Shown in pieces: positions 1 through 64,000 of a DNA stretch of 64,000 nt. The notes beneath the pieces were generated by a model, which was not told the origin of the DNA, did not search any database, and saw only the letters and a list, made by a program, of their open reading frames with translations. This stretch comes from Prochlorococcus sp. AG-355-B18. GTDB lineage: Bacteria > Cyanobacteriota > Cyanobacteriia > PCC-6307 > Cyanobiaceae. How positions within the stretch are numbered: position 1 is the first letter of the stretch; every line of letters begins with the position of its first letter. The stretch is from contig QCDI01000001.1 of NCBI GenBank assembly GCA_003280965.1, positions 64,001 to 128,000 on the forward strand, read 5' to 3'. The position numbers were made by a program, and so were the translations under genes.

Positions 1-2119
1 TAGGATTGCTACTACTTAGTCTCCCAGTCGCTGTAGCAGCTTGATTAAAGTTTGTATGAACTCTTCCTGTCTTTTCGTTTATAAGATTTGGAAGAGCATC
101 AATATAGGTGCTAAGTAATTTGCTAAGAGTTCTGTGTTTTATTAAATGTTGGATTATTTCATGTTCGTCGACTAATCTTTCAAGAACTACTGCATCTGTA
201 CTCCATCCTGTTTTTGTTTTCCGTGATTTTTTCTTATCCAAATTTAATTTTTCAAACAAGATCTCACCAAGTTGTTTTGGTGAAGATAGATTAAAAGTCT
301 CCTCTGCTAATTCATAAACTTTACTTTCAATATCTTCTAAGGTACTTTTTAGTTCTTTTGAAAGTTTATCTAAATAAGGGATGTCGATGGTTATTCCATT
401 CATTTCCATTTGAGATAATACCGGCTCTAAGGGTAGCTCTATTTCTTCGAACAATTTGTTTAATTCATTTTTTTCTGCTGAAAATCTTTCTTTAAAAATT
501 TTGACAATCTTAAAAGTTAGAAATACATCATAACCGCAGTAAATACTAGCTTCATCAATATCAACAAATGAAAAGTCCTTATTTTTTCCAACTGTTTCCT
601 TAAATGAGGGAGGCTTAAATCCAAATAATCTAAAACTAATTTCACTTAACCCATGCTTCTCCTGATTATTTAGAAGATAGTCTGCTAACAAGGTGTCAAA
701 GGTTACGCCTTTAAGATCAAGTCCGTGATTAAAAAATATTTGCCTGTCAAATTTAGAATTTTGGAGTGCCTTTTCTTTTTTTGGATCTTCTATCCAAGTT
801 CTTAGTTTTAAGAAAACATCTTCAATCGATAATTGATTAGGGGTCTCTTTTTTTGTTTGATGACCAAGAGGTATATAAAATAAATCATCAGTTTCTTCTC
901 CAAGACATAATCCTATCCCAACAAGTTCCGCATCGATGGGATTTAAACTATTAGTCTCTGTATCTAAAGAAACTATCTCATTAGTCTTTTCTAATCTTTG
1001 AATTAATTTATCGAGTAATTCAAAATCATTTACAACGGTTACTTTGATTTTAGGGATTTTTTTTTCAATATTTTTTAATTCACTTTTACTAGAGACCTTT
1101 GGATCTTTCTCCGCCTCTTTAGCCACGTTATTTTTGTCAAAACCACCTCTACTAAAAGTTGAATTGAAAATATCAATTTGCCGAAGTAGTGTTGATAATT
1201 CAAGTTTTTGCAGTAACTCTGAAAGAAGTTCTTGATTTATATTTTTTAATTCATAACCATCACTTAATATCAAAGGCACTTCAGTATTTATTTTTGCTAA
1301 ATCCCTGGAAAGAAAAGCATTATGCTTATCGTTTCTAAGCTTTTGTATAACAGAACCTTTAATGAATCCTTTATATTTTTTATCATTGTTCTGCTGAATC
1401 TTGTCCAAAGCCTGATAAATCCCATCAAGTGTATCGTTTTCTTTTAGTAGATTAATTGCAGTTTTTGGACCTACCCCTTTAATACCAGGAATATTATCAG
1501 AACTATCACCAGTTAGAGCTTTAAGATCAACTACTCTTTCTGGCGCAACACCTAATTTTTCTCTTACTCCATTTTCATTCATAAGAGTTGGATTACCACT
1601 TTTTGCATATGGACCACCACCCATATAAAGTACATAAATATCTTTTTGATCATCTACTAATTGAAATAAGTCCCGATCTCCAGAAAGAATATTCACGCAC
1701 CATCCTTTAGAAGAAGCATCATTTGCAATTGTGCCTAGGAGATCATCTGCTTCGTAACCAGGAGATTTAAAAATTGGTAAATTAAGGCTTTCTTCTAAAA
1801 TGATTTCGAGTTGTTCAATATCCTGAAAAAAAACATCTGGTGCTACATCTCTATTGGCCTTATAATTTGGATCTAATTCATGCCTGAAAGTAGGTTTTTC
1901 CGTATCAAAAGTAATACAAACACCCTCAGGACTAATATTTTTGCAATTATCAAGAAGGCTTTTTAGAAATCCATAAGTCACACTTGTTGGGAATCCCTCT
2001 TTGGTTGTTAAGCCTCCATCAATCCCTTTGCTAAATGCATAGAAGCTTCTAAAAGCAAGTGAATGACCATCGACTAAAAGTAAAATTGGTTTTTTAGAGT
2101 TTTCAGATTTTAAACTCAT
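1..2119 (-). CDS. polA: DNA polymerase I (3' end outside window)
   Basis: Minus-strand ORF from ATG at 2119 reads MSLKSENSKKPILLLVDGHSLAFRSFYAF (5'-3' exonuclease start); later PGYEADD, ALTGDSSDNIPG and RVHTNFNQAATATGRLSSSNP motifs. Missing from ORF track because it runs off the window. Confidence 0.97.
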   Translation of the reverse strand, partial: MSLKSENSKKPILLLVDGHSLAFRSFYAFSKGIDGGLTTKEGFPTSVTYGFLKSLLDNCKNISPEGVCITFDTEKPTFRHELDPNYKANRDVAPDVFFQDIEQLEIILEESLNLPIFKSPGYEADDLLGTIANDASSKGWCVNILSGDRDLFQLVDDQKDIYVLYMGGGPYAKSGNPTLMNENGVREKLGVAPERVVDLKALTGDSSDNIPGIKGVGPKTAINLLKENDTLDGIYQALDKIQQNNDKKYKGFIKGSVIQKLRNDKHNAFLSRDLAKINTEVPLILSDGYELKNINQELLSELLQKLELSTLLRQIDIFNSTFSRGGFDKNNVAKEAEKDPKVSSKSELKNIEKKIPKIKVTVVNDFELLDKLIQRLEKTNEIVSLDTETNSLNPIDAELVGIGLCLGEETDDLFYIPLGHQTKKETPNQLSIEDVFLKLRTWIEDPKKEKALQNSKFDRQIFFNHGLDLKGVTFDTLLADYLLNNQEKHGLSEISFRLFGFKPPSFKETVGKNKDFSFVDIDEASIYCGYDVFLTFKIVKIFKERFSAEKNELNKLFEEIELPLEPVLSQMEMNGITIDIPYLDKLSKELKSTLEDIESKVYELAEETFNLSSPKQLGEILFEKLNLDKKKSRKTKTGWSTDAVVLERLVDEHEIIQHLIKHRTLSKLLSTYIDALPNLINEKTGRVHTNFNQAATATGRLSSSNP

Positions 2120-3177
2120 TTTCTCTTCTTAGCCCAAGGTGGAATATCAATAAAGATTTGCTCTCCAGGTTCTAATCCATCAATTACTGAAGTTTTATTC
2201 CCACTACTAATACCAATTTCAATTTTTTCAAATTTGGGAGAATTGTTTTTATCAACTTTCAAAATTCCCTTTTCACCTTTTTCAGTGACAATGGAAACTG
2301 TTGGCACTAAGATTTTTTCTTCATTACCTTCGACTCTAAATTCAAGATCTGCAGTCATCCCAATTTTAATTTCTTCAGAAATATCTTTAAAATTTAAAGT
2401 TACTTCGAATGAGGTTACATTATTATCTTTTACAGCTCTTGTAGCTATTTTTTTAACTATGGCACTATATTTTTTTGAGGGATAAGCCTCAATTCTTACT
2501 GAAGCTTCTTGACCTATTTTTATTCTGCCAATGTCACTTTCAGGGACTTTAGCAACGATTTCTAGTCCCTCTGATAGTTCAAAAATAAAGTTTTTGGTTT
2601 TAGGGTCTGAACTTAAGTTTGTACTTGGTGTGACATAAGATCCTATCTCAGCATATTTTGCAGTTATCTTTCCACCATAAGGAGCTTTAATTAGATAGAA
2701 ACTTTTTTCAGCTTTTGCATCATTAAGTTTTGCGCTACTAATGTTGTAGTTATTTTTATAACTTTCATAGTCTTCTTTACTTACCGCACCTTCTTGATAT
2801 AAATATTCCCTTCTTAAAAATTCAGATTTTTGTTTTTCTAGGTTTAATTCAAGTTCTTCAATTTTATAGATAAAGTCTTCATCATCAAGAGAAGCTAAAA
2901 TCTGATCTTTTTTTACAAGATCGCCCTCATCTACTTTGATTTCTTTTATTACGCCTTGCTTACGAGGCCCAAGATTGCTTGTCCTTATTGCTTTTACCTC
3001 ACCACTGGTATTAATTGAATCTGAGAGGATTCCTTTTTCCACTTGAACTACAAAATCAGAAATATCTTTTGATTTATTTTTCTTGAAGGAATTGGTTATA
3101 AAAACGAAAAATATAGCTAGAGAAAGCAATATAATTCCACTTCTTAGATTTATATTTTTTTTTATTAAATCAAACAT
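2116..3177 (-). CDS. Efflux RND/ABC transporter periplasmic adaptor (membrane fusion protein)
   Basis: N-terminal TM helix, lipoyl half-motifs (GVIKEIKVDEGDLVKKDQILA; IKAPYGGKI), VPESDIGRIKIGQ. Confidence 0.9.
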   Translation of the reverse strand: MFDLIKKNINLRSGIILLSLAIFFVFITNSFKKNKSKDISDFVVQVEKGILSDSINTSGEVKAIRTSNLGPRKQGVIKEIKVDEGDLVKKDQILASLDDEDFIYKIEELELNLEKQKSEFLRREYLYQEGAVSKEDYESYKNNYNISSAKLNDAKAEKSFYLIKAPYGGKITAKYAEIGSYVTPSTNLSSDPKTKNFIFELSEGLEIVAKVPESDIGRIKIGQEASVRIEAYPSKKYSAIVKKIATRAVKDNNVTSFEVTLNFKDISEEIKIGMTADLEFRVEGNEEKILVPTVSIVTEKGEKGILKVDKNNSPKFEKIEIGISSGNKTSVIDGLEPGEQIFIDIPPWAKKRK

Positions 3178-3321
3178 TTCTTTTTAAAAGCAGAATTAGA
3201 GAATATTTAGGAACTAAATAAATAATCAAGACGATTATAATTAACTTATCCAAGATTGGTTAAGTAAATACTATATTACTAGAAGATGTTTTCTTGATAA
3301 TTTTTCCATAAGTTTTTTCAA

Positions 3322-4413
3322 ATGTTAAAAGCAGGTATTATTGGATTACCAAATGTTGGAAAATCAACTCTATTTAATGCACTTGTAGAAAATGCTAAGG
3401 CCCAAGCGGCTAATTTTCCCTTTTGTACTATAGAACCTAATAAAGGCATAGTTTCAGTCCCAGATCAAAGGTTGCAAGAGTTAGGTAATATAAGTTCTAG
3501 CCAAAATATTATTCCAACAAAAATTGAATTTGTAGATATCGCAGGACTAGTTAAAGGAGCTAGTAAAGGCGAAGGTTTGGGAAATAAATTTTTATCAAAT
3601 ATTAGGGAGGTTGATGCAATAGTTCATGTTGTAAGGTGTTTTGAAGATAGTGATGTAATTCATGTTTCTGGAAAGGTAGACCCCTTGGATGACATTGAGA
3701 TAATTAATCTGGAATTGAATTTAGCTGATTTATCTCAACTCCAAAAAAGAAGAGAAAGAATAAAAAAACAGGTTAGAACTAGTAAAGAGGCAGCAAAAGA
3801 AGACACCTTACTAGAAAAAATTGAAGAAGAGCTAGAGAAAGGCCTTTCAGTTAGATCAATATTTTTGAGTGAAGAAGAAAATTTAATAATTAAGCAACTA
3901 GGCTTCCTTACTGCTAAACCAATTATTTATGCAACAAATTTGAATGAAAATGATTTAGCTGAAGGTAATGATTTCTCATCAAAAGTTCAGAGTTTTGCAA
4001 GCAATGAAAATACAGAATGTATAAAAATATCAGCGCAAGTCGAATCTGAATTAATAGAGTTAGAACCAGAAGATAAAAAAGACTATCTTATGGGTTTAGG
4101 AGTAGAAGAAGGGGGATTAAGTTCTTTAATTAGATCAACATATAAATTATTGGGATTAAAAACTTATTTCACTACCGGAGAAAAGGAGACAAAAGCATGG
4201 ACCATAAAAGATGGGATGACTGCGCCACAGGCAGCAGGAGTAATTCATACTGATTTTGAAAAAGGGTTTATAAGAGCTCAAACTATTTCATATCAAAATT
4301 TAATTGATTCAGGTTCAATAGCCAATGCAAAAACTAAAGGTCTTTTAAGAAGTGAAGGTAAGGAATATATTGTTAACGAAGGCGATGTAATGGAGTTTTT
4401 ATTTAATGTTTAG
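3322..4413 (+). CDS. ychF: Redox-regulated ATPase YchF
   Basis: GIIGLPNVGKSTLFNAL, ANFPFCTIEPN, DIAGLVKGAS, TGS tail. Confidence 0.98.
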   Translation: MLKAGIIGLPNVGKSTLFNALVENAKAQAANFPFCTIEPNKGIVSVPDQRLQELGNISSSQNIIPTKIEFVDIAGLVKGASKGEGLGNKFLSNIREVDAIVHVVRCFEDSDVIHVSGKVDPLDDIEIINLELNLADLSQLQKRRERIKKQVRTSKEAAKEDTLLEKIEEELEKGLSVRSIFLSEEENLIIKQLGFLTAKPIIYATNLNENDLAEGNDFSSKVQSFASNENTECIKISAQVESELIELEPEDKKDYLMGLGVEEGGLSSLIRSTYKLLGLKTYFTTGEKETKAWTIKDGMTAPQAAGVIHTDFEKGFIRAQTISYQNLIDSGSIANAKTKGLLRSEGKEYIVNEGDVMEFLFNV

Positions 4414-4883
4414 TAAGTCTCTTAAGGCTTACTTACTATTTTGCTTTTTGAATTTAAACTCAAAAAATGAAATTAATAAAATTAAGATACATCCTAAGCA
4501 ACTTCCTATTAACCCAAAAACAATGGTTGTAAAGCCATCATCGTAGCCATATTGTAATTGTGGTAAGTGAGGGGGTATTGGCATTATTTTTCAACAGAAT
4601 TTTCAATATCTTCCAGTAAATGTTTAGTTGATCTACTAAAACCATTAGTTTTTAAATAGTTTTGGGCCTCTCTAAATTTTTCAGCTACTCTTTTTGCATA
4701 AGGCGTATTCATGGAATTTTGAGTCATGTTGAAAATGCGATTAACTTTATAATCTGATTTAGGTAAGCCCTTGATAAGTATTCAAAAATACAAGAATATA
4801 AAAATAGGATTTTTTACTTACTAAAAAATTTATTGAGAAAAGTTTTTGATTCTCCAAAATAAAGTTTTATCAAATTAGAAAAA

Positions 4884-5174
4884 TTGACAATGACTAATAC
4901 ATTATTAATTCTTTTTTTTGTACTTTTATTTTTATTATTTTTTTATTCAAAACAAAATAGAAGGTGCGCCCACAAAACAACAAATATTCCAACTTATATA
5001 CCTTCCTTAAAAGATCAAAAATTTAATCCTGACATAAGTACTGATAATTGGGACTTACACAAACTTAGATTAGATAAATTTAAAAGATCACAATATAAGG
5101 GATTAACTTTCTTTGTAAGTTCAGAAAATAGAATTTACTATCTTTCTGAAGAAGGGGATAAAGTTTATTGCTAA
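4884..5174 (+). CDS. Hypothetical membrane-anchored protein
   Basis: N-terminal TM; NPDISTDNWDLHKLRL motif shared with disrupted paralog at 29718-30027. Confidence 0.6.
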   Translation: MTMTNTLLILFFVLLFLLFFYSKQNRRCAHKTTNIPTYIPSLKDQKFNPDISTDNWDLHKLRLDKFKRSQYKGLTFFVSSENRIYYLSEEGDKVYC

Positions 5175-5227
5175 CAGGTGAAATTAATTTTATAAATAAG
5201 GAAAGCCGATAGAAATTAATAATATTA

Positions 5228-5479
5228 ATGAAGTATTTATTTTTATTGTCAGAGAAGTTCTATAGGTTTATCGAATGGGAGTGGAATACCTTAAAAAACC
5301 TAAGAAGAACAAAAAGAAAGAATTTTTTTCTAAGAGGATTATTTGCTTTATTTAGTTTATTCTCTATTCTTTTTTTAATATTTTCTCCTCCTATCGCTTT
5401 TGGATTTTTATTTGGTGAGGGATTGAGATTTAGTACTTTTTTTATCTGGATATGGATTTTAAATTTGAAGTTTTTTTGA
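5228..5479 (+). CDS. Hypothetical membrane protein
   Basis: ATG ORF with hydrophobic C-terminal half. Confidence 0.45.
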   Translation: MKYLFLLSEKFYRFIEWEWNTLKNLRRTKRKNFFLRGLFALFSLFSILFLIFSPPIAFGFLFGEGLRFSTFFIWIWILNLKFF

Positions 5480-5537
5480 AAATGTATGATTAATTTAACG
5501 AGATTATTTAAAATTAAGAATATAAAAAATTTGCCTT

Positions 5538-5753
5538 ATGCCAAAGATATTCAAACAAAATAAGTTCGCTTTGTTGGGAGCAAATATATTAATAATTTTG
5601 CTCTGGGTAACTATATCTTCTTTTTTGCTAAATTTATTTCAAAGTGAAAATGCCCCATTTTATATCTATAAAATTTCTTTTTTAATAAGATTCCTTCCTC
5701 CTATTTGGGCTACATGGTTCCTATGGATAAAAAGAGGTGGTTTAAAAAGATAA
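5538..5753 (+). CDS. Hypothetical membrane protein
   Basis: ATG ORF with two hydrophobic segments. Confidence 0.45.
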   Translation: MPKIFKQNKFALLGANILIILLWVTISSFLLNLFQSENAPFYIYKISFLIRFLPPIWATWFLWIKRGGLKR

Positions 5754-5844
5754 ATAACAAAATATTTTTGCGTATTTACTATAAAAATAAATCAGTTAAA
5801 ATCTGTGAGCTTACTTGAAATTTTCATGTAAGAATTAGGTAATC

Positions 5845-5885
5845 GAGAGATTGTTTTTAGCTAAGAAACAATCTCTTTTTTTTAT
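5845..5885 (+). terminator. Intrinsic terminator hairpin
   Basis: GAGAGATTGTTT...AAACAATCTCT followed by a T-run. Confidence 0.65.
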
Positions 5886-5955
5886 TTTTTCTCATAAAAA
5901 AGTGCTTGTCAGTATCCCTATTGACAAACACTCATGACGATCAAATTTTTTGGGA

Positions 5956-6135
5956 TTAAACAGTTAATCTATTATCAACTTCGATCACTCCAGAATCCAT
6001 AAGACGGCCGATTTTAATAACTAAAGCCATATCTAACCTAGAAAATTCGGATTGATGGTTAGTTATCCAATCAAGTTCTGAAAGAGTTATTGCGCCTAAA
6101 GTATTTACTTTAAGAAAAAGTAAGCCTAGATTCAT
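5956..6135 (-). CDS. Small hypothetical protein downstream of the hli cluster
   Basis: Start placed at ATG 6135 (MNLGLLFLKV...) because the longer track ORF overlaps the hli at 6137-6265. Confidence 0.65.
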   Translation of the reverse strand: MNLGLLFLKVNTLGAITLSELDWITNHQSEFSRLDMALVIKIGRLMDSGVIEVDNRLTV

Positions 6136-6136
6136 T

Positions 6137-6265
6137 TTAAAAGATTCCTGGAATAATCCAGCCGAATAAGCCATAATTCACAACTAATGCAAATAAGCCC
6201 ATCATTGCCATTCTTCCATTAGTTCTCTCAGCATTTTGCCAATAAGTTGTTTTTGAGTTTTCCAT
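6137..6265 (-). CDS. hli: High-light-inducible protein (42 aa)
   Basis: Hand translation MENSKTTYWQNAERTNGRMAMMGLFALVVNYGLFGWIIPGIF; AExxNGRxAM motif. Confidence 0.92.
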   Translation of the reverse strand: MENSKTTYWQNAERTNGRMAMMGLFALVVNYGLFGWIIPGIF

Positions 6266-6299
6266 TTTATTTGGGTTGAAGGTTTTTAGATAGAAAGTT

Positions 6300-6560
6300 T
6301 TAAACGAAACCAGGAATTATTTGACCTGTTGTTAGATATGCTCCAACAGCAGCAATTAATCCAAGCATTGCGAATCTGCCGTTAAGTGTTTCAGCAACAA
6401 CTTTTTCTTTCTCGATTGATTTGACTTTTGTGTTTGAGTTTTTCATTTGATTAAAAGATGAATAGTTTAAATTTTCGTTTTGAAATTGCTTGGTCAGGTA
6501 AGCAACAAGGATAGCTGTAAAGAATACAATTACGGCTAAGAAACCTGAAAGTGGACTCAT
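6300..6560 (-). CDS. hli: High-light-inducible protein
   Basis: AETLNGRFAMLG...TGQIIPG; start at MSPLSG (6560). Confidence 0.92.
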   Translation of the reverse strand: MSPLSGFLAVIVFFTAILVAYLTKQFQNENLNYSSFNQMKNSNTKVKSIEKEKVVAETLNGRFAMLGLIAAVGAYLTTGQIIPGFV

Positions 6561-6766
6561 TAAAAAATGCCAGGAATAATTTGTCCGGTTGAAACGTAAG
6601 CACCTACTAACGCAACAAGCCCAATCATTGCCCAACGACCGTTAACTTTTTCTGCATTTTGTGGGTAGCTGTCGTAAGAAACCGACTCGTCTATGTAAGG
6701 ACGTGTCTCAGTAGGAAACATATTCTGTCTGCCACCTGATTCAGTAGTAACGTTTGAATTGGCCAT
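6560..6766 (-). CDS. hli: High-light-inducible protein
   Basis: MANSNVTTESGGRQNMF...AEKVNGRWAMIG...TGQIIPGIF. Confidence 0.93.
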   Translation of the reverse strand: MANSNVTTESGGRQNMFPTETRPYIDESVSYDSYPQNAEKVNGRWAMIGLVALVGAYVSTGQIIPGIF

Positions 6767-6778
6767 TGAAGTTGTGTA

Positions 6779-6818
6779 ATTGTTAACTAATGTAACACTA
6801 CTATTAATAAATGTAAAG
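6779..6818 (-). promoter_or_regulatory. HLR1 (RpaB-type) direct-repeat sites upstream of the hli operon
   Basis: Minus strand GTTACATT-AG-TTAACAAT plus weaker TTTACATT-TA-TTAATAGT; same arrangement precedes the hli at 52338. Confidence 0.65.
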
Positions 6819-7047
6819 TAATAGGTAAAAAATAAGTTATTTTCAAGATATATGCTACATAACTGTATCATATCCGTGACATATACTTTTAAATAATTGT
6901 TTTTTAGGCTTGCTACGCTTTACAGATTGGACCTCAAACTATTAAGAGTTCAATTTATGTTGAGTATTTATTTTTGACACCGAATTCCATATTTTAGGAA
7001 ACTCTTAAGCTCATAAAAACATAAAGGCTTTTTCTTAGCAGGATCAC

Positions 7048-7317
7048 TTATCCGTAATTATGAGATACTTCTGTCCATCCTTTTTGGTGCAGTTCGTGCC
7101 ACTTTTCCCAGGCTGAATCTATGTTGAGTTTTTCAGAGGACTTGTACCCTCCAGGTTCTCCAAGATGATTTGTGTAGAAAAGATGAGTATGAATTTTTAA
7201 ATTAGGTTTAGGAGAATTTTTGCATTCTTCGAAAAAGATGATTCGGCTGCCTTCGGGATTTAGTAGGCATCCGTTGGGTTTGCTAGTGCTACAACCAAAT
7301 GAGTACTTAGGCTCCAT
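7048..7317 (-). CDS. DUF1651-like protein
   Basis: GCLLNPEGSRIIFF...AWEKWHELHQKGW; same C-terminal pattern as 22557 and 24935 ORFs. Confidence 0.65.
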   Translation of the reverse strand: MEPKYSFGCSTSKPNGCLLNPEGSRIIFFEECKNSPKPNLKIHTHLFYTNHLGEPGGYKSSEKLNIDSAWEKWHELHQKGWTEVSHNYG

Positions 7318-7465
7318 ACTTTACCTTTAATCGACTGTTTACCATTAATACGTTTGTACTATAAATTATATCCTCCTTTTTTTGCTGTCAATCCTTTTAA
7401 GGTTAAGTACTTATTTACTAATAATTATTTTGGTTTTTAATAAATAAGATAATTTCTTTAAGCTT

Positions 7466-7648
7466 ATGAATTACAGGGAAGATCTAGAAATCAAACTACA
7501 AAAAGTAACACTTGCAATGCAGGAAGTTGTAGATGATATCCACAAAACTGATCCTGAGAAGCAAAGAATAATTTCCAAATTTATTGAATTTAAAGAAGCA
7601 ATCATTTCAAGGGGAATTGAACTTAATATTGAATTAGAGGCAGCCTAG
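7466..7648 (+). CDS. Small coiled-coil hypothetical protein
   Basis: ATG ORF, 60 aa. Confidence 0.55.
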   Translation: MNYREDLEIKLQKVTLAMQEVVDDIHKTDPEKQRIISKFIEFKEAIISRGIELNIELEAA

Positions 7649-7936
7649 AAAAATTCCAAATCTCATGAATGTTTAATAACTTTTAGAATAATGTTATTAA
7701 CAAAGAAGGGTTATTTATCAAATGCAGCCTGGTACTTTTGAATTATTGATCCTAGTATTTATCTTTTTAGGTCTTCAAGCCTGGTGGATTATCCCAATAG
7801 TTATTAAAAATAATAAATTAAATAAGAGAGGTAAGGATTTAGGAGAGGAAATTAAGCAATTAGAAAAGTTATATAAAAAATAAATTAGTTTATTATTTTT
7901 GCAAACTACCTATTATTAGTGAAACTCAAATATCTA

Positions 7937-8360
7937 ATGAAAATAAAACCAATTATTCCATTTTGTTTCCTTTTTATTGGGACTTTAGCTTTACCACAAC
8001 TTTCTCTTGCTGAAGAAAAGATTGAAGTTATACCTAATTATTCAAAGTTCAAAAGGACTAAGTGGTAAAAATTTTAATTATCTCGAGGGTAAGCCTGAAT
8101 TAAGACTCTTAAAAGTAAAAATTCCAGTTGGGTTGAAAACTCCAATTCATACTCATCCTTCCCCAATGTTGATTCATGTCACCAGAGGAAGATTAAAGAA
8201 TGTGAGGGGTGAAGAAATTAATTTCTTTAGAGCGGGTGATGCATTTATAGAGAGTAATAATGGGGCCCCACACTATGTGAAAAATGTTGGAAAGAAGCCG
8301 GCCATACTTCATGTAGGAGTTGTATCAGTAGTTGGAACGCCTACGGCCATAAATAAATAA
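7937..8360 (+). pseudogene. Secreted cupin-domain protein, frameshifted
   Basis: ATG 7937 gives signal peptide MKIKPIIPFCFLFIGTLALPQLSLAEEKIEVIP; an extra A near 8036 separates it from the cupin frame (HTHP...PHYVKN). Confidence 0.7.
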
Positions 8361-8401
8361 GATTTTCTCTAAGTTGTTCTATCAGTATGAGGATTTAACT
8401 T

Positions 8402-10105
8402 TTATGAAGAACAACTGTAATGAGATACTCCTCCATAGTTAAAATACTGGCTTGGCTTTAGCCGATTATATTTTTGATCTATTTCTGGGGGTTGTTCTAC
8501 ATATGGATTGCTAAAGACATCCTGTAATTCTTTTATTTTTTTGTAATTTCCCTTTTCAGCTTCTTCATATGCGGGAAGGACCATCCATTCGCGCCAAGTA
8601 TAGACTGGATTAAGGGATTTCATTGATGCTGATTTTGCTTTAATATTTCCCTCTTTCTTCAAGACTGATTGCCAGTTTTCAAGCCATACTTCCCACCTAT
8701 TATTGAGCTCGTCATTAATTGGTAAATAGAAACAGTCTTTTAAAGAATCTATGTTATCAGGTATTTCAGAGAGTTTACGGAACAAAATTGTATAGTCTGC
8801 TTTTGAAATGACCATGAGATTAAAAAATTCATTTATTAAGGTTTCGTTGTAATGTTCTAAACCAAGCTTGTTTGTCCACATTTTCATCAATTCTTTATTC
8901 ATTAATTCGGAAAATTCTTTTTCGATTTGATCTAACTTTTCTTGATCTTGTTTGCTTTGTGAAAGTAACGGGCTAAGAGATGAACAGAATGTTTTAAAGT
9001 TGATTGCCGCTGCAGAAGGCTGGTTAAAAAATGAGAAATGTTCACCTCCACCTGTCCATGGCTGAAATCTTGGATCAAATAATTCACAGAATCCAAAGGG
9101 GCCATAATCCAAGGTATAACCTCCAGCAGCACAATTATCACTATTGAAATTACCCTGGCAATAACCAACTCTCATCCAGTTGGCTATAAGTGATATAAGT
9201 CTTGATTTGTATAAAGAAGCCAGTTTTATTACTTTACTTTCAATTGAAATCTCATATTCAATTTCATCTTTATAATTTCTATCAATTAGATGTTGAACTA
9301 TCATCTTTAGTTCATTGAGGGCCTCATCATGCGCATTATTACGAACACGTCTTGCAAAAAGTTCAATCTGGCCTACACGTAAAAAAGATGGAGCAACTCT
9401 CGTAGTAATTGCCGCTTGATTATCAATCATAATATCAGGTTCAAAATATCTGGACCCTTTGGAATACCACGGTCTTCTAACTATTTCTGAACGTGAGACA
9501 AAAAGTGTTAACGATCTTGAGGTAGGGATTCCCAAAGCATCCATTAATTCCTGTGCAAGAAATTCTCGCACACTAGACCTTAAGACAGCCCTGCCATCTG
9601 CTCCACGACAGTAGGGAGTTTGACCTCCTCCTTTAAGTTGCATCTCCATTCTTTTCCCATTGAATAAACCTTCAAACACAGAAATTGCTCTGCCATCGCC
9701 ATAACCATTGCCAGTGCCAAAGGGACATTGTTGGGTATATTCAGTCCCGTAAATTGATAATGCATAACCTGTTGCCCAACCAAAAGGACTCATTGGATAA
9801 TCAGCAACAGAAATATCACCTGAGAAAAAACTGCAAAATTTCTGGTCTTTTGTAAGATTTGAGCTTAGTCCTAGTTCTTTAAAAAGTTTTTTGCTATGAG
9901 AAATATATTCTGATTCTGGAATCGCTGTTGGAACAACTGGTACGTAATGGCCTGAATATACTGAACGAGGTTTATGATCATTTCCATCTTTTGTTGATTG
10001 AGGATCTGCTTTAAGAGAATTCAAAAAAGAATAGTCAGAAAGTTGAGAAAACTCAGAAAAATTTTCCGTAAGCTTTTCTTTTAATGAATCAGACTTGGTT
10101 GACAT
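8402..10105 (-). CDS. SelO/YdiU family protein adenylyltransferase
   Basis: GDGRA, QLKGGGQTPYCRGADGRAVLRSSVRE, GNFNSDN, DYGPFGF, C-terminal SCSS. Confidence 0.92.
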   Translation of the reverse strand: MSTKSDSLKEKLTENFSEFSQLSDYSFLNSLKADPQSTKDGNDHKPRSVYSGHYVPVVPTAIPESEYISHSKKLFKELGLSSNLTKDQKFCSFFSGDISVADYPMSPFGWATGYALSIYGTEYTQQCPFGTGNGYGDGRAISVFEGLFNGKRMEMQLKGGGQTPYCRGADGRAVLRSSVREFLAQELMDALGIPTSRSLTLFVSRSEIVRRPWYSKGSRYFEPDIMIDNQAAITTRVAPSFLRVGQIELFARRVRNNAHDEALNELKMIVQHLIDRNYKDEIEYEISIESKVIKLASLYKSRLISLIANWMRVGYCQGNFNSDNCAAGGYTLDYGPFGFCELFDPRFQPWTGGGEHFSFFNQPSAAAINFKTFCSSLSPLLSQSKQDQEKLDQIEKEFSELMNKELMKMWTNKLGLEHYNETLINEFFNLMVISKADYTILFRKLSEIPDNIDSLKDCFYLPINDELNNRWEVWLENWQSVLKKEGNIKAKSASMKSLNPVYTWREWMVLPAYEEAEKGNYKKIKELQDVFSNPYVEQPPEIDQKYNRLKPSQYFNYGGVSHYSCSS

Positions 10106-10270
10106 TAAACTTGGAATTTATTCTTGATTGCGTTGTAATTTCTTTAAATTCAACACCTAGATATATCTTATATATTTTCTATCAGGGATGGTTTCTGCCG
10201 ATACTTTTCAGATTAAATAGAAGTTAAAATTTTATATTTACTTAAAAAAGGTTCCGCAGTAAAACATTTT

Positions 10271-11613
10271 CTAACTTACCCAGCCTTTCAGCAAATCAAA
10301 CACGCTAATAAATAGTCCGAAACCAATAATTAGAGGCGCTACCCATCTTGTCATGAATTTCAAATAACCTGTTGTTTTGGCTCCAACTTTAGAAACATTA
10401 AGTTCTTCATTAAACTTTCCAGGGACTACCCATCCCATAAAGAAAGTAACCAAGAATCCACCAAAGATTAATAATACTCCTCCAAAAATGGAATCAATTG
10501 TTCCAAGAATATTTAAATTTAATGCAGAAGGAATGCCAGCTAAGAAAAGGAATAGAGTTATCAACCAAACTGATTTTTCTCTTTTAAAGCCAAATTTATC
10601 CATTAAAGAGGAAACTGGAACCTCTAATAATGAAACAGATGAAGTTATGGCTGCAATATAAGCTAGTGCAAAAAATGCAACAGCTACAATTCTCCCGACC
10701 GCTCCATATGAACCTAAACCCGTAGGAATTGATATAAATAATGCTCCAACTGTTGATTCAGAAATAGCATCACTTAAACCAAATGTTAAAACAATCGGAA
10801 AAGTAATAAGTCCAGCCATAAGACCCACCAAAGTATCCAATGATGCTACTCCAACACTTAGTTTTGGAAGATTACTCTTTTTATTTAAATAGGAAGCGTA
10901 AGTCACCATAACTCCAATTCCTAAACTTAAAGAAAAGAAAGCTTGTGTAAAAGCATTTCTTATTGTTTGAGGGTTCCTTAATTCATCAAAGTCGAACTTA
11001 AACAAAAATGTCTTATATCCTTCCCATGCGCCTGAAAGTGAAGTAGCCCATATTGCTAGAAATAGAAGAATTATAAAAAGTATAGGCATAAAGAATCTTG
11101 TTACCTTTTCGATTCCTTTTTTTACACCTGATGAAACTATTATTGCTGTAAGTACAAGACTTAACAGGTGCCCCAACAAAACACCGCTACCACTGCTAAT
11201 CGAGCCAAAGAAGGTTTCTGCTTCAGTTAAATTCTTAGGTAATCCAAAAAATAAAGAATGGAACAAAGTATCGGCTGTCCATCCCATTATCACTGAATAA
11301 TATGATGCTATTCCCAGTGGAGCTATAAAAAAAAGAATTCCTAATGGATACCAATTTTTTCCAGCCAGCTTTACAGGTGCAAGTAATGTGCTTGCCATTG
11401 CGTTTCTACCTAATGCCATTTCAGCAACAAATACTGGAAGACATACAATTAAAACTATCAATATATACAAGAGTACAAAAGCAGCACCCCAACTTGAGAG
11501 GCTCTTTAAGCAAAACCCCAAAGATTGCCTAGACCTACTGCACTACCAGCAGCTGCGAGAATGAATCCTAATTTACTAGTCCATTGTTCTCTTTGAGAAA
11601 TTTTTGAGTCCAA
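10271..11613 (-). pseudogene. Sodium-dependent (NSS/SNF family) transporter, disrupted
   Basis: TTG 11613 gives [28 protein letters not shown], then TAA at 11506-11508 and a 1-nt loss before GAAFVLLY; rest intact (QAFFSLSLG). Confidence 0.8.
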
Positions 11614-11745
11614 AATAAAAATCGTTTTTTATAGTTGATTTATAACTCATAAATAAAAATTAGTTAATGCTTTGCTTAATAAAAACTAATTTTTTAAGAT
11701 AAATTTTTTAGGAAGATTTAGAATTAAAAAACTTTTATTATTCTT

Positions 11746-12027
11746 ATGACTATTGAAACAACTATTCTAGAATTTAATTTAAGTAATACTTATGAACAGT
11801 ATGAAGCCTATATGAATGCAAAAGAACAGCAGACAATGTTTAAAGAAATGGGTGTTAAAACTTTTTATATTGGTAAATCATTAGATGACCCTCAAAGAGC
11901 AACCGTAATTTTTCAAGGACCAGAAAACACTTTATATGATATTTTTATGAATCCTGAAACAAAGCCTATCGTTGAGGCTTCAGGGCATATTTATGAGGGT
12001 ACAAAAATAACTCGTTGGATTTCTTGA
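11746..12027 (+). CDS. DUF3764-like small protein
   Basis: Clear paralog of 36567-36845 (DDP...KP.E.SGHIY). Confidence 0.75.
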   Translation: MTIETTILEFNLSNTYEQYEAYMNAKEQQTMFKEMGVKTFYIGKSLDDPQRATVIFQGPENTLYDIFMNPETKPIVEASGHIYEGTKITRWIS

Positions 12028-12037
12028 AAAAAAATTT

Positions 12038-12340
12038 TTGATGAATTATCAACTTTTAATTGAATCGTATTCTTTTGGTATAGACCTTTCTGAGCAAGAA
12101 ATAAAGCTCTTAAGCCTCGAACTAGAAACTCAAATGATGAACATTAATATATCTACAGAATTTGTATGTTTTAAATCTGCTCCCTCTCATATTTGTGAAA
12201 GACTTAATTTAAAAAAAAAATACATATTGGATAATGTGCCTTGCGGAAATATTAGATTTACATAAGTCAGCAAATTCAGGTAAAACAAAAAGTGTGGAAG
12301 TTTTTGATTTGCTTCTTGAAAAAGGACTTGTTTTTGGTTA
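12038..12340 (+). pseudogene. Hypothetical protein, probable frameshift in A10 run
   Basis: Alternative frame after 12211-12220 continues TYWIMCLAEILDLHK...EKGLVFG. Confidence 0.45.
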
Positions 12341-12425
12341 ATTAATTATTCAATTATTTGTTAATCAAAGAAAAGTTGTTTTTTGTATATGCTGATAGGA
12401 TTAATTTAAGATCAAATTAATAGAA

Positions 12426-12782
12426 ATGAAAGCTACTAGTGCATTCATATTGAAAAATATCATAGAACTTACTATATCAAGTGAGGATAAATTTAAGCAG
12501 GGAGATTTTAAAGGGGCCATGGAGGATAAAATTAAGGCTAATTCAATCTTGAAATCTAAATCTTGTGATCAAAAAATTATAGAGAAGTTTAGAGAAGAAC
12601 TATCTAGATTGTATTCCTCAAAATTCGATCTTATATTCGACCATAAACTTAAAATTGACGAAATAAAGAGAAATAAAATAGTGAGTATGTTGGAACATAA
12701 AAGTAAGGAAAAATTAAAAATTCTTGACTATAAAGGTGCAATAAAGGCCTTAAGAAGGGCAGAAAAATATTTATCAAATTAA
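12426..12782 (+). CDS. Hypothetical helical-repeat protein
   Basis: Two similar GDFKGA / LDYKGA segments. Confidence 0.6.
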   Translation: MKATSAFILKNIIELTISSEDKFKQGDFKGAMEDKIKANSILKSKSCDQKIIEKFREELSRLYSSKFDLIFDHKLKIDEIKRNKIVSMLEHKSKEKLKILDYKGAIKALRRAEKYLSN

Positions 12783-13390
12783 GAACAACTTAAATATCGA
12801 TACTAATTAAATTTATTAATTTGAAAATAAAAAATAATTAAAGGGTTGATTTTTCTTCAGAATTCGTTTCTCTGGAAATAGATTATTTTTGCTATTAATT
12901 ATGGTTATGCCTCAATCTACATTGGAAAGCTTATTATTTTTTTTGATACTTTCTCTTGTTGCAACCTATATTGTAAATCTTAAATATTCCTCAAATTTAA
13001 AACCGCAAAAATAGCACTAATTATATTAAGCATCTTTTTTAATCATTTTATTTACCTGGATCACTCCAAGTTTCTTGGTATAACCAACTTAAAAAAGTCA
13101 AAGTGAGTATATTTCCAAATGCATAGATTAGTCCTAATAATGGGTTATAAATATTTGCAATAATTGTGGACATTATAAAAACTATTAGCGCTGATACAAC
13201 CAAATCCTTAATAGGCAAATGGTCTAAATTAATAGAATTTATCATTTGAAAATCGTAGATAAGCTATTAAAGGATTATAAAGCCACATAAAGAGAAATTT
13301 ACTTAATATTTTTTTCTATTAAAGTTTTTAATGAAGATATATATTTTTTATTGATATTTCTTTATTAACTATGGAAGAATTTTTATAGAT

Positions 13391-13621
13391 ATGAATCGAT
13401 TTAGGATACCTTCGATAATTATTGTTCTTTCATCATTATCTTATTTGAGTGTCACTTTTTTAAAAAATTATAATTCCCCAGAAAATATAGAAAAAAGATG
13501 TATTTTAAAATTTGAAAAAGATTTTAAAAATTTTTCCGAGTTATCTCCAAAAGAATGGGATCTTAATTTAGATTTAGCTGATAATAATTATTTAAAATGT
13601 ATGGGTATACCACTTTATTAA
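13391..13621 (+). CDS. Hypothetical protein
   Basis: ATG ORF with N-terminal TM. Confidence 0.5.
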   Translation: MNRFRIPSIIIVLSSLSYLSVTFLKNYNSPENIEKRCILKFEKDFKNFSELSPKEWDLNLDLADNNYLKCMGIPLY

Positions 13622-13623
13622 TT

Positions 13624-13839
13624 ATGGGAGAAGCAAAGAGAAGAAAAGATCTAGGAATTCCGCCTAGAGATAAAACCGAAGATATAAAGCTACCTCAACT
13701 AGATAAAAAAGCGATACAACAAAAAGTTAGGAACACTTTATATAAGTATCCAATTATCCCTTTTCTTTTTTATGGAGCTGCAATAGTGATCTTAGTAGGA
13801 GGCCTATTTTATGTGTTCAAATCTTTTGGAATTATTTAA
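13624..13839 (+). CDS. DUF2839-like protein
   Basis: MGEAKRRK start; paralog at 16113. Confidence 0.75.
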   Translation: MGEAKRRKDLGIPPRDKTEDIKLPQLDKKAIQQKVRNTLYKYPIIPFLFYGAAIVILVGGLFYVFKSFGII

Positions 13840-14499
13840 TTAAATAGATTGATAATTTTAATAATATTTTTAAAGGATTATGAAATTTAGAAAAAAAAGT
13901 GCAAAATTCAATAATAAATAAATTGATATGTGAGAATTTTTTACGATTGACGCCGTCTTAAGATGTTGTAATTTTGGGTTACCTTAAAATTATTTATGCA
14001 GAAAAAAAATAAAAAATATGCTGAAATAATGCATCAAGCTGATCAAGCGGTTGGAAGAAAAGAAGTAGTTAGTTTACTAAAAAAAGCTGCAATGATAATG
14101 GCAAAATCAGAGGAAAACTTAGCTGCATAATTTAAAAAAACTATTTTATTAGCATCAATAAAAATCCATAAAGAATAATAGAGGAAGTGGCAGCCATAAA
14201 AAAAAATGGTAATATCATTCCTGAGTTCAACCATCTTAAAAATCTTATTTTTTTGTTAACTACTCTTGCCATTGTTTTAATTTCTCTTATTTTCAACTTA
14301 TCAAGTTAACAATATGGGGTAAATGTTTAATTTAATTTTATTTATAAAACGCTTAAGCAATTTTTAATACCAAATTTTATACAGAAAGAGAAATTCATTG
14401 TGCCCTAAAAATTTTGAATTTGAAATTTTTTTAGGTAATTAATACCTTGTATTCTTGAAATTTTTAAAGCAATATTTATTAATATAAAGTTTCTCAATA

Positions 14500-14775
14500 A
14501 TGATTAAAAATTTCAAAGATAAAAATGAGACTTTAAGAGATTATAACTCTGAATTATTACTTAAGATTCTAAATCAGACCTCTATAGAACCTAAAAATAC
14601 TAATTATAAAGAACTATTTGTAGATGAAAATTGGAAAATTAATTCAAAACATAGGAATAATATAATTACTCCGGATAATGGTAATTTGAAGAGAATTTTA
14701 TCAGAAATATTTCCAGATAAAAAAATATCGATTCAGAATAATAATGATGGGTCTCAGACAATTTTTATATTCTGA
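14500..14775 (+). CDS. Hypothetical protein
   Basis: ATG ORF, 91 aa. Confidence 0.5.
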   Translation: MIKNFKDKNETLRDYNSELLLKILNQTSIEPKNTNYKELFVDENWKINSKHRNNIITPDNGNLKRILSEIFPDKKISIQNNNDGSQTIFIF

Positions 14776-14984
14776 TCTACTTACCATAAAAATTATCTTG
14801 AAAGAACAGGCCTCTAGAATTGTCACGAAAATCATAATTTTTGACAATTAAGCTTTAGATTTTTTTATAAGTAATAACTTAAATTAAAGAGATTATTTTT
14901 TTGCATAAATAGGTTGTTTATTTTTTAGAAGAAAAATTAGTTAAAATTACTCTCGCATAAATTTTTTGGAGGTATTATTATTCA

Positions 14985-15050
14985 GTAACGTTCATCCAAG
15001 TTTATATATCTGGACGCATGACATGGGAATAGGGAACGGGATTCTCATTA
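14985..15050 (+). ncRNA. Downstream-peptide (glutamine riboswitch) RNA motif
   Basis: CGTTCATCC...GGACGCA...ATGGGAAT-AGG-GAACG-GG-ATTCTCAT; CGTTC/GAACG pseudoknot pairing; -10 TATTAT upstream, short ORF downstream. Confidence 0.8.
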
Positions 15051-15063
15051 ACTGCAAAAGACA

Positions 15064-15234
15064 ATGAATAACCTCTTAAAAATAAGAGAAAAAAAAATCA
15101 GAGCTAATAGGCTTTATGAAGCTCAACTTTTGGCTACTAAAAATGGAGAAGTAACTCCATACAGGAGATCAGTCTTCGAAGAAAGAATCAGGAAAACACA
15201 AAAAGAAATAGGATCGCAAGATACTAAAAATTAA
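15064..15234 (+). CDS. Small basic protein (56 aa) downstream of the riboswitch
   Basis: Hand translation MNNLLKIREKKIRANRLYEAQLLATKNGEVTPYRRSVFEERIRKTQKEIGSQDTKN. Confidence 0.7.
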   Translation: MNNLLKIREKKIRANRLYEAQLLATKNGEVTPYRRSVFEERIRKTQKEIGSQDTKN

Positions 15235-15258
15235 ATTCTCACTTGTAACTGATTAACA

Positions 15259-15288
15259 AAGAGAGGGATTAAACCCTCTCTTTTTTTT
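15259..15288 (+). terminator. Intrinsic terminator
   Basis: AGAGAGGG-ATTAAA-CCCTCTCT followed by T-run. Confidence 0.8.
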
Positions 15289-15357
15289 ATAAAAACAATT
15301 TAACTATTAATTTATTTTGCCAATTATCGATTATTAAAAGAACATAATTTTGATTCT

Positions 15358-15711
15358 TTGACTATTGCGTTTAAGTATATAAGTGGCAGATTTAATTTAG
15401 GAATTAAAAGAAAAATAGTGATGTTTGAAAAGAAAAATAAACAATTTAAAAAATCACCCAATAAATCAAATTTAGATCAAATCTTATGGTTTATAGAAAA
15501 TTATTTACCTCAGAAGAAAGACCGAAGCGTTCAAAAAAAATTGTATATGGATAAGCTAGAAGCAGAAACTATTATACAATTTTCAAAATTAGCTTCTTTA
15601 CGTTCAAAAACATTATTCCCAACTACAAAAAATACAACGATCTCTTTTACTTTTGGTAATTGGGCCTTACCTTACCTGAAATTGCTTAAGAAAATAGGGA
15701 TAGCTAAGTAA
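15358..15711 (+). CDS. Hypothetical protein (true start probably 15421)
   Basis: ORF track. Confidence 0.45.
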   Translation: MTIAFKYISGRFNLGIKRKIVMFEKKNKQFKKSPNKSNLDQILWFIENYLPQKKDRSVQKKLYMDKLEAETIIQFSKLASLRSKTLFPTTKNTTISFTFGNWALPYLKLLKKIGIAK

Positions 15712-16112
15712 GAAAATTGTGATGGACTAAGATAAGATTTATCGTGAAAAAGAAATAAATAATGATTATGAAGTCATACCGGGTGCTTTTAGAAATTTAA
15801 GGAGCAAATTTACTTTACATAAAAAATACAATTGCTAAGTTTAAAATAAGAGATCTATTTATTATGTTTCTAAATTATCTGCCAAGTGAAATGGTTGAAG
15901 TTGTTGGTTTAACAATGATTTTTTCATTTTTAATTGGAACTATATTAATTTTGTTATTTACATCAGATCAGGCAAATACAAAGAATCTATATCTAAAGAA
16001 GGCTAAATAGGTTTTAAATAATTTTTCCTTCTAAATAAGGAATATTAAAAAAAAAATTAACTCGCAGGTTTAGAACATAATTTTTAAAATTTAAGTATAA
16101 GAATTTATGATT

Positions 16113-16313
16113 ATGGGCGAAGCTAAAAGAAGAGCAAAGTTAGGATTGCCGCCTAGACAAAAAAACTTTGTATTAAATAAATCTGATAGATACTTTTCAT
16201 GGCTTCCAATTACCAAATCAAGAATTAAGAGATACCCTTATATGGGTGTCGCAACAATGGCATTAGGAGCGATAATTTTCTTAGTTAGTGGCGGAGCAAA
16301 TAGAATTAATTAA
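16113..16313 (+). CDS. DUF2839-like protein
   Basis: MGEAKRRAKLGLPPR. Confidence 0.7.
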   Translation: MGEAKRRAKLGLPPRQKNFVLNKSDRYFSWLPITKSRIKRYPYMGVATMALGAIIFLVSGGANRIN

Positions 16314-16331
16314 TTAGATTTTTGGCTAGGC

Positions 16332-16601
16332 TTACAATATACCTAAGTTTTTTTGTAGTAGTCTAATGCCAGATATTACAGAAATTATTGATGCTATACC
16401 AAGAAATATCGAGTAAAAAGGTTGAAAATTAATAATGCCAAAATTTCCTGTATGCCATTTGATTAACCAAAAAGCATCTACTCCTAATGGTTGAAGAATA
16501 CTATAAATAGTTCCACTTACAATGGTAATTAGTAAAGGGATTGCTGAAATTGCCGTTATTTTTCTGTGAATTTTTCTTTTATTAGTTTTTAATTTTTCCA
16601 T
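16332..16601 (-). CDS. PepSY-associated TM-like small membrane protein
   Basis: RKIHRKI...PLLITIVSG...WHTG pattern. Confidence 0.65.
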   Translation of the reverse strand: MEKLKTNKRKIHRKITAISAIPLLITIVSGTIYSILQPLGVDAFWLIKWHTGNFGIINFQPFYSIFLGIASIISVISGIRLLQKNLGIL

Positions 16602-16740
16602 CTATTTCCTCAAATAGATATGTAATTCTTATTCGTTTTTGCATGGCATCCATTTATCTTGGTTCTTATGTATTCCTTCGCAACCAAGTTCTAAAGATCT
16701 ATTTTCAGCGTCCTCCTCAGAAAGAAATGTCCCTCTCTAT
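16602..16740 (-). pseudogene. DUF3721-like small protein lacking a start codon
   Basis: RGTFLSEEDAENRSLELGCEGIHKNQDKWMPC...; ATAG where ATG is expected. Confidence 0.5.
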
Positions 16741-17836
16741 TTGATGTTTTAAATATTTAATACATAGATTTTTTTCCTGATATACCTCTGCTATTGGAGC
16801 AATCTTTAAAGCAATAGCAAAAGTACCAATAACTAAAAGAATGTTTGTAGCTAGTCGAATGTTTGGTCGAAAATTTGATCTCATTCGTATTCTTTATTTC
16901 TGTCTATAACTTCCCTTAAATATATATCTTTTAGCTCGTTATTATATCCATTTTCTTCAATAAATTTCTCTAATTCCTTCAACTCTTTTTCTGTCATTAA
17001 GCAGATTTGGATATATTGTTTTTCATATCTTCAATTTGGTTGATTAATTCATCTAACCACTCGGTATTATTTTCGGATCTTTTCTGAAAATATGTAATAT
17101 TTGGTTGATTGATTTCTAGTGTCTCATAATCTCCACTCATAAATTCCCCCTAAATTTATACTCTGCATAATTTATCTAGATAAATTATGCTCATCAATAG
17201 GCTCTAATACTTATTTGTAATTTGCCATAGGTAAAAAACTACTTTTTTAATAGTATAAATATCAAGGAATTTATCTCCCAAAATATGACAACTAATGAAG
17301 AACTAGAAAAAAGAATAGAGACTTTAGAAAAAGAAGTAAAACACCTAAAAGCTATTCTGCAGTATCAAATGAGAAATAAGAAAAAGTGATTTTTCATATT
17401 GCATAGCAATTACGTTTGGTAGATAAGCATTTTCCCTATGTGGTTTTGGGTACCTAATGTAAAAGCTAAATATTAAAAGTTAGTTCATAATAAGGTACTT
17501 TTTAAAAAATATTTTTAGATCATTGATATTTAGAACATATTTGTTTTTATATATATAAAAGTTCTTGATATGATTAACTCAATAGCCATTCCATTATTAG
17601 TTTTAGGATTTTTACTTGCTTATAAAAGAATCAAGAGAAAGAAAAGGCGATTTCACGCCCCACCTACAAATCAGCTTCCGAGTTGAAGATTAAATTCCGT
17701 CTTCGTCTTCTCCAAAAGGGTTGTATCTAATATCCCAGATGAGAACTACTGCTATAGATAAAAGCAATAGGCCAAAAACAACTTGAGGAGGTGGAAATAT
17801 CATCAAAATAATCTAACAATAATCTACTAGCTTCGT

Positions 17837-18004
17837 TTATGAAAATTTCAAAGGGTAATCAATATTTTTTGGTTCTAGATGTTTTACATAACAAGCTGTA
17901 GTGCAATCCACTCCTTCACTATTGATACTACAAGAAGTTATGCATTCAAAAAAACTTTCCAAAGCGTCGGAATCTTTAATATTTGAATAAATGTCTTGTT
18001 TCAT
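17837..18004 (-). CDS. Small Cys-rich protein (55 aa)
   Basis: Hand translation contains FFECITSCSINSEGVDCTTAC; GGAG RBS upstream. Confidence 0.6.
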   Translation of the reverse strand: MKQDIYSNIKDSDALESFFECITSCSINSEGVDCTTACYVKHLEPKNIDYPLKFS

Positions 18005-18644
18005 AATTAAAGCTCCGCTTTAAAGCTTTATCTAGCAATTATTTCTTAAAAGTGTCAAATTTTAGGTAAAGTACTTACCTACCCTCTTATTAGAAAAATG
18101 TTGGATTTATTATAAGTTTTCTCCATTCTCAATCTATTAGTTTTTATATTCTTTTCTTGATTTCTTAATAGATACACCCCTCCAGCTATTCATTATTGGC
18201 TTACTTAACTTTTATTTAAACAATAATAAGAAATAAGAATCATTTTAATCTTGGAAGAGCACTTGAAGTATCTCCAAAAACTTCAAATACTTCACTCCTA
18301 AATCTATCGTTATTTATTAAGGTGAATTTTTAAATAACAAAAAGGGGCGTTAACTTCGCCCCAATCAAAAAAGCGGGATAATCCCAATCACCCAGCTTCT
18401 TAAAAATCCTAGCACTACATATGGTGTTTGTAAGTAATAAAAATTACCTATTGATGGGGTTGTTTGTTTTAGTTTAATTTGTCATTATAGGAGTCCCCAT
18501 CACCTAGGCTCGTAAGAGTCTTTTTTTTTTTTTTTTTTTTTGCAATTTTGCTTTTAGGCCTTATCCGTTTTTAATTAGTGTTTAAAGACTTTTTATTTAA
18601 TTTTTAAATTCGATAATTAATAATTAAATAAATAATTTTTATTC

Positions 18645-18956
18645 ATGCAAACTTACATCGTACACTGGCAGTTTCCAGATCAAGAAAGTCACATGCAAGG
18701 GGCCGAAGCTTTTGCGGGTTTTGTGGAAGGAGGATGCGAAGGTGATGAATTTGATGGGTTTAAAGTTCTTAATCGAGTAGTAAATCCTGAGGGAGCTAAT
18801 GGTTGGGCAATAGTTGAATCTTCAAATCATCAGAACATTTGGAAATGGAGTAGTATTTGGGTCGATAATTTTGGCGTAGAAATTGAAGTTACACCAGTTT
18901 TAACAGATAAAGAATTTCTCTCCGTGCATAAAGAAATTTCAGCAGCCTCCAATTGA
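18645..18956 (+). CDS. DUF3303-like protein
   Basis: DEFDGFKVLNRV...G.AIVE...W...IEVTPVLTD; paralogs at 25866 and 26294. Confidence 0.75.
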   Translation: MQTYIVHWQFPDQESHMQGAEAFAGFVEGGCEGDEFDGFKVLNRVVNPEGANGWAIVESSNHQNIWKWSSIWVDNFGVEIEVTPVLTDKEFLSVHKEISAASN

Positions 18957-19432
18957 TTAGAAATCTTTTAAGTGATTGAAAGTTGATATAACATATAAGG
19001 ATAGTAGTTATTTTGTATGGGAAAATTTTCTTCTCAAGAAATTGAAAGTCAATACAATTTAATAAAAAAACTTTTAGAGGAACCTGAAAAGTATATAGAT
19101 GCCATAAACGCAATAAAGAAAGATATTGCATATATGCCTATTGAGCTTAGAAGAAAGCTTGACGAGGAAAATATTATTTTATGAATGAAAGTAATTCGGA
19201 ATTCATAATGATCCTTAATTTTAAGGATTAGATTAGTAACTAGCTACCTTCTTAAACTAACCGAGAGAGTCTAGATCTCTTCTATGGTGAACTGTATTTG
19301 CTTCATCAGTTGAGATATTTTGTTCTCTCATCAAATCGGCAAGAGTTGGAAAATCTGTTGCATTATCAAGATCTCTTTCAGTTTTATCTTTAATTGAGAA
19401 TGGTGATTTTTTTAAGTTCATAATTAATAACC

Positions 19433-19618
19433 TCAAAATTTTTGTTGGATTCTGATCACAGAACCTGGATGATCATGTACGTAAGAGTTGAATTCTCTTG
19501 CAAGCATTAGGCAATCGTATGCGTCACGCGCATAGAAGCTGACTTCATGTGTATTATTTGATGAATCCTTGTAACTCAACACATATTTATTACAAGATTT
19601 GATTGGTGTAGAAGGCAT
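19433..19618 (-). CDS. Small hypothetical protein
   Basis: GAGG RBS, ATG ORF. Confidence 0.6.
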   Translation of the reverse strand: MPSTPIKSCNKYVLSYKDSSNNTHEVSFYARDAYDCLMLAREFNSYVHDHPGSVIRIQQKF

Positions 19619-19978
19619 TTAAACCTCTCGTCTCTACATCTAAAGTTCTAACTAGCTGAACTAATCATCCGACTAAGAAGAATGTACGGTTTGAGGTACA
19701 AAAATATACGGATATAGGATCAACGATTAAATTTTAAAATATATAAAATGCACGAGGTAGACTCAAATAAAGTTATTCCTACCACTTTCAATATTTTTTC
19801 TCTTTACGGTTAGATTAAAATAAATAATTAAAGTTTCACATTAATAATCTTCAAAGTAAACCTATACCCTTGCCTACGGCAAACACTTTTTTACAATAAA
19901 CACTTCAAGTATTAACTTTTGTACTGATATCTAAGTCGAGAAAAATTTTATTTAGTACATTCTCATTATGAGCCATAA

Positions 19979-20287
19979 TTAGCTCCTTCTCACCCAATCT
20001 GGAGATCCACTAAACCAATCAGCAATATCATCATTCTTAGGATCAAAGTGATTTTCACTTTCTAAACCATCAAGACCAAGTGATTGGATCAGTCCATTTA
20101 TTCCGTCTGAATTTTGTTTCCCGTATCTCCTTAAGCTGTTAGCTTTCTTAAGCCATGTCCATATAGTTGAATTATGTTTTGCAAACTTTTCTACATAAAT
20201 TCTTTCTTCCAAAGAAACCTCCTCATCTACTGAAATTCTCTTAACAATATCCTTAATTTTTAGACGAGTTTTGTTTGTTAGGAACAT
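19979..20287 (-). CDS. Hypothetical protein
   Basis: MFLTNKTRLKIKDI...WFSGSPDWVRRS. Confidence 0.7.
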   Translation of the reverse strand: MFLTNKTRLKIKDIVKRISVDEEVSLEERIYVEKFAKHNSTIWTWLKKANSLRRYGKQNSDGINGLIQSLGLDGLESENHFDPKNDDIADWFSGSPDWVRRS

Positions 20288-20579
20288 ATGTATAAATGAA
20301 GTTAATGTTTTATAGAAGTTTTTTTTATGAATGTCTTGTCAATCTTTATTTCAAGAAAAAGTACTTTTTAGAGGGTTTCTAACGAAAAAAATATTCATTT
20401 AAGAACACACAAACTCATTTGGTAAAATCTATTACCTAAGACGATTTGAATAACTTATACATAAGCAATATCCCTATAAGATTATCTACTAAATTTAAGA
20501 ATAAATTTTAAAAAAAAGGCTTAACAAAATTTACATTGACAGTCGAATTAAAATTAAGAGGTAATTGATCTCATTTTGT

Positions 20580-20975
20580 ATGAAGTTAAAAAATATTTTA
20601 AAAACTACTGGGGCACTTCATTTACTCTTGGGAGCATTAATTATTTTCCTACTAATTTTTTCTGCAGAAACTATTGCGGGCAATGCTTCACGTGAAACGT
20701 TGCTTCTTGTAAGAGGCACTGCTGATGTTGTTGCTGCAAGTAATTTGGGAATTGGTTTTTTATTAATTATTTGTAGTTCTATAAAAGATAAAGTTTCTTT
20801 AAGAAAAGTTTTATCAGGTGAATTAGTTTTAATGTTTTGCTTTTTAGCAGTAGCCCTATTTAATACTTTTAATGCTGGGTCAATTGTTGATGGAGGACCT
20901 CCTCCTCCATTTTGGATTGTTTTGATAGTCAATCCACTTTTATGTATTTATGGATTATTTAATAATAAAAATTGA
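20580..20975 (+). CDS. Four-TM membrane protein, near-identical paralog of 31878-32273
   Basis: Direct sequence comparison; ATG 20580 follows a degenerate repeat A. Confidence 0.8.
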   Translation: MKLKNILKTTGALHLLLGALIIFLLIFSAETIAGNASRETLLLVRGTADVVAASNLGIGFLLIICSSIKDKVSLRKVLSGELVLMFCFLAVALFNTFNAGSIVDGGPPPPFWIVLIVNPLLCIYGLFNNKN

Positions 20976-21348
20976 ACTACCAAATTTATTCTCTAATAAT
21001 TCTTAAGATTATACGATTTAATTAATCACTAAACTAAGTTAGTATTTCTGAGCTTATAAAGAATCTTTCTCCATCATCATCATCATCATCATCATGAAAG
21101 GAAGAGATTAATACATATACTCCTCCCAGTCCCAAAATCATGGATAAATAAAGAATTGGATCTGTCATTTATTAATTTTGGAACATTAAAATTAAATTTG
21201 AGGAAGCTTTTCAATATCTATATTTTCTCTTAAGCATTAAATGAATAAATTTCTATGATCGAAAAAATAGGATTTGTTTTTAATATTATTATTGACAGTC
21301 AACTTAAAATAATAAGATTAGGTAGTTTTTTTGAAAGACTTTTAAAAA

Positions 21349-21987
21349 ATGTGTGGAAGATTTGAGCTGAAAACTAAGTTTGCAAATTTGCCAGAGGTTT
21401 TGAAACAGGACTATCCCATAGGACTTGATTCTAAATACGAGACTCAAAGTTTAATTAGACCAACTGATCCTGTTCTTGTAATTAAAAACGAAGGAAGAAT
21501 TAAAACTACTTTTATGGCATGGGGCTTTATTTCTCCTTGGGCTAAAGATCCATTTGATAAAAAGAGACCAAGACCATTTAATGCAAGATCAGAAACGGTA
21601 GAAGAAAAAAAATTATTTAGTAGAAGTTGGAAACACAAAAGGTGTTTAATACCAGCTAGTGGTTTTTTTGAAAAGAAATATCGTATTCGAAAGGAGAATT
21701 ATGACACTTTTTGGTTAGGAGGAATCTGGAGTAAGTGGACCTCACCAGATGGCGCTGAACTTGAAAGTTGCTGTGTTTTAACAACTGAACCAAATGCTTT
21801 AGTTAAACCTCTTCATAATCGTATGCCTGTTGTAGTCCCTAATGGGTATGAGGAACAGTGGACAGAGCAAGTTAAAGATTCTGATGAAATAAAAGGTTTA
21901 CTTCCAATTTTGATGGGTTGGTCACCCCATGGATGGCTGGTAGAGGATGTAAAGAAAAAAGAAACTGATCAAATTAGTTTGTTTTAA
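21349..21987 (+). CDS. SOS response-associated peptidase (SRAP/YedK family)
   Basis: MCGRF N-terminus, FNARSET, RCLIPASGFFE, HNRMPV. Confidence 0.93.
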   Translation: MCGRFELKTKFANLPEVLKQDYPIGLDSKYETQSLIRPTDPVLVIKNEGRIKTTFMAWGFISPWAKDPFDKKRPRPFNARSETVEEKKLFSRSWKHKRCLIPASGFFEKKYRIRKENYDTFWLGGIWSKWTSPDGAELESCCVLTTEPNALVKPLHNRMPVVVPNGYEEQWTEQVKDSDEIKGLLPILMGWSPHGWLVEDVKKKETDQISLF

Positions 21988-22153
21988 ATGAAAACCATTC
22001 TAATGACAGTTATTTTAATAATAGGAATTATTTATGGCTGTGGATTATTTTGACTACTTTGGAATTACTAAAGGAGTAAATTCAATGCCTATTTACTCAC
22101 AGGGGTAGAACTTTATTTTTAATATTGGGAGAATATAAATTTAATTTTTTGAT

Positions 22154-22381
22154 TTGACTAAAGAAATTTTTAATGAATTAGCTGATTGGATTATCAATAA
22201 AGATCCAAATTATCCAACATTTGGAGAATGTAAATTTTGGATTAAAAGACAATATCCTCGATATGTTATTTCAAAAAATGATGAGAAAGAAATTTTAATG
22301 TTGTTGACTTATCTTCCTATGAGCCAACGCATGAATAATGTTTTATATGCCAAATATCTTGACCAAATACTTTCTAAATAA
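22154..22381 (+). CDS. Hypothetical protein
   Basis: ORF track, TTG start. Confidence 0.45.
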   Translation: MTKEIFNELADWIINKDPNYPTFGECKFWIKRQYPRYVISKNDEKEILMLLTYLPMSQRMNNVLYAKYLDQILSK

Positions 22382-22556
22382 ATGAAAGAGTGTGATGTAT
22401 GCAATAAAATAGATGTAATCCATTACAGGGTGAAATCTATAAATTACAAAAATTGGATTTTTTGCTGTAAACATTGTTGGGATCTTGTTTCAAGAGAAAG
22501 CCAATATTCTTATGGAGGAACCAGAAAATCAAAGGGTTAGAGCAAATATAAAAATT

Positions 22557-22811
22557 ATGGCTAAAGCTCATTGGTTGATTAATTCTAAAAAAACAGAAGT
22601 GAAAAGATTTATAAGAAATGATAAGAGTATTGAGGGTGTTTTCGAGTATATGTTTATAGATACTGGAAAAATAGTTGGAGTATTTGGAAAAGAACCTCCT
22701 GTAATGACAACAACTGTTTCTATAGATATTGATTTAGCTAGAGAAATTTATGAAAGATTACTTTCTCAGGGTTGGAGGAAAACTGAAGAAGTTTGGAAAA
22801 AAGGGACCTAG
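22557..22811 (+). CDS. DUF1651-like protein
   Basis: MAKAHWLINS...AREIYERLLSQGWRKTEEVW. Confidence 0.7.
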   Translation: MAKAHWLINSKKTEVKRFIRNDKSIEGVFEYMFIDTGKIVGVFGKEPPVMTTTVSIDIDLAREIYERLLSQGWRKTEEVWKKGT

Positions 22812-22873
22812 ACCATAAATTTAAGTCCTACATTGACAATAGATCTAAAATAAAAAAATTAGTATCTTATTTA

Positions 22874-23257
22874 ATGACAAATACTAAATCAATTAAAGAT
22901 TTAATAGAGGGTTACGCAAATAGCGAAGATTCCTCTTTCCTCATACCAAATGCAACTGAAGATTTTTTAGCAGTCAGACCAAGTGGAAATCCAATTTCTG
23001 CAAAAGGGTTAGTTGGAATGTTTAATAGTAAAGACTTAGTTGCAGAGTCATCAGAACTAGTAAAAACCCATAAAATTGAGATTTTTGGTGATATAGCTTA
23101 TGCAGTATTTACCTTAAATGAAATCTTTAGTTATAAAGGAAATCAAAATAAAGATCTTTCAACTTATACTTGTATTTTTAAACATGAAAATGGCACTTGG
23201 AAATATTCTTGGATGCAAAGATCACAAGGTACTACAGACATGAAAACTTGGGAATAA
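22874..23257 (+). CDS. NTF2/SnoaL-like (DUF3804-like) protein
   Basis: DFLAVRPSGNPI...FSYKGNQNKD...WKYSWMQRS; ATG 22874 follows a degenerate repeat A. Confidence 0.7.
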   Translation: MTNTKSIKDLIEGYANSEDSSFLIPNATEDFLAVRPSGNPISAKGLVGMFNSKDLVAESSELVKTHKIEIFGDIAYAVFTLNEIFSYKGNQNKDLSTYTCIFKHENGTWKYSWMQRSQGTTDMKTWE

Positions 23258-23470
23258 ATGAAAAGGTTACTTTTTGGTGAGCTTTTGATAGTTTTAATTA
23301 CTATAGTTTTTATTTATCTAAAACCAATTTCTAGAATTTATGTCGCTGATTATTTGGAAAAGATATCTTTATTTTTGTTTAGAACTGTCAGTGATGAAGA
23401 TTTAAATGAGTGGTATGAGAGAAGAGATAAATATAAATTACTTGAGAAATTAGGAGGGTCTTCTTATTAA
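23258..23470 (+). CDS. Hypothetical protein starting MKRLL
   Basis: ATG abuts the upstream TAA. Confidence 0.55.
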   Translation: MKRLLFGELLIVLITIVFIYLKPISRIYVADYLEKISLFLFRTVSDEDLNEWYERRDKYKLLEKLGGSSY

Positions 23471-23536
23471 TTGATAATATATCTAAAATAGGAAGACATT
23501 ATTTAAGTTAAGTAAATAAAAAAGAAAATATCTAAA

Positions 23537-24259
23537 ATGGCTACCAGAATAAACAAATATTTAAGCGAAGTCGGTTTTTGTTCTAGAAGAGCAGCAGATA
23601 TATTAATTGAAGAGGGAAAAGTAACAATTAATGGTGAAATTACAGAAATTGGTTCCAAGGTGGAAGAGGGTGATCAAGTAGAAGTTGAAGGTCAAAAAAT
23701 AATTAATTCAATAAAACAAAAAAACATTTACTTAGCCTTTAATAAACCAATTGGTATTGTTTGCACAACTGATAGAAGAGTAGAACCCGACAATATCATA
23801 GATTTCATTAAGTACCCTAGAAGAATTTTCCCTATTGGAAGATTGGATAAGCCAAGTGAAGGGTTAATTTTTTTAACTAATGATGGAGATATAGTAAACA
23901 AAATACTTAGAGCAAGAAATAATCATGAAAAAGAATACATCGTAAGCGTTAATCGTCCGATTAATAAAGACTTTATTCAAAGAATGAGTAATGGGGTTGA
24001 AATTTTAGACACCATAACTAAAAATTGTTTTGTAAAACAATTAGGTCAAAAAAAATTCAAAATCATACTCACTCAAGGACTTAACCGTCAGATTAGGAGA
24101 ATGTGTGAGTCCTTAGGCTACAGGGTAAAGTCATTAAAGCGTGTAAGAATTATGAATATTAAATTAGATGTACCAATAGGAAAATATCGCGAATTTACCA
24201 AAGAGGAACTTATCGAATTAAATCGATTACTCGAAAATTCTGCGAAAACATATTTCTAG
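23537..24259 (+). CDS. rRNA pseudouridine synthase (RsuA/RluF-like)
   Basis: S4 domain (RINKYLSEVGFCSRR), catalytic GRLD, QGLNRQIRRM. Confidence 0.92.
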   Translation: MATRINKYLSEVGFCSRRAADILIEEGKVTINGEITEIGSKVEEGDQVEVEGQKIINSIKQKNIYLAFNKPIGIVCTTDRRVEPDNIIDFIKYPRRIFPIGRLDKPSEGLIFLTNDGDIVNKILRARNNHEKEYIVSVNRPINKDFIQRMSNGVEILDTITKNCFVKQLGQKKFKIILTQGLNRQIRRMCESLGYRVKSLKRVRIMNIKLDVPIGKYREFTKEELIELNRLLENSAKTYF

Positions 24260-24515
24260 TAAAAACCTCCCCCTTTTTTATAAAAATAAATTCTAGATAA
24301 TTACAATTAATTATAGAAAAATATTATGGTTGCTATCCTTATTAGCAAATAACAATTGAGAATTTATGAAGGAATTAGAAGAAAATACTATTGAACAAAT
24401 AAGAACTCTTCTTAATTATTTAGAGCAAACAGACTTATTAAAAAATAAAGAAATTCTTAGGTGTCTTGATGTAATAGCCAGGGAGTATGGAGGCGAAGTA
24501 GTAGATAAAAATTAA

Positions 24516-24701
24516 ATGGCTAATCCAGATCAAAAAACAATATTGCTTGAGCGAGCTTATGACAAACTTAAATCAGTTTGCTCTGAATTCCAAGAGGAAT
24601 CGGGGGCAACTGATATGGAAGTAAAAACTTTACTTAGAGAACTTGCTAGGGTTTGGGAAAAAGATATTGATGACGATTACGACATAGATTGGGAAGTTTA
24701 A
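24516..24701 (+). CDS. Small hypothetical protein
   Basis: ATG ORF, 61 aa. Confidence 0.55.
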   Translation: MANPDQKTILLERAYDKLKSVCSEFQEESGATDMEVKTLLRELARVWEKDIDDDYDIDWEV

Positions 24702-24934
24702 ACCTTTTTAGCTTTATTAGCTCTATTAATTACTTTTCTCAAAATATTATTTTTTATTGATAAATCAGAAATACAATCAAGAGTTAAAAGCAAAACTACT
24801 TTTGCAAAAAATGAGATTTGCATAATAAACATTCTTTTACTTATAGAACCAAATTTTATTAAAAGTGCCAAATTTTTATTAATTGCCCTTGATTCTAATT
24901 AGAAAAAAATAGATAATTTTTCTATAATTTTTAT

Positions 24935-25192
24935 ATGGATAAAATCGAGAAATTTACGCTAATAAGTAAAGATAGATCGAGAATAAAAGTCTTTGAACCA
25001 TTTGAAGAGATTTCTAAAACTTCACTAAGTATTGATGCAATGATGATTTCTTATGGATGTTTATATAAGAGAAGTAGTAAACCAGTTATGAAAGGTTCAA
25101 GAGTTGAGACTATAGAAAATGCAAGAAAAGAATATAAACAGCTAATAAAAGAAGGTTGGAAGAAGACCAGTATTTTTAGAAATTATTTTTAA
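24935..25192 (+). CDS. DUF1651-like protein
   Basis: ARKEYKQLIKEGWKKT C-terminus. Confidence 0.65.
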   Translation: MDKIEKFTLISKDRSRIKVFEPFEEISKTSLSIDAMMISYGCLYKRSSKPVMKGSRVETIENARKEYKQLIKEGWKKTSIFRNYF

Positions 25193-25416
25193 GGATAAAA
25201 GTCCACTTTCCAACGCATTACGCAATAACTTAGAGGGTTATATCCATTGCAATTCCAGAACTTGAATATTTTTAAAGCTAAGTGGTGAAAATTAGCATCG
25301 TTGAAAAAAGCCCAACCAAAATAGATGGCAAATGCGGTTACTACAAATGCAGCATATTGAAGCCAATGTGTTCCAGATTTATCTAAACCATTTTTGTCAA
25401 AATTAGAATTACTCAT
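25189..25416 (-). CDS. Hypothetical membrane protein
   Basis: Abuts the hli stop codon. Confidence 0.55.
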   Translation of the reverse strand: MSNSNFDKNGLDKSGTHWLQYAAFVVTAFAIYFGWAFFNDANFHHLALKIFKFWNCNGYNPLSYCVMRWKVDFYP

Positions 25417-25671
25417 TCAAAGGATTGGATATGCTATCCATCCAAATAAGGTGTAGTTAATAATGACAGCCATGAAGCCAATCATTGCAAGCCTTCCATT
25501 TGTTCTTTCCGCAATAAACCAGTAGGTATTTGGCCATTCAAAATTTTCTCCCATATTAGATATTTGATCTTCTGAGACTGGATTCTCTGCAAGATCTTTT
25601 TCATTTTCCGCATAAAAATTACTATCTGGGTAAAAGCTTTCGCTTGAAAAATTATCTTTAAATTTACTCAT
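25417..25671 (-). CDS. hli: High-light-inducible protein
   Basis: AERTNGRLAMIGF motif. Confidence 0.9.
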   Translation of the reverse strand: MSKFKDNFSSESFYPDSNFYAENEKDLAENPVSEDQISNMGENFEWPNTYWFIAERTNGRLAMIGFMAVIINYTLFGWIAYPIL

Positions 25672-25865
25672 TTTCTAAAATTAACTTCTATCATCCTAAA
25701 AAGTTTTTTTTAATTATGTTGTTATATCTGCTTTTTAATATTTCATTACCATTGCCAAATGGGAATAAACACTAAAAGAGTTTTACCCTTCAATTTTAGA
25801 TCGACTGTCAATCAAGTGATTTTTAAATTAAGAGCTCTAGAATAGTTTTTAATTATATTTTTTCT

Positions 25866-26147
25866 ATGCTTTTTTTAATTTCTTATAAGTTCTCTGATGC
25901 GACCGCGCAAGAGAAGGGAGCTAAAATGCTAACAGAATAGTACGACAAAGGAGGACCGCAAAATAGACCAGAGAATTATGACGTAAAATCTTGGATTTTC
26001 TTACCTCAACATGGAAACGGTTACTCTGTTGTAGATACAGATTCTTTAGAAACTATTTGGCGTCAATGGCGACCTTGGAGAGAATTAATGGAGATTACTA
26101 TTGAACCTTGTGCCGATTTAGATGAAGTAGTAGCTCTATATCGTTAA
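25866..26147 (+). pseudogene. DUF3303-like protein with internal stop
   Basis: MLFLISYKFSD...LTE*YDKGGP...IWRQWRPWRELMEITIEPCADLDE; TAG at 25938-25940. Confidence 0.7.
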
Positions 26148-26293
26148 TGAAACGCATACTAATTTGCACTGCTAATAGTTGGCAATTGAGATTCTATATT
26201 AAATAATTCCTCTAGCAGAAGTATTCATTTCAAGATCCTTAACTCAATTTTAAATAATTTATCCTAGAAAAGGTTAGTGAATTTATTAATCAA

Positions 26294-26632
26294 ATGAATA
26301 CTTATTTAGTAACTGCAACTTTTAAAAACGTAGCTCTAATGGGTGCAGCTTATGATCTTTTTTTAAAGGTTATCGAAGATGGAACTTTAAATGATGAGTT
26401 TGAAGGATTCAAAGTTTTGGGAAGGTATCATGCCTCTTACTCAAATAATGTTTATATTATTGTCCAAGCTTCAGCAGGCATAAAAATGACAGAACACTTT
26501 GCTCCTTGGAAAGTTAAGTTTGATATAGATTTTGATATCAAGCCAGTTATGACTGACGATGAAAAAGTTGCTGAGCATAAGCTTGTTGGTTCATTAATGG
26601 CAGCAGAACAGAAAATGGGATTCACAGGTTAA
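26294..26632 (+). CDS. DUF3303-like protein
   Basis: DEFEGFKVLGRYH...HFAPW...IKPVMTD. Confidence 0.72.
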   Translation: MNTYLVTATFKNVALMGAAYDLFLKVIEDGTLNDEFEGFKVLGRYHASYSNNVYIIVQASAGIKMTEHFAPWKVKFDIDFDIKPVMTDDEKVAEHKLVGSLMAAEQKMGFTG

Positions 26633-27006
26633 TTATTTTATAGAGACTTAGATTATGAATATATTATCTCCGTTTGGAAAGTGACCTAAAATTAGTAATA
26701 CTACTGGTATATATCGAGTAATTTTATATAAATTCCCAACAGTACTAATATTGCTAGACCTACACCAATAACTTAATTTGGCTGATTACGCCAAAGCTCT
26801 TGAAAAATTCCATTAAAGATTAATAAGCAAATTGGTGCTTTTTATATATTTTTCTATAGTCTTCATGCAACCTTTCAGTTGCTAATTTTCTTCTATTCAT
26901 TGCATCTCTAATTAAATCCATTTGGTTTAATTTTCCATTGATAATAGTGAATGATGTAGTTAGTTTCATAAAACCTCTTTATTTAGTAAAGACTAAAATT
27001 AAGAAC

Positions 27007-27189
27007 TCAGTCACAGTAAATTAAACAATTTTGATTTGTTGGATGTTCTCTACATTCTTTCTCCCAAAAGTTTTCAAACTCAGGAGTACATTTCACAAGT
27101 TCTTTTGGAGTTTCGTTAAGGTTTAATCCTGCATAATTAAACGCCGTTAAGTATCTTGGAAGAATGTTAAATTGATTGAATAGTTCCAT
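27007..27189 (-). CDS. Small protein with CP12-like C-terminus
   Basis: FENFWEKECREHPTNQNCLIYCD; GGAGG RBS. Confidence 0.6.
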   Translation of the reverse strand: MELFNQFNILPRYLTAFNYAGLNLNETPKELVKCTPEFENFWEKECREHPTNQNCLIYCD

Positions 27190-27345
27190 AAGACCTCCTA
27201 GATCTATATCTATATTGTCCTCCTTTTTAATTGAAATTCATAGAGTATTATTACCTGAGTAAAAGTGCTTTGTAATTGTTACGACTATCTTTTAGCACTT
27301 AATTGAAGTAAAAATAATACAGGAGTCAAAAGTACTTCATCGACT

Positions 27346-27939
27346 TTGTGCTCAGCGAGGTGCATACGACATGATGTTCAGGCATTACCATCAATTAGCC
27401 CTTATTTGTCATCAGAGAATAAAAATATACGAAAAGAGGCAGTTATTACGATTAGATATCTTAATCAATTAACCCATTTTACCCCAGCGAACACTCTTGC
27501 TAATGATCCCGATCAAGAAGTAAGAAAGGAAACAATGTTAACTCTTGGGAATTTTAGAGAAGATTGTATTGTTCCAATTTTGTGTAATTCCCTAGAAAAT
27601 GATGAGTCTTGGGAAGTAAGACGAAATGCAGCCATCGCATTGGAAATGCATGGGGATAATTCTTCTTCTAAATCTCTTTCTTCTGCAATTTCAGACTCGC
27701 ATTGGCAGGTAAGGAAGTTTTCAATGAGAGCTCTTACAAAAGTATTATCCAAGGAATATTTAGGGGAAATAGTGAAATTACTTTGTGACGATTATTCAGA
27801 TGTGAGAAAAGAAGCTGCTATCGCTTTAGGTTTATTAGGCTCTAAAAAGGCAATCCCATCTCTAAAACAATCATTAGATGATGCTGATATTGAAGTGAGA
27901 ATTCAATCTCAAAAAGCTTTAGAAAAATTGAATGTATGA
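27346..27939 (+). CDS. HEAT-repeat protein (probably 5'-truncated)
   Basis: Repeated D..WEVR..AA.AL units; no ATG, in-frame TGA at 27304. Confidence 0.8.
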   Translation: MCSARCIRHDVQALPSISPYLSSENKNIRKEAVITIRYLNQLTHFTPANTLANDPDQEVRKETMLTLGNFREDCIVPILCNSLENDESWEVRRNAAIALEMHGDNSSSKSLSSAISDSHWQVRKFSMRALTKVLSKEYLGEIVKLLCDDYSDVRKEAAIALGLLGSKKAIPSLKQSLDDADIEVRIQSQKALEKLNV

Positions 27940-28949
27940 GTAATTCAAAGGAGGATAATAAAGAAAATGAGGCTAGACAGAATCATGTAAAAGAATATTT
28001 AAAAACTCTAGAACTTAGAGAAATTTATGGTGATCTTATCTCATCTTGCGTTGTAAGGAATATAAGAGTAGTTGGAGATTATTTATATTTGAAGTTATTT
28101 CTTGGATCAGATCAAATTAAATTAAAGGAAATAATTGAGAATAAACTAAAAATTTTTTCATGGGCGAAAAAAGTATATTTAGATCTCAAATTTATTAAAG
28201 GAGTTAAAAGGACAATTGCTATTGGTAGTGGTAAGGGTGGCGTAGGTAAATCTTCTGTAACTGTTGGCCTTGCTTTAAATTTAAAAAAAAGAGGTTTCAA
28301 AGTAGGTATTTTAGATGCCGATGTTTATGGACCTAATATCCCTAATATTGTTGGATTGAGTAAACAAGACGTATTGACTAAGGAGGAAAATGGAAAAGTT
28401 AAATTTATTGCATTAGATCATGAAGACTTGAAAATAATGTCTGTTGCAATGCTTGCAAAATCAAATCAATCACTTGCATGGAGAGGTCCGATATTAACAA
28501 GATTACTAAATCAGTTTTTGTATCAAGTTGATTGGGGTGAATTAGATTTCTTGCTTATCGATCTTCCTCCAGGTACTGGCGACACTCAGATAACTCTTCT
28601 TCAAGATAGTCCAATAGTTGGGGTGATTTTAGTTACTTTGCCAGGTTCATCATCTTATTCTGATTTAATAAGAACAACGTCTATGTATGAAAATTTTGGA
28701 ATGCCAATTTATGGATTGATTGAAAATATGTCTTTCTATAAATGCCCTTGCTGTTCTCATGAGGAAAAGTTATTTATGGACGAAACGATGCCAAATGAAA
28801 CCATTAAAAGTAAATACAGTCTTTTAACAAGTTTGCCCATTATCAATACTAAATTACGTATTGAGGGCATAAATCTATTTTTAAAAAAAGAAAATAGCAA
28901 GTATTTCGATAACGTATGTTCATTAATTGAGGAAAAGGCAAATTTTTAA
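27936..28949 (+). CDS. Mrp/NBP35 (ApbC) family Fe-S carrier ATPase
   Basis: SGKGGVGKS, DADVYGP, WRGP, DLPPGTGD, ENMS..CPCC. Confidence 0.9.
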   Translation: MSNSKEDNKENEARQNHVKEYLKTLELREIYGDLISSCVVRNIRVVGDYLYLKLFLGSDQIKLKEIIENKLKIFSWAKKVYLDLKFIKGVKRTIAIGSGKGGVGKSSVTVGLALNLKKRGFKVGILDADVYGPNIPNIVGLSKQDVLTKEENGKVKFIALDHEDLKIMSVAMLAKSNQSLAWRGPILTRLLNQFLYQVDWGELDFLLIDLPPGTGDTQITLLQDSPIVGVILVTLPGSSSYSDLIRTTSMYENFGMPIYGLIENMSFYKCPCCSHEEKLFMDETMPNETIKSKYSLLTSLPIINTKLRIEGINLFLKKENSKYFDNVCSLIEEKANF

Positions 28950-29100
28950 AATGATTAATTCTCTTCAATCAAAATTTAAATTAGTTTCAATAATATGGAT
29001 TTAAAAATAATGTATAGAATAGAAATTCAGTCACATCTTACCCAACTTAATATAAGAAAATTTAAAGTAATTTCAAGTGAATTTATCCTCTAAAAAAACT

Positions 29101-29439
29101 ATGAAAAAACTATTAATTCTTACTATCCTTTTAATTTCTTCTTGCAGTACTAAAGATGAACTATCCATTACTGATGAAAATAAATTATTTTCTGTAACTA
29201 AAGAAACTGCAGTTCTTGTTTGTGGAGGTAAATCAAGATTAATTGAAAGTAAAAATCAAGAAATAATCAAAGTAGAAATCAAGGATTCTTCGAGTACTGA
29301 AAAAGAAAAATTTGTTCAATTTACTGTTGTTGAAACTGATAGAAAAGGCGGCAAATATAGAATTGTCAATTGTTATCCAAATAAAGATCCTAAAAAATCG
29401 ATAGTAAAAACAATAACTACTAGTTACAAGCTAAATTAG
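29101..29439 (+). CDS. Putative lipoprotein
   Basis: MKKLLILTILLISSC lipobox. Confidence 0.6.
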   Translation: MKKLLILTILLISSCSTKDELSITDENKLFSVTKETAVLVCGGKSRLIESKNQEIIKVEIKDSSSTEKEKFVQFTVVETDRKGGKYRIVNCYPNKDPKKSIVKTITTSYKLN

Positions 29440-29491
29440 TTCAATACGAAATGATGTAGTCATTTGATAATTGACAGTCTATCTCTTACGG

Positions 29492-29743
29492 CTATTTTTT
29501 AGCCCCTGTTTTAATAATATTTTTTCTTCTAAATTGAATATTTGCTGATATTTTTTCCGCCAAAGTTGGAAGATTTGGTGGCTCCAGCATAAGATAAACT
29601 CTTCCTGATTTTTCTAAATAAATATAGTCTTCTAATAAGTTTCTGTTGAGAAGTCGATAGATTGTTTTGGTGGATTTATAGCCTAATTTTTTTGCTGCAT
29701 GGCTAATCGTAAAAGCTTCAATTTCGAATGACTTTGGTTTCAT
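29492..29743 (-). CDS. Excisionase-like HTH DNA-binding protein
   Basis: FTISHAAKKLGYKSTKTIYRLL. Confidence 0.65.
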   Translation of the reverse strand: MKPKSFEIEAFTISHAAKKLGYKSTKTIYRLLNRNLLEDYIYLEKSGRVYLMLEPPNLPTLAEKISANIQFRRKNIIKTGAKK

Positions 29744-30027
29744 AATATTCTGTTTGATTCCTATAAGTAGAGTATCCAAATCTCTTTAATCTTCTTTGAT
29801 GTAATTCCCAATTTTTAGTATTTATATCTGGGCTTTTAAGTTCCCTTTCATATTGAATAGTTCGATAACTCTTAACACCATTTTTTTTTTCTTAATGCAG
29901 AAGTAAACCCAATAACTGATAAAAAAAATATAAGTACTATTACAAATCCAACTGTACTTTCAATATCTATTTTGTCCTGATATTCCTCTAATGAACTTTT
30001 AGTAGTTGCTATAAAAATTTTTTTCAT
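29718..30027 (-). pseudogene. Frameshifted paralog of 4884-5174
   Basis: TM N-terminus, shift in A10 run (29881-29890), then SPDINTKNWELHQRRLKRFGYSTY. Confidence 0.6.
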
Positions 30028-30065
30028 TTATATGATCGGTGCAAGTAGTGAGCGTTTCATTTTAT

Positions 30066-30326
30066 TTAAAAATCATCAATAATATTTAAAGTTAGATAAT
30101 CATTTATTTGATCTACATTAACTAAATTTCTTGATGTCATTATTGAAGGAATAAAGACGCAAGTTATGATCAATGAAGCAAAAGTTAGTCCATATACTTT
30201 CGGTTTTAACCTAAAACCTTTTAGCCTTTTATGTAAAAAATCTAAGTTAAATTTTTTTGATTCTTGCTTATAAGAAAGTGCATTCTCAATCATTTGATTA
30301 AGACGTTCCTTTTTTAATTTAGACAT
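30066..30326 (-). CDS. Putative anti-sigma factor (single TM)
   Basis: Overlaps the sigma-factor stop; one TM helix. Confidence 0.55.
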   Translation of the reverse strand: MSKLKKERLNQMIENALSYKQESKKFNLDFLHKRLKGFRLKPKVYGLTFASLIITCVFIPSIMTSRNLVNVDQINDYLTLNIIDDF

Positions 30327-30870
30327 ACAATAATTCCTCCAATAAATCCTTAGGCAAAATAGTTTTTAATTTTTTGCGAGCCCGTATAATTAGGCTTTCA
30401 GTAGCTTTTTCAGTTTTTTTTAAAATATTAGACACTTCCTTCTGTTTGTAACCACAAAAATAATGTAGCAGAATTGCTTCTTTTTGATGTGTAGGAAGTT
30501 TTTGAATATTATTCAATAGCATTTTTCTTAATTCATAATTACTGTTGTTATTTGTAATTTCTAGATTGGAATAATAATCTTTAAATTCATTGGAGCTTTT
30601 ATGTCTTCTTAGGAAATCCATACAAGTTGAAAACACTATCTTATAAACATATCCTTCAACACTTCCTTTATTTACCCAACGAGGAGCTGATTGCCAAATT
30701 TTAATTAAAGAAATTTGTACTACATCATCTGCATCGTCAAAATGCGTTGAACCCAAAAATTTAATTGCTGTTGCATGCATTTTGTATCCCAAAGCATTTG
30801 CTATAAAACGGAAGGATTCCTTATCACCCTTAGCAGTTTTAAGCATATAAGAGTTTAATTCCTCAGACAT
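30319..30870 (-). CDS. ECF (group 4) sigma-70 factor
   Basis: GDKESF...DADDVVQ...IW (region 2), LPTHQKEAILLHYFCGYKQKEVS...RARKKL (region 4); 183 aa. Confidence 0.9.
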   Translation of the reverse strand: MSEELNSYMLKTAKGDKESFRFIANALGYKMHATAIKFLGSTHFDDADDVVQISLIKIWQSAPRWVNKGSVEGYVYKIVFSTCMDFLRRHKSSNEFKDYYSNLEITNNNSNYELRKMLLNNIQKLPTHQKEAILLHYFCGYKQKEVSNILKKTEKATESLIIRARKKLKTILPKDLLEELLYV

Positions 30871-30873
30871 TCT

Positions 30874-31173
30874 TTACTTCTCTTTATTCCTAAATTTTAA
30901 CCTTTTTCTTAATTCATACCTAAGTGCGCGTAATTCTTTTTTTGATAATTTACTATCAGCATTTTTATCAAAGTTTATAAATATTTTATCTATTCGAGCA
31001 CTATGAGCTGACATCATTTCGTCTTTTGAGAGAAGTCCATCTCCATTAGTATCTATCCTTTGAAAACGCCCACGCATCTTCATAAAATTATTCTTCTCAT
31101 AGATTGGATTGGCATAAGAGGGCAGTGCAATAAAAAAGCTCAATGCCAAAATTAAAATTGAAGAGTTTTTCAT
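30874..31173 (-). CDS. Secreted EF-hand protein
   Basis: Signal peptide; DTNGDGLLSKDE and DKNADSKLSKKE loops. Confidence 0.88.
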   Translation of the reverse strand: MKNSSILILALSFFIALPSYANPIYEKNNFMKMRGRFQRIDTNGDGLLSKDEMMSAHSARIDKIFINFDKNADSKLSKKELRALRYELRKRLKFRNKEK

Positions 31174-31232
31174 AAAGGTAATTAATATCTATAAATCATT
31201 AACGCAAAAATTGATAAAATCCTTCGCGAAAT

Positions 31233-31313
31233 CAATAAGGAGCTAAATGCATCTTATTTTAGATCGACTGTCAATTGTAATTAATATAGCTGTGCAAGTA
31301 GTAAGCGTTTCAT
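31233..31313 (-). repeat. Composite cassette-boundary repeat (B + A)
   Basis: ATGAAACGCTTACTACTTGCACAGCTATATTAATTACAA-TTGACAGTCGATCTAAAATAAGATGCATTTAGCTCCTTATT. Confidence 0.85.
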
Positions 31314-31726
31314 CTAGGAAGTATTCTATTTAATTCGGGATATTCAATTCTTAATTCTTCTATAAATGCATCAACGGTCTTTGATATCTCGTCAGTAGTA
31401 TTCAAAATAGAATTTTTATATTTTAGATATTCGGAAACTTGAAATAATTTCATAGTTGATTTTGTTAAAAGTAATGTTGCAAGAGGAGATTTATCTGCCA
31501 ATTTAGTTGAAGGAAAATATTTTATAGTTTCAGGATAAGTTTTTTCCATATCCTCAATATAGTCTTCTATCTTTTCATTTAATTCATCATATTTTGATGA
31601 TAAAAACTTTTTGGTATTTAAATATTCAAAACCTGCGAATAAAAAACCAATAGGAAAACTTAAAAATAATATTGAAAGAGAAAGCCTAAGAAGATTTTGG
31701 GAAAATTTTTCCATAGAAATAATCAA
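31310..31726 (-). CDS. Hypothetical protein, N-terminal TM
   Basis: Stop TGA lies inside repeat B. Confidence 0.6.
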   Translation of the reverse strand: MIISMEKFSQNLLRLSLSILFLSFPIGFLFAGFEYLNTKKFLSSKYDELNEKIEDYIEDMEKTYPETIKYFPSTKLADKSPLATLLLTKSTMKLFQVSEYLKYKNSILNTTDEISKTVDAFIEELRIEYPELNRILPR

Positions 31727-31825
31727 TTAAATTTATTTAAAACATATCAAGGTTAAAAGTAAGTAAAGCATGTAATATTTTTGCTTTCTTCTTCCGATCC
31801 ACTGAAATATTTAATTTTTATAATT

Positions 31826-31880
31826 TCTATATCGACTGTCAATCGTATTTAATATAGCGGTGCAATTAGTAAGCGTTTCA
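31826..31880 (-). repeat. Composite cassette-boundary repeat (B + partial A)
   Basis: TGAAACGCTTACTAATTGCACCGCTATATTAAATACGA-TTGACAGTCGATATAG. Confidence 0.85.
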
Positions 31881-32273
31881 GTTTTTATTGTTAACTAATC
31901 CATAGATACATAAAAGAGGATTCACTATCAAAACAATCCAGAAAGGAGGAGGGGGTCCTCCATCAACAATTGTCCCAGCGTTAAAAGTATTAAATAGAGC
32001 TACTGCCAAAAAACAAAACATCAAAGCTAATTCACCTGATAAAACTTTTCTTAAGGAGGCTTTATCTTTAATGGAACTACAAATAATCAATAAAAAACCT
32101 ATTCCTAAATTACTAGCAGCTACAACATCTGCAGTACCTCTAACAAGAAGCAATGTTTCACTTGAAGCGTTGCCTGCAATAGTTTCCACTGAAAAAATTA
32201 GTAGAGAAATAATTAACAACCCCAACAGGATATGAAGCGCTCCAGTAGTTTTTAAAATATTTTTTAACTTCAT
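31878..32273 (-). CDS. Four-TM membrane protein, paralog of 20580-20975
   Basis: Direct comparison; bracketed by repeats A and B. Confidence 0.8.
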   Translation of the reverse strand: MKLKNILKTTGALHILLGLLIISLLIFSVETIAGNASSETLLLVRGTADVVAASNLGIGFLLIICSSIKDKASLRKVLSGELALMFCFLAVALFNTFNAGTIVDGGPPPPFWIVLIVNPLLCIYGLVNNKN

Positions 32274-32317
32274 AAAAAAAGGAGCTTATTTCCCCCTTAT
32301 TGTAGATCGACTGTCAA
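32274..32317 (-). repeat. Cassette repeat A
   Basis: TTGACAGTCGATCTACAATAAGGGGGAAATAAGCTCCTTTTTTT then ATG. Confidence 0.9.
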
Positions 32318-32371
32318 ATTAATCTGTTTAAAAATATCTACTGTTAATATGAATTAAATTTTTAAATTAAG

Positions 32372-32629
32372 TTGGTTTACTTTAAGAGAGAGTTTATTAA
32401 ATCCCTTAAAATAAAAGGCTCTATATTTTTAATTGTGATAATTATTGGATTTATTTACTCAAGTCCAAAGTCAAGGGTAATTATTGCAAATTCTTTTACT
32501 TCTTCAGCCAAATTTTTAAATGAAACTGTCGAAACAAAAAATAAAGATAGTTGGTTTTCTGAACCAGATTTCGTATTCAGTATTAGGTTAAGATTACGAG
32601 AATTTTTAAGAGGAACTCAAAGAGGTTGA
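32372..32629 (+). CDS. Hypothetical protein
   Basis: ORF track, one TM. Confidence 0.4.
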   Translation: MVYFKREFIKSLKIKGSIFLIVIIIGFIYSSPKSRVIIANSFTSSAKFLNETVETKNKDSWFSEPDFVFSIRLRLREFLRGTQRG

Positions 32630-32668
32630 AAAAGAAATAATTGCCCCTTATTGTAGATCGACTGTCAA
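32630..32668 (-). repeat. Cassette repeat A
   Basis: TTGACAGTCGATCTACAATAAGGGGCAATTATTTCTTTT. Confidence 0.85.
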
Positions 32669-32782
32669 TAATTGAAGTCTTACGTTGACTTATATAGCTC
32701 AAAAAAACGTCACATAGAGTTTGACGATTATGGAAAATTTAGACGAAATGCTGCTAAAACTTAAAAAGTTATTACTTATAAA

Positions 32783-33052
32783 ATGTTTTTAGGTGCATCT
32801 GTATTTTTTATTGTTGGATTCCCGATTCTTGGAATATTTATTCTTCTGGCAATGATGCTAAACAAGTTAGATAGTATAAGTAGATCAAATAAATTACTTC
32901 TTGCCTATATGGTTAATCCTGATTGTATGTTGGAGGCTACTAATTCCGATGTAGTTATTAGTAATGCAATGAAAGCGGCTAAAAAATATAAAGGTGAATC
33001 TGCACAAGTAAAAGAATTTTTTAACCAAATAAACCCACTTATTGTTTTTTAG
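32783..33052 (+). CDS. Hypothetical membrane-anchored protein
   Basis: ATG ORF. Confidence 0.5.
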   Translation: MFLGASVFFIVGFPILGIFILLAMMLNKLDSISRSNKLLLAYMVNPDCMLEATNSDVVISNAMKAAKKYKGESAQVKEFFNQINPLIVF

Positions 33053-33188
33053 TTCCCATTGGGAATAGTTCGGGAAGTGGTGTTTTGTTATTCATACCAA
33101 TAGATATAGTCCTATTCCTTCCCGATAGATAGAGATAGGGGTATTTTTTAGGAGCTATCTCTATGTCATGGGAACTAGGAACACTAAA

Positions 33189-34433
33189 TTAGTTGATATA
33201 ACTACTGTTTGATGACTTCCCTATAGTATTTACTGGGTAATGATCGGGAACTGATAGTTTTTGTATATCTTTTGGATTTAAAGCATAAACACCTTTTTTA
33301 GGTCTTCTTAGCTTTTTACTATTAACCATATTGCCAAGCGTATTATCTACAGTTTTTCTTGCTGCGGAAGCAATATTAAATGCAGTAGTGACAATATCAG
33401 CCCTTCTTACTTCTGTTTGTCCTTGTTTATAGAAATCGCTCATAATTTCAAGAATTACATCATTGCAACTTCCCACTATTTCTTTATCGTCTTCTAGTAC
33501 CATTTCGCACTCTTCCAATCTATAAGTAACACGCCTTCTAGGATCTATATTTGCTGCTCTATCTTTCTTAAATTCAGCAGTTACCCCATTTTGTACCTTT
33601 GTATCTTCATCAATGTTTGGTTTTAAACTAATAACCATTGATGGTTCTTCAGCCCAACTTTTAGCCCCTGCATGAGCACCTCTAGCAGTTCCGTCATGGC
33701 TCAAAATTTCAATATGAGCATTATTAGGTACAGCAATAACGTCTCTTATGACCCTTATAAAATCTCTTACCTGTACATTATCTAAGTAGTTAAATGCACC
33801 AGAACTAATACTTTTTGCACTATCAATAACCACATAATCAATACCTTCATATTGGACAAAATTTTCTAATTTAATAATTCCATTGATATTTCCATACAAT
33901 GCCTGTTGTCCTTGTTTAGAGTCAAAACCCCATACAAATATTTTTTGTTCTTCACCTTCTTTCAATACAGCATCATTTTCAATTCCTAAGTCATACATGG
34001 CTTTTTTAAAAGTACTTACCCCACCATCTGTACAAATAAATAAACTTTTACCTTTTTTACATGGTGAACTTCTATCTAAAATATTTTCACCTTTTGCAAA
34101 TTTATAGGCTTTATATAATGCGTGGGTTGTTTTGCCAGAACCATAAGAACCATAGGTTAAAGAAACATCACCTTTTATTAACCACCCGTCCATTAAATAG
34201 GTAAGAGGTTCAACAGTTGTTAGGTCAATAGATTTTTTTAAAGCAGGTCTAAAATCTGACTTCATGTGATAAAAATATTTCATCACTTTTCTTGTTATTT
34301 GATCGTCAGAATATTTAAACCTTTGTTTTATCAAGCTATAAATTCTTGCTTCTTCATCTTCATCTACCTGTCTAATTGCAGCTAATAAATCATCAATTAA
34401 AAAGGTAATTTTCTCTTCTTCATAAGAGTTCAT
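33189..34433 (-). CDS. AAA_25/RepA-like replicative helicase
   Basis: YLMDGWLIKGDVSLTYGSYGSGKTT Walker A, YVVIDS Walker B, C-terminal winged-helix-like region. Confidence 0.8.
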   Translation of the reverse strand: MNSYEEEKITFLIDDLLAAIRQVDEDEEARIYSLIKQRFKYSDDQITRKVMKYFYHMKSDFRPALKKSIDLTTVEPLTYLMDGWLIKGDVSLTYGSYGSGKTTHALYKAYKFAKGENILDRSSPCKKGKSLFICTDGGVSTFKKAMYDLGIENDAVLKEGEEQKIFVWGFDSKQGQQALYGNINGIIKLENFVQYEGIDYVVIDSAKSISSGAFNYLDNVQVRDFIRVIRDVIAVPNNAHIEILSHDGTARGAHAGAKSWAEEPSMVISLKPNIDEDTKVQNGVTAEFKKDRAANIDPRRRVTYRLEECEMVLEDDKEIVGSCNDVILEIMSDFYKQGQTEVRRADIVTTAFNIASAARKTVDNTLGNMVNSKKLRRPKKGVYALNPKDIQKLSVPDHYPVNTIGKSSNSSYIN

Positions 34434-34697
34434 TTAGACCCCCATTTTCTCATAGGAAGCAATCTTCTTGGCAGCTACATCTTCAGGTACATTTTCAGAT
34501 TCTTTTGTTTTATCAATCTGCCATTGTCGAATAGCTCTTACATTCCAAAGAACATTGCTCTTAGGTTTACCAGTTATATATAGCCAATGTTCACCAGCTA
34601 TAAATTCATTGGAGTTTTTAAGTTCCCATAATAAAGATTGGCTTACGCCAATAAGTTCTGATGTCTTTGCGACACCATGCCATTCAGTTAAGTTCAT
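34434..34697 (-). CDS. Excisionase/AlpA-like HTH protein
   Basis: WHGVAKTSELIGVSQSLLWELK...GEHW; resembles 41847-42107. Confidence 0.7.
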   Translation of the reverse strand: MNLTEWHGVAKTSELIGVSQSLLWELKNSNEFIAGEHWLYITGKPKSNVLWNVRAIRQWQIDKTKESENVPEDVAAKKIASYEKMGV

Positions 34698-35107
34698 TAG
34701 ATTAGTTATGTAATATCGGTAGCCCTTGCACAACTAACTCTTTGCCCGAACACACAGTAAATAAGTAGAGGAGTTTTCAGTTGATAGTTCGGTGGCGTTA
34801 AAACGCTAGCTGATTCTGACGGAACTCTTGCCCCCTTCTTTTTCCGATTTAACGGGAGGTTCTTTAAGACAAGTCGATCGCTACGAAGCCCCTCTGATGA
34901 CTTCTTTCTATTCAATATTATTAGGCAATAATTTAGAACTGTCTAGAAGTTTGTGGGAAAGGCAAGAAGCATAGGGGTATACCCGTTAGATATAGTCCAG
35001 TTTCTTTTACTAGCTATCCCATTCTTATCCCACAACCAAAATTTAAAATTCAAAGCAATAAAAAAGAGAGTCTGGGTAACTCTCTAGTATAACTTGGTTT
35101 TTAAGAG

Positions 35108-35153
35108 TCGGGGCGACAGGATTCGAACCTGCGACCTAGTGCTCCCAAAGCAC
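35108..35153 (-). repeat. att site: 46-bp duplicate of the tRNA-Pro 3' half
   Basis: TCGGGGCGACAGGATTCGAACCTGCGACCTAGTGCTCCCAAAGCAC, identical to 42693-42738. Confidence 0.97.
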
Positions 35154-35269
35154 TGGACACCCCTAGATGAGCACTGGTGTTACAAGCTATAGCTAATTAA
35201 TTGCGTAGTATTGCGTAATTTGTATAGACAAACTATTATAAATATGACATAAATATGACATAAATTTAA

Positions 35270-36520
35270 ATGATTGATTGGACTGCTAGTTTACAAAAAA
35301 GAGCCAGGAAAATTGCAAGAGAATGTGGCTTAGTTGGTCTTACTCTTATAAAGAATGGTAAGAAGGCACAAGTTAAATATAGAAAGGCTGAAGGTTCAAA
35401 AGTTATATCTCAGGAAACAGTAATGCTTGAACATGAGTGGATTCAAGCTAATGAAGATGATATTTACACCAGATTCAGAAATATATGCAAATTAATGGGA
35501 GAAAGTGGTCATAACTTAAAAGCTGCTGCTGTTATTGCTAAAGGTAATGCACCAAAAGAAGGAAAAGATTGGAAGAATATATTAGAAAGTTTTAAAGATC
35601 AGAAAACCAACTTTGGTAATGCAATAGCTGAGAAGACTTGGAAGAAAGATTATAAGTCTTGCGTAATGGCTGTAGAAGTTATGGCTCAAAAGAATCCTCC
35701 TACTAATGCAGCAGATTTAATAGATGTATGTTTAAAAGATTTTGATGCTGGTAGTAGAACAAGACAGATAAGAGCTAGAGCATTAAGTCAGTTTTTAACT
35801 CATGCAGTTACTAGAGAGAATCTTCCTGATACTTGGCTACCTCCAAAAGATTTAAAACAACATATTGGAAGGGCTAAAAAAGGAGAACTTAAAACCCAGA
35901 AGGGCGACCCATTTAGTGAAGATACCCAAATATTAGATTTATTGGCATCATTACCAACCAATGCAGAATTTAAGCGTGATTCTGAATCTGCTACTAAATG
36001 GTTTAATGCTCTTTGCATGATGAGTGAATTAGGTTTAAGACCTAATGAAGTTGGGAAGATGGTTGTTAAAAAAGACCCAGCTACTAAAGAATATTATTGG
36101 TGGTGTACTTATGAGAAGAAAGCTGGTGGTGGTACAACTAAACCTAGAAAAGTTGAGCCATTACCTCTAATAGATAGAGACGGAAAAGAAGTTCAATGGA
36201 ATTTATTAGAAAGATTTAGAAGTAACCTACTTCCATTACCAGAGAAGATGGATGGAGAATCTTGTAAGGATTATTTAAGTAGAAGGCAAGGTTGGAAAGA
36301 TTTAAAAGAAATGATGCTAAAGAAAGAAGGTGCAAATATTGTTCCTTATTCATTCAGGCATTACTACAGCCTTCGAGGTCATATTGCAGGCATTGATTCT
36401 GGAAGTATGGCTAAGAGCATGGGGCATTCAATAGAAGCCCACCATAGAAACTATCCTTATTCTTCAGAAGCAAGTACTACTAACGCATTTAAAAGAGCTA
36501 GAGAAAGAGCTACGGCTTAA
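35270..36520 (+). CDS. Tyrosine recombinase/integrase
   Basis: LGLRPNE (R), YSFRHYY (HxxR variant), MGHS...HHRNY (H, Y). Confidence 0.93.
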   Translation: MIDWTASLQKRARKIARECGLVGLTLIKNGKKAQVKYRKAEGSKVISQETVMLEHEWIQANEDDIYTRFRNICKLMGESGHNLKAAAVIAKGNAPKEGKDWKNILESFKDQKTNFGNAIAEKTWKKDYKSCVMAVEVMAQKNPPTNAADLIDVCLKDFDAGSRTRQIRARALSQFLTHAVTRENLPDTWLPPKDLKQHIGRAKKGELKTQKGDPFSEDTQILDLLASLPTNAEFKRDSESATKWFNALCMMSELGLRPNEVGKMVVKKDPATKEYYWWCTYEKKAGGGTTKPRKVEPLPLIDRDGKEVQWNLLERFRSNLLPLPEKMDGESCKDYLSRRQGWKDLKEMMLKKEGANIVPYSFRHYYSLRGHIAGIDSGSMAKSMGHSIEAHHRNYPYSSEASTTNAFKRARERATA

Positions 36521-36523
36521 TAA

Positions 36524-36566
36524 TTGACAGTCGATCTACAATAAGGGGGAATTAGCTCCTTTTTTT
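36524..36566 (+). repeat. Cassette repeat A
   Basis: TTGACAGTCGATCTACAATAAGGGGGAATTAGCTCCTTTTTTT, 3 nt after the integrase stop and directly before ATG. Confidence 0.9.
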
Positions 36567-36845
36567 ATGTCTCTTGAAACTACTGTTTTTACATTCAAAA
36601 TTAGTGTCCCTTATGAAGAATGGGCTGCTGTTTATGACAGTGAAGAAAATATAAAAATGATGAAAGAAACTGGAATGACATGCTTATACAAAGGTGTAAA
36701 TAAAGATGATCCAACCAGTGTAATTGTCATTGAGCAGGGTGAAGAAGGTAAAGCAATAGCTATGTTTAAAGATCCAGAAGTTAAACCTTTAATTGAGAGT
36801 GCAGGTCATATTTATGATTCGACTGTTATATCAAGCTACTTTTAA
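36567..36845 (+). CDS. DUF3764-like protein (cargo 1)
   Basis: Paralog of 11746-12027. Confidence 0.78.
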   Translation: MSLETTVFTFKISVPYEEWAAVYDSEENIKMMKETGMTCLYKGVNKDDPTSVIVIEQGEEGKAIAMFKDPEVKPLIESAGHIYDSTVISSYF

Positions 36846-36889
36846 TTGACAGTCAATCTAAAATAAAGGGCAATTAGCTCCTTTTTTTT
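36846..36889 (+). repeat. Cassette repeat A
   Basis: TTGACAGTCAATCTAAAATAAAGGGGCAATTAGCTCCTTTTTTTT fills the whole intergenic space. Confidence 0.9.
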
Positions 36890-37180
36890 ATGGAAGCAAT
36901 AGTTATATTATTTTTTTTAGTTCCAATTTTATTTATTGTTTTTCTTGTTTCAGACCCTTTTAAACGTCAACGAGAATTGGCTGCTAATAGAAAGTGGGAT
37001 GGATGGATTAAGGACAGCAAAAAAAATCCTAAGACTTTTTATAAACTTACAAAAGAAGAACAATTGAGTATGGCAAGGTCAAATAGATACGGAACAAATG
37101 AACAAATTGGGAAAAGAGGTGGAAGATATGAAACAAGATATTCTAAAAAAACTGGTAAACCATATAGACATTATTTTTAA
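36890..37180 (+). CDS. Membrane-anchored basic protein (cargo 2)
   Basis: N-terminal TM, GKRGGRY motif. Confidence 0.65.
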   Translation: MEAIVILFFLVPILFIVFLVSDPFKRQRELAANRKWDGWIKDSKKNPKTFYKLTKEEQLSMARSNRYGTNEQIGKRGGRYETRYSKKTGKPYRHYF

Positions 37181-37600
37181 ATGAAACGCTTACTACTCCC
37201 ACTAATAGCAGCCCTCGCTTTACCTACTGCTGTTAATGCTGAAACTTTTTATTTAAAATGCACAACCTTAAAAGGTAGAGGAAATCCTGATAAGCCATTT
37301 AAAACCTTTGCAGATCCAACAGTTGATAATCACCAATTCACATTAAATGAAGATAATCAATCTGCGGTTTACTACCTTGCTGAAAAAGGCACTTCTATAA
37401 AAATAGATAATGTCAACTTCAACCAAGAAAGCATTGATATGAGTTATAAATCAGGAAAAAATTTCTCAGGAGATACTTTTAAGACTATTTCGATTAATAG
37501 ACTAACTGGAGGATTAGTCATGGAATCTGATTTAGGTTTTCAAGTAATGAGGTTTGAGGGTCAATGTAAAAAATCAGAGCCAAAGAAAACTTTGTTTTAA
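37181..37600 (+). CDS. Secreted protein (cargo 3)
   Basis: Signal peptide MKRLLLPLIAALALPTAVNA; INRLTG...GQC. Confidence 0.75.
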   Translation: MKRLLLPLIAALALPTAVNAETFYLKCTTLKGRGNPDKPFKTFADPTVDNHQFTLNEDNQSAVYYLAEKGTSIKIDNVNFNQESIDMSYKSGKNFSGDTFKTISINRLTGGLVMESDLGFQVMRFEGQCKKSEPKKTLF

Positions 37601-37624
37601 ATGAAACGCTTACTACTTGCATAA
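37601..37624 (+). repeat. Cassette repeat B (MKRLLLA*)
   Basis: ATGAAACGCTTACTACTTGCATAA abutting the cargo 3 stop. Confidence 0.85.
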
Positions 37625-37896
37625 AAAAGAGGGTAAAGCTGCACCAAAACCCTCTTGAATACCACACCGTCAAAATCCAATGGCTACATTGAAGTGACTC
37701 ACTTTTATGATAGCTAGAATATTATTTTTGTAGTATAATTTCAATAATTAAATATTATTTAGTGACTTTAAATAAACAAATTAAATATAAACAATTTAAC
37801 GAAGTTTATCAAGTCAAAGCCTGCAAAGTTGGGCAACTATATGATACTTTATCCAACCCACAAGCTAGAAGATTAATTAAGGAGGTTTCCTAAAAG

Positions 37897-38292
37897 ATGG
37901 ATTTAAACGAATTAATTGATAAAACCCACTTCGATTATGAACAAAACGAAACAAAAGCAAAGCAGTTAGAAGAACGAATTTTGAAAGTGCCTGGAATGTT
38001 AAAAGAGTATCTTCCTAAGAGAAAATATGGGGAAAATTATAAAGGCGACCAACTAGGTGTAACTGCATCATCTTTAATAGTTAAAGGAGATAAAGCCCTA
38101 GCAGCTTTCTTAGGACTTGACCTTAATTATTGGAAAGAAAAAGCAAAAGCTGAAGAAGAACGTGAAGCCTACTTAACCGCCTTTAAAGAAAAGACAGAAG
38201 CACTAAGACAAAAGAATCAGGAACAAAGAATGGCTAGAGAAAAAAGAACTATATGGAATCAAACTCATGGTGTAGATCAAAGGAGGTTTTAA
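37897..38292 (+). CDS. Hypothetical protein with coiled-coil C-terminus
   Basis: AGGAGG upstream; first gene of a tightly coupled four-gene operon. Confidence 0.75.
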   Translation: MDLNELIDKTHFDYEQNETKAKQLEERILKVPGMLKEYLPKRKYGENYKGDQLGVTASSLIVKGDKALAAFLGLDLNYWKEKAKAEEEREAYLTAFKEKTEALRQKNQEQRMAREKRTIWNQTHGVDQRRF

Positions 38293-38631
38293 ATGCGTTT
38301 TGCAAGACAGCACCCTTATTACGGTTGGTTGTTTTTAGAACCTGCCGATTATCGAAGGATATATAACCAACTTATTCAAATGAGAGATGCAGATATAAAG
38401 AAGGGGGATAACTCCTCAGGGTTTCCCTCTGGTTTTCCTGAGTGGTGTGAAGATGATATTAAAGAATTAGCCAAAGAAGATAAATATAAAAAACGCATAG
38501 CTACCCACTTAGAGCAATTAAAAATTTCTATTGAAAATAGAAGAAGAGAACTTGCTAACACCTACCTAGCTGAAGAACTTAAAAAGATGGAAACCAAATC
38601 TGAATTTATAGAAAGTTTAGTAGGTTCTTAA
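38293..38631 (+). CDS. Hypothetical protein
   Basis: AGGAGG RBS, abuts upstream stop. Confidence 0.7.
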   Translation: MRFARQHPYYGWLFLEPADYRRIYNQLIQMRDADIKKGDNSSGFPSGFPEWCEDDIKELAKEDKYKKRIATHLEQLKISIENRRRELANTYLAEELKKMETKSEFIESLVGS

Positions 38632-38843
38632 TGCACACAGATAAACCAACTATTTCTTTAGAGGTTCAAGCCTTATCAGAATGTTTAAAGGTTATCGCAG
38701 AAAATGATTACACCTATACAGCGTGTCCTTTGACCATCTCCCTTTTTGCTACTTCTTGGGTCTGGACTTGTAGAGATATTATGGAGAACTATTTATGGCC
38801 AGCAGAAGATTTATTGGAGCTACAACATGGCGATAGTAAGTAG
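38631..38843 (+). CDS. Hypothetical protein
   Basis: TAATG coupling. Confidence 0.6.
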   Translation: MHTDKPTISLEVQALSECLKVIAENDYTYTACPLTISLFATSWVWTCRDIMENYLWPAEDLLELQHGDSK

Positions 38844-39192
38844 AGCAGAACGAAAAAGACGTAGATGTGTTGCTCTCGAGAGATTAACCTCTGGCATGGG
38901 GGTGTCTGAAGTAACCAGAACGCTAGTCAGGGACTACGGAATTACTCGTAGAAGTGCGAATCTGGATATCAACTGGGCAAGTGCTCAAATGATAAAGAAC
39001 CTCGAGAAGTACGAGAAAAGTGATCTGTTGGCATGGCTTGTGACCCAGACTGAGAGGGTATATATTAAAGCCCTGGAATCTAACCAATTAAGTGCAGCTA
39101 TAGGAAGTTTGAATTTAATGCACAAGATTACGATTGAAGCAGCAGATAAAGGAACAGGCAAATATAGATTTCATGGAAACTATAAACATTAA
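38827..39192 (+). CDS. HTH protein, terminase small subunit-like
   Basis: GGAG RBS and ATG 38827; N-terminal HTH (YGITRRSA), C-terminal VYIKALESNQLSAAIGSLNLMHKI helix pair. Confidence 0.55.
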   Translation: MAIVSRAERKRRRCVALERLTSGMGVSEVTRTLVRDYGITRRSANLDINWASAQMIKNLEKYEKSDLLAWLVTQTERVYIKALESNQLSAAIGSLNLMHKITIEAADKGTGKYRFHGNYKH

Positions 39193-39335
39193 TCTCAGGT
39201 GTCTTGGACACGGTTTTCAAAAAACTGGACACAATTCTGCTTATTTAATCTCAAAGTAAGACGTCAAAACCATTGTAAATTCGTTAATCAGTCTCATTAT
39301 TTATTAGGTGTACTGTCCAACTGACAATACTTTTT

Positions 39336-39507
39336 TGTGGCATTGTGGCTGTGGCACTAGGGGTTTTATATATTTACTACCCTTTTCCTATCCATATCTA
39401 TATATCTATTATTTATATAAAATATATGCCACAAGTGGATAAAACCTACTAAACCCAGTTAGGGAGGTTGATTTAGTCTGTGGCATTATCTGTGGCAGTT
39501 TGTGGCA
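39336..39507. repeat. TGTGGC iterons around an AT-rich tract (putative origin)
   Basis: Copies at 39336, 39344, 39350, 39479, 39491, 39501; inverted copy at 39428. Confidence 0.7.
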
Positions 39508-40834
39508 GTCTTCTATAGATAGAAGTCTTTTCAGTTTTAGTTGTATCATCTAATTCAAACCTAGCTCTCTCTCCTTTTATCCATCCTAATTGTTGAAGTC
39601 TGGTTGCTATTGCTCTTGTATATTTAGCGTCTTTAGTCTTTTGTTGTATCTCGCTATGAATTAATCCTTCATTTAATAATTTAACTACAACTCTTATACA
39701 AATATCATCCCTTTTATAGTTATCCAATGCTTCTTCCATCTCTTCTAGTAATGGGTCATGGGCGGCAAATTGCATGGCCTGATTATTAAGGTCAACTATC
39801 TCTTTCTTGTCATACCACCATCTAACTCCATCTAAATAGTCATTCTTGGCTGAAGCAAATATCTGGTCTCTATGTTCTTGTACCCATTCAGCATTAATCT
39901 TATTGGCACTTATTATTGGAAACCTTCTATTCCCCGTAGGGTCTTTTATAAAGTTTCTTTTATTAGTAGTACCTACGAGAATACACTTTCTATCTTTAAG
40001 AGAGTTGGTCTTTTCATGGGGGTATCTAAAATTATCCTTTTGCTCAGACATAAAGTGCTTAATATTCTCTGAGCTTTGCATACCCATAATGCGATCTATT
40101 TCTCCCCAGTTATGAAACCAAGCAGAGTGCAGGGTAATTAATGTGTCCTTATGATTATTACCACCTATGCTCCCTAGACTTGAGCAATACCATTCTCCTC
40201 CTAATGCTTCCCAGATAGCTTCCTTACCTTCTCCCTGTGAGTCAGTTTGGAGTATTAATGCTGTATCTACCTTGCATGGCTGCTTATAAGTACGAGCTAC
40301 AGCAGCAATCATTTGTCTCTGGAAATGTACTGAATGTTGAGGGTTTTTACTGCCGAAGATATGGAAGGCAATATTATTCCAGGTGTCTTCAGGTAATGGG
40401 TCATTACATCCATTTAGATAGTGTTCTACTGGGTTATATTTATTTCTTTCAGAGAGTAATACAACTACATTCCTCGCATTATTTTCTTTAATATCTAAGC
40501 GATTTTTTTCGGCTAGTTCAAGATAAAAGGTACTTAAGAAGTTACCTGAGATGGGCTTACCATTTAACTCTATCTTTCCAGTAATAGTATTCAGTTTGAA
40601 ATCGTATATATCCCCAATAATTTGAACCAACTTATCTTTTCTTGGTCGGATAAGGCTTTCAACTGCAACTTCTCCTTTTGGCCTTTTCTGTGGTTTGGTT
40701 GTTGGTTTTTCTTCAACAACCTCCGCATCTACCTTCTCAATAAAACTTTCTGTTGCTGTTGGTTCTTTAGAAACAATCTGAGCATCAAACTTTCTTAAAA
40801 AGGGTTCTAAATTTGGGTTATTCAAGTTACTCAT
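39473..40834 (-). CDS. VapE/VirE-family helicase-like protein
   Basis: YNPVEHYL, QGEGK, ILVGTTN, DPTGNRRF, RDQIFA...WW. Confidence 0.88.
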   Translation of the reverse strand: MSNLNNPNLEPFLRKFDAQIVSKEPTATESFIEKVDAEVVEEKPTTKPQKRPKGEVAVESLIRPRKDKLVQIIGDIYDFKLNTITGKIELNGKPISGNFLSTFYLELAEKNRLDIKENNARNVVVLLSERNKYNPVEHYLNGCNDPLPEDTWNNIAFHIFGSKNPQHSVHFQRQMIAAVARTYKQPCKVDTALILQTDSQGEGKEAIWEALGGEWYCSSLGSIGGNNHKDTLITLHSAWFHNWGEIDRIMGMQSSENIKHFMSEQKDNFRYPHEKTNSLKDRKCILVGTTNKRNFIKDPTGNRRFPIISANKINAEWVQEHRDQIFASAKNDYLDGVRWWYDKKEIVDLNNQAMQFAAHDPLLEEMEEALDNYKRDDICIRVVVKLLNEGLIHSEIQQKTKDAKYTRAIATRLQQLGWIKGERARFELDDTTKTEKTSIYRRLPQTATDNATD

Positions 40835-41850
40835 TTTGATTTAGGTCTCCAACCATGTTGTTGAGCTATACGGATAAAAGTGCCTGCCTTTATATGCCCC
40901 TTCCTTGATCTGACTACTTGTTCTACATTCCATCCACTTACTTCACCACTTGGGCTATGAGCTTCTAATAGTTGTATGGCATCAGATTCTGAATAACCCA
41001 TATCAATTAACAGTTCAGTAAAACCCCAAGCCATATTTCTATATTCCTCATAAGTGTTATTTCCTTGAACCCTTGGAGGAATATGATCTAAAGCAACTAT
41101 TATTTCTTCAATTTTCCAATCACTTTGAACTACTTTTGGTTTATTAGGTTTTATTTCTAAAGGTTCAGGTTTTTCTGGTTCTGGTAAACAATCCTCTATA
41201 TCTTTATAGGAATATTCTTTTTGAGTGACGTTGATTAACCTAACTCGTTCTGTATGTTTGCCTTGTTTATTGACGTAATAAAACCCAGGTAAACGCATAA
41301 CCCTAGAAGGGTTTTTAATCATTGGGTCTGACTTGGTGTAATCAACAAGACGTTTCTGAATAGGCTTCCAGATTAGTTGTGATACAGGCTTTTTAAGTAC
41401 CAAATAACTATGAATACTGTTACCTGTTTCGACTTGGAAGGTAGGTTCTGGAAGATTTAATTCCTTCCATTTATAGACTTGTTCTTTTTTTGGAATATCA
41501 TCCCATTCAAAAAAGAAAGCACGACATAGAGTAATTTCAATGTCTTTTGTACCACCATCATTAACGACAAAGTAAATTCCCCTTCCTTCTAAATGAGCAT
41601 TAATAATTGGATCCCAATTTATGTAAATGCCATGACCATTAGGCTTATACTTTGGAAATTTAAATTCTCTGGCTGATAAGCCACCACCTTTATAGGTAAT
41701 GGCTCTCAACTCTGTATCTTCACAATTTTTATGGAGCAATTCCTCTAAAAAGAAAGAAGCGTAATTAAATGCTCCTCCTTTTAGAGTTCTAGCTAGAATA
41801 GTTTTAGAAGTAACTGAACTAGCCCGCCCCGAAAAGGCGGGTTTTTTCAT
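40831..41850 (-). CDS. RepB-type primase with PriCT-2-like C-terminal domain
   Basis: FFFEWDD, PTFQVETGNSIHSY, KNPSRVMRLPG; NTYEEYRN...GTF...A...GW. Confidence 0.82.
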   Translation of the reverse strand: MKKPAFSGRASSVTSKTILARTLKGGAFNYASFFLEELLHKNCEDTELRAITYKGGGLSAREFKFPKYKPNGHGIYINWDPIINAHLEGRGIYFVVNDGGTKDIEITLCRAFFFEWDDIPKKEQVYKWKELNLPEPTFQVETGNSIHSYLVLKKPVSQLIWKPIQKRLVDYTKSDPMIKNPSRVMRLPGFYYVNKQGKHTERVRLINVTQKEYSYKDIEDCLPEPEKPEPLEIKPNKPKVVQSDWKIEEIIVALDHIPPRVQGNNTYEEYRNMAWGFTELLIDMGYSESDAIQLLEAHSPSGEVSGWNVEQVVRSRKGHIKAGTFIRIAQQHGWRPKSK

Positions 41851-42107
41851 GCAGAAGCAACCTCCTTTTTGTTTTTAAAAGGTGCTGTTTCCATAGACTT
41901 TGCTCTTGCACTTGCAAGCCTATTTAAGACTTCATCGCAATTTTCAAGGTCATATAAGGTGTGACTATTTGGGTTTTGTGGAATTTTTCTTCTCCAACAA
42001 GTGCCCTCAATAAGCAAACCTTTATTTCTCATGGTTAGTAAGGTTCGTTCTGAGATACCTAACCAATCTGAAGCCACTTTTTGAGTGACCATTTTTTTCG
42101 CAGCCAT
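41847..42107 (-). CDS. Excisionase/AlpA-like HTH protein
   Basis: VASDWLGISERTLLTMR...GTCWRR. Confidence 0.75.
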   Translation of the reverse strand: MAAKKMVTQKVASDWLGISERTLLTMRNKGLLIEGTCWRRKIPQNPNSHTLYDLENCDEVLNRLASARAKSMETAPFKNKKEVASA

Positions 42108-42125
42108 TTTATGTGGTGGCTAAAT

Positions 42126-42341
42126 CTATTTCTCTATATTTCGTAAGTGACGAGGTATTGCAGTTTCATGCTTTTCCTCAATCAAGCCTTTCTCTCTGGC
42201 ATCTAAATAAGCATCTGCTAGTTCTTGGGTTCTTCCTCTATTGAACTTTGCAGTAGTATCAATAGTTGCTGTATATGCCTTTTTTGGAAGGCGTACAACA
42301 TGACCATTAACCTTTAGATATTTATCAGATTTCTTACTCAT
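42126..42341 (-). CDS. Hypothetical protein
   Basis: First ORF of the xis-primase-helicase operon. Confidence 0.6.
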   Translation of the reverse strand: MSKKSDKYLKVNGHVVRLPKKAYTATIDTTAKFNRGRTQELADAYLDAREKGLIEEKHETAIPRHLRNIEK

Positions 42342-42505
42342 ATTTTAAATAGGGGAGACAATTTCAAACCAATTTCTTGGTTTTAGTTATCCCATGCTCC
42401 CCTTACATTTCTTCAGGGTAGTCCAAGCTAGAGAGGGCTTGGCGACTCTTTCAAAATAGGCGGCGTTTACCTGACCTAAAGTCCAGAATCGAATAATTAC
42501 TATTT

Positions 42506-42543
42506 ACTATAAGGGTAAATTGTGAATGTGCAAGACAATTCAC
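42506..42543 (-). promoter_or_regulatory. Sigma-70 promoter with overlapping inverted repeat
   Basis: TTGCAC-16 nt-TATAGT; GTGAAT-N10-ATTCAC straddles the -35. Confidence 0.55.
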
Positions 42544-42692
42544 GAAATTAATTTTCCTAGTCCCCAACTGGGATATCGAATATCTACAAGTATCAACGCG
42601 AATTAACGCAAAGCTACGCAAATGACATAATTATGACATAAATGCAAATATGTCATATTCTCTAAATACCCCAGACTCATTGCTACAACTGA

Positions 42693-42766
42693 TCGGGGCG
42701 ACAGGATTCGAACCTGCGACCTAGTGCTCCCAAAGCACCCGCGCTACCAAGCTGCGCCACGCCCCG
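42693..42766 (-). tRNA. trnP: tRNA-Pro(UGG)
   Basis: CGGGGCGTGGCGCAGCTTGGTAGCGCGGGTGCTT-TGG-GAGCACTAGGTCGCAGGTTCGAATCCTGTCGCCCCGA. Confidence 0.98.
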
Positions 42767-43004
42767 CTTATAAGATCTTAGTTCATAAGAGACATCTATA
42801 AAAGACCAAATTCCTAAATTTTTTATAAAAAATCATTTTTGAGGTTAGAAAATGAATTTTTCACTATTTTTTACTAGAGATATTGATGTTTGTAACAAGA
42901 AATAAGATGTATAACTTCGTCTACACCTTTATGGGGAAATTGCTCAAGTCTAAATTGTATTAATTCACTCTTTTTATTTGATAATTTAAACTATATTTGT
43001 TCAA

Positions 43005-43658
43005 TTGTATTTTTTAATGATTAAAAGAATTCTTAAACCGCTTGAGATTTATATCCTCTCTGTAGCTTTCTTCTTCTCCGTCTCTTTCGACAGAAATTTA
43101 AATCTTGAAGATGTTGAAGAATCACCAGTTAAAAAACTTTTGGTAAATATTCATTTAATTTTGGATTCATTTACTAACTATGAACATCCACTTGGAGCTT
43201 TGTTTTTGATTTTCATCCTTGGATTAATTATTTGGGGACTTTTAGGTAAAGAATCAAGGCTGGCAAGTGATATTTATGGAATTATTTTGAGCTTTGCATG
43301 GTTTTTGGAACTTGTATCGATGAATTTGCTTTTAGTGTCTCCCCTAAAAGACCCTGTTTTACTTTTGGTTGAATTAGTTCTATTTGTACCAATAGTATTA
43401 ATTGGCTTTTCATGGTGGTATTGGAGACTAAATCATCAATCAAGAATAGGAAAAGGTAGGGAAGCAATTACTTTTGATAAAAAGCCTACTCCTTTTAGTT
43501 ATTTTGCAAAAACTGCATCTATTGTTGTAAGTGATACTACAGAGCACGGTGTTTGTGAAACAGATGTTGCGCGATTGATTCGAATTCTTAATGGCTTTGT
43601 TGTGTTAGATATTTTTGGATTAGCTCTTTCTAGAGCAGTAGGACTAGTTATTGCCTAA
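43005..43658 (+). CDS. Hypothetical membrane protein
   Basis: Multiple TM helices; likely start 43017. Confidence 0.75.
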   Translation: MYFLMIKRILKPLEIYILSVAFFFSVSFDRNLNLEDVEESPVKKLLVNIHLILDSFTNYEHPLGALFLIFILGLIIWGLLGKESRLASDIYGIILSFAWFLELVSMNLLLVSPLKDPVLLLVELVLFVPIVLIGFSWWYWRLNHQSRIGKGREAITFDKKPTPFSYFAKTASIVVSDTTEHGVCETDVARLIRILNGFVVLDIFGLALSRAVGLVIA

Positions 43659-43761
43659 ATAATGATCTTTAGTTTTAATTTTTATCACCCTATGGAAATA
43701 TCTGAGTAATAAACTCTTTAGAAGAATTATTATCAAAAATAATGTTTGAATATTGAAGAGT

Positions 43762-44274
43762 ATGGAAAAATTAGAGAGTTTGATTAAGACATATTATGAT
43801 TTTCCCAAAAAAGGCATAGCTTTCAAAGACATCCTTGGAATAATTCAAGATCCTGAGGTTTTTAGGGAATTAATATTTAAAATGTCATCCAATCATGTAA
43901 TAAAAAACTCTGAAGCGATTATCTCAATAGAGGCAAGAGGTTTTATTTTTGGATCAGCAATATCCCTTCAAGCATGCAAACCTATGATTGTTGCAAGAAA
44001 GCCAGGAAAGCTTCCTGGTGAACTCATTCAAGAAAACTATAATTTGGAGTATGGAAAAAGTTCTTTATCAATACAAAAGGGAGCTCTTGAAAAATTTAAT
44101 TCTTTCGCAATTGTTGATGACCTTTTGGCAACTGGAGGAACTATTAAGTGCGTAGATAATTTAATTAAGAAGAGTGGTAAGGGAGTATACGGCTGTATAA
44201 CAGTTGTTGAACTTTTAGATCTTAAAGGAAGGGATAAATTTAAATTTCCTGTTGAATCGATAATTAAAGTTTAA
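43762..44274 (+). CDS. apt: Adenine phosphoribosyltransferase
   Basis: DFPKKGIAFKDI, EARGF, RKPGKLPG, VDDLLATGGT. Confidence 0.95.
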   Translation: MEKLESLIKTYYDFPKKGIAFKDILGIIQDPEVFRELIFKMSSNHVIKNSEAIISIEARGFIFGSAISLQACKPMIVARKPGKLPGELIQENYNLEYGKSSLSIQKGALEKFNSFAIVDDLLATGGTIKCVDNLIKKSGKGVYGCITVVELLDLKGRDKFKFPVESIIKV

Positions 44275-44344
44275 ACTAGAAGATCAAAATTTATAATTAG
44301 AAATAGTATTAGATGGTAAGCAATTGATATGATTTTTTATACTA

Positions 44345-44449
44345 TTAAATTAAACCCATAGACCCAGCTGTGAAACCAACTATCAAAAAAAATGCAAATT
44401 CTGTTAGATCTCTAGGCAGAGAGTTAACAATAAGACTTAATTGAGTCAT
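44345..44449 (-). CDS. Small membrane protein (34 aa)
   Basis: MTQLSLIVNSLPRDLTEFAFFLIVGFTAGSMGLI; GAGGAG upstream. Confidence 0.55.
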   Translation of the reverse strand: MTQLSLIVNSLPRDLTEFAFFLIVGFTAGSMGLI

Positions 44450-44869
44450 TTTACCTTGTGCTCCTCAGGTTTATTAATTTTTAAAAATATAACTAAGAAA
44501 TTTTTTTATTGAGATGAAATCTTGTATTCTTTTCTTTTTCTAAAGATTTAAATGTTAAATCCAAAAAAATTGTTGAGTCGAAAATTTAATATCGCTATTT
44601 TTTGCTATATTGATTTCAATTAATAATATCTAGATGGAATATAAAAAAAAATCGCTATCAAATTTTGATATAAAAAGAGATTATGAAGAGATAGATACAA
44701 GATTAGCTTCTGGCTGGTACGTAGATGATATTAATACCCCAAAAAAGAAAATTTATAAAACAAAGCAAACGTCATTCAAAATTTCTAAAAAGTTAAACTC
44801 ATAAAATTAACTTTTAAAATTTGAGTTTAATAATTCATCAATACATTTTCAGCGTGTTAATTTTTTTTA

Positions 44870-47038
44870 TTAGTATCTAAAATAAACTTTCCATTTATGA
44901 AGATATTGATTTGAATTTTTAAAATATTTCTCATAATTTTTCCATTTTTCAATTGATGACTTGTAAAGTGGCTGTACAACTTGTGAAGAAGAAGGAGTAT
45001 TTATTTTTCCTCTTTTGTGAGCAGTATTTCTATAATTTTTAATATTTTCGTCCCAACTAATATTTAAGAAATCCAAAATTTTTAAAATATGCTTATCAAA
45101 GTCCACTATCAAATCTTCGTATTTAGATGTAATAAAGTTCATTTTTAAATTTTTCCTGTAGTCCAACCAAATACTCATTGTCATATCATAAATGAACGAA
45201 GCCGACTCTATACTTCGGAAGTTAGACATTGCATTGTTTGGCTCAAATGCTTGTTGAAAGCATGACAAGACAGTATCGTATGGGTTTCTATGCGTAAAAA
45301 TTATTTTTGAATTTGGAAATAATAAATTTATGAGGGGTAAGCAGACAGTTTGAAATGGAAATTTATCTATTAATATTTTTGCTTTTTTATTATCACAATT
45401 ATTCTTTAATATTTTCAAATAGTGATTCCTTAAAATTTCTAAATCCTTTTTATTAAGTTTATGTAGTTCGTCAAGAGAATATTTGAATTTTGATTTGATG
45501 ACTTGCTCTACTGAATTAATTAATGGTTTTTCTTCTACAACATCAATTTCTGGATGACTTCTTAAAATAGTATCCAATAATGTAGTGCCTGATCTTGGAA
45601 ATCCTATTAAAAATACTGGCGAGAATTCATTCTCCTCTGATGAATTGTTTTCTACAACAAAATTTTTATTATCTAAATTTTTTCTGTAAGTATGAATGTA
45701 ATTTTGAAAGACCTTAGGATTGAAATTTTCATATTTTAGATTTAGTTGACTGTTCTCAAAACATTTAAAGGCTTCATCATAATTTCCAACTTTTTCTTCA
45801 ATAAATGCTTTATAAGACCAATAAAGGAGATTTGTTTGATGATCAGTATCATTTATCCATTCATCAGAAACTTGGTCAATTGATTTTTTTGCTTTGAGGT
45901 AATCTTTTTCTCTAAAACATATTCTCGCTAGAAACAATAATTTTTCATTAATAATGCTTTTATTTTCCTTAAAAGTTTCTAACTTATTCTTTAATTTTTC
46001 TATATTGTTCGTTTTCTCATAAAGTCTAAAAAGATTTCTGTATGCATAACCGCAGTTTTCATTAATTTGAATTGCGGTAAGAAATAATTCTTCTGCCTCC
46101 AATAACTTATCGAGATCAATTTTAATTGATCCCAAATTAACATAGGCTAACTCAAATTTAGGATTGCAATTTATAGCTTTTTCAATAAATTTTTCTGCCT
46201 CAATAAGATTGCCCTGTTTTGAAAGAAGAGAACCTAGATTGTCATAAGCTTGAAAAAAATCTGATTTTAGTTCAATAGCTTTTCGATAATAGAGTTCAGC
46301 TTCCTTATTTTTATTTTTCTTAGATAAGATAATTCCTAAATTATTTAGCACCATTGGTGAATTTGGATTTATTTTCAGTGCTTTTTTTAGAAATTTTTCT
46401 CCTTCATCAATTTTTCCCAATTCATTTAAAACTGCACCTAAATTGACTAGAGCAGAAATATGTTTGGGATTAATTTCAAGAGCATCTCTTAAGAATCTCT
46501 CGGCTTGCTTAGGATTCCCTAAATCTTTTAATACACAGGCTAAATTGACTAAAGTATTAGTATCTTTTGGACTGATTTCAAGACTCTTCCTCAAAAAGAA
46601 TTCTGCTTTCTCGAAATTGCCTTCTCCTACGAATATTCCAGCTATGTTTGTATGAGGCTTCAAATACTTAGGATTTAACTCAATAACTTTATTCAAAATC
46701 TTTTTAGCAACATCACTTTTCCCCTTAATAACCATTACGTTGGCTAGGTTGATATATGCCTCTAGGCTGTTTGGGAATTTTTTAATTGATTCATCAAATA
46801 ATAATATTGCTTTATCAAACTGCTTTAAATTTGAATAAATACTACCAAGATTATTAAATACCCTAGGATCATAAATTTTATTTTTAATTAAAAAATTATA
46901 TATATCTGCTGCTTGTTTAATTTTTCCACTTGAATGTAATGAAAAAGCATTGGATATTACTTTATCTCTTTGAAAAGTCCTGATTAATTTTTCTTCTGAC
47001 TTTTTAGTCTTTCTTTCATTACTCCCAAATCCACTCAT
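44870..47038 (-). CDS. TPR-containing sulfotransferase family protein
   Basis: Many TPRs; FLIGFPRSGTTLL PAPS loop; RNPYD. Confidence 0.9.
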   Translation of the reverse strand: MSGFGSNERKTKKSEEKLIRTFQRDKVISNAFSLHSSGKIKQAADIYNFLIKNKIYDPRVFNNLGSIYSNLKQFDKAILLFDESIKKFPNSLEAYINLANVMVIKGKSDVAKKILNKVIELNPKYLKPHTNIAGIFVGEGNFEKAEFFLRKSLEISPKDTNTLVNLACVLKDLGNPKQAERFLRDALEINPKHISALVNLGAVLNELGKIDEGEKFLKKALKINPNSPMVLNNLGIILSKKNKNKEAELYYRKAIELKSDFFQAYDNLGSLLSKQGNLIEAEKFIEKAINCNPKFELAYVNLGSIKIDLDKLLEAEELFLTAIQINENCGYAYRNLFRLYEKTNNIEKLKNKLETFKENKSIINEKLLFLARICFREKDYLKAKKSIDQVSDEWINDTDHQTNLLYWSYKAFIEEKVGNYDEAFKCFENSQLNLKYENFNPKVFQNYIHTYRKNLDNKNFVVENNSSEENEFSPVFLIGFPRSGTTLLDTILRSHPEIDVVEEKPLINSVEQVIKSKFKYSLDELHKLNKKDLEILRNHYLKILKNNCDNKKAKILIDKFPFQTVCLPLINLLFPNSKIIFTHRNPYDTVLSCFQQAFEPNNAMSNFRSIESASFIYDMTMSIWLDYRKNLKMNFITSKYEDLIVDFDKHILKILDFLNISWDENIKNYRNTAHKRGKINTPSSSQVVQPLYKSSIEKWKNYEKYFKNSNQYLHKWKVYFRY

Positions 47039-47314
47039 TTATTTAGAATTTGATAATTTACAGCTTGCTTTAGAAATTAATTTATATTGGAATTAACAAA
47101 AATGTTACCTAGCAATCAATATTTCTTGTGAATTTCAACAATTTAATCAAAAAGTTTTTAGAAAAGGACACTAATATTACCGTCACATCTAGGTATGAAT
47201 TTCTGATTTTTTTTAATCTTTCTCCTCAAATGCCTTTTATACCAATAGATCTTATCTCCTTTACTTTGTTCTTCCTTAAAAAAGGATAGAAGAATTAAGA
47301 ACTTTAAACAAAAA

Positions 47315-47328
47315 GTAGCGGTTGATAC
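47315..47328 (+). promoter_or_regulatory. NtcA-type site
   Basis: GTAGCGGTTGATAC (GTA-N8-TAC) upstream of the porin. Confidence 0.6.
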
Positions 47329-47391
47329 TTGAAAATAGTTTAATTTTTACGTTATCTTAAGGTGTCCTTTAAATTTCGTGTGAGGAAATTT

Positions 47392-48480
47392 ATGAAGCTT
47401 TTCAAAAGCTTGCTCGTGGCTCCTGCAACATTAGGCTTACTTGCGCCTATGACTGCATCCGCTAACGAAGTAACTATTAATGATTTCAACGCTGCAGAAG
47501 AAATTGCAGTAACTAATAGCCGTATTGACGGTTTAGAAGCTAGATTCAATAATCTTGAAGCTGGTTCATTCTCTGAAACAACTACAGCATCATTCGGTGT
47601 TGATTTTGTTGTTGGTGCTGAAGACGGCGCAAAATCAGAGGCAACAGCATTTGGCTACCAAATGGGTATCGGTCTATCAACTAGTTTCACTGGTGATGAT
47701 TCTCTCGACGTAGCTATTGATATAGGTGATGGTTCTTCTGGCGCTTTAGCTTTTGACGATACTTCTGATGTGCTAACAGTTGACGGACTTACATATACAT
47801 TCCCAGTAGGTGGTGCAACAGTATTGGTTGGTGATTCAACTGACGTTAGTGCTTTATATACTGGAGCTTGTGCTTATAGTTCTTTCACTGATTACATGGG
47901 TAACTGTGGAACAGGAAGTACTGTTGGTGTAGGCGGTAGTGGTGTTACTGCTGCAATGTCATATGCATTTGATAGCGGATTCTCACTAGCTGCTGGTGTT
48001 TCTTCTCCTACATCTGAAATACTTGGTGCAGGTAAAATTTCAGCAACAACTGACGCAACAACTGGTGTAACAACCAATGGTCAAGATATCTACGGTATTG
48101 AAGCTGCTTACACTGCAGATTCTTACGGTGTATCAGTTGCTTATGCTGACTATGATTTAGGATCAACTGCATGGGGAATTAACGGCTACTACGCTTTTGA
48201 TGCTGTAACTTTAAGTGCAGGTGTTGAATCTGTAGATGATGGTGAAACAGCTGAAGGTTTCTTTGTTGGTCTAAGTTTCCCTGAAGTTGGACCTGGTTCT
48301 CTAGACCTAGGTATGGGAACAACAGGTAACTTCAAGGATGGAGCTACTGAGTACTACACATATGAAGCTTCATATGCTTATCCTCTAAATGATGGTGTAA
48401 CAATCACTCCTGGTGTTTACATCATAGAGGGTGCAACAGACGTTACTGGTGTAGCTCTAAAAACTTCATTTAGCTTCTAA
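47392..48480 (+). CDS. som: Outer-membrane porin (Som type)
   Basis: MKLFKSLLVAPA signal peptide, FSETTT motif, terminal TSFSF. Confidence 0.9.
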   Translation: MKLFKSLLVAPATLGLLAPMTASANEVTINDFNAAEEIAVTNSRIDGLEARFNNLEAGSFSETTTASFGVDFVVGAEDGAKSEATAFGYQMGIGLSTSFTGDDSLDVAIDIGDGSSGALAFDDTSDVLTVDGLTYTFPVGGATVLVGDSTDVSALYTGACAYSSFTDYMGNCGTGSTVGVGGSGVTAAMSYAFDSGFSLAAGVSSPTSEILGAGKISATTDATTGVTTNGQDIYGIEAAYTADSYGVSVAYADYDLGSTAWGINGYYAFDAVTLSAGVESVDDGETAEGFFVGLSFPEVGPGSLDLGMGTTGNFKDGATEYYTYEASYAYPLNDGVTITPGVYIIEGATDVTGVALKTSFSF

Positions 48481-48548
48481 TTAAATTAATTTAATTATTA
48501 ATTAAAACTACACACACAAAAGGCCTACCTTACTGGTAGGTCTTTTTT
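47568..48548 (+). repeat. ~980-bp direct repeat with 50731-51711
   Basis: Constant offset of 3163; identical translations; one mismatch seen, in the terminator. Confidence 0.9.
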
Positions 48549-48620
48549 TAGTTCAAAATCCATGGGGATAAAAAAGAATGTATCATTCATTTAATTGACA
48601 TCTTTTCTTTTGAATTATTA

Positions 48621-50438
48621 ATGGAATACGATATAGCAGAAATATCAAAATATATTCAAATTGCAAAAGATAAGCATAAAGAAGGAAATTTACATCAAGC
48701 AAATGAAATTTATAAAAAATTAATTAATCAAAAGATTTATACATATGATTTACTTATTTCATATGGACTTTTTAATAGAGAGATTAATAATCTAAAGATT
48801 GCTAAAAACTTATTTTTTTTGTCTGTTAAGAAATATCCATCAATTATCAAGCCTTATATATTATTAGCTGAAATTTTGAGGAAAGAGGGTAAATTTAATG
48901 ATGCTATAAAAACACTATTTGCAGCAAAAAATATAGAAAAATCTAATTCCGATATCTATTATAATTTATCAATCACTTATAGAGCTTTTAAATATCTTAA
49001 GGATGCATTACTTTCTATTGACTTTGCCATAAAGCTAAAGCCTAAAAATCAAATATATAAAATTTTAAAAGCTGATATTCTTACTGAATCTTTTCAAAAT
49101 GAAGATGCAAAAGAATTATTGACAAACTTAAAATTATCAAAAGATAGCACTTTACATTTTCAGAGGGAGATTTTAATCTCAAAGATATTTATTAATCAAA
49201 AAAAATATATAAAGTCAGAAGAAGTTCTTTTAAAATTAAAAAATTGGTTTAATAAAGAGAAAATTTTATATCTTACTTTGAGTGATCTTTATTTTAAAAA
49301 TAATGAATTAGAAAAAGGGATATCTATTTTAAAAGAAGGTATAAAACATTTCCCGGATTTCATCCCATTAAGGTTTAATTTGGGAGTCATGTATAGGAAT
49401 CTAGGGTTATTAGAGTTATCTATAAACACACACATAGAAATCTTACTAAAGGATCACTTGAATTCAAATAGTTTTTATGAATTATCAACTATGTATGATT
49501 TCTCAAAGCATAATGAACAATTAAAAACTCTTCTAAACATTGAAATAGAAAAGCTCTCTCCAATGGAAAAAATTTATATATGCTTTTCTAAAGCCAATAT
49601 TTATCATGCTAAGAAAGATTATAAAAAAAGTGCATATTTTTTAAAAATTGCAAATGAAGAAAAAATAAAACTTCAACCATCTGATTTAAAAAGAAAGTTA
49701 AATACAGGAAATCGCTATAGAAAAATAAAAATAAACAAAAAACTTAACTTAGAGAAAAGAATTGATAGTAATCGATATTTATTTATTGTTGGTATGCCAA
49801 GGTGTGGAAGCACATTGCTGGAGACCATTTTGAGTCTTAATCCTGAGGTTAAAGATATGGGAGAGGTTTTTTTCTTAGAGGAATCCCTTCTTAAAAATGA
49901 CGATTTAATAGGTGTTAAAAAGCTTTATGATGAAAAAGTTATGCTTATAGGTTCACAAAAGAAAATTTATACAGATAAAAATTTGTTCAATTTTTTATAT
50001 TGTCCAATTATCTATAATTTTTTCCCAAATGCAAGAATTATTCATTGTAAAAGGGACCCACTTGATAATATCCTTTCCATTTATAGGACTAATTTTTTGA
50101 ATCAAAGTTTTACAAGTTCTTTACATGATATTACCGAACTATATCTATACCATTTGGAACTTATGGATGAGTACAAAAACAAATTTGGATCGATTATTTA
50201 TAGTTATGATCATGATAAGGTAGTAATAAATCCTAAAGAAAATATTCGAAACTTAATTAATTGGCTTAATTGGGAGTGGAATGATAAATATCTCTCACCT
50301 CAAAAAAGTAAAAGAACTGTATTTACTGCAAGTAGTGCTCAGGTAAGAGAAAAAATTAATTCTAATTCTTCTGGATATTGGAAAAAATATGAGGATTTAT
50401 TGAAACCTGTAAGAAATCTTCTCCCCACGTGCGATTAG
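48621..50438 (+). CDS. TPR-containing sulfotransferase family protein
   Basis: FIVGMPRCGSTLLE, RDPLD, TASSAQVR. Confidence 0.9.
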   Translation: MEYDIAEISKYIQIAKDKHKEGNLHQANEIYKKLINQKIYTYDLLISYGLFNREINNLKIAKNLFFLSVKKYPSIIKPYILLAEILRKEGKFNDAIKTLFAAKNIEKSNSDIYYNLSITYRAFKYLKDALLSIDFAIKLKPKNQIYKILKADILTESFQNEDAKELLTNLKLSKDSTLHFQREILISKIFINQKKYIKSEEVLLKLKNWFNKEKILYLTLSDLYFKNNELEKGISILKEGIKHFPDFIPLRFNLGVMYRNLGLLELSINTHIEILLKDHLNSNSFYELSTMYDFSKHNEQLKTLLNIEIEKLSPMEKIYICFSKANIYHAKKDYKKSAYFLKIANEEKIKLQPSDLKRKLNTGNRYRKIKINKKLNLEKRIDSNRYLFIVGMPRCGSTLLETILSLNPEVKDMGEVFFLEESLLKNDDLIGVKKLYDEKVMLIGSQKKIYTDKNLFNFLYCPIIYNFFPNARIIHCKRDPLDNILSIYRTNFLNQSFTSSLHDITELYLYHLELMDEYKNKFGSIIYSYDHDKVVINPKENIRNLINWLNWEWNDKYLSPQKSKRTVFTASSAQVREKINSNSSGYWKKYEDLLKPVRNLLPTCD

Positions 50439-50518
50439 AAAAATGGCTATTGTCCTTTGCAATTTATTTGAATTGCACTAAAATTAATGGACAACTTAAT
50501 TCTGTGTGAGGAATTTTT

Positions 50519-51643
50519 ATGAAGTTATTCCAGCAATTGCTGGTAGCACCTGCAGCTCTTGGTCTTTTGGCACCTTTATCTGTTAGTGCTTCCGAAGTTA
50601 ATTTTGATGACATCTCTACATACTCTAATGATAATTTAGAGATAGATGTTAACTCATTTAACCAAAAATCTACAAACAATCTTCTAGCCGGTGGAGAAGG
50701 TTTAGTTGATAGTAGTGATACTATTGGTGGATTCTCTGAAACAACTACAGCATCATTCGGTGTTGATTTTGTTGTTGGTGCTGAAGACGGCGCAAAATCA
50801 GAGGCAACAGCATTTGGCTACCAAATGGGTATCGGTCTATCAACTAGTTTCACTGGTGATGATTCTCTCGACGTAGCTATTGATATAGGTGATGGTTCTT
50901 CTGGCGCTTTAGCTTTTGACGATACTTCTGATGTGCTAACAGTTGACGGACTTACATATACATTCCCAGTAGGTGGTGCAACAGTATTGGTTGGTGATTC
51001 AACTGACGTTAGTGCTTTATATACTGGAGCTTGTGCTTATAGTTCTTTCACTGATTACATGGGTAACTGTGGAACAGGAAGTACTGTTGGTGTAGGCGGT
51101 AGTGGTGTTACTGCTGCAATGTCATATGCATTTGATAGCGGATTCTCACTAGCTGCTGGTGTTTCTTCTCCTACATCTGAAATACTTGGTGCAGGTAAAA
51201 TTTCAGCAACAACTGACGCAACAACTGGTGTAACAACCAATGGTCAAGATATCTACGGTATTGAAGCTGCTTACACTGCAGATTCTTACGGTGTATCAGT
51301 TGCTTATGCTGACTATGATTTAGGATCAACTGCATGGGGAATTAACGGCTACTACGCTTTTGATGCTGTAACTTTAAGTGCAGGTGTTGAATCTGTAGAT
51401 GATGGTGAAACAGCTGAAGGTTTCTTTGTTGGTCTAAGTTTCCCTGAAGTTGGACCTGGTTCTCTAGACCTAGGTATGGGAACAACAGGTAACTTCAAGG
51501 ATGGAGCTACTGAGTACTACACATATGAAGCTTCATATGCTTATCCTCTAAATGATGGTGTAACAATCACTCCTGGTGTTTACATCATAGAGGGTGCAAC
51601 AGACGTTACTGGTGTAGCTCTAAAAACTTCATTTAGCTTCTAA
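50519..51643 (+). CDS. som: Outer-membrane porin (Som type)
   Basis: MKLFQQLLVAPA signal peptide; same C-terminal barrel as 47392. Confidence 0.9.
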   Translation: MKLFQQLLVAPAALGLLAPLSVSASEVNFDDISTYSNDNLEIDVNSFNQKSTNNLLAGGEGLVDSSDTIGGFSETTTASFGVDFVVGAEDGAKSEATAFGYQMGIGLSTSFTGDDSLDVAIDIGDGSSGALAFDDTSDVLTVDGLTYTFPVGGATVLVGDSTDVSALYTGACAYSSFTDYMGNCGTGSTVGVGGSGVTAAMSYAFDSGFSLAAGVSSPTSEILGAGKISATTDATTGVTTNGQDIYGIEAAYTADSYGVSVAYADYDLGSTAWGINGYYAFDAVTLSAGVESVDDGETAEGFFVGLSFPEVGPGSLDLGMGTTGNFKDGATEYYTYEASYAYPLNDGVTITPGVYIIEGATDVTGVALKTSFSF

Positions 51644-52230
51644 TTAAATTAATTTAATTATTAATTAAAACTACACACACAAAAGACCTACCTTACTGGT
51701 AGGTCTTTTTTATTTGAAAGAGTAAATTGTAAGATTTGAAAATATTGTTATATTAAATTTTGTAAGTGAAATTTATCAAAATATTTAAACTTGATCAAAT
51801 TTTACAAAAATTCATCCTGTATTAATTGAATGTCACCAATATTTAAGTGTTTGATTTGTAGAAAAGATATTGAAAGATCTACCAAGACTTTTTGGATTAA
51901 AAAGGGTCATCTATTATGTTCAACTTGCCTAGACAATATCGACAAAGAAAAAAACCCTTGATAATATCAAGAGTTAATTAAAAAATAAATTTTAATAGTA
52001 AATTAAATTTTTATGCTTAGTATCAACCAAATAAATCGTAATTAATGAGGATAGCTATTTAGCGTATCATGATTATTCACGTTGGTTTTAGGTAATTAAA
52101 AAAAGGAGTTAATAAGCAATTTTTTTAGCATAAAAAGATTTATGAGTAAAAAATAGAAATTGCCGATTATCTAATGGTATTAATTAACTGTGGCAAAATA
52201 AGCTTCTTGAAAAATATTCAAGAATTAAGC

Positions 52231-52338
52231 TTAAAACCATCCAGGAATAATTTGACCTGTAGTTACATATGCACCTACTGCTGCAACAAAACCTAACATT
52301 GCTGCCCAACCATTAAAACGTTCTGCTTCTGGAGTCAT
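52231..52338 (-). CDS. hli: High-light-inducible protein (35 aa)
   Basis: MTPEAERFNGWAAMLGFVAAVGAYVTTGQIIPGWF. Confidence 0.93.
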   Translation of the reverse strand: MTPEAERFNGWAAMLGFVAAVGAYVTTGQIIPGWF

Positions 52339-52353
52339 GATAATAAAAGTATA

Positions 52354-52393
52354 TTTGTGAACTATTGTAACAGCATTTATGAAGCTTTGTAAA
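52354..52393 (-). promoter_or_regulatory. HLR1 (RpaB-type) sites
   Basis: TTTACAAA-GC-TTCATAAA and GTTACAAT-AG-TTCACAAA. Confidence 0.65.
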
Positions 52394-52866
52394 GTACTTC
52401 TTTAAATTTTATTTTTGATAAAGGGTTTATTACTTATTGGATTGTTCTCAAGTAACAAAGCTGGTACATTTATGTATTGGAATTATTTTACTTAACAATT
52501 ACTTGAATAATCTTCTTAAAGTTATTCTTAATTTGTCATTTATTTAGTATTTCGATATCTAATAAATTTTAGTATCTCTGTCATTGAAGACGTTAGGGAA
52601 ATTTTTTCATAAATTTTATTCTCACAAAAAAAATCAAGATTGATCTAAAGGCGTATATTTTTGAGTGTTCAATTTGAATTCTTAAATAAATATATTTATT
52701 TTGTCTTTATTTAAATAATCAAAAAATTCTTAATTGCAAATAATTTACCCTGAAAATCATGGATAAATCAACTTAAATATAGTTGCATGGTTAATTTGAT
52801 TTTAGATAATGTTTAGTGAATATCTATTTTCTTCGATTAGATAAAGTTGAACTCAATTCAGAAATG

Positions 52867-52938
52867 TGGGTCGCCTGAGATTCGAACTCAGGACCAGCCG
52901 GTTAAAAGCCGGATGCTCTACCGCTGAGCTAGCGACCC
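52867..52938 (-). tRNA. trnK: tRNA-Lys(UUU)
   Basis: GGGTCGCTAGCTCAGCGGTAGAGCATCCGGCT-TTT-AACCGGCTGGTCCTGAGTTCGAATCTCAGGCGACCCA. Confidence 0.97.
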
Positions 52939-53115
52939 ATTAGTGTAATATTGATTACATATGAAATTATCCCTTCTTAAGGCCAAAAAAACAACTTTTT
53001 ATTTCAAGTTGAACAATAGAAAAACAATTCTTAACTTATGAAATAAAAAATTAAAATTTCTCTCTAAATTTACTGTTGAAAGGTAAAATATTTAATAAAT
53101 ATTAGAATTTCAAAA

Positions 53116-53232
53116 ATGCTAAGAACAATCGTAGTTTTCGCTCCAATTATCGCTGCTTTAGCTTGGGTTGTATTTAACATACAAAAACCAGCAAGAGAGC
53201 AATTCAATAGAGACTTTTTGGGTAAGGATTAA
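53116..53232 (+). CDS. psbY: Photosystem II protein Y
   Basis: [38 protein letters not shown]. Confidence 0.88.
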
Positions 53233-53238
53233 TTTAAT

Positions 53239-54651
53239 TTGATAAAGAAAGAAGTAAGAGTAATTGGGGCAGGTCTTGCAGGTTCAGAAGCCGCTTGGCA
53301 AATAGCTAATTCTGGTGTACCAGTAAAATTAGTTGAAATGAGACCTCTTAAATCAACTCCAGCTCATCATACAAGTGAATTTGGAGAATTAGTTTGTAGT
53401 AATAGTTTTGGGGCTTTAAGTCCAGACCGAGCTTCAGGTTTATTGCAACAAGAGCTAAGAGCCTTTAATTCATTGATAGTTAATACAGCAGATAAATTTG
53501 CTGTTCCAGCTGGAGCCGCTTTGGCTGTTGATAGGTCAAAATTTAGTAGTGCTTTGACTGAAACTTTATCTAATCATCCTTTAATCGAAATTAAGAGGTT
53601 TGAACAACTGGATTTCCCATGCGAAGAAAATATTACTATCCTCGCTACTGGTCCATTAACTTCAGACAAGTTGTTCTCAAAGATTCAAGATTTTACTGGT
53701 ATTGATGTATGTCATTTTTTTGATGCTGCTAGCCCAATAATTTATGGAGATACTATTGATCATGAGATTGTCTTTAAAGCTAGTAGATACGACAAAGGAG
53801 ATCCTGCATACCTCAATTGTCCAATGCATAAAAATGATTACATACAATTTAGAAATGAACTATTAGAGGGGGAACAAGCTAATTTAAAAGATTTTGAAAA
53901 AGAATCTGCTAATTTCTTTGAAGCTTGTTTACCAATTGAAGAAATTGCTAGAAGGGGAGTTGATACTATGAGATTTGGACCCTTGAAATCTATTGGGTTG
54001 TGGAATCCAAAATGGGGTGATCTATTCGATAAAGAAAATAGATTGAAAAAGAGACCCCATGCAATTGTTCAATTAAGGAAAGAAGACTTAGAAGGGAAAT
54101 TATTAAATATGGTAGGTTTCCAAACTAACCTCAAATGGTCGGAGCAAAAACGAATATTTAGAATGATACCTGGTTTGGAGAATGCTGAGTTTGTACGTTT
54201 TGGAGTAATGCATAGAAACACATTTTTAGAGTCTCCAAAATTACTCTTGCCAACATTGCAATTTATAAAGAGAGAAAATCTTTTCGCTGCTGGCCAACTA
54301 ACAGGAACCGAAGGTTATGCAGCCGCAGCTGCTGGAGGATTGCTTGCAGGAATAAATGCATCCTTATTAGCTAAGGGAAAGCAAACAGTAAGTTTTCCAA
54401 GTGAATCAATGATTGGTTCTCTTATGAATTTCATCAGTAATAGAAATAAAATAATGTCTAATCAGAAGAAAAATAAATTCCAACCAATGCCTGCTTCATT
54501 TGGTTTGGTCCCAGAACTAACTAAAAGAATAAATGATAAAAGATTAAGATATAACGCTTATCAAGAGAGATCTAAAAAAGCCTTGATTGGGTTTAAAAAA
54601 ATATTAGATTCATATTTTGAAAAAGATCATAAACTTGTCGAGATTTATTAA
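53239..54651 (+). CDS. trmFO: FADH2-dependent tRNA U54 methyltransferase
   Basis: [29 protein letters not shown]. Confidence 0.96.
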
Positions 54652-54675
54652 TATGTACTTCTTAGAGTCTATAAA

Positions 54676-56220
54676 ATGAAAACCAATACAAGAAATTTCG
54701 ATGCAATTGTTATTGGCTCTGGAATAGGAGGGTTGGTAACGGCATCACAATTATCGGCTAAGGGAGCAAAAGTCCTAGTCCTTGAGAAATACATTATTCC
54801 AGGAGGCAGTGGTGGCTCTTTCAAAAGAAGAGGGTATACGTTCGATGTTGGTGCTTCGATGATATTTGGATTTGGAGATAAAGGTTATACCAATTTATTA
54901 ACTCGTGCTCTAAAAGATGTTAATGAAAAATGTGAAACTATTCCTGACCCTGTACAACTGGAATACCATCTACCAAATAATTTTAATATTTCTGTAGATA
55001 AAAACTATGAGGAATTTATAAATAAATTATCAGCTTGTTTCCCTAAAGAAAAAAAAGGTATCAAGAAATTTTACGACACTTGTGCAAGTGTATTCAAATG
55101 TTTAGATTCAATGCCTCTTTTATCAATAGAGGATCCTAGTTATCTTTTTAAAGTTTTCTTTAAATCTCCACTATCCTGTTTAGGATTAGCTAGATGGTTG
55201 CCAGTAAATGCAGGAGATGTCGCCAGAAAGTTTATAAAAGATCCTGAACTTTTAAAATTTATTGATATTGAATGTTTTTGTTGGTCAGTAATGCCAGCTC
55301 TCAAAACTCCTATGATTAATGCGGGAATGGTGTTCACAGATAGGCATGCTGGAGGAATAAATTATCCAAAAGGGGGAGTAGGAACGATAGCGGAGAAATT
55401 GGTCTCTGGAATCGAAAAGTTAGGAGGTGAAATTCGATACAAAGCCAATGTGAAAGAAATCATTTTAAAAGATGAGAAAGCAGTAGGCGTTAAGCTTTCG
55501 AATCAGGAAGAAATTTATTCAGATATTATTGTATCCAATTCCACTAGATGGGATACATTTGGACTTGAAGATAAAAAGAAAGGATTAGTTGCGAATAAAA
55601 ACGTTCCAAAAAGTGAATATAAGTGGTCAGAAACATACAAACCCTCTCCCTCTTTTGTCTCTATTCACCTAGGGGTAGAGAAGAATATAATAAGCAAAAA
55701 CTTTAATTGTCATCACATAATAGTTGAGAATTGGGATGAATTAGAAAGTGAAAAGGGGGTAATTTTTATTTCTATCCCTACCTTGCTAGACTCGAGTTTG
55801 GCCCCAGAAGGCAAACATATCATACATGCATTTACTCCTTCTGCTATTAGTGAATGGGAAGGTCTATCAAGGAAAGAATATCTTCAGAAGAAAGAAAAAT
55901 ATTTTTCATTTCTTATTGATAAGATTTCTAATATTTTGCCTAACCTTAAACAAAATATTGATCATAAGGAAATCGGAACGCCAAAAACCCATAAAAAGTT
56001 TCTTGGCAGATACAAAGGTAGTTATGGGCCAATACCTAGTAAAAAGTTGCTTGGACTTTTGCCAATGCCTTTCAACACTACAAAAATTAAAAACCTATAT
56101 TGCGTAGGGGATTCATGCTTCCCAGGTCAAGGCCTAAATGCAGTAGCGTTTAGTGGATATGCTTGCGCTCATAAAATAGGTGCAAAACTTAATATAAACA
56201 GTTTCAAATTACCAAAGTGA
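54676..56220 (+). CDS. crtH: Carotenoid isomerase
   Basis: GSGIGGL, FDVGASMIFG, GDSCFPGQGLNAVAFSG. Confidence 0.93.
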   Translation: MKTNTRNFDAIVIGSGIGGLVTASQLSAKGAKVLVLEKYIIPGGSGGSFKRRGYTFDVGASMIFGFGDKGYTNLLTRALKDVNEKCETIPDPVQLEYHLPNNFNISVDKNYEEFINKLSACFPKEKKGIKKFYDTCASVFKCLDSMPLLSIEDPSYLFKVFFKSPLSCLGLARWLPVNAGDVARKFIKDPELLKFIDIECFCWSVMPALKTPMINAGMVFTDRHAGGINYPKGGVGTIAEKLVSGIEKLGGEIRYKANVKEIILKDEKAVGVKLSNQEEIYSDIIVSNSTRWDTFGLEDKKKGLVANKNVPKSEYKWSETYKPSPSFVSIHLGVEKNIISKNFNCHHIIVENWDELESEKGVIFISIPTLLDSSLAPEGKHIIHAFTPSAISEWEGLSRKEYLQKKEKYFSFLIDKISNILPNLKQNIDHKEIGTPKTHKKFLGRYKGSYGPIPSKKLLGLLPMPFNTTKIKNLYCVGDSCFPGQGLNAVAFSGYACAHKIGAKLNINSFKLPK

Positions 56221-56250
56221 ACGTTACCAAACTAAATTCATCCTCTTGAA

Positions 56251-56757
56251 ATGATAGAAAAGTTTAAAACTCTTTTTTTCGTGAAAAGTTCGTTAACTAC
56301 GTTATACTTAGCGCTTACAATTCCAATACCGTTTATATCAATTGATCAATTAAAAATACTTTCTATAACTGCATTTGTCTTAGGCCTTTATTTAATTATC
56401 AATATCACAAGCGACTACGTGGAGACTTGCAATAATAAAATTTCATACAAAACAAGCTTTATTTCTAGAACCTTAGGAAGAAAAAATTGGGAGATTTTTT
56501 GGAAAGATATTAAGTTGATTGAATCATTACCAACCAGTCAGGGTAGTAAAGTTTTTTACTTTAATACAAAAAAAGGGGATAATTTTCTTATTCCACAAAG
56601 GGTAGAAAATTTTGAAAAATTTTTGTTAATCGTGTCCAAAAATACTGGTATTGCAACTAATGAATTGTCTTATATTTCACCACTTTGGACTTATAAATTG
56701 CTTACGTTTTTATCAGTCCTTATGATTACAGGTGAACTTTTTGCTTTTCTGCATTAA
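56251..56757 (+). CDS. Conserved membrane protein
   Basis: LYLALTIPIP...TSQG. Confidence 0.8.
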   Translation: MIEKFKTLFFVKSSLTTLYLALTIPIPFISIDQLKILSITAFVLGLYLIINITSDYVETCNNKISYKTSFISRTLGRKNWEIFWKDIKLIESLPTSQGSKVFYFNTKKGDNFLIPQRVENFEKFLLIVSKNTGIATNELSYISPLWTYKLLTFLSVLMITGELFAFLH

Positions 56758-57491
56758 ATATTATCAATACTAAATCTGTAACCTTGTTGTCTTACGGTTG
56801 TTATACCTCCGCCTTCTCCTAATCCGGCCTGTTCTAACTTTCTTCTCAATGTTAGGACTTGAGTATCTACAGACCTTGGACCTCCACTGAAAGGAGGCCA
56901 GGCCATTCTTAGGAGCTCTTGACGACTTCTTACCATTCCAGGTGGCATCAATAGAGCGCAGAGCAGTGCAAACTCTCTTGGGCTTAATTCTACAGGCTTC
57001 TCGCTTAGTGTGACTTGTCTTAAAAGAAGATGAACTTCCAAAGGTCCAACTTCAACTTTTTCTTGTAAGCCTATTCTTCCTCTTTTTAAGAGGGTTCTAC
57101 ATCTTGCAGCAAGTTCTTCTAATCCAAATGGTTTCCTTAGAACGTCATCAGCACCTTCATCTAAAAGGTTAACTAACGCTTCCACGCCTGATCTCGCAGT
57201 CAAAACAATAACTGAACAACCTAATTGTTGAGCGAGTCTCATTGCAGTATTCTGCTCAAGGATTTCTGCACTTACTAATAAATCAGGCGACTGTTCTCTG
57301 CATAAATCCACTGCTTCTGCAGCCGATCCAACTGCGGCCGCAAGGTGACCATCTTGACGAAGACGTTGTACAAGCACAGTTCTAAGTGTGGGGTGAGGTT
57401 CAACAACTAGAACTCTTGAAGGAGTTTGTGAGCTCATAGGCAATTGTGAACTGCCAAGAGTTGAAGCTAAGATTTGCTCAGTTGATTGCAT
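56754..57491 (-). CDS. OmpR-family response regulator (atypical receiver)
   Basis: GADDVLRKPF, winged-helix TVRQQGYRF. Confidence 0.92.
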   Translation of the reverse strand: MQSTEQILASTLGSSQLPMSSQTPSRVLVVEPHPTLRTVLVQRLRQDGHLAAAVGSAAEAVDLCREQSPDLLVSAEILEQNTAMRLAQQLGCSVIVLTARSGVEALVNLLDEGADDVLRKPFGLEELAARCRTLLKRGRIGLQEKVEVGPLEVHLLLRQVTLSEKPVELSPREFALLCALLMPPGMVRSRQELLRMAWPPFSGGPRSVDTQVLTLRRKLEQAGLGEGGGITTVRQQGYRFSIDNI

Positions 57492-57577
57492 TCTTAATTA
57501 CTGTTGGGCCAGGCAATTTTTTATCATCCTTAATAAGGTATAACAAATGCTAAATAAAAATCAGAATCTATCGAATT

Positions 57578-57847
57578 ATGACATCATTTGAAAATCCTAA
57601 AGCAATTCGTCATTTTCAATCAATTTGCGATGGTTGCCAAGACTTAGTAACTCGATTTCATCCACCATCTGATCTTAAATTATATAGTGATGGTTATCTT
57701 CAAGCTTTAAGGAATTGCAATAGTTTAGAGCAGAGAGATCAAGAGAAATTAGAAAGATTAATAGAAAGATGGATATTAGATCCATCAAGTTTTATTGATC
57801 CAGAGGGGGATGAAAATAAAGGTTTTTTTAATAAAAAAAAGATTTAA
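57578..57847 (+). CDS. Conserved cyanobacterial hypothetical protein
   Basis: AIRHFQSICD...LYSDGYLQAL. Confidence 0.8.
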   Translation: MTSFENPKAIRHFQSICDGCQDLVTRFHPPSDLKLYSDGYLQALRNCNSLEQRDQEKLERLIERWILDPSSFIDPEGDENKGFFNKKKI

Positions 57848-57895
57848 AATATTAATTTTTATTAACTTAATCAGTATTTATACTTACTAATTGTC

Positions 57896-58219
57896 TTAAG
57901 ACGCTAATTCAATTTCTATCTTTTCTTTTAAAGCCCCTGAATTATACATTTCGATAAGAATATCTGATCCGCCAAGAAATTCTCCTTTTAAGTACACTTG
58001 AGGAATGGTTGGCCAATCAGAATATTCTTTGATACCTTCTCTGACCTCGAAATCGCTTAAAACATCAAAAGTACTAAATTCCACCCCTAATGAATTAAGT
58101 ATTTGAACTACGTTGTTAGAAAAACCACATTGAGGCATTAATTTAGTGCCTTTCATAAATACCATCAATGGATTAGATTCAATAAGTTTTTGTATCTTGT
58201 TTTTTGTTAAGTTGTCCAT
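57896..58219 (-). CDS. grxD: Monothiol glutaredoxin
   Basis: PQCGFS, WPTIPQ. Confidence 0.95.
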
Positions 58220-58222
58220 AAT

Positions 58223-58453
58223 TTAATTTGGTGTTCCTGTTTTTAATGCCAGAGCATGAATAGCCTCTGAAGCTAACTCTTCTTTTAAAGCAGAATAAAC
58301 TAGCTGGTGTTGTTTAACTAATGATAATCCATGGAATTCAGACGCAATGACGGTAACCTGCAAATGATCATTTCCCTTTATGTTTTCAACAAAAACTTGG
58401 GAACTTGGTAATTTTTTGGTTATTAAATTGATAACTTCTGTTTTAGTAATCAT
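58223..58453 (-). CDS. bolA: BolA family protein
   Basis: DHLQV...HQLVY...IHALAL. Confidence 0.93.
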   Translation of the reverse strand: MITKTEVINLITKKLPSSQVFVENIKGNDHLQVTVIASEFHGLSLVKQHQLVYSALKEELASEAIHALALKTGTPN

Positions 58454-58465
58454 GATTAATTTTAA

Positions 58466-58981
58466 TCATCCCTTATATTTTGTTTCAACAAATCCTAGTT
58501 GAATTAATCTTTCATAAGCCTCTCTACCTTCTTTGCTATTGGGTGACATTATTCTAATCGTTTCAACAAGTAAAGGTACTGCTACATCTGGTTTTTCATC
58601 TTTTATGTAAAGAGACGCTAATCTTTTATTAGATTCTGCCAAAATTTGTAATGTTTCCTTACCTTTTATTTGCATTTCTTTTGGTATTCTTGCATCAACG
58701 CCTTTAAAGGATGTATTTAGATCGGAATAAAAAGATGCGAGTTGCTTTGCTAATTTTCTTGCATTTAAATAAGAATCCTTAGCTTTATCAAAATCACCAT
58801 TTTTTATAAATTTATCGCCTTGTGTTAAGTAATACTCTACGTTTGAGATAGATAGTTTTTTATTATCATTTGAAAGTACTTTATAGTCTTTTGGATTCTT
58901 AACTTCTGCATGAACTAAATTTTTATATGGAAAATTTCCAAAAAATATAAATAAAATTGGGATTAATTTTAGGAATTTCAT
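58466..58981 (-). CDS. Conserved hypothetical (TPR-like) protein
   Basis: SFKGVDARI...AVPLLVE. Confidence 0.8.
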   Translation of the reverse strand: MKFLKLIPILFIFFGNFPYKNLVHAEVKNPKDYKVLSNDNKKLSISNVEYYLTQGDKFIKNGDFDKAKDSYLNARKLAKQLASFYSDLNTSFKGVDARIPKEMQIKGKETLQILAESNKRLASLYIKDEKPDVAVPLLVETIRIMSPNSKEGREAYERLIQLGFVETKYKG

Positions 58982-59024
58982 ATTCTCATTGAATTATTAA
59001 AATTAATACTAACTTATGACGGAT

Positions 59025-59699
59025 TCATCTACCGACATTCTTTAACGCTATTTCTTCTTCAATTGTCATTTTTTCATTTAGAAATTTATTAAATTCTTCT
59101 ATAGATGTGTTTAAATAATCATTCATTACAATCGGTTGTCCAAATGATAAACAAAATTTGCTCCTAAATTTCGGGAATACTTCGCTATAGGCAATTCCGA
59201 TTGGAAGTATAGTTATTGATTTTGTTTTTTTTGTGGCTAATAGCGCTAATCTGTATAAACCTTCTTTAAGGATTAACTTTTTACCGTATCTATTGATTTT
59301 CCCTTCGGGGAAAACAACTAGTTGTTCCTTTTTTTCTATAAGATTAATTGCGTATCTTAATGTTGAGAGAGATGGTGATAGTTGATTTATCGAAAAACAT
59401 CCAAGTCTTTTTAAAAACCAACCTTGTATCCCTCTCATTTCGGAATTAGTAACCATAAACCTACAATCTTTGTTAGTTACTCTTCTGCCCATTGCCATAG
59501 TGAGGATTAAGCCATCCCATCTTGATCTATGGGTTGGAGCGAAAATAACAGAGGAGTTTGTAGGGATCGAAAACCCATTATTGATTATTTTCTTTTTACT
59601 AAAAAAAAACCTTAAAACAATGTCCTGAGTAACGAACATCGCTAAGAATCCCAATACTGGGTTGATTCTATAAAAAATATCTACGGATTTTTTCTTCAA
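59025..59699 (-). CDS. Lysophospholipid acyltransferase
   Basis: HRSRWD (HX4D), FPEG. Confidence 0.9.
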   Translation of the reverse strand: MKKKSVDIFYRINPVLGFLAMFVTQDIVLRFFFSKKKIINNGFSIPTNSSVIFAPTHRSRWDGLILTMAMGRRVTNKDCRFMVTNSEMRGIQGWFLKRLGCFSINQLSPSLSTLRYAINLIEKKEQLVVFPEGKINRYGKKLILKEGLYRLALLATKKTKSITILPIGIAYSEVFPKFRSKFCLSFGQPIVMNDYLNTSIEEFNKFLNEKMTIEEEIALKNVGR

Positions 59700-59797
59700 A
59701 TTTAACTTACTATATATTAATAATTTAAGTGTTTGTAATTTTTTATTAGCTATTATTGGGCGGTTACTAGATTGTCTAAAAATAAGATTTTTAAATT

Positions 59798-60514
59798 ATG
59801 ACCACTTTAGGAGTAAACATTGACCATATTGCAAATGTAAGGCAAGCAAGGAAAACAATAGAGCCTGACCCTGTACAATTTGCTTTTTTAGCTGAATTAG
59901 GAGGAGCAGATTCGATCACTGTTCATCTAAGAGAGGATAGAAGGCATATACAAGATAGGGACGTATTCCTTTTGAAAAAAACTATAAAAACTAAACTAAA
60001 TTTAGAGATGGCTGCTACAAAAGAAATGTTAGAAATTGCTAAAAAACTTGTACCAGATTACGTAACGCTAGTACCTGAAAAAAGAGAGGAAGTTACTACA
60101 GAAGGAGGCTTAGATGTAAAAGGGAATGTTAATTATCTTAAGAATTTTGTTGAGAATTTAAAAGATTCAAATATTGAAGTGAGTGCATTTATTGATCCTC
60201 TTGGTGAACAGATTAATTGCTCTAAAGAAATAGGATTTAACTTTATAGAATTACATACTGGTAAATATGCTGAACTAACAGGTTACGAACAGCACAAAGA
60301 GTTACAAAGGATTATAGAGTCTACACATTTAGCAAATGACCTTGGATTAGTTGTTAATGCTGGTCATGGCCTGAACTACAATAATGTTAAAAAAATTGCA
60401 TCAATTAACAATATGAACGAGTTGAACATAGGTCATAGTATTGTTGCAAGGGCTTTAGCGATAGGATTAGAAAAGTCTGTACGTGAAATGAAGTCCCTTA
60501 TCACATCAAATTAA
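59798..60514 (+). CDS. pdxJ: Pyridoxine 5'-phosphate synthase
   Basis: LGVNIDHIA, HLREDRRHI, TTEGGL. Confidence 0.97.
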   Translation: MTTLGVNIDHIANVRQARKTIEPDPVQFAFLAELGGADSITVHLREDRRHIQDRDVFLLKKTIKTKLNLEMAATKEMLEIAKKLVPDYVTLVPEKREEVTTEGGLDVKGNVNYLKNFVENLKDSNIEVSAFIDPLGEQINCSKEIGFNFIELHTGKYAELTGYEQHKELQRIIESTHLANDLGLVVNAGHGLNYNNVKKIASINNMNELNIGHSIVARALAIGLEKSVREMKSLITSN

Positions 60515-60522
60515 ATTTCAAA

Positions 60523-60840
60523 ATGACAACATACTTTTTCGTTGCGGCAAGTGAAAAGTTTTTAACAGTTGAAGAACCACTTGATGAAATTTTGAAAGAG
60601 AGGATGAGGAACTATAAAGAAAATAATAAAGAAATAGATTTTTGGCTCTTAAAAAATCCATCGTTTTTACAAACCACCCAATTTGCTGATCTAAAAGCAA
60701 AAATCCCATCTACTCCAGCAGTTGTTTTATCGACTGATAAAAAATTTATTACTTTCTTAAAGCTTCGCTTAGAGTTTGTTGCTGTGGGGGAATTCGAATG
60801 TCCTAGTGCAGAAATAACAGATCCATTTAAAGTTGAGTAA
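60523..60840 (+). CDS. ycf54: Ycf54, MgPME cyclase accessory protein
   Basis: YFFVAASEKFL..EEP...DFW...FITFLKLRL. Confidence 0.92.
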   Translation: MTTYFFVAASEKFLTVEEPLDEILKERMRNYKENNKEIDFWLLKNPSFLQTTQFADLKAKIPSTPAVVLSTDKKFITFLKLRLEFVAVGEFECPSAEITDPFKVE

Positions 60841-60857
60841 AAGAACTACCTGATAAA

Positions 60858-63800
60858 TTGCTCAATATTTATAAGTCAAATAAAATTGAAGTAATTAGTG
60901 AGCTGTTAGCAGAGGAATTAAAAATATGTCCTCCGCCTATAAATGAGAAATTAGAAATAGTAGTCCCCAATTACTTTTTGGGGAATTGGTTACGTGAACA
61001 AATAACTATAAAAAACAAAATTAGTGCACTTTATGAATTAAAGACAATATCAACTTATACCGAATCTTTATTGACAAATTTTTTCCCTGCAATTGATATG
61101 AGCGCATGGAATTTTGAGTCAATTAAATGGGGCATTATTGATTCCTTGGAAGAATTAAATAGCTTTAAAGAATCATTTCTTCTTAGAAATTGGATTAATA
61201 AATATTTGGATAATAAAAAGACAATTGATGGAGACATATTTAATCTGACAAAAAAGATAACGAATAATTTTATTGATTATCTAATTTTTAGACCTGAAAT
61301 GATAGCTGAATGGAATAGATATGAAATTAATTCACTTAATCTATTTAAGAACTTAAATTCAGATCAATTTTGGCAACCTATTCTATATAAATTATTAGAA
61401 AAAAAGATATCTGAAAAACCTTCATGTTTATACATGATTGAAGTAATAAAGAATTTAAGAAAAATTAAAAACTTTCAAATTAAATTACCTAATCAAATTT
61501 ATATTTTTTCAGATAATAACTTATCTAAACTACATATTAATTTTTATTCAGAACTTTCAAAATTTATTAAGGTAAATTTGTATTTATTATCTCCTGGAGA
61601 AGATTTATGGAATAGAGTAAATTATCTTGAAGGTGAGTTGGAATTTGATGATAATGAAAGTAAATTGAATTTAAATAGTACAAATATAGAGAAAATATTT
61701 GGTAAATTTGGAGCAAACTTTCAGAAATTAATTGAGGAAAATATCTATAAGGAAGGTATAAATTTAAAAAATAATCTAATATACATTGACCCAACAACTG
61801 ATTTTCATAATAAGAAAAATATTCCTCTTCTTAATCAAATACAAAAAAGACTAATTGATAATAATAGCGTTGATTTTATAGTAAATGAAAGGGATGATTC
61901 ACTATTACTTTGTGAGCATTTTAATCAGTATAGTCAATTTGAATATTTAAGAAATAAAATTATAGAAATAATAAATTCTTGCGAGAATATTAAATACAGT
62001 GATATTGCTGTTTTATCTCCACAAACAAATTTAATTAAACCTTATCTAAGGTACATCTTTAATAATGAATTAATTAATGGTGAAAAGATACCTTATTTTT
62101 TTATTGATGAGGATAATCATGACTCTTCTGGCATTTATGAATTTCTAATTGACATCACTGAAATAGCAAGTGAAAAAATTACACTTGAAAAATTAGATTA
62201 TATTCTTTCGAAAAAAGTAACTCAGAACATTTTTGATTTTAATTTTACTGAGAAGGATGAAATTATTTTCTTACTTACCCAAGCTGGGTTTCATTGGGGA
62301 TTAGATGATAAAGAAAGATTAGGTGAAGAGAAAAATACTCTAGATTGGTGTATAAATAGAATTACTTTAGGCATAATTTATGACAAAGAAGTAAATTTAA
62401 GAACTTTTAATTTAAAACCATTTAGCTATAAAAATATAAGTTTGGATTTGAATAAATGGGTTAAAATATTAATTCATTTAAAAAAATATATTAATTTGAT
62501 AAGGGGATCTTTTTCTTACTCGAATTGGGTTGAAAAGATAAAGTTTATATTAAAAAGTATTGCTGATTCTAATCCAAATTTCAATTTAGAAATAAATGAA
62601 ATAAATAGAATTCTTGATAATCATGCAATACCTTTAATACCTGATGATCTTATCTTGTTAAAAGTTTTTAGAGAAATATTAATTTCTTGCATAAATAAAG
62701 CTAAATATCAAAGCAAATCACGAGTCAACAAGATCCTAGTAAGTGATATTGAGAATTCAAGACATATTCCACATAAGGTTATCTTCCTAATAGACATGAA
62801 TAGTGTTAATTATCCAAAATTACCAAATAGTGAAAACATTAATTTATTAAAAAACAAATATCATTTGGGTGATCCATCTGTTTTTGAAAGAGAGAAATAT
62901 GCATTTCTGGAGTTATTAATTGCCTGCAGAGATAAATTTATAGTTACTTGGGTAAAAAATGATAAAGACAATAAAAAATTAGATGTTTCTTTTCCTATAA
63001 AAGAGTTAATTTCTTTTTTTGATAGTTTCTTAAACCAAAGCCATAGAGAACTAATAATTAAAGATTCTGATTTAAATAAAAATGAAATAATTGATCTTGA
63101 TAAATCTAAGATTATTAAAAGTAATTATTCTTTAATAAAAGATTTAAATTGGAATGAAAAAAAATTTGATATTAAAAATTACAAATTATCAGAATTGATT
63201 TATTGGTTCAAGACTCCACAAAAATATTGGCTTAATAAAAACAATATTTCTCCCAAGGAAATATTTATTCATCATCCAGACGAGGAGTATGTAAGCAATC
63301 TGCAAAAGTCGCAACTAATTACAAAAATAATCCAGCAAGTAGAGATTGATAATCATAATATTATTGATGATTTAAATAAATTAAATATTAATGATCAATT
63401 GGCTGAAAATGGTATTATTATGCCCAAAAATAGTATTTTTACAAAAGAAAAAGAAATCAAAGACTTATTAAGCAGTCTATCTGCAAGTTTGAGTCAACAT
63501 AAAAAGATTAATAAAATCTATGTTAAGTTAAATACGAATAAAGAAGAATATTTGATCGCTGATGACACCGTAATTGAATTAATTAATGCGAATTTAAGTT
63601 TAAGTCGTTTGACTGAGGCTTGGATAAAATTACTCTTTATTTCTTCTTTAAAGAGGAATATAAAAAGGACTAAAGTAATTTTTAGAACAGAAAATAATTA
63701 TAAATCACAAATTATTCAGTCACCGGGAGCAACTGAATCAAATCTAATTTTGGAGGAGTACATAAATATTTTTAAAAATTATTCTGAAAAATGTTTACCT

Positions 63801-64000
63801 CTTCCTCCAGAAAGTTCTTATAAATATGTAGAAGCAAAAATAAAATCAAAAAATGAAAAAAAAGCTTTTACAGATAAATGGATCGGTAATAAAAATTTTT
63901 CTAAAGGAGAAAGAGATAATATCGAAATGAAAATGTGTTTTGGTAATGAAAAAGAACCAGATTTCTTTCTTGGAAATAATAATTTTGATCAATTATCATG
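60858..64000 (+). CDS. recC: Exodeoxyribonuclease V gamma subunit (3' end outside window)
   Basis: TTG start, LNIYKSNKIE; LLNQIQ, DIAVLSP, GFHWGLD, RHIPHKVI, EREKYAFLE. Confidence 0.88.
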   Translation, partial: MLNIYKSNKIEVISELLAEELKICPPPINEKLEIVVPNYFLGNWLREQITIKNKISALYELKTISTYTESLLTNFFPAIDMSAWNFESIKWGIIDSLEELNSFKESFLLRNWINKYLDNKKTIDGDIFNLTKKITNNFIDYLIFRPEMIAEWNRYEINSLNLFKNLNSDQFWQPILYKLLEKKISEKPSCLYMIEVIKNLRKIKNFQIKLPNQIYIFSDNNLSKLHINFYSELSKFIKVNLYLLSPGEDLWNRVNYLEGELEFDDNESKLNLNSTNIEKIFGKFGANFQKLIEENIYKEGINLKNNLIYIDPTTDFHNKKNIPLLNQIQKRLIDNNSVDFIVNERDDSLLLCEHFNQYSQFEYLRNKIIEIINSCENIKYSDIAVLSPQTNLIKPYLRYIFNNELINGEKIPYFFIDEDNHDSSGIYEFLIDITEIASEKITLEKLDYILSKKVTQNIFDFNFTEKDEIIFLLTQAGFHWGLDDKERLGEEKNTLDWCINRITLGIIYDKEVNLRTFNLKPFSYKNISLDLNKWVKILIHLKKYINLIRGSFSYSNWVEKIKFILKSIADSNPNFNLEINEINRILDNHAIPLIPDDLILLKVFREILISCINKAKYQSKSRVNKILVSDIENSRHIPHKVIFLIDMNSVNYPKLPNSENINLLKNKYHLGDPSVFEREKYAFLELLIACRDKFIVTWVKNDKDNKKLDVSFPIKELISFFDSFLNQSHRELIIKDSDLNKNEIIDLDKSKIIKSNYSLIKDLNWNEKKFDIKNYKLSELIYWFKTPQKYWLNKNNISPKEIFIHHPDEEYVSNLQKSQLITKIIQQVEIDNHNIIDDLNKLNINDQLAENGIIMPKNSIFTKEKEIKDLLSSLSASLSQHKKINKIYVKLNTNKEEYLIADDTVIELINANLSLSRLTEAWIKLLFISSLKRNIKRTKVIFRTENNYKSQIIQSPGATESNLILEEYINIFKNYSEKCLPLPPESSYKYVEAKIKSKNEKKAFTDKWIGNKNFSKGERDNIEMKMCFGNEKEPDFFLGNNNFDQLS

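Follow-up and report, generated by a model that had tools for sequence, protein, structure and literature searches.

Repeat B, a stretch of signal-peptide-coding DNA, as a probable joint for the exchange of accessory genes in Prochlorococcus islands

In this study, we followed up a short repeat, called B, in a window of 64,000 nt (the whole stretch of DNA analysed) from Prochlorococcus sp. AG-355-B18 (GCA_003280965.1, contig QCDI01000001.1, positions 64,001-128,000, forward strand). Genome comparisons support the view that B marks joints at which mobile islands exchange accessory genes. Most probably, B is shared 5' signal-peptide DNA at which, as at a common joint, small accessory genes of the islands are exchanged through homology. 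B and a second repeat, A, would then be concrete joints for cargo-gene reshuffling in Prochlorococcus islands and tycheposons, and B would explain why dozens of unrelated island proteins begin with one signal peptide.

Repeat B is real. A 21-mer pattern matched the window five times at ≤3 mismatches, at 30060(-), 31313(-), 31881(-), 37181 and 37601, which are copies that a sequence-only reading of the window had listed; 100 shuffles of the window gave a mean of 0.00 matches (maximum 0). The copy at 26147 was matched by the 17-mer only (1 mismatch) because it holds one extra T, and the copy at 23258, described in that reading as degenerate, is indeed a degenerate B, ATGAAAAGGTTACTTTT. The copies in the window, with their offsets to the upstream stop, are as follows.
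37181-37240, + strand: full 60-nt signal-peptide head (B plus tail), MKRLLLPLIAALALPTAVNA; ATG directly after the stop of gene 36890-37180 (offset 0)
37601-37621, + strand: terminal truncated B (MKRLLLA-stop), directly after a stop (offset 0); ends the cargo array
37627-37656, + strand: 8-bp hairpin 3' of the terminal B; z -1.5 for a 101-nt stretch, weak
31293-31313, - strand: truncated B (MKRLLLAQLY-stop) whose TGA is the stop of gene 31310-31726 (offset -4); repeat A 38 nt after the ATG
31861-31881, - strand: truncated B with CTG start whose TGA is the stop of gene 31878-32273 (offset -4); degenerate A at +38
30040-30060, - strand: truncated B (MKRSLLAPII-stop), 5 nt past the stop of gene 30066-30326 (offset +5); its own stop adjoins the next ATG
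26147-26168, + strand: B with one inserted T, 1-nt overlap with the upstream stop (offset -1); 19-codon mini-ORF
23258-23278, + strand: degenerate B at the head of a 70-aa ORF; it follows the stop of a DUF3804 gene directly (offset 0)

The use of B's own TGA as the upstream gene's stop, claimed earlier for two cases, was seen at 31313 and 31881. The three mini-ORFs also read as first written, and two copies needed correction: the one at 31881 lacks an ATG since it starts with CTG, and the one at 26147 reads MKRILICTANSWQLRFYIK followed by a stop. The hairpin behind the terminal B may be terminator-like. An Rfam search over 18000-44000 gave tRNA matches only, besides three weak chance matches. 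In the whole genome, the B 17-mer has 24 matches at ≤2 mismatches; they form about 10 clusters, of which several lie 2-3 kb away from a tRNA gene. In other loci, the end of the DUF3804 gene is followed by an intact B and then by five different sequences.

The B/A arrays fill the cargo slot of a tycheposon in the window.
29872-32669, - strand: left cassette array, composed of A, A-gene (131 aa)-B-A, gene (138 aa)-B-A, EF-hand / sigma-70 / 86-aa ORF-B, 51-aa ORF
35108-35153, no strand: att site, a 46-nt copy of the tRNA-Pro 3' part, identical to 42693-42738
35270-36520, + strand: inward-facing tyrosine integrase, 416 aa; weak PF00589 match, no TIGR02249 match and no NCBIfam match
36523-36566, + strand: repeat A (ATTGACAGTCGATC, then TAnnnT, hairpin, T-run, ATG), 2 nt past the integrase stop
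36567-37180, + strand: two A-headed cargo genes, DUF3764 (36567-36845) and a 96-aa ORF (36890-37180)
36845-36889, + strand: repeat A between the DUF3764 gene and gene 36890-37180
37181-37600, + strand: 139-aa B-headed gene; mature part predicted as an all-beta barrel, recurring elsewhere behind unrelated genes
32274-32318, - strand: repeat A heading gene 31878-32273
starts at 32669, 31843 and 31275, - strand: further copies of repeat A
39473-42107, - strand: replication/excision module at the element's far end (VapE-type helicase, primase-like protein, excisionase)
42693-42766, - strand: tRNA-Pro(TGG), the integration site of the element

With its tRNA-Pro att, inward-facing integrase, cargo and far-end replication module, 35108-42766 has the make-up of Prochlorococcus tycheposons as the main text of the preprint defines them; that text explains integration at tRNAs, contains neither "integron" nor "signal peptide", leaves cargo assembly unaddressed in its passages, and in its two passages on "repeat" and two on "cassette" names no cargo junction repeats (bioRxiv 10.1101/2020.12.28.424599).

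Repeat A is a second, promoter-plus-hairpin-like repeat that works alongside B and completes the arrays. Among 245 copies, T18 is kept in 91%, two types of hairpin occur, each followed by a T-run and ATG, and no clear -35/-10 pair at 17 nt is present; T13/A14 fall partly inside the search motif. An origin of A as a tRNA 5' remnant was dropped, as a comparison by eye of its hairpin arm with the genome's tRNAs gave no good match. RNA contigs span parts of the arrays, an observation that cannot show transcription. Prochlorococcus islands reportedly hold a repeat of ~48 nt restricted to them, PRE1, described by Coleman and colleagues in 2006. Since A with its ATG measures 46-48 nt, PRE1 may be A or part of a B-A composite. 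To our knowledge, no signal-peptide junction role has been described for PRE1, and a literature search, with the PRE1 paper outside its range, returned no description of the signal-peptide repeat B as a junction.

A 60-nt signal-peptide sequence, MKRLLLPLLAALALPTAVNA, has B as its first 17-21 nt, and its product shows, by eye, a predicted Sec/SPase I-type layout of MKR, LLLPLIAALAL and PTAVNA as n-, h- and c-regions. The 60-nt head begins 60 mutually blastp-unrelated protein families in Prochlorococcus (160 ORFs clustered), their mature parts have unrelated Pfam matches, and DNA conservation stops after AVNA; a search for unrelated mature domains behind a sharp breakpoint had been proposed from the window alone, and the edge lies there. 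The codons of MKRLLL starts, proposed as a test, were strongly constrained in samples picked without B's DNA, where the rare codon CGC is used in 72 of 108 copies compared with 2.1% of Arg codons genome-wide. Non-coding copies, also looked for in other genomes, account for 193 of 397. Both results favour the earlier reading over the outcomes that had been named as refuting it. At one orthologous non-coding site, picked via the neighbouring gene, B is present in 30 of 30 close genomes with a diversity of 0.017 (B nt 2-17) against 0.077 at the neighbouring gene's third codon positions, while the ATG is not kept (the base A stands in 23 of the 30), and the downstream DNA falls into eight different clusters. 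In more distant genomes, B remains recognisable at this site in 15 of 20 (diversity 0.17), a decay which is expected if B is refreshed only while exchange goes on.

Exchange at B was visible from both sides. The same upstream gene keeps B and then meets unrelated DNA in 198 pairs (39 upstream clusters), and identity reaches into B by 15-22 nt in 108 of them and by 31-63 nt in 35; the same downstream unit follows unrelated upstream DNA in 78 pairs (33 clusters), with identity starting -8 to +2 from the ATG in 66; these pairs are not mutually independent, and most loci were picked via B or the signal-peptide tail. The mature domain of the window's 139-aa gene recurs behind unrelated genes with different signal-peptide alleles in two loci, L342 and L343, which have only the 3' part of the signal peptide in common. 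A third locus, L072, has the upstream gene of L343 and 59 nt of its signal peptide but an unrelated mature domain, so a signal-peptide allele can travel with the upstream gene. These mosaics differ in their switch point, which argues for crossovers at several places. The comparisons thus show shuffling at B in both directions, signal peptides that are mosaic, and constraint on non-coding as well as synonymous sites, and from them we infer a recombination junction. The earlier claim of a recombination junction supplying a start and a signal peptide is therefore supported by shuffling, mosaics and constraint, with three refinements, on the gain of secretion, on the second repeat, A, beside which B works, and on the exchange zone: this zone covers the whole 60-nt signal-peptide DNA in protein heads and 17-21 nt in truncated copies, with varying crossover points.

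Allele tracking was less informative. Minor alleles at nt 1-16 were almost never shared, with 4 shared and 357 discordant cases among upstream-sharing pairs, and 4 and 155, respectively, among downstream-sharing pairs; a fixed crossover point was given up as a result to be drawn from so few shared alleles, and their near-absence would suit a site recognised by a protein just as well. In 69 of 572 occurrences, gene ends that elsewhere stand before B lacked a B-like sequence, being joined straight to another ATG or to A, which indicates that B is not required for gene-precise joins. A supposed empty site of A joined to B was rejected, as the ATTAGCTGTTTTTTT context before ATG belongs to the upstream region of a reverse-strand gene. 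Joints seen in assembled contigs are ambiguous among repeat copies, and two of them (36564 to 37179 and 36889 to 37178), perhaps a mislaid locus of the reverse-strand gene, were left unused as evidence.

Under the preferred reading of homology-driven exchange, the exchanged unit would span two ORFs, comprising the rest of a signal peptide and its mature domain (or, alternatively, a spacer, repeat A and a gene), then a stop, then the next B; the unit of exchange at B would thus not be the gene. The resident copy would consequently supply an incoming unit with a start codon and with some or all of the signal peptide, and the unit would leave a fresh B behind its own stop, ready for the next swap. 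A truncated B would be a joint followed downstream by a promoter module, a terminator or the element's end. The swaps may be RecA-type or annealing-type crossovers in 17-60 nt of near-identity. The genome has recA, MutS_I, MutL and RecT were not found in it, and MutL was found in 0 of 63 genus genomes; missing MutS1/MutL may ease crossovers in near-identical DNA. Stretches of 17-21 nt are short for RecA, and most truncated-copy junctions end at 17-21 nt, which counts against RecA-type exchange. Repeated exchange may keep B uniform, new genes may be captured by rare microhomology joins in the Leu-rich h-region and then spread, and tycheposons may carry the arrays from cell to cell.

An alternative that we consider rather unlikely holds that a site-specific recombinase recognises B, and A, in an integron-like manner without attC hairpins; the enzyme could be the tycheposon tyrosine integrase, with these repeats as a second substrate. 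The core GAAACGCTTACTACTT persists even without the ATG, core variants are private and nt 17 onward follows the downstream unit, many unrelated sequences begin at B nt 18-21, in 14 of 29 loci chosen by integrase protein (the window's included) A lies 0-9 nt past the integrase stop, and the exact 17-mer occurs across seven genera of the family. These points are opposed by signal-peptide mosaics that switch at differing positions, up to nt 59, and by two informative alleles that conflict on a single cut, nt 14 tracking downstream and nt 15 upstream (one family each). In addition, B is unlike the tRNA-Pro att or the arm repeats by eye, and it was found in 18 of 18 genus genomes while relatives of the 416-aa integrase occur in 36 of 121. 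Integrons have an integrase, IntI, an attI site, and attC sites, long imperfect palindromes folding on one strand at each cassette end. The arrays resemble them in their single, nearly UTR-less small genes beside a tyrosine recombinase gene, reshuffled at repeated junctions, but differ as follows: the genome, 99.35% complete, has no match to TIGR02249 (IntI); DNA folding of 12 strands around B and A junctions yielded neither an attC-like fold (z -1.54 to +1.27) nor a long hairpin covering B; and crossovers in the signal-peptide mosaics are not at one bond. Without IntI and an attC fold, the arrays are not an integron. It is similarly doubtful that a so far undescribed cassette system without hairpins uses B and A as its dedicated recombination sites, with a host or tycheposon enzyme that would load cargo and plug captured domains onto a standard export signal; if true, it would be an integron-like builder of the Prochlorococcus exported proteome.

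Still more improbable is that B is just the conserved start of a recently expanded exported family, short copies being neutral deletion leftovers and shuffling occurring elsewhere, at A or by stop-start microhomology. Truncation lengths do vary (~18-30 nt, in a sample biased by selection on B and thus descriptive only), B decays at some fixed sites in distant genomes, stop-to-ATG joins exist without B, and stop-start coupling alone would hold B-headed genes beside stops. Yet the mature parts are of 60 families, the variability of non-coding B in the 30 close genomes is 4-5 times below that of synonymous sites, downstream DNA switches directly behind B also where A is uninvolved, and one and the same mature DNA is found with as many as four signal-peptide alleles, behind four unrelated genes. 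The head alleles on identical mature DNA and the constraint at the orthologous site largely refute this explanation. It is very improbable that B is conserved for expression with recombination as a by-product, whether as a leader for translation coupling, as a mini-ORF with a regulatory role or as a site bound by a protein upstream of promoter A. Offsets of 0/-1/-4 to stops do occur in 96 of 183 long and 82 of 193 short copies, and of 65 A-type short copies 51 have A at 37-39 nt past the ATG. However, the start codon shows the lowest conservation of any part at the orthologous site, mini-ORF length and sequence vary freely past codon 6-7, and 67 of 159 short-copy types have neither A nor an ORF behind.

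Two further ideas were rejected: B's reverse strand gives TAG/TAA stops to convergent genes in only 2 of 159 short-copy types, and for a phage origin, the 63-nt head had no blastn match in 50,697 phage records. An exact 18-mer in 14 viral contigs, without the signal-peptide tail and 9 of 14 times in one gene neighbourhood, is treated as possibly unrelated to B.

Homology-driven exchange at B would resemble two known systems. In T4-type phages, PeSLs are non-coding promoter/stem-loop cassettes, short repeats between small genes in hypervariable regions at which sequences with no other relation are exchanged, with demonstrated mini-circles (PMC2839356, PMC4122927). Similarly, unrelated genes are exchanged at B between close genomes, and A combines an upstream stop, a promoter-like hexamer (predicted only), a stem-loop and a start codon. 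B itself, unlike a PeSL, is no promoter and stem-loop composite; it is signal-peptide-coding DNA in a cellular chromosome, known here from assembled sequence, and being protein-coding it places the joint inside an ORF. In the tandem lpl paralogs of Staphylococcus aureus, recombination occurs at a conserved intra-ORF stretch, and the unit is the 3' part of one ORF with the 5' part of the next (PMC2568036). Likewise, a gene's 5' part travels with its upstream neighbour at B, L343 and L072 being identical through nt 59 before unrelated mature parts. However, lpl is one paralog family with a central conserved region, whereas the B system shares only the first 17-60 nt among ~60 unrelated families, and its truncated joints link to promoters, terminators and element ends. 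In practice, B and A could flag cassette boundaries in metagenomes, and a shared B head can falsely link unrelated proteins in clustering.

In the amidohydrolase family, the only one traced to outside homologs, B-type heads occur in homologs of 88-91% identity and other signal-like N-termini in most homologs at ≤79%. In this family B has thus replaced a signal peptide that was already there, and the idea that it made a cytoplasmic protein secreted de novo is unsupported; a second family checked for such a gain had 1 match only at E≤1e-30. The mature domain of the window's 139-aa protein had no Pfam, NCBIfam or PHROG match, Atlas scores <0.9 and no Foldseek match at E≤0.001, and its best structural Z was 9.4 (rmsd 3.0, 91 aligned), among many tied beta-barrels.

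Repeat B, the first 17–21 nt of a 60-nt stretch of signal-peptide DNA, was well supported by our sequence comparisons as a real repeat and as a recombination joint built of signal-peptide DNA. The sequence-only reading had located it at stop codons, and both the location and the association were borne out. Five window copies were found at ≤3 mismatches versus none in 100 shuffles. A shorter motif or translation revealed another two, a copy at 26147 carrying an extra T and a degenerate copy at 23258, and all seven lay within −4 to +5 nt of a stop. In the own genome, 24 matches at ≤2 mismatches were grouped into about ten clusters, several of which lay near tRNA genes. At ≤1 mismatch, B was present in 18 of 18 same-genus genomes versus 0 of 12 genomes of other families; of 80 titled loci that matched the 18-mer exactly, 73 were from Prochlorococcus, one was from Synechococcaceae and six from other taxa, which were dropped. 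Across the family, the exact 17-mer was present in 15 of 150 sampled genomes, which represented 7 of 42 genera and were all ≤1.9 Mb, and a codon-degenerate peptide pattern gave 32 matches in 15 of 151 genomes, none >1.9 Mb; thus, B was not found in the larger-genome family members searched. In addition, the exact 18-mer opened a 165–172-aa signal-peptide gene in nine viral contigs (L001, L002, L004, L005, L008, L009, L011, L012, L014) of 41–43% GC, with one conserved neighbourhood and without the Prochlorococcus signal-peptide tail.

Codon tests were conducted on samples drawn without using B's own DNA. In the genome background, 2.1% of Arg codons are CGC, and CTA accounts for 11.6% of Leu codons. 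CGC was used in 20 of 33 own-genome ATGs translating as MKR plus three hydrophobic residues (8 of 13 in ORFs of at least 70 aa), and in 23 of the 32 degenerate-pattern matches. Among the matches listed of metagenome genes chosen by the signal-peptide 3′ tail, a choice that biases the sample towards the commonest allele, codon 3 was CGC in 72 of 108, codons 5, 8 and 9 were CTA in 86, 89 and 85, and TAA immediately preceded the start in 40. Unconstrained codons, the outcome that the earlier reading had named as contrary to it, were thus not what these three samples displayed. Conservation ran from the ATG to just past AVNA and stopped there, and unrelated mature domains followed this sharp edge, as proposed: 160 complete B-headed ORFs from all loci (median 123 aa) formed 60 families, and the 99 mature parts testable by length, among the matches listed, formed 40 blastp families. 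A Pfam scan with one representative per family gave any match in 8 of 60, and four passed the curated cut-off (SdiA-regulated, SNase, Amidohydro_2 and FtsH_ext). Codon constraint together with the 60 families indicates that B forms the leading part of a 60-nt module common to unrelated proteins.

Non-coding copies, whose absence elsewhere would have spoken against the earlier reading, were retained in other genomes. At an orthologous non-coding site, in loci chosen by the neighbouring reverse-strand gene (three listed matches and the own genome's copy being left out), B was present in 30 of the 30 closest loci, though without a preceding stop. Diversity there was 0.017 at B nt 2–17 versus 0.077 at the neighbouring gene's third codon positions, and 0.26 at nt 0–1; past nt 21 the loci split into 8 sequence clusters. 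Among 20 more distant loci, 15 had a recognisable B, with diversity of 0.17 versus 0.24. These comparisons indicate that the DNA core of B matters more than its start codon and can decay; the neighbouring gene's promoter could account for part of the conservation.

Joint analysis used 397 distinct B copies from the own genome and loci L015–L303, minus six foreign-titled and 14 viral loci; 183 headed at least 50 aa and 193 <30 aa. Four untitled, foreign-looking loci (L095, L108, L122, L133) were kept in this copy and pair set and dropped from the allele-tracking, 60-family, mosaic and 572-occurrence analyses. Loci were mostly selected by B or the tail and copy pairs are non-independent; in the 198 pairs (39 clusters) sharing upstream and differing downstream sequence, identity entered B and then stopped, extending <15 nt in 17, 15–22 nt in 108, 23–30 nt in 27, 31–63 nt in 35 and >63 nt in 11. 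Where downstream sequence was shared and upstream differed (78 pairs, 33 clusters), identity began at −8 to +2 in 66. In allele tracking, nt 0 went with the upstream side, and the positions from nt 17 on with the downstream side. The ends of the window's 131-aa, 138-aa, 86-aa and DUF3804 genes were followed elsewhere by B and then differing DNA. Of 284 other genus genomes, two contained the mature part of 37181–37600, at 100% and 92% over 341 nt, both times with an unrelated gene upstream and other DNA past the trailing B. Stop offsets of 0, −1 or −4 were displayed by 94 of 178 B copies versus 25 of 95 in the own genome, which, the copies being redundant, is suggestive only of zero-spacing being commoner at B.

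These sequence patterns are most simply accounted for by homology-driven exchange between short repeats. Each mobile unit would begin within one B and end within the following one, and an incoming unit would acquire its start and signal peptide from a resident B copy. Mismatch-repair loss eases recombination between diverged repeats; MutL was not found in 63 of 63 near-complete genus genomes, and the own genome (99.35% complete) contained recA and gave no match for MutS_I, MutL or RecT. Several points count against this account: 17–21 nt is short, no circle or exchange event was seen in assembled contigs, core variants of B were almost always private, and gene ends also joined other starts without B in 69 of 572 occurrences. 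Such stop-to-start joins mean that gene-precise joining is wider than B. Some B-carrying gene ends were fused elsewhere in this way to recurring small genes, e.g., MTHMYGIAIT… (L019, L038, L152, L336, L337, L320 and others). A site-specific enzyme acting at B seems improbable to us; the private core variants are equally compatible with a protein-bound site. The arrays do not qualify as an integron, with no IntI-family match in the own genome and no attC-like fold in the 12 strands examined around B and A junctions.

Returning to homology exchange, signal-peptide mosaics would locate the crossovers. Locus L343 carried the window's mature domain, yet in its upstream gene and over 59 nt from the signal-peptide start it was identical to L072, a locus with an unrelated mature domain. 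Only the signal-peptide 3′ part was common to L342 and L343. A single mature domain, with no difference in the 114 nt compared, occurred with four signal-peptide alleles and four unrelated upstream genes. After repeat A, a second, promoter-plus-hairpin-like repeat of the same arrays, the head was often of another type (MRKLLIPLL) joined to an unchanged tail; both types occurred on one mature domain (L229, L232). These mosaics suggested crossovers at several places within the 60 nt, and a head apparently can derive from the upstream neighbour. The proposal that B supplies signal peptides stood with a refinement: in the one family followed to outside homologs, an amidohydrolase, an existing signal peptide was replaced and none created. 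Six homologs at 88–91% had a B-type head joined to a family-specific c-region, and those at ≤79% mostly had other signal-like N-termini (53 of 120 listed examined).

Within the literature searched, B is a so-far undescribed form of repeat-mediated gene shuffling. Searches by motif and peptide strings, PRE1, MKRLLL (among the matches listed) and island, cassette and tycheposon terms, a range outside which Coleman 2006 lay, returned no description of either repeat, nor do the main-text passages of the tycheposon preprint or the passages of PMC2151091 describe them. As portrayed in parts of the respective papers, PeSL shuffling in T4-type phages (PMC2839356, PMC4122927) and the S. aureus lpl two-ORF unit (PMC2568036) work like B, but B is a member of neither.

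In repeat A (245 copies), ATTGACAGTCGATC is followed by TAnnnT, one of two kinds of short hairpin, a T-run and, at about +43, an ATG. Its front is near-palindromic (ATTGAC-A-GTCGAT), it sits between stops and ATGs, and it is a predicted promoter-terminator.

Copies of the 44-nt repeat A in the window
36523–36566
36845–36889
32669 (−)
32318 (−)
31843 (−)
31275 (−)
25812 (−)
18975 (+)
20535 (+)
21291 (+)
22832 (+)
23470 (+)

Repeat A followed A-type short B copies at +37–39 in 51 of 65. Of 29 loci chosen by the integrase protein, 14 had it 0–9 nt past the stop of that gene, and in one more it overlapped the ORF end. Repeat A is possibly PRE1 (Coleman 2006), which may already cover it. An A-headed 131-aa gene has an 86% identical inverted duplicate (20531–20976, +; 31877–32322, −), with similarity from A to the stop. 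In several genomes, the SRAP (HMCES/YedK-type) gene at 21349–21987 lies cassette-like, with A on one side and a B, intact or decayed, on the other.

The array at 36523–37621 reads A-gene-A-gene-B-gene-B and occupies the gap between the integrase and the remainder of its element; with its tRNA-Pro att of 46 nt and its replication module, this element fits the tycheposon definition. A second array extends leftwards from 32669. A tRNA piece lay ≤700 nt downstream of 27 short B copies (160 with at least 500 nt available) versus 8 long ones, which head real proteins (146 available), and upstream of 11 versus 11; this downstream preference suggests that a short B often closes a cargo array. Apparent last integrase codons, judged so by eye, and/or short direct repeats followed the terminal short B in L055, L149, L330, L054, L104 and L119, with a tRNA-Pro att 150–170 nt beyond in L055, L149, L104 and L119.

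The mature domain at 37241–37597 is a confidently predicted nine-strand beta barrel (pLDDT 89.7) with two invariant cysteines; its avidin/lipocalin-like structural matches were tied and indicated no function. Upstream, the 96-aa ORF ends in ~70 nt (37105–37180, …GGRYETRYSKKTGKPYRHYF*) that recurred at 82–88% in 5 of 284 genomes (L336–L340), there closing genes dissimilar in the rest of their sequence; this is possibly a shared C-terminal module. A second element remnant, 29492–34915 (−), within which no integrase was seen, has an AAA_25 primase/helicase (33189–34433) and small HTH-like ORFs, together with an A/B array of its own. At 30066–31173 (−), an EF-hand protein, a sigma-70 factor (r2 + r4_2, ECF-like) and an 86-aa possible anti-sigma travel together as a single cassette of three genes flanked by A and B. 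Finally, the short direct repeats at 35200–35265, between att and the integrase start (ATTGCGTA twice; ATAAATATGAC twice plus a partial copy), are probably arm-type binding sites.

Follow-up and report, generated by a model that had tools for sequence, protein, structure and literature searches.

We find that the DNA downstream of a tyrosine-recombinase-like integrase gene in Prochlorococcus sp. AG-355-B18 is the variable cargo slot of an ~7.7-kb tRNA-Pro element of tycheposon-like build, in which single genes are bounded by two short repeats, A and B. The analysis was seeded on a stretch of 64,000 nucleotides (contig QCDI01000001.1, positions 64,001 to 128,000; here, the window), and coordinates are those of the window unless another contig is named (Table 1). 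On balance, we favor the explanation that A and B are portable start-of-gene modules, with A acting as terminator and promoter and B providing translational coupling and export, and that swaps at them proceed by general homologous recombination. Genes are thus most likely exchanged between genomes at A and B by ordinary recombination and not by an integron-type enzyme.

TABLE 1 Features of the tRNA-Pro element, its cargo slot, and the neighboring island
Feature	Coordinates	Strand	Remarks
Further A copies and B' relics	31232..32672	-	Neighboring island
Partial tRNA-Pro copy, one attachment-site repeat	35108..35164	-	Rfam tRNA, 31.2 bits
Integrase, 416 aa, tyrosine-recombinase-like	35270..36520	+	PF00589, 21.8 bits (cut-off, 27.1)
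Repeat A, copy 1 (A1)	36521..36566	+	Ends at cargo-1 ATG (36567)
Parts of A1			Box ATTGACAGTCGATC, 36523-36536; TACAAT, 36537-36542; hairpin, 36543-36562; then T-run
Cargo 1, 92 aa, DUF3764	36567..36845	+	PF12594, E = 3.4e-33
Repeat A, copy 2 (A2)	36843..36889	+	Ends at cargo-2 ATG (36890)
Parts of A2			Box, 36845-36858; TAAAAT, 36859-36864; hairpin and T-run up to ATG
Cargo 2, 96 aa, rare ORFan	36890..37180	+	N-terminal hydrophobic stretch
Repeat B, copy 1	37175..37240	+	Stop codon, ATG, signal-peptide coding MKRLLLPLIAALALPTAVNA
Cargo 3, 139 aa, secreted-type protein	37181..37600	+	
Repeat B, copy 2 (B')	37595..37624	+	7-codon relic (37601-37624), right edge of cargo slot
Conserved backbone hairpin	37627..37656	+	Fold; follows cargo slot in related elements
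Four backbone ORFs (131, 112, 70, and 121 aa)	37897..39192	+	Families F1, F2, F3, and F5
Replication module: VapE-like (453 aa) and primase-like (339 aa) proteins	39473..41850	-	
Intact tRNA-Pro (TGG), far end of element	42693..42766	-	

The element is bounded on one side by a 46-nt tRNA-Pro repeat and on the other by the intact tRNA-Pro gene; over these 46 nt the partial copy is identical to the gene in its 3' part, and the tRNA-Pro 3' end is the site of the integrase itself. The integrase lies at one end and is oriented inward, as fits a tycheposon, with a PF00589 match below the cut-off; it recovered no NCBIfam family at E ≤ 0.01, and no integron-integrase model matched it. Its homologs (E ≤ 1e-40) occur in 30 of 285 genomes of the genus. 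The replication module couples a VapE-like protein (PF05272; E = 8.1e-51) to a primase-like protein with a weak match to PF16793 (E = 0.0095). The four backbone ORFs, for which no Pfam family was recovered, are common to the related elements L050, L051, L055, and L058, and the hairpin that follows the cargo slot is found in the same four with differing stem letters. PADLOC searches assigned no defense family to the cargo and backbone proteins.

Beginning at the integrase stop codon (36518-36520), the boundaries of the three cargo genes are copies of A or B. A1 and A2 are direct repeats 322 nt apart and 91% identical over 46 nt; a search with the 43-mer of A1 (≤3 mismatches) matched only A1 itself, A2 falling outside it because of four differing positions, and gave 0 matches in 100 shuffles. 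A 23-mer of B occurs exactly at 37175-37197 and 37595-37617 (0.00 expected) and, with 3 mismatches, a third time at 31297-31319 on the minus strand, and the wider B pair, also direct repeats and 420 nt apart, is 82% identical over 38 nt. A sequence-only reading of this DNA had reported two copies of each repeat, gene boundaries made of repeats with almost no other intergenic DNA, and cargo genes unrelated to one another, and the coordinates and identities bear out all of this: both A copies end at ATGs, the stop of cargo 1 (36843-36845) overlaps A2, and the stop of cargo 2 abuts the ATG of B (37181). The three cargo proteins are mutually unrelated, cargo 1 being a DUF3764 protein and cargo 2 and cargo 3 having no match in Pfam or NCBIfam; cargo 2 also has none in PADLOC, and in 284 other genomes only two partial DNA matches to it were found among the matches listed.

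Module A (~45 nt) occupies the entire gap between two same-strand genes and has a fixed order of parts: an invariant 14-nt near-palindromic box (6-nt arms and a 1-nt spacer), a TAnnnT hexamer, a G-rich hairpin with a T-run, and the ATG of the next gene. This anatomy was derived from 144 unique copies drawn by an exact 16-mer, in which the T at position 6 of the hexamer is kept and the forms include TAAAAT (54 copies), TAAACT (24), TAACAT (21), and TACAAT (17). The 31 nt after the hexamer have a mean fold of −6.3 kcal/mol versus −2.2 kcal/mol in shuffles and reach −4 kcal/mol or lower in 73% of the copies versus 16% of shuffles. Two unrelated stem sequences share this one hairpin architecture, with the T-run behind. 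An open ATG frame lies 41 to 51 nt from the box start in 77/144 copies, and a same-strand upstream ORF ends within −11 to +5 of A in about 48/146. The 7-bp hairpin and T-run of A1 were scored as terminator-like; cyanobacteria are not known to have Rho and hence depend on intrinsic terminators. Whole A copies fold no better than shuffles (z = −0.18 and −0.78), and a joint alignment and consensus fold of the 144 copies, in which the two hairpin types are out of register, returned only the box stem and was uninformative.

In A, a consensus promoter scan recovered nothing of the sigma-70 type because the spacing does not fit, the perfect TTGACA standing just 7 nt away from the hexamer, and promoter-like sites are not commoner in the region (12) than in shuffles (14.3). 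The box is conserved far beyond the need of a −10 promoter. In X15 and X16, RNA-library contigs with a loose end at 36559 take in the box, which fits upstream read-through or DNA carry-over and not transcription initiated 3' of the hexamer. The supplements of two papers (for the second, files 1 to 12 of 22) contained no sequence matching A, and neither a transcription start nor a 3' end at A was found. The motif string occurs in no relevant paper of those searched, and six unrelated papers contain only its shortest, 11-letter form.

Scans with nucleotide profiles and cores showed that A and B are genome- and genus-wide families. In this genome, A gave 20 nhmmer matches at E < 0.01, the profile having been built from 12 of these, and its 24-nt core (≤3 mismatches) was recovered in 147 of 151 genomes of the genus, including 51/51 high-quality ones, with 0 matches to the reversed control. 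In a family-level sample, a 20-mer of A occurred in 11/11 genomes of the genus and, among 239 genomes from 63 other genera, as single copies in only 2. The copies gather in a few regions per genome and occur across islands, often many kilobases from any integrase. Rfam searches (E ≤ 5, positions 29000 to 44000) recovered no family at A or B. A phage promoter was considered as the origin of A and dropped, since 50,697 phage records gave no match to a cyanophage and 2.9 million viral contigs only nine stretches with the exact 16-mer, four of which resemble island or tycheposon DNA. A had also been likened in size and location to PRE1, which the literature search, its reach not extending to the 2006 Science island paper, did not link to Prochlorococcus.

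Module B, in contrast, is coding: it is the DNA-conserved 5' end (~60 nt) of a family of signal-peptide genes (MKRLLL...), usually placed directly after a stop codon, and the encoded peptide is of the Sec type with a VNA cleavage motif. This genome holds 24 copies versus 1 control match, and 137 of 151 genomes in the genus have it (1 control match in total). In L051, an unrelated gene begins with DNA that is 89% identical to B copy 1 over 63 nt. B' is found again in two other genomes (G060 and G016) with different flanks, and the backbone homology to L051 and L055 begins at 37623. The prochlorosin precursor genes, with a conserved leader and hypervariable core, offer a likeness, as there too unrelated 3' coding sequences follow a 5' coding module that is conserved in DNA; however, B encodes a Sec-type signal peptide and not a lanthipeptide leader, forms a cassette edge, and leaves noncoding relics.

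We then compared the slot across genomes. In 13 integrase-anchored sequences the cargo between the integrase and the conserved backbone differs, so that related elements do not carry the same cargo in a fixed order at this slot; in L055 and L058 it holds neither A nor cargo. Among the matches listed for the 284 other genomes, no alignment crosses from one cargo gene to the next. Cargo 1 and cargo 3 recur elsewhere at 96 to 99% identity with the same flanking repeats and other neighbors, the contexts of cargo 1 numbering at least 8 on the upstream side and at least 7 on the downstream side. Of 59 homology-block ends in the 13 sequences, 28 fall within A/B intervals that make up 4.5% of 92.6 kb, an about tenfold enrichment, which places breakpoints at the repeats as the sequence-only reading had anticipated. 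A set of 45 sequences, biased by the choice of loci, gave 226/353 ends in A or B against a coverage of 5.8%. Shared cassettes of 97 to 99% identity terminate at A or B, the cargo-3 cassette (37173-37621) being 98.4% identical in the genome G119, where both flanks differ. Metagenome contigs likewise pile up and break off at A and B edges; their joints have sides of ≤30 nt and stem from mixed populations, and they were set aside as signs of deletions or circles, as were depth and uncovered parts as signs of expression or absence.

The position of the junction within A was approached through pairs of loci; as with the block ends, these counts, taken among genomes that are related, lack independence. 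In pairs with the same upstream and different downstream genes, the −10/hairpin part of A is the same in 12/69 and different in 33/69, and in pairs with different upstream and the same downstream genes it is the same in 14/22. The variable part of A therefore mostly moves with the downstream gene and the junction is usually at the box, with the 12 pairs pointing to a junction 3' of the variable part. Because BLAST ends extend of necessity through any conserved module, they do not reveal where inside A a crossover took place.

Whereas the anatomy, the range across the genus, the varying cargo, and the meeting of block ends with A and B are observed, the promoter and terminator activity of A, the role of its box, and the recombination pathway are inferred, as follows. 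The hairpin and T-run would halt transcription coming from the upstream gene, and the box and TAnnnT would start, and probably regulate, that of the downstream gene, whose A-derived leader would be short, U-rich, and lead directly into the ATG. B, sitting at the previous stop codon, would supply translational coupling and an export signal. As the same 16 to 60 nt recur at many loci and genomes, recombination inside them would swap, delete, or add intact genes; we take this to be general homologous recombination on short identical stretches, of the kind proposed for promoter-stem-loop (PeSL) elements in T4-like phages. The integrase would move the whole element at tRNA-Pro and would be unneeded for cassette exchange. 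A dedicated capture enzyme is not indicated, and two features count against one, namely, the two unrelated kinds of junction and crossovers on both sides of the variable part of A. Counting against homologous recombination is the placement of most junctions at the box, as a site-specific reaction would also give.

Several observations fit a different reading, in which A and B are merely functional gene heads (a regulated promoter/terminator and a signal peptide) with no role in recombination, the cassettes having been moved by other routes, such as decay of stacked tycheposons or illegitimate recombination, and the ends coinciding through selection for complete expression units and extension of alignments. 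The conservation pattern of A is that predicted by a function in transcription, box-plus-hexamer copies without hairpin or ATG stand downstream of cargo 1 (two classes, 16 loci in total), and 31 of the 59 block ends lie outside A and B. Nevertheless, we regard this as unlikely. In genes that are unrelated, B keeps both its synonymous sites and its rare codons (for Arg it uses CGC, which makes up 2% of Arg codons in this genome's long ORFs); its B' relics are noncoding, some with a mutated start codon, yet are conserved and recur at junctions, which protein function hardly explains; and blocks of 97 to 99% identity between different species end within a few nucleotides of the module edges on both sides.

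Recombination by homology also has to be weighed against dedicated gene capture, in which the box, and perhaps B, would be the core site of a tyrosine recombinase, either the adjacent integrase or another one, and a [hexamer-hairpin-ORF-box] unit would be excised and inserted as a circle, integron-like with a new kind of site. Of 15 integrase ORFs, 9 have A adjoining their stop despite 37 to 93% integrase identity, a second integrase of this genome has A 10 nt past its stop, the cassettes lie between direct repeats (A to A, 322 nt; B to B', 420 nt), the box is invariant and near-palindromic, and the usual junction is at the box. We nonetheless consider such capture quite improbable, since the box is present in nearly all genomes of the genus and often far from an integrase whose family is confined to 30/285, and since the integrase site is the 46-nt tRNA-Pro end, to which A bears no likeness. 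None of the 37 tRNA genes (±80 nt) resembles A (best score, 25; null maximum, 29), and a tRNA-derived A was rejected. Also against capture are the second junction sequence, B, which is unrelated to A and coding, the 12/69 informative pairs with a junction 3' of the variable part, and the promoter/terminator anatomy of A at a fixed distance from the ATG; moreover, tyrosine-recombinase cores are not known to have 6-nt arms and a 1-nt spacer. A specific form of the idea, which we hold to be distinctly doubtful, makes the promoter-embedded box ATTGACAGTCGATC the crossover site of a genus-confined recombination system catalyzed by a tycheposon or core tyrosine recombinase; if true, tycheposons and islands would capture single genes as [hexamer-hairpin-ORF-box] units. 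That A is a selfish REP/MITE-like miniature element transposing itself into intergenic gaps is very improbable: it is short and dispersed, with two small palindromes and tens of copies per genome, but this number is low for a REP family, A is oriented with the downstream gene at the ATG spacing given above, and no Y1 transposase is present (PF01797, 0 matches in a genome 99.35% complete; the control matched in 6/14 reference genomes).

Integrons carry single-gene cassettes beside a tyrosine-recombinase gene, with minimal intergenic DNA, a repeat at each boundary, and varying cargo; attC, which closes each cassette on its 3' side, is a long imperfect inverted repeat, and the cassettes lack promoters and are transcribed from a single one, Pc, beside attI. 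The present array resembles them in lying by a tyrosine-recombinase-like gene, in having a repeat at each boundary, and in cargo that differs between relatives. It differs in that A stands at the 5' end of genes with a −10-like hexamer and terminator-like hairpin, predicted for each copy, which would argue against a single Pc, in that A lacks the long imperfect palindrome of attC, and in an integrase that targets a tRNA gene and matches no integron-integrase model, with repeats also found far from integrases. The array is therefore no integron, on both integrase type and attC. The sequence-only reading had itself seen that the repeats are unlike attC, and indeed A has only the 7-bp terminator-type hairpin and heads the downstream gene. 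Of its proposed gene capture or shuffling, what is supported is that genes here behave as cassettes bounded by A and B, whereas the integron analogy as a mechanism is not; speaking against a capture linked to the integrase are the occurrence of A far from integrases throughout the 147/151 genomes, the narrow range of the integrase family, and the coding nature of B. A pdif module, which is flanked by oppositely oriented XerC/D sites, was likewise rejected, the A and B copies in the array all being direct repeats on one strand.

A closer parallel is offered by the PeSLs, which consist of a promoter and stem-loop terminator filling the stop-to-start gap, cluster beside ORFans in hyperplastic regions, and bound insertions, deletions, and replacements between relatives, with recombination between copies proposed and with promoter and terminator activity and mini-circles demonstrated (PMC2839356, PMC4122927). 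A likewise has a stem-loop and T-run within an intergenic module, its terminator being predicted from sequence, and ORFans that were inserted, deleted, or replaced between relatives are bounded by A and B. Unlike PeSLs, A resides in a cellular genome and a tycheposon and not in a phage, has no −35 at 17 nt (the invariant box abuts the hexamer, with TTGACA 7 nt upstream), and is conserved genus-wide and paired with a coding boundary module. Tycheposons are described as combining an integrase that sits at one end and faces inward with a tRNA gene, a partial repeat of the tRNA, a small replication module, and intervening cargo, with seven published target tRNAs (bioRxiv 10.1101/2020.12.28.424599). 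The present element matches this in its partial tRNA-Pro repeat, VapE-like module, and the cargo between, and its tyrosine-recombinase-like integrase fits in position and orientation. In that preprint, which describes cargo modules, we noted no shared boundary repeats, promoters, or terminators, the words "promoter" and "terminator" occurring 0 times in the main text; what is added here is how the slot is divided up and its cargo reshuffled.

Most flexible genes of Prochlorococcus lie in a few islands, and tycheposons explain the arrival of large modules but not the reshuffling of the numerous small genes whose function is unknown. Two genus-wide boundary modules, on which about half of all homology-block ends fall at the integrase-anchored loci, would give this small-gene turnover a concrete, testable handle. 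They would serve as adaptors, a gene behind A gaining a terminator-insulated start and one behind B gaining translational coupling and an export signal. That the box is invariant suggests one common putative DNA-binding factor for many island genes. Island genes have been reported to respond jointly to stress and phage infection, and such a factor could connect to these responses. An ECF sigma factor of the island (30319-30870) was rejected as the reader of the box, occurring in only 12/151 genomes against 147/151 for the motif. In the neighboring island, the A copies correspond to G000:C1 95232-95278, 96271-96319, and 96628-96672.

The sequence-only reading had proposed an integron-like array of single-gene cassettes behind an integrase, and its repeats proved to lie where it had put them. 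Two copies of repeat A (91% identity) and two exact copies of the 23-mer of repeat B mark the gene boundaries, each reaching from the stop codon of one gene up to the ATG of the following one or including it. Three small cargo genes are delimited in this way, of which cargo 1 encodes a DUF3764 protein, and no family was matched by cargo 2 or cargo 3. The element carrying the array (~7.7 kb, in a genome of 1.58 Mb and 31% G+C) is bounded by a partial tRNA and an intact tRNA-Pro, 46 bases of the former being identical to the 3' portion of the latter; between them lie the integrase, the repeat/cargo stretch, four small conserved ORFs, and VapE-like and primase-like proteins. This layout matches the description, in the main text of a preprint (bioRxiv 10.1101/2020.12.28.424599), of tycheposons, Prochlorococcus mobile elements at tRNA genes, and the element is tycheposon-like. 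Of the four tyrosine-recombinase-like ORFs in the genome, one besides this integrase also has A behind it. In the gap that separates the partial tRNA-Pro from the start of the integrase gene, a tandem 11-mer, ATAAATATGAC x2, may be an arm-type site of the integrase, and an ATPase gene and a small ORF just beyond the partial tRNA may represent the replication module left by a decayed neighboring element.

Features of the array, its element, and neighboring or related loci (window coordinates unless a compared locus, L, is named)
Feature	Position	Strand	Remarks
ECF operon	30066-31278	-	A copy at head, short B relic (B') upstream of that
Secreted EF-hand protein	ECF operon	-	99 aa
ECF-type sigma factor	ECF operon	-	183 aa; Sigma70_r2 and r4_2
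Overlapping protein	ECF operon	-	86 aa; one hydrophobic segment
AAA_25/KaiC-like ATPase + ORF	33189-34733	-	414 aa + 99 aa
Partial tRNA	35108-35164	-	Rfam
Tandem 11-mer	35237-35258	+
Integrase			416 aa; inward-facing; PF00589 21.8 bits, below cut-off
A1	36521-36566		46 nt
A2	36843-36888		46 nt
B, first copy	37175-37197
B, second copy	37595-37617
Cargo-3 cassette with both B copies	37173-37621
Backbone hairpin	37627-37656		conserved
VapE-like protein			element's replication module; E 8e-51
Primase-like protein			beside VapE-like protein
tRNA-Pro	42693-42766	-	intact
Shared cassette	L053 3891-4385 = L056 1267-1761		97-99% identity
Shared cassette	L053 3893-4973 = neighboring island of this genome		97-99% identity
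Shared cassette	L053 1961-3848 = L052 1299-3186		97-99% identity
Shared cassette	L048 1847-2401 = L056 3971-4525		97-99% identity

Homologs of the integrase (E ≤ 1e-40) were recovered from 30 of 285 genomes of the genus, and 12 of their loci were compared. All 12 have the integrase in common and, where the contig is long enough, the backbone of conserved ORFs and replication genes, which opens with a conserved hairpin. The gene content between the two differs in every locus, as expected of the proposed cassette turnover; two loci (L055 and L058) have neither A nor cargo. The integrase stop is adjoined by A in 9 of 15 integrase ORFs, and A follows a 60-aa ORF in two loci and a 228-aa ORF in one. 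Among the best-scoring matches listed in a DNA search of the 285 genomes with the cargo region, every alignment covered a single cassette, terminating where cargo 1 stops, within A2 or at its end, or at the B edges, and none continued across a boundary between cargo genes. Cargo 1 recurs at 96 to 99% identity in 26 other loci, nearly always preceded by A and always followed by at least its box (the invariant start of A), in at least eight upstream and at least seven downstream contexts. The cargo-3 cassette with both B copies is found in a different setting in another genome of the genus (G119; 98.4% identity), and further cassettes shared between species likewise end at A or B (see table).

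Scanning beyond this locus established A as a genus-wide family. With up to 3 mismatches allowed, its 24-nt core was detected in 147 of the 151 genus genomes sampled and in all 51 high-quality ones (reversed control, 0), typically in 4 to 15 copies grouped in a few regions; a profile built from 12 copies retrieved 20 from this genome (E < 0.01), grouped on a few contigs. In a family-wide sample, a 20-mer of A was present in 11/11 genomes of this genus; among the 239 genomes from 63 other genera, only 2 carried it, each as a single copy. An exact 16-mer searched against all species genomes returned at least 135 stretches, nearly all Prochlorococcus, with a handful of chance matches elsewhere. 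A is seen at sites remote from any integrase, and its range across genomes is much wider than that of this integrase family.

The anatomy of A was derived from 144 unique copies picked by the exact 16-mer. After the box, ATTGACAGTCGATC, comes a hexamer with T-A at positions 1 and 2 (partly fixed by the 16-mer query), T at position 6, and variable positions 3 to 5 (TAAAAT, 54 copies; TAAACT, 24; TAACAT, 21; TACAAT, 17). A hairpin of one of two unrelated sequence types (AAGGGGC...GCTCCTT or AGAGGG...CCCTCT) begins 1 to 2 nt past the hexamer, with a T-run behind it, and the mean fold energy of the 31 nt after the hexamer is -6.3 kcal/mol versus -2.2 in shuffles. In 77 of the 144 copies, an open frame begins with an ATG 41 to 51 nt from where the box starts, and in about one-third of 146 copies a same-strand upstream ORF ends at -11 to +5 relative to A, the TGA of the box itself sometimes providing the stop. 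Because the box is invariant, the hexamer is -10-like, and structure is kept while sequence is not, this is the pattern that a compact terminator-plus-promoter module would show, with both activities being inferred. Counting against the promoter reading, the box is present inside RNA-library contigs; no canonical sigma-70 site was detected in A by a promoter scan, as TTGACA lies only 7 nt from the hexamer. At most, the near-palindromy of the box (ATTGAC-A-GTCGAT, perfectly symmetric in A2 and in a further copy) hints at a protein that binds as a dimer. Box-plus-hexamer copies (TAAAGT or TAACCT) downstream of cargo 1 in L204-L209, L210, L212-L217, and L219-L221 stand without hairpin, T-run, or nearby ATG and may head noncoding transcripts or more distant genes. 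A short recurrent CCCTCGACCCTA-like motif adjoins A boxes in several genomes, including this one (G000:C1:246440-246480; also L219), and lies downstream of cargo 1 in L210, L212-L217, and L219-L221.

The second junction sequence, B, is unrelated to A. It has 24 copies in this genome (versus 1 control match) and occurs in 137 of 151 genus genomes (versus 1 control match in total). About 10 copies here head intact genes whose products have MKRLLLPL(L/I)AALALPTAVNA ahead of mature parts that are unrelated, and about a dozen are B' relics of 7 to 30 codons. B uses CGC, which accounts for 2% of Arg codons in the long ORFs of this genome, and a stop codon usually lies directly 5' of it. In other genomes, the ATG of some B' copies is replaced by ATA, TTG, ATT, or ACG, and therefore B' is kept as DNA rather than as peptide. 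The array's own B' relic, at 37601, recurs with other flanks in G060 (twice) and G016. B' often lies 34 to 35 nt upstream of A (13 of 146 copies), as it does at many metagenome contig joints.

Among 13 integrase-chosen sequences (92.6 kb; blocks of ≥200 nt at ≥90% identity), A/B intervals make up 4.5% of the sequence and hold 28 of the 59 distinct block ends; the genomes are related, and hence binomial P values overstate the enrichment. With cargo-anchored loci added, a set biased by locus choice, the figure is 226 of 353 versus 5.8%. As alignments extend through any conserved module, block ends do not give crossover points. Junctions were compared pairwise among the 144 A copies. In pairs with different upstream and the same downstream genes, the hexamer/hairpin part is shared along with the downstream gene in 14 of 22 and differs in 2; of 69 pairs with the same upstream and different downstream genes, 12 have this part in common and 33 differ in it (background rate of sameness, 4.7%). 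These counts place most junctions at the box and a clear minority 3' of the variable part.

We read the exchange as homologous recombination between short stretches of identity, by which cassettes would be swapped; genes as widespread as cargo 1 can also provide the homology. Less probably, a dedicated site-specific reaction would take place at the box; the anatomy of A differs from that which a recombination core site would be expected to have. A shows no similarity to tRNA regions, and no Y1 transposase was found in this genome. The integron analogy fails: the array has neither an IntI-type integrase nor an attC-type site, each of its cassettes brings predicted start signals, and it is not an integron. 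The closest functional analog is the promoter-early stem-loop (PeSL) of T4-like phages, for which homologous recombination between short identical stretches has been proposed (PMC2839356 and PMC4122927). Unlike PeSLs, the present module belongs to a cellular genome and a tycheposon, has the box in place of a -35 element, is conserved across a whole genus, and has a coding partner, B; its promoter/terminator activity is predicted and its circular by-products are putative. A literature search, which did not extend to the final tycheposon paper, its supplements, and the 2006 island paper and so limits any claim of novelty, returned no description of the A motif or of PRE1, a reported 48-bp Prochlorococcus repeat; the main text of the tycheposon preprint (bioRxiv 10.1101/2020.12.28.424599) makes no mention of promoters or terminators.

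The island operon headed by A encodes an ECF-type sigma factor found in only 12 of 151 genus genomes, and its 86-aa product is a possible anti-sigma factor. An 85-kb IMG/VR contig filed as viral (L010) ends, in its first 460 nt, with the A copy and flank that stand before this operon, and it may be island or tycheposon DNA.
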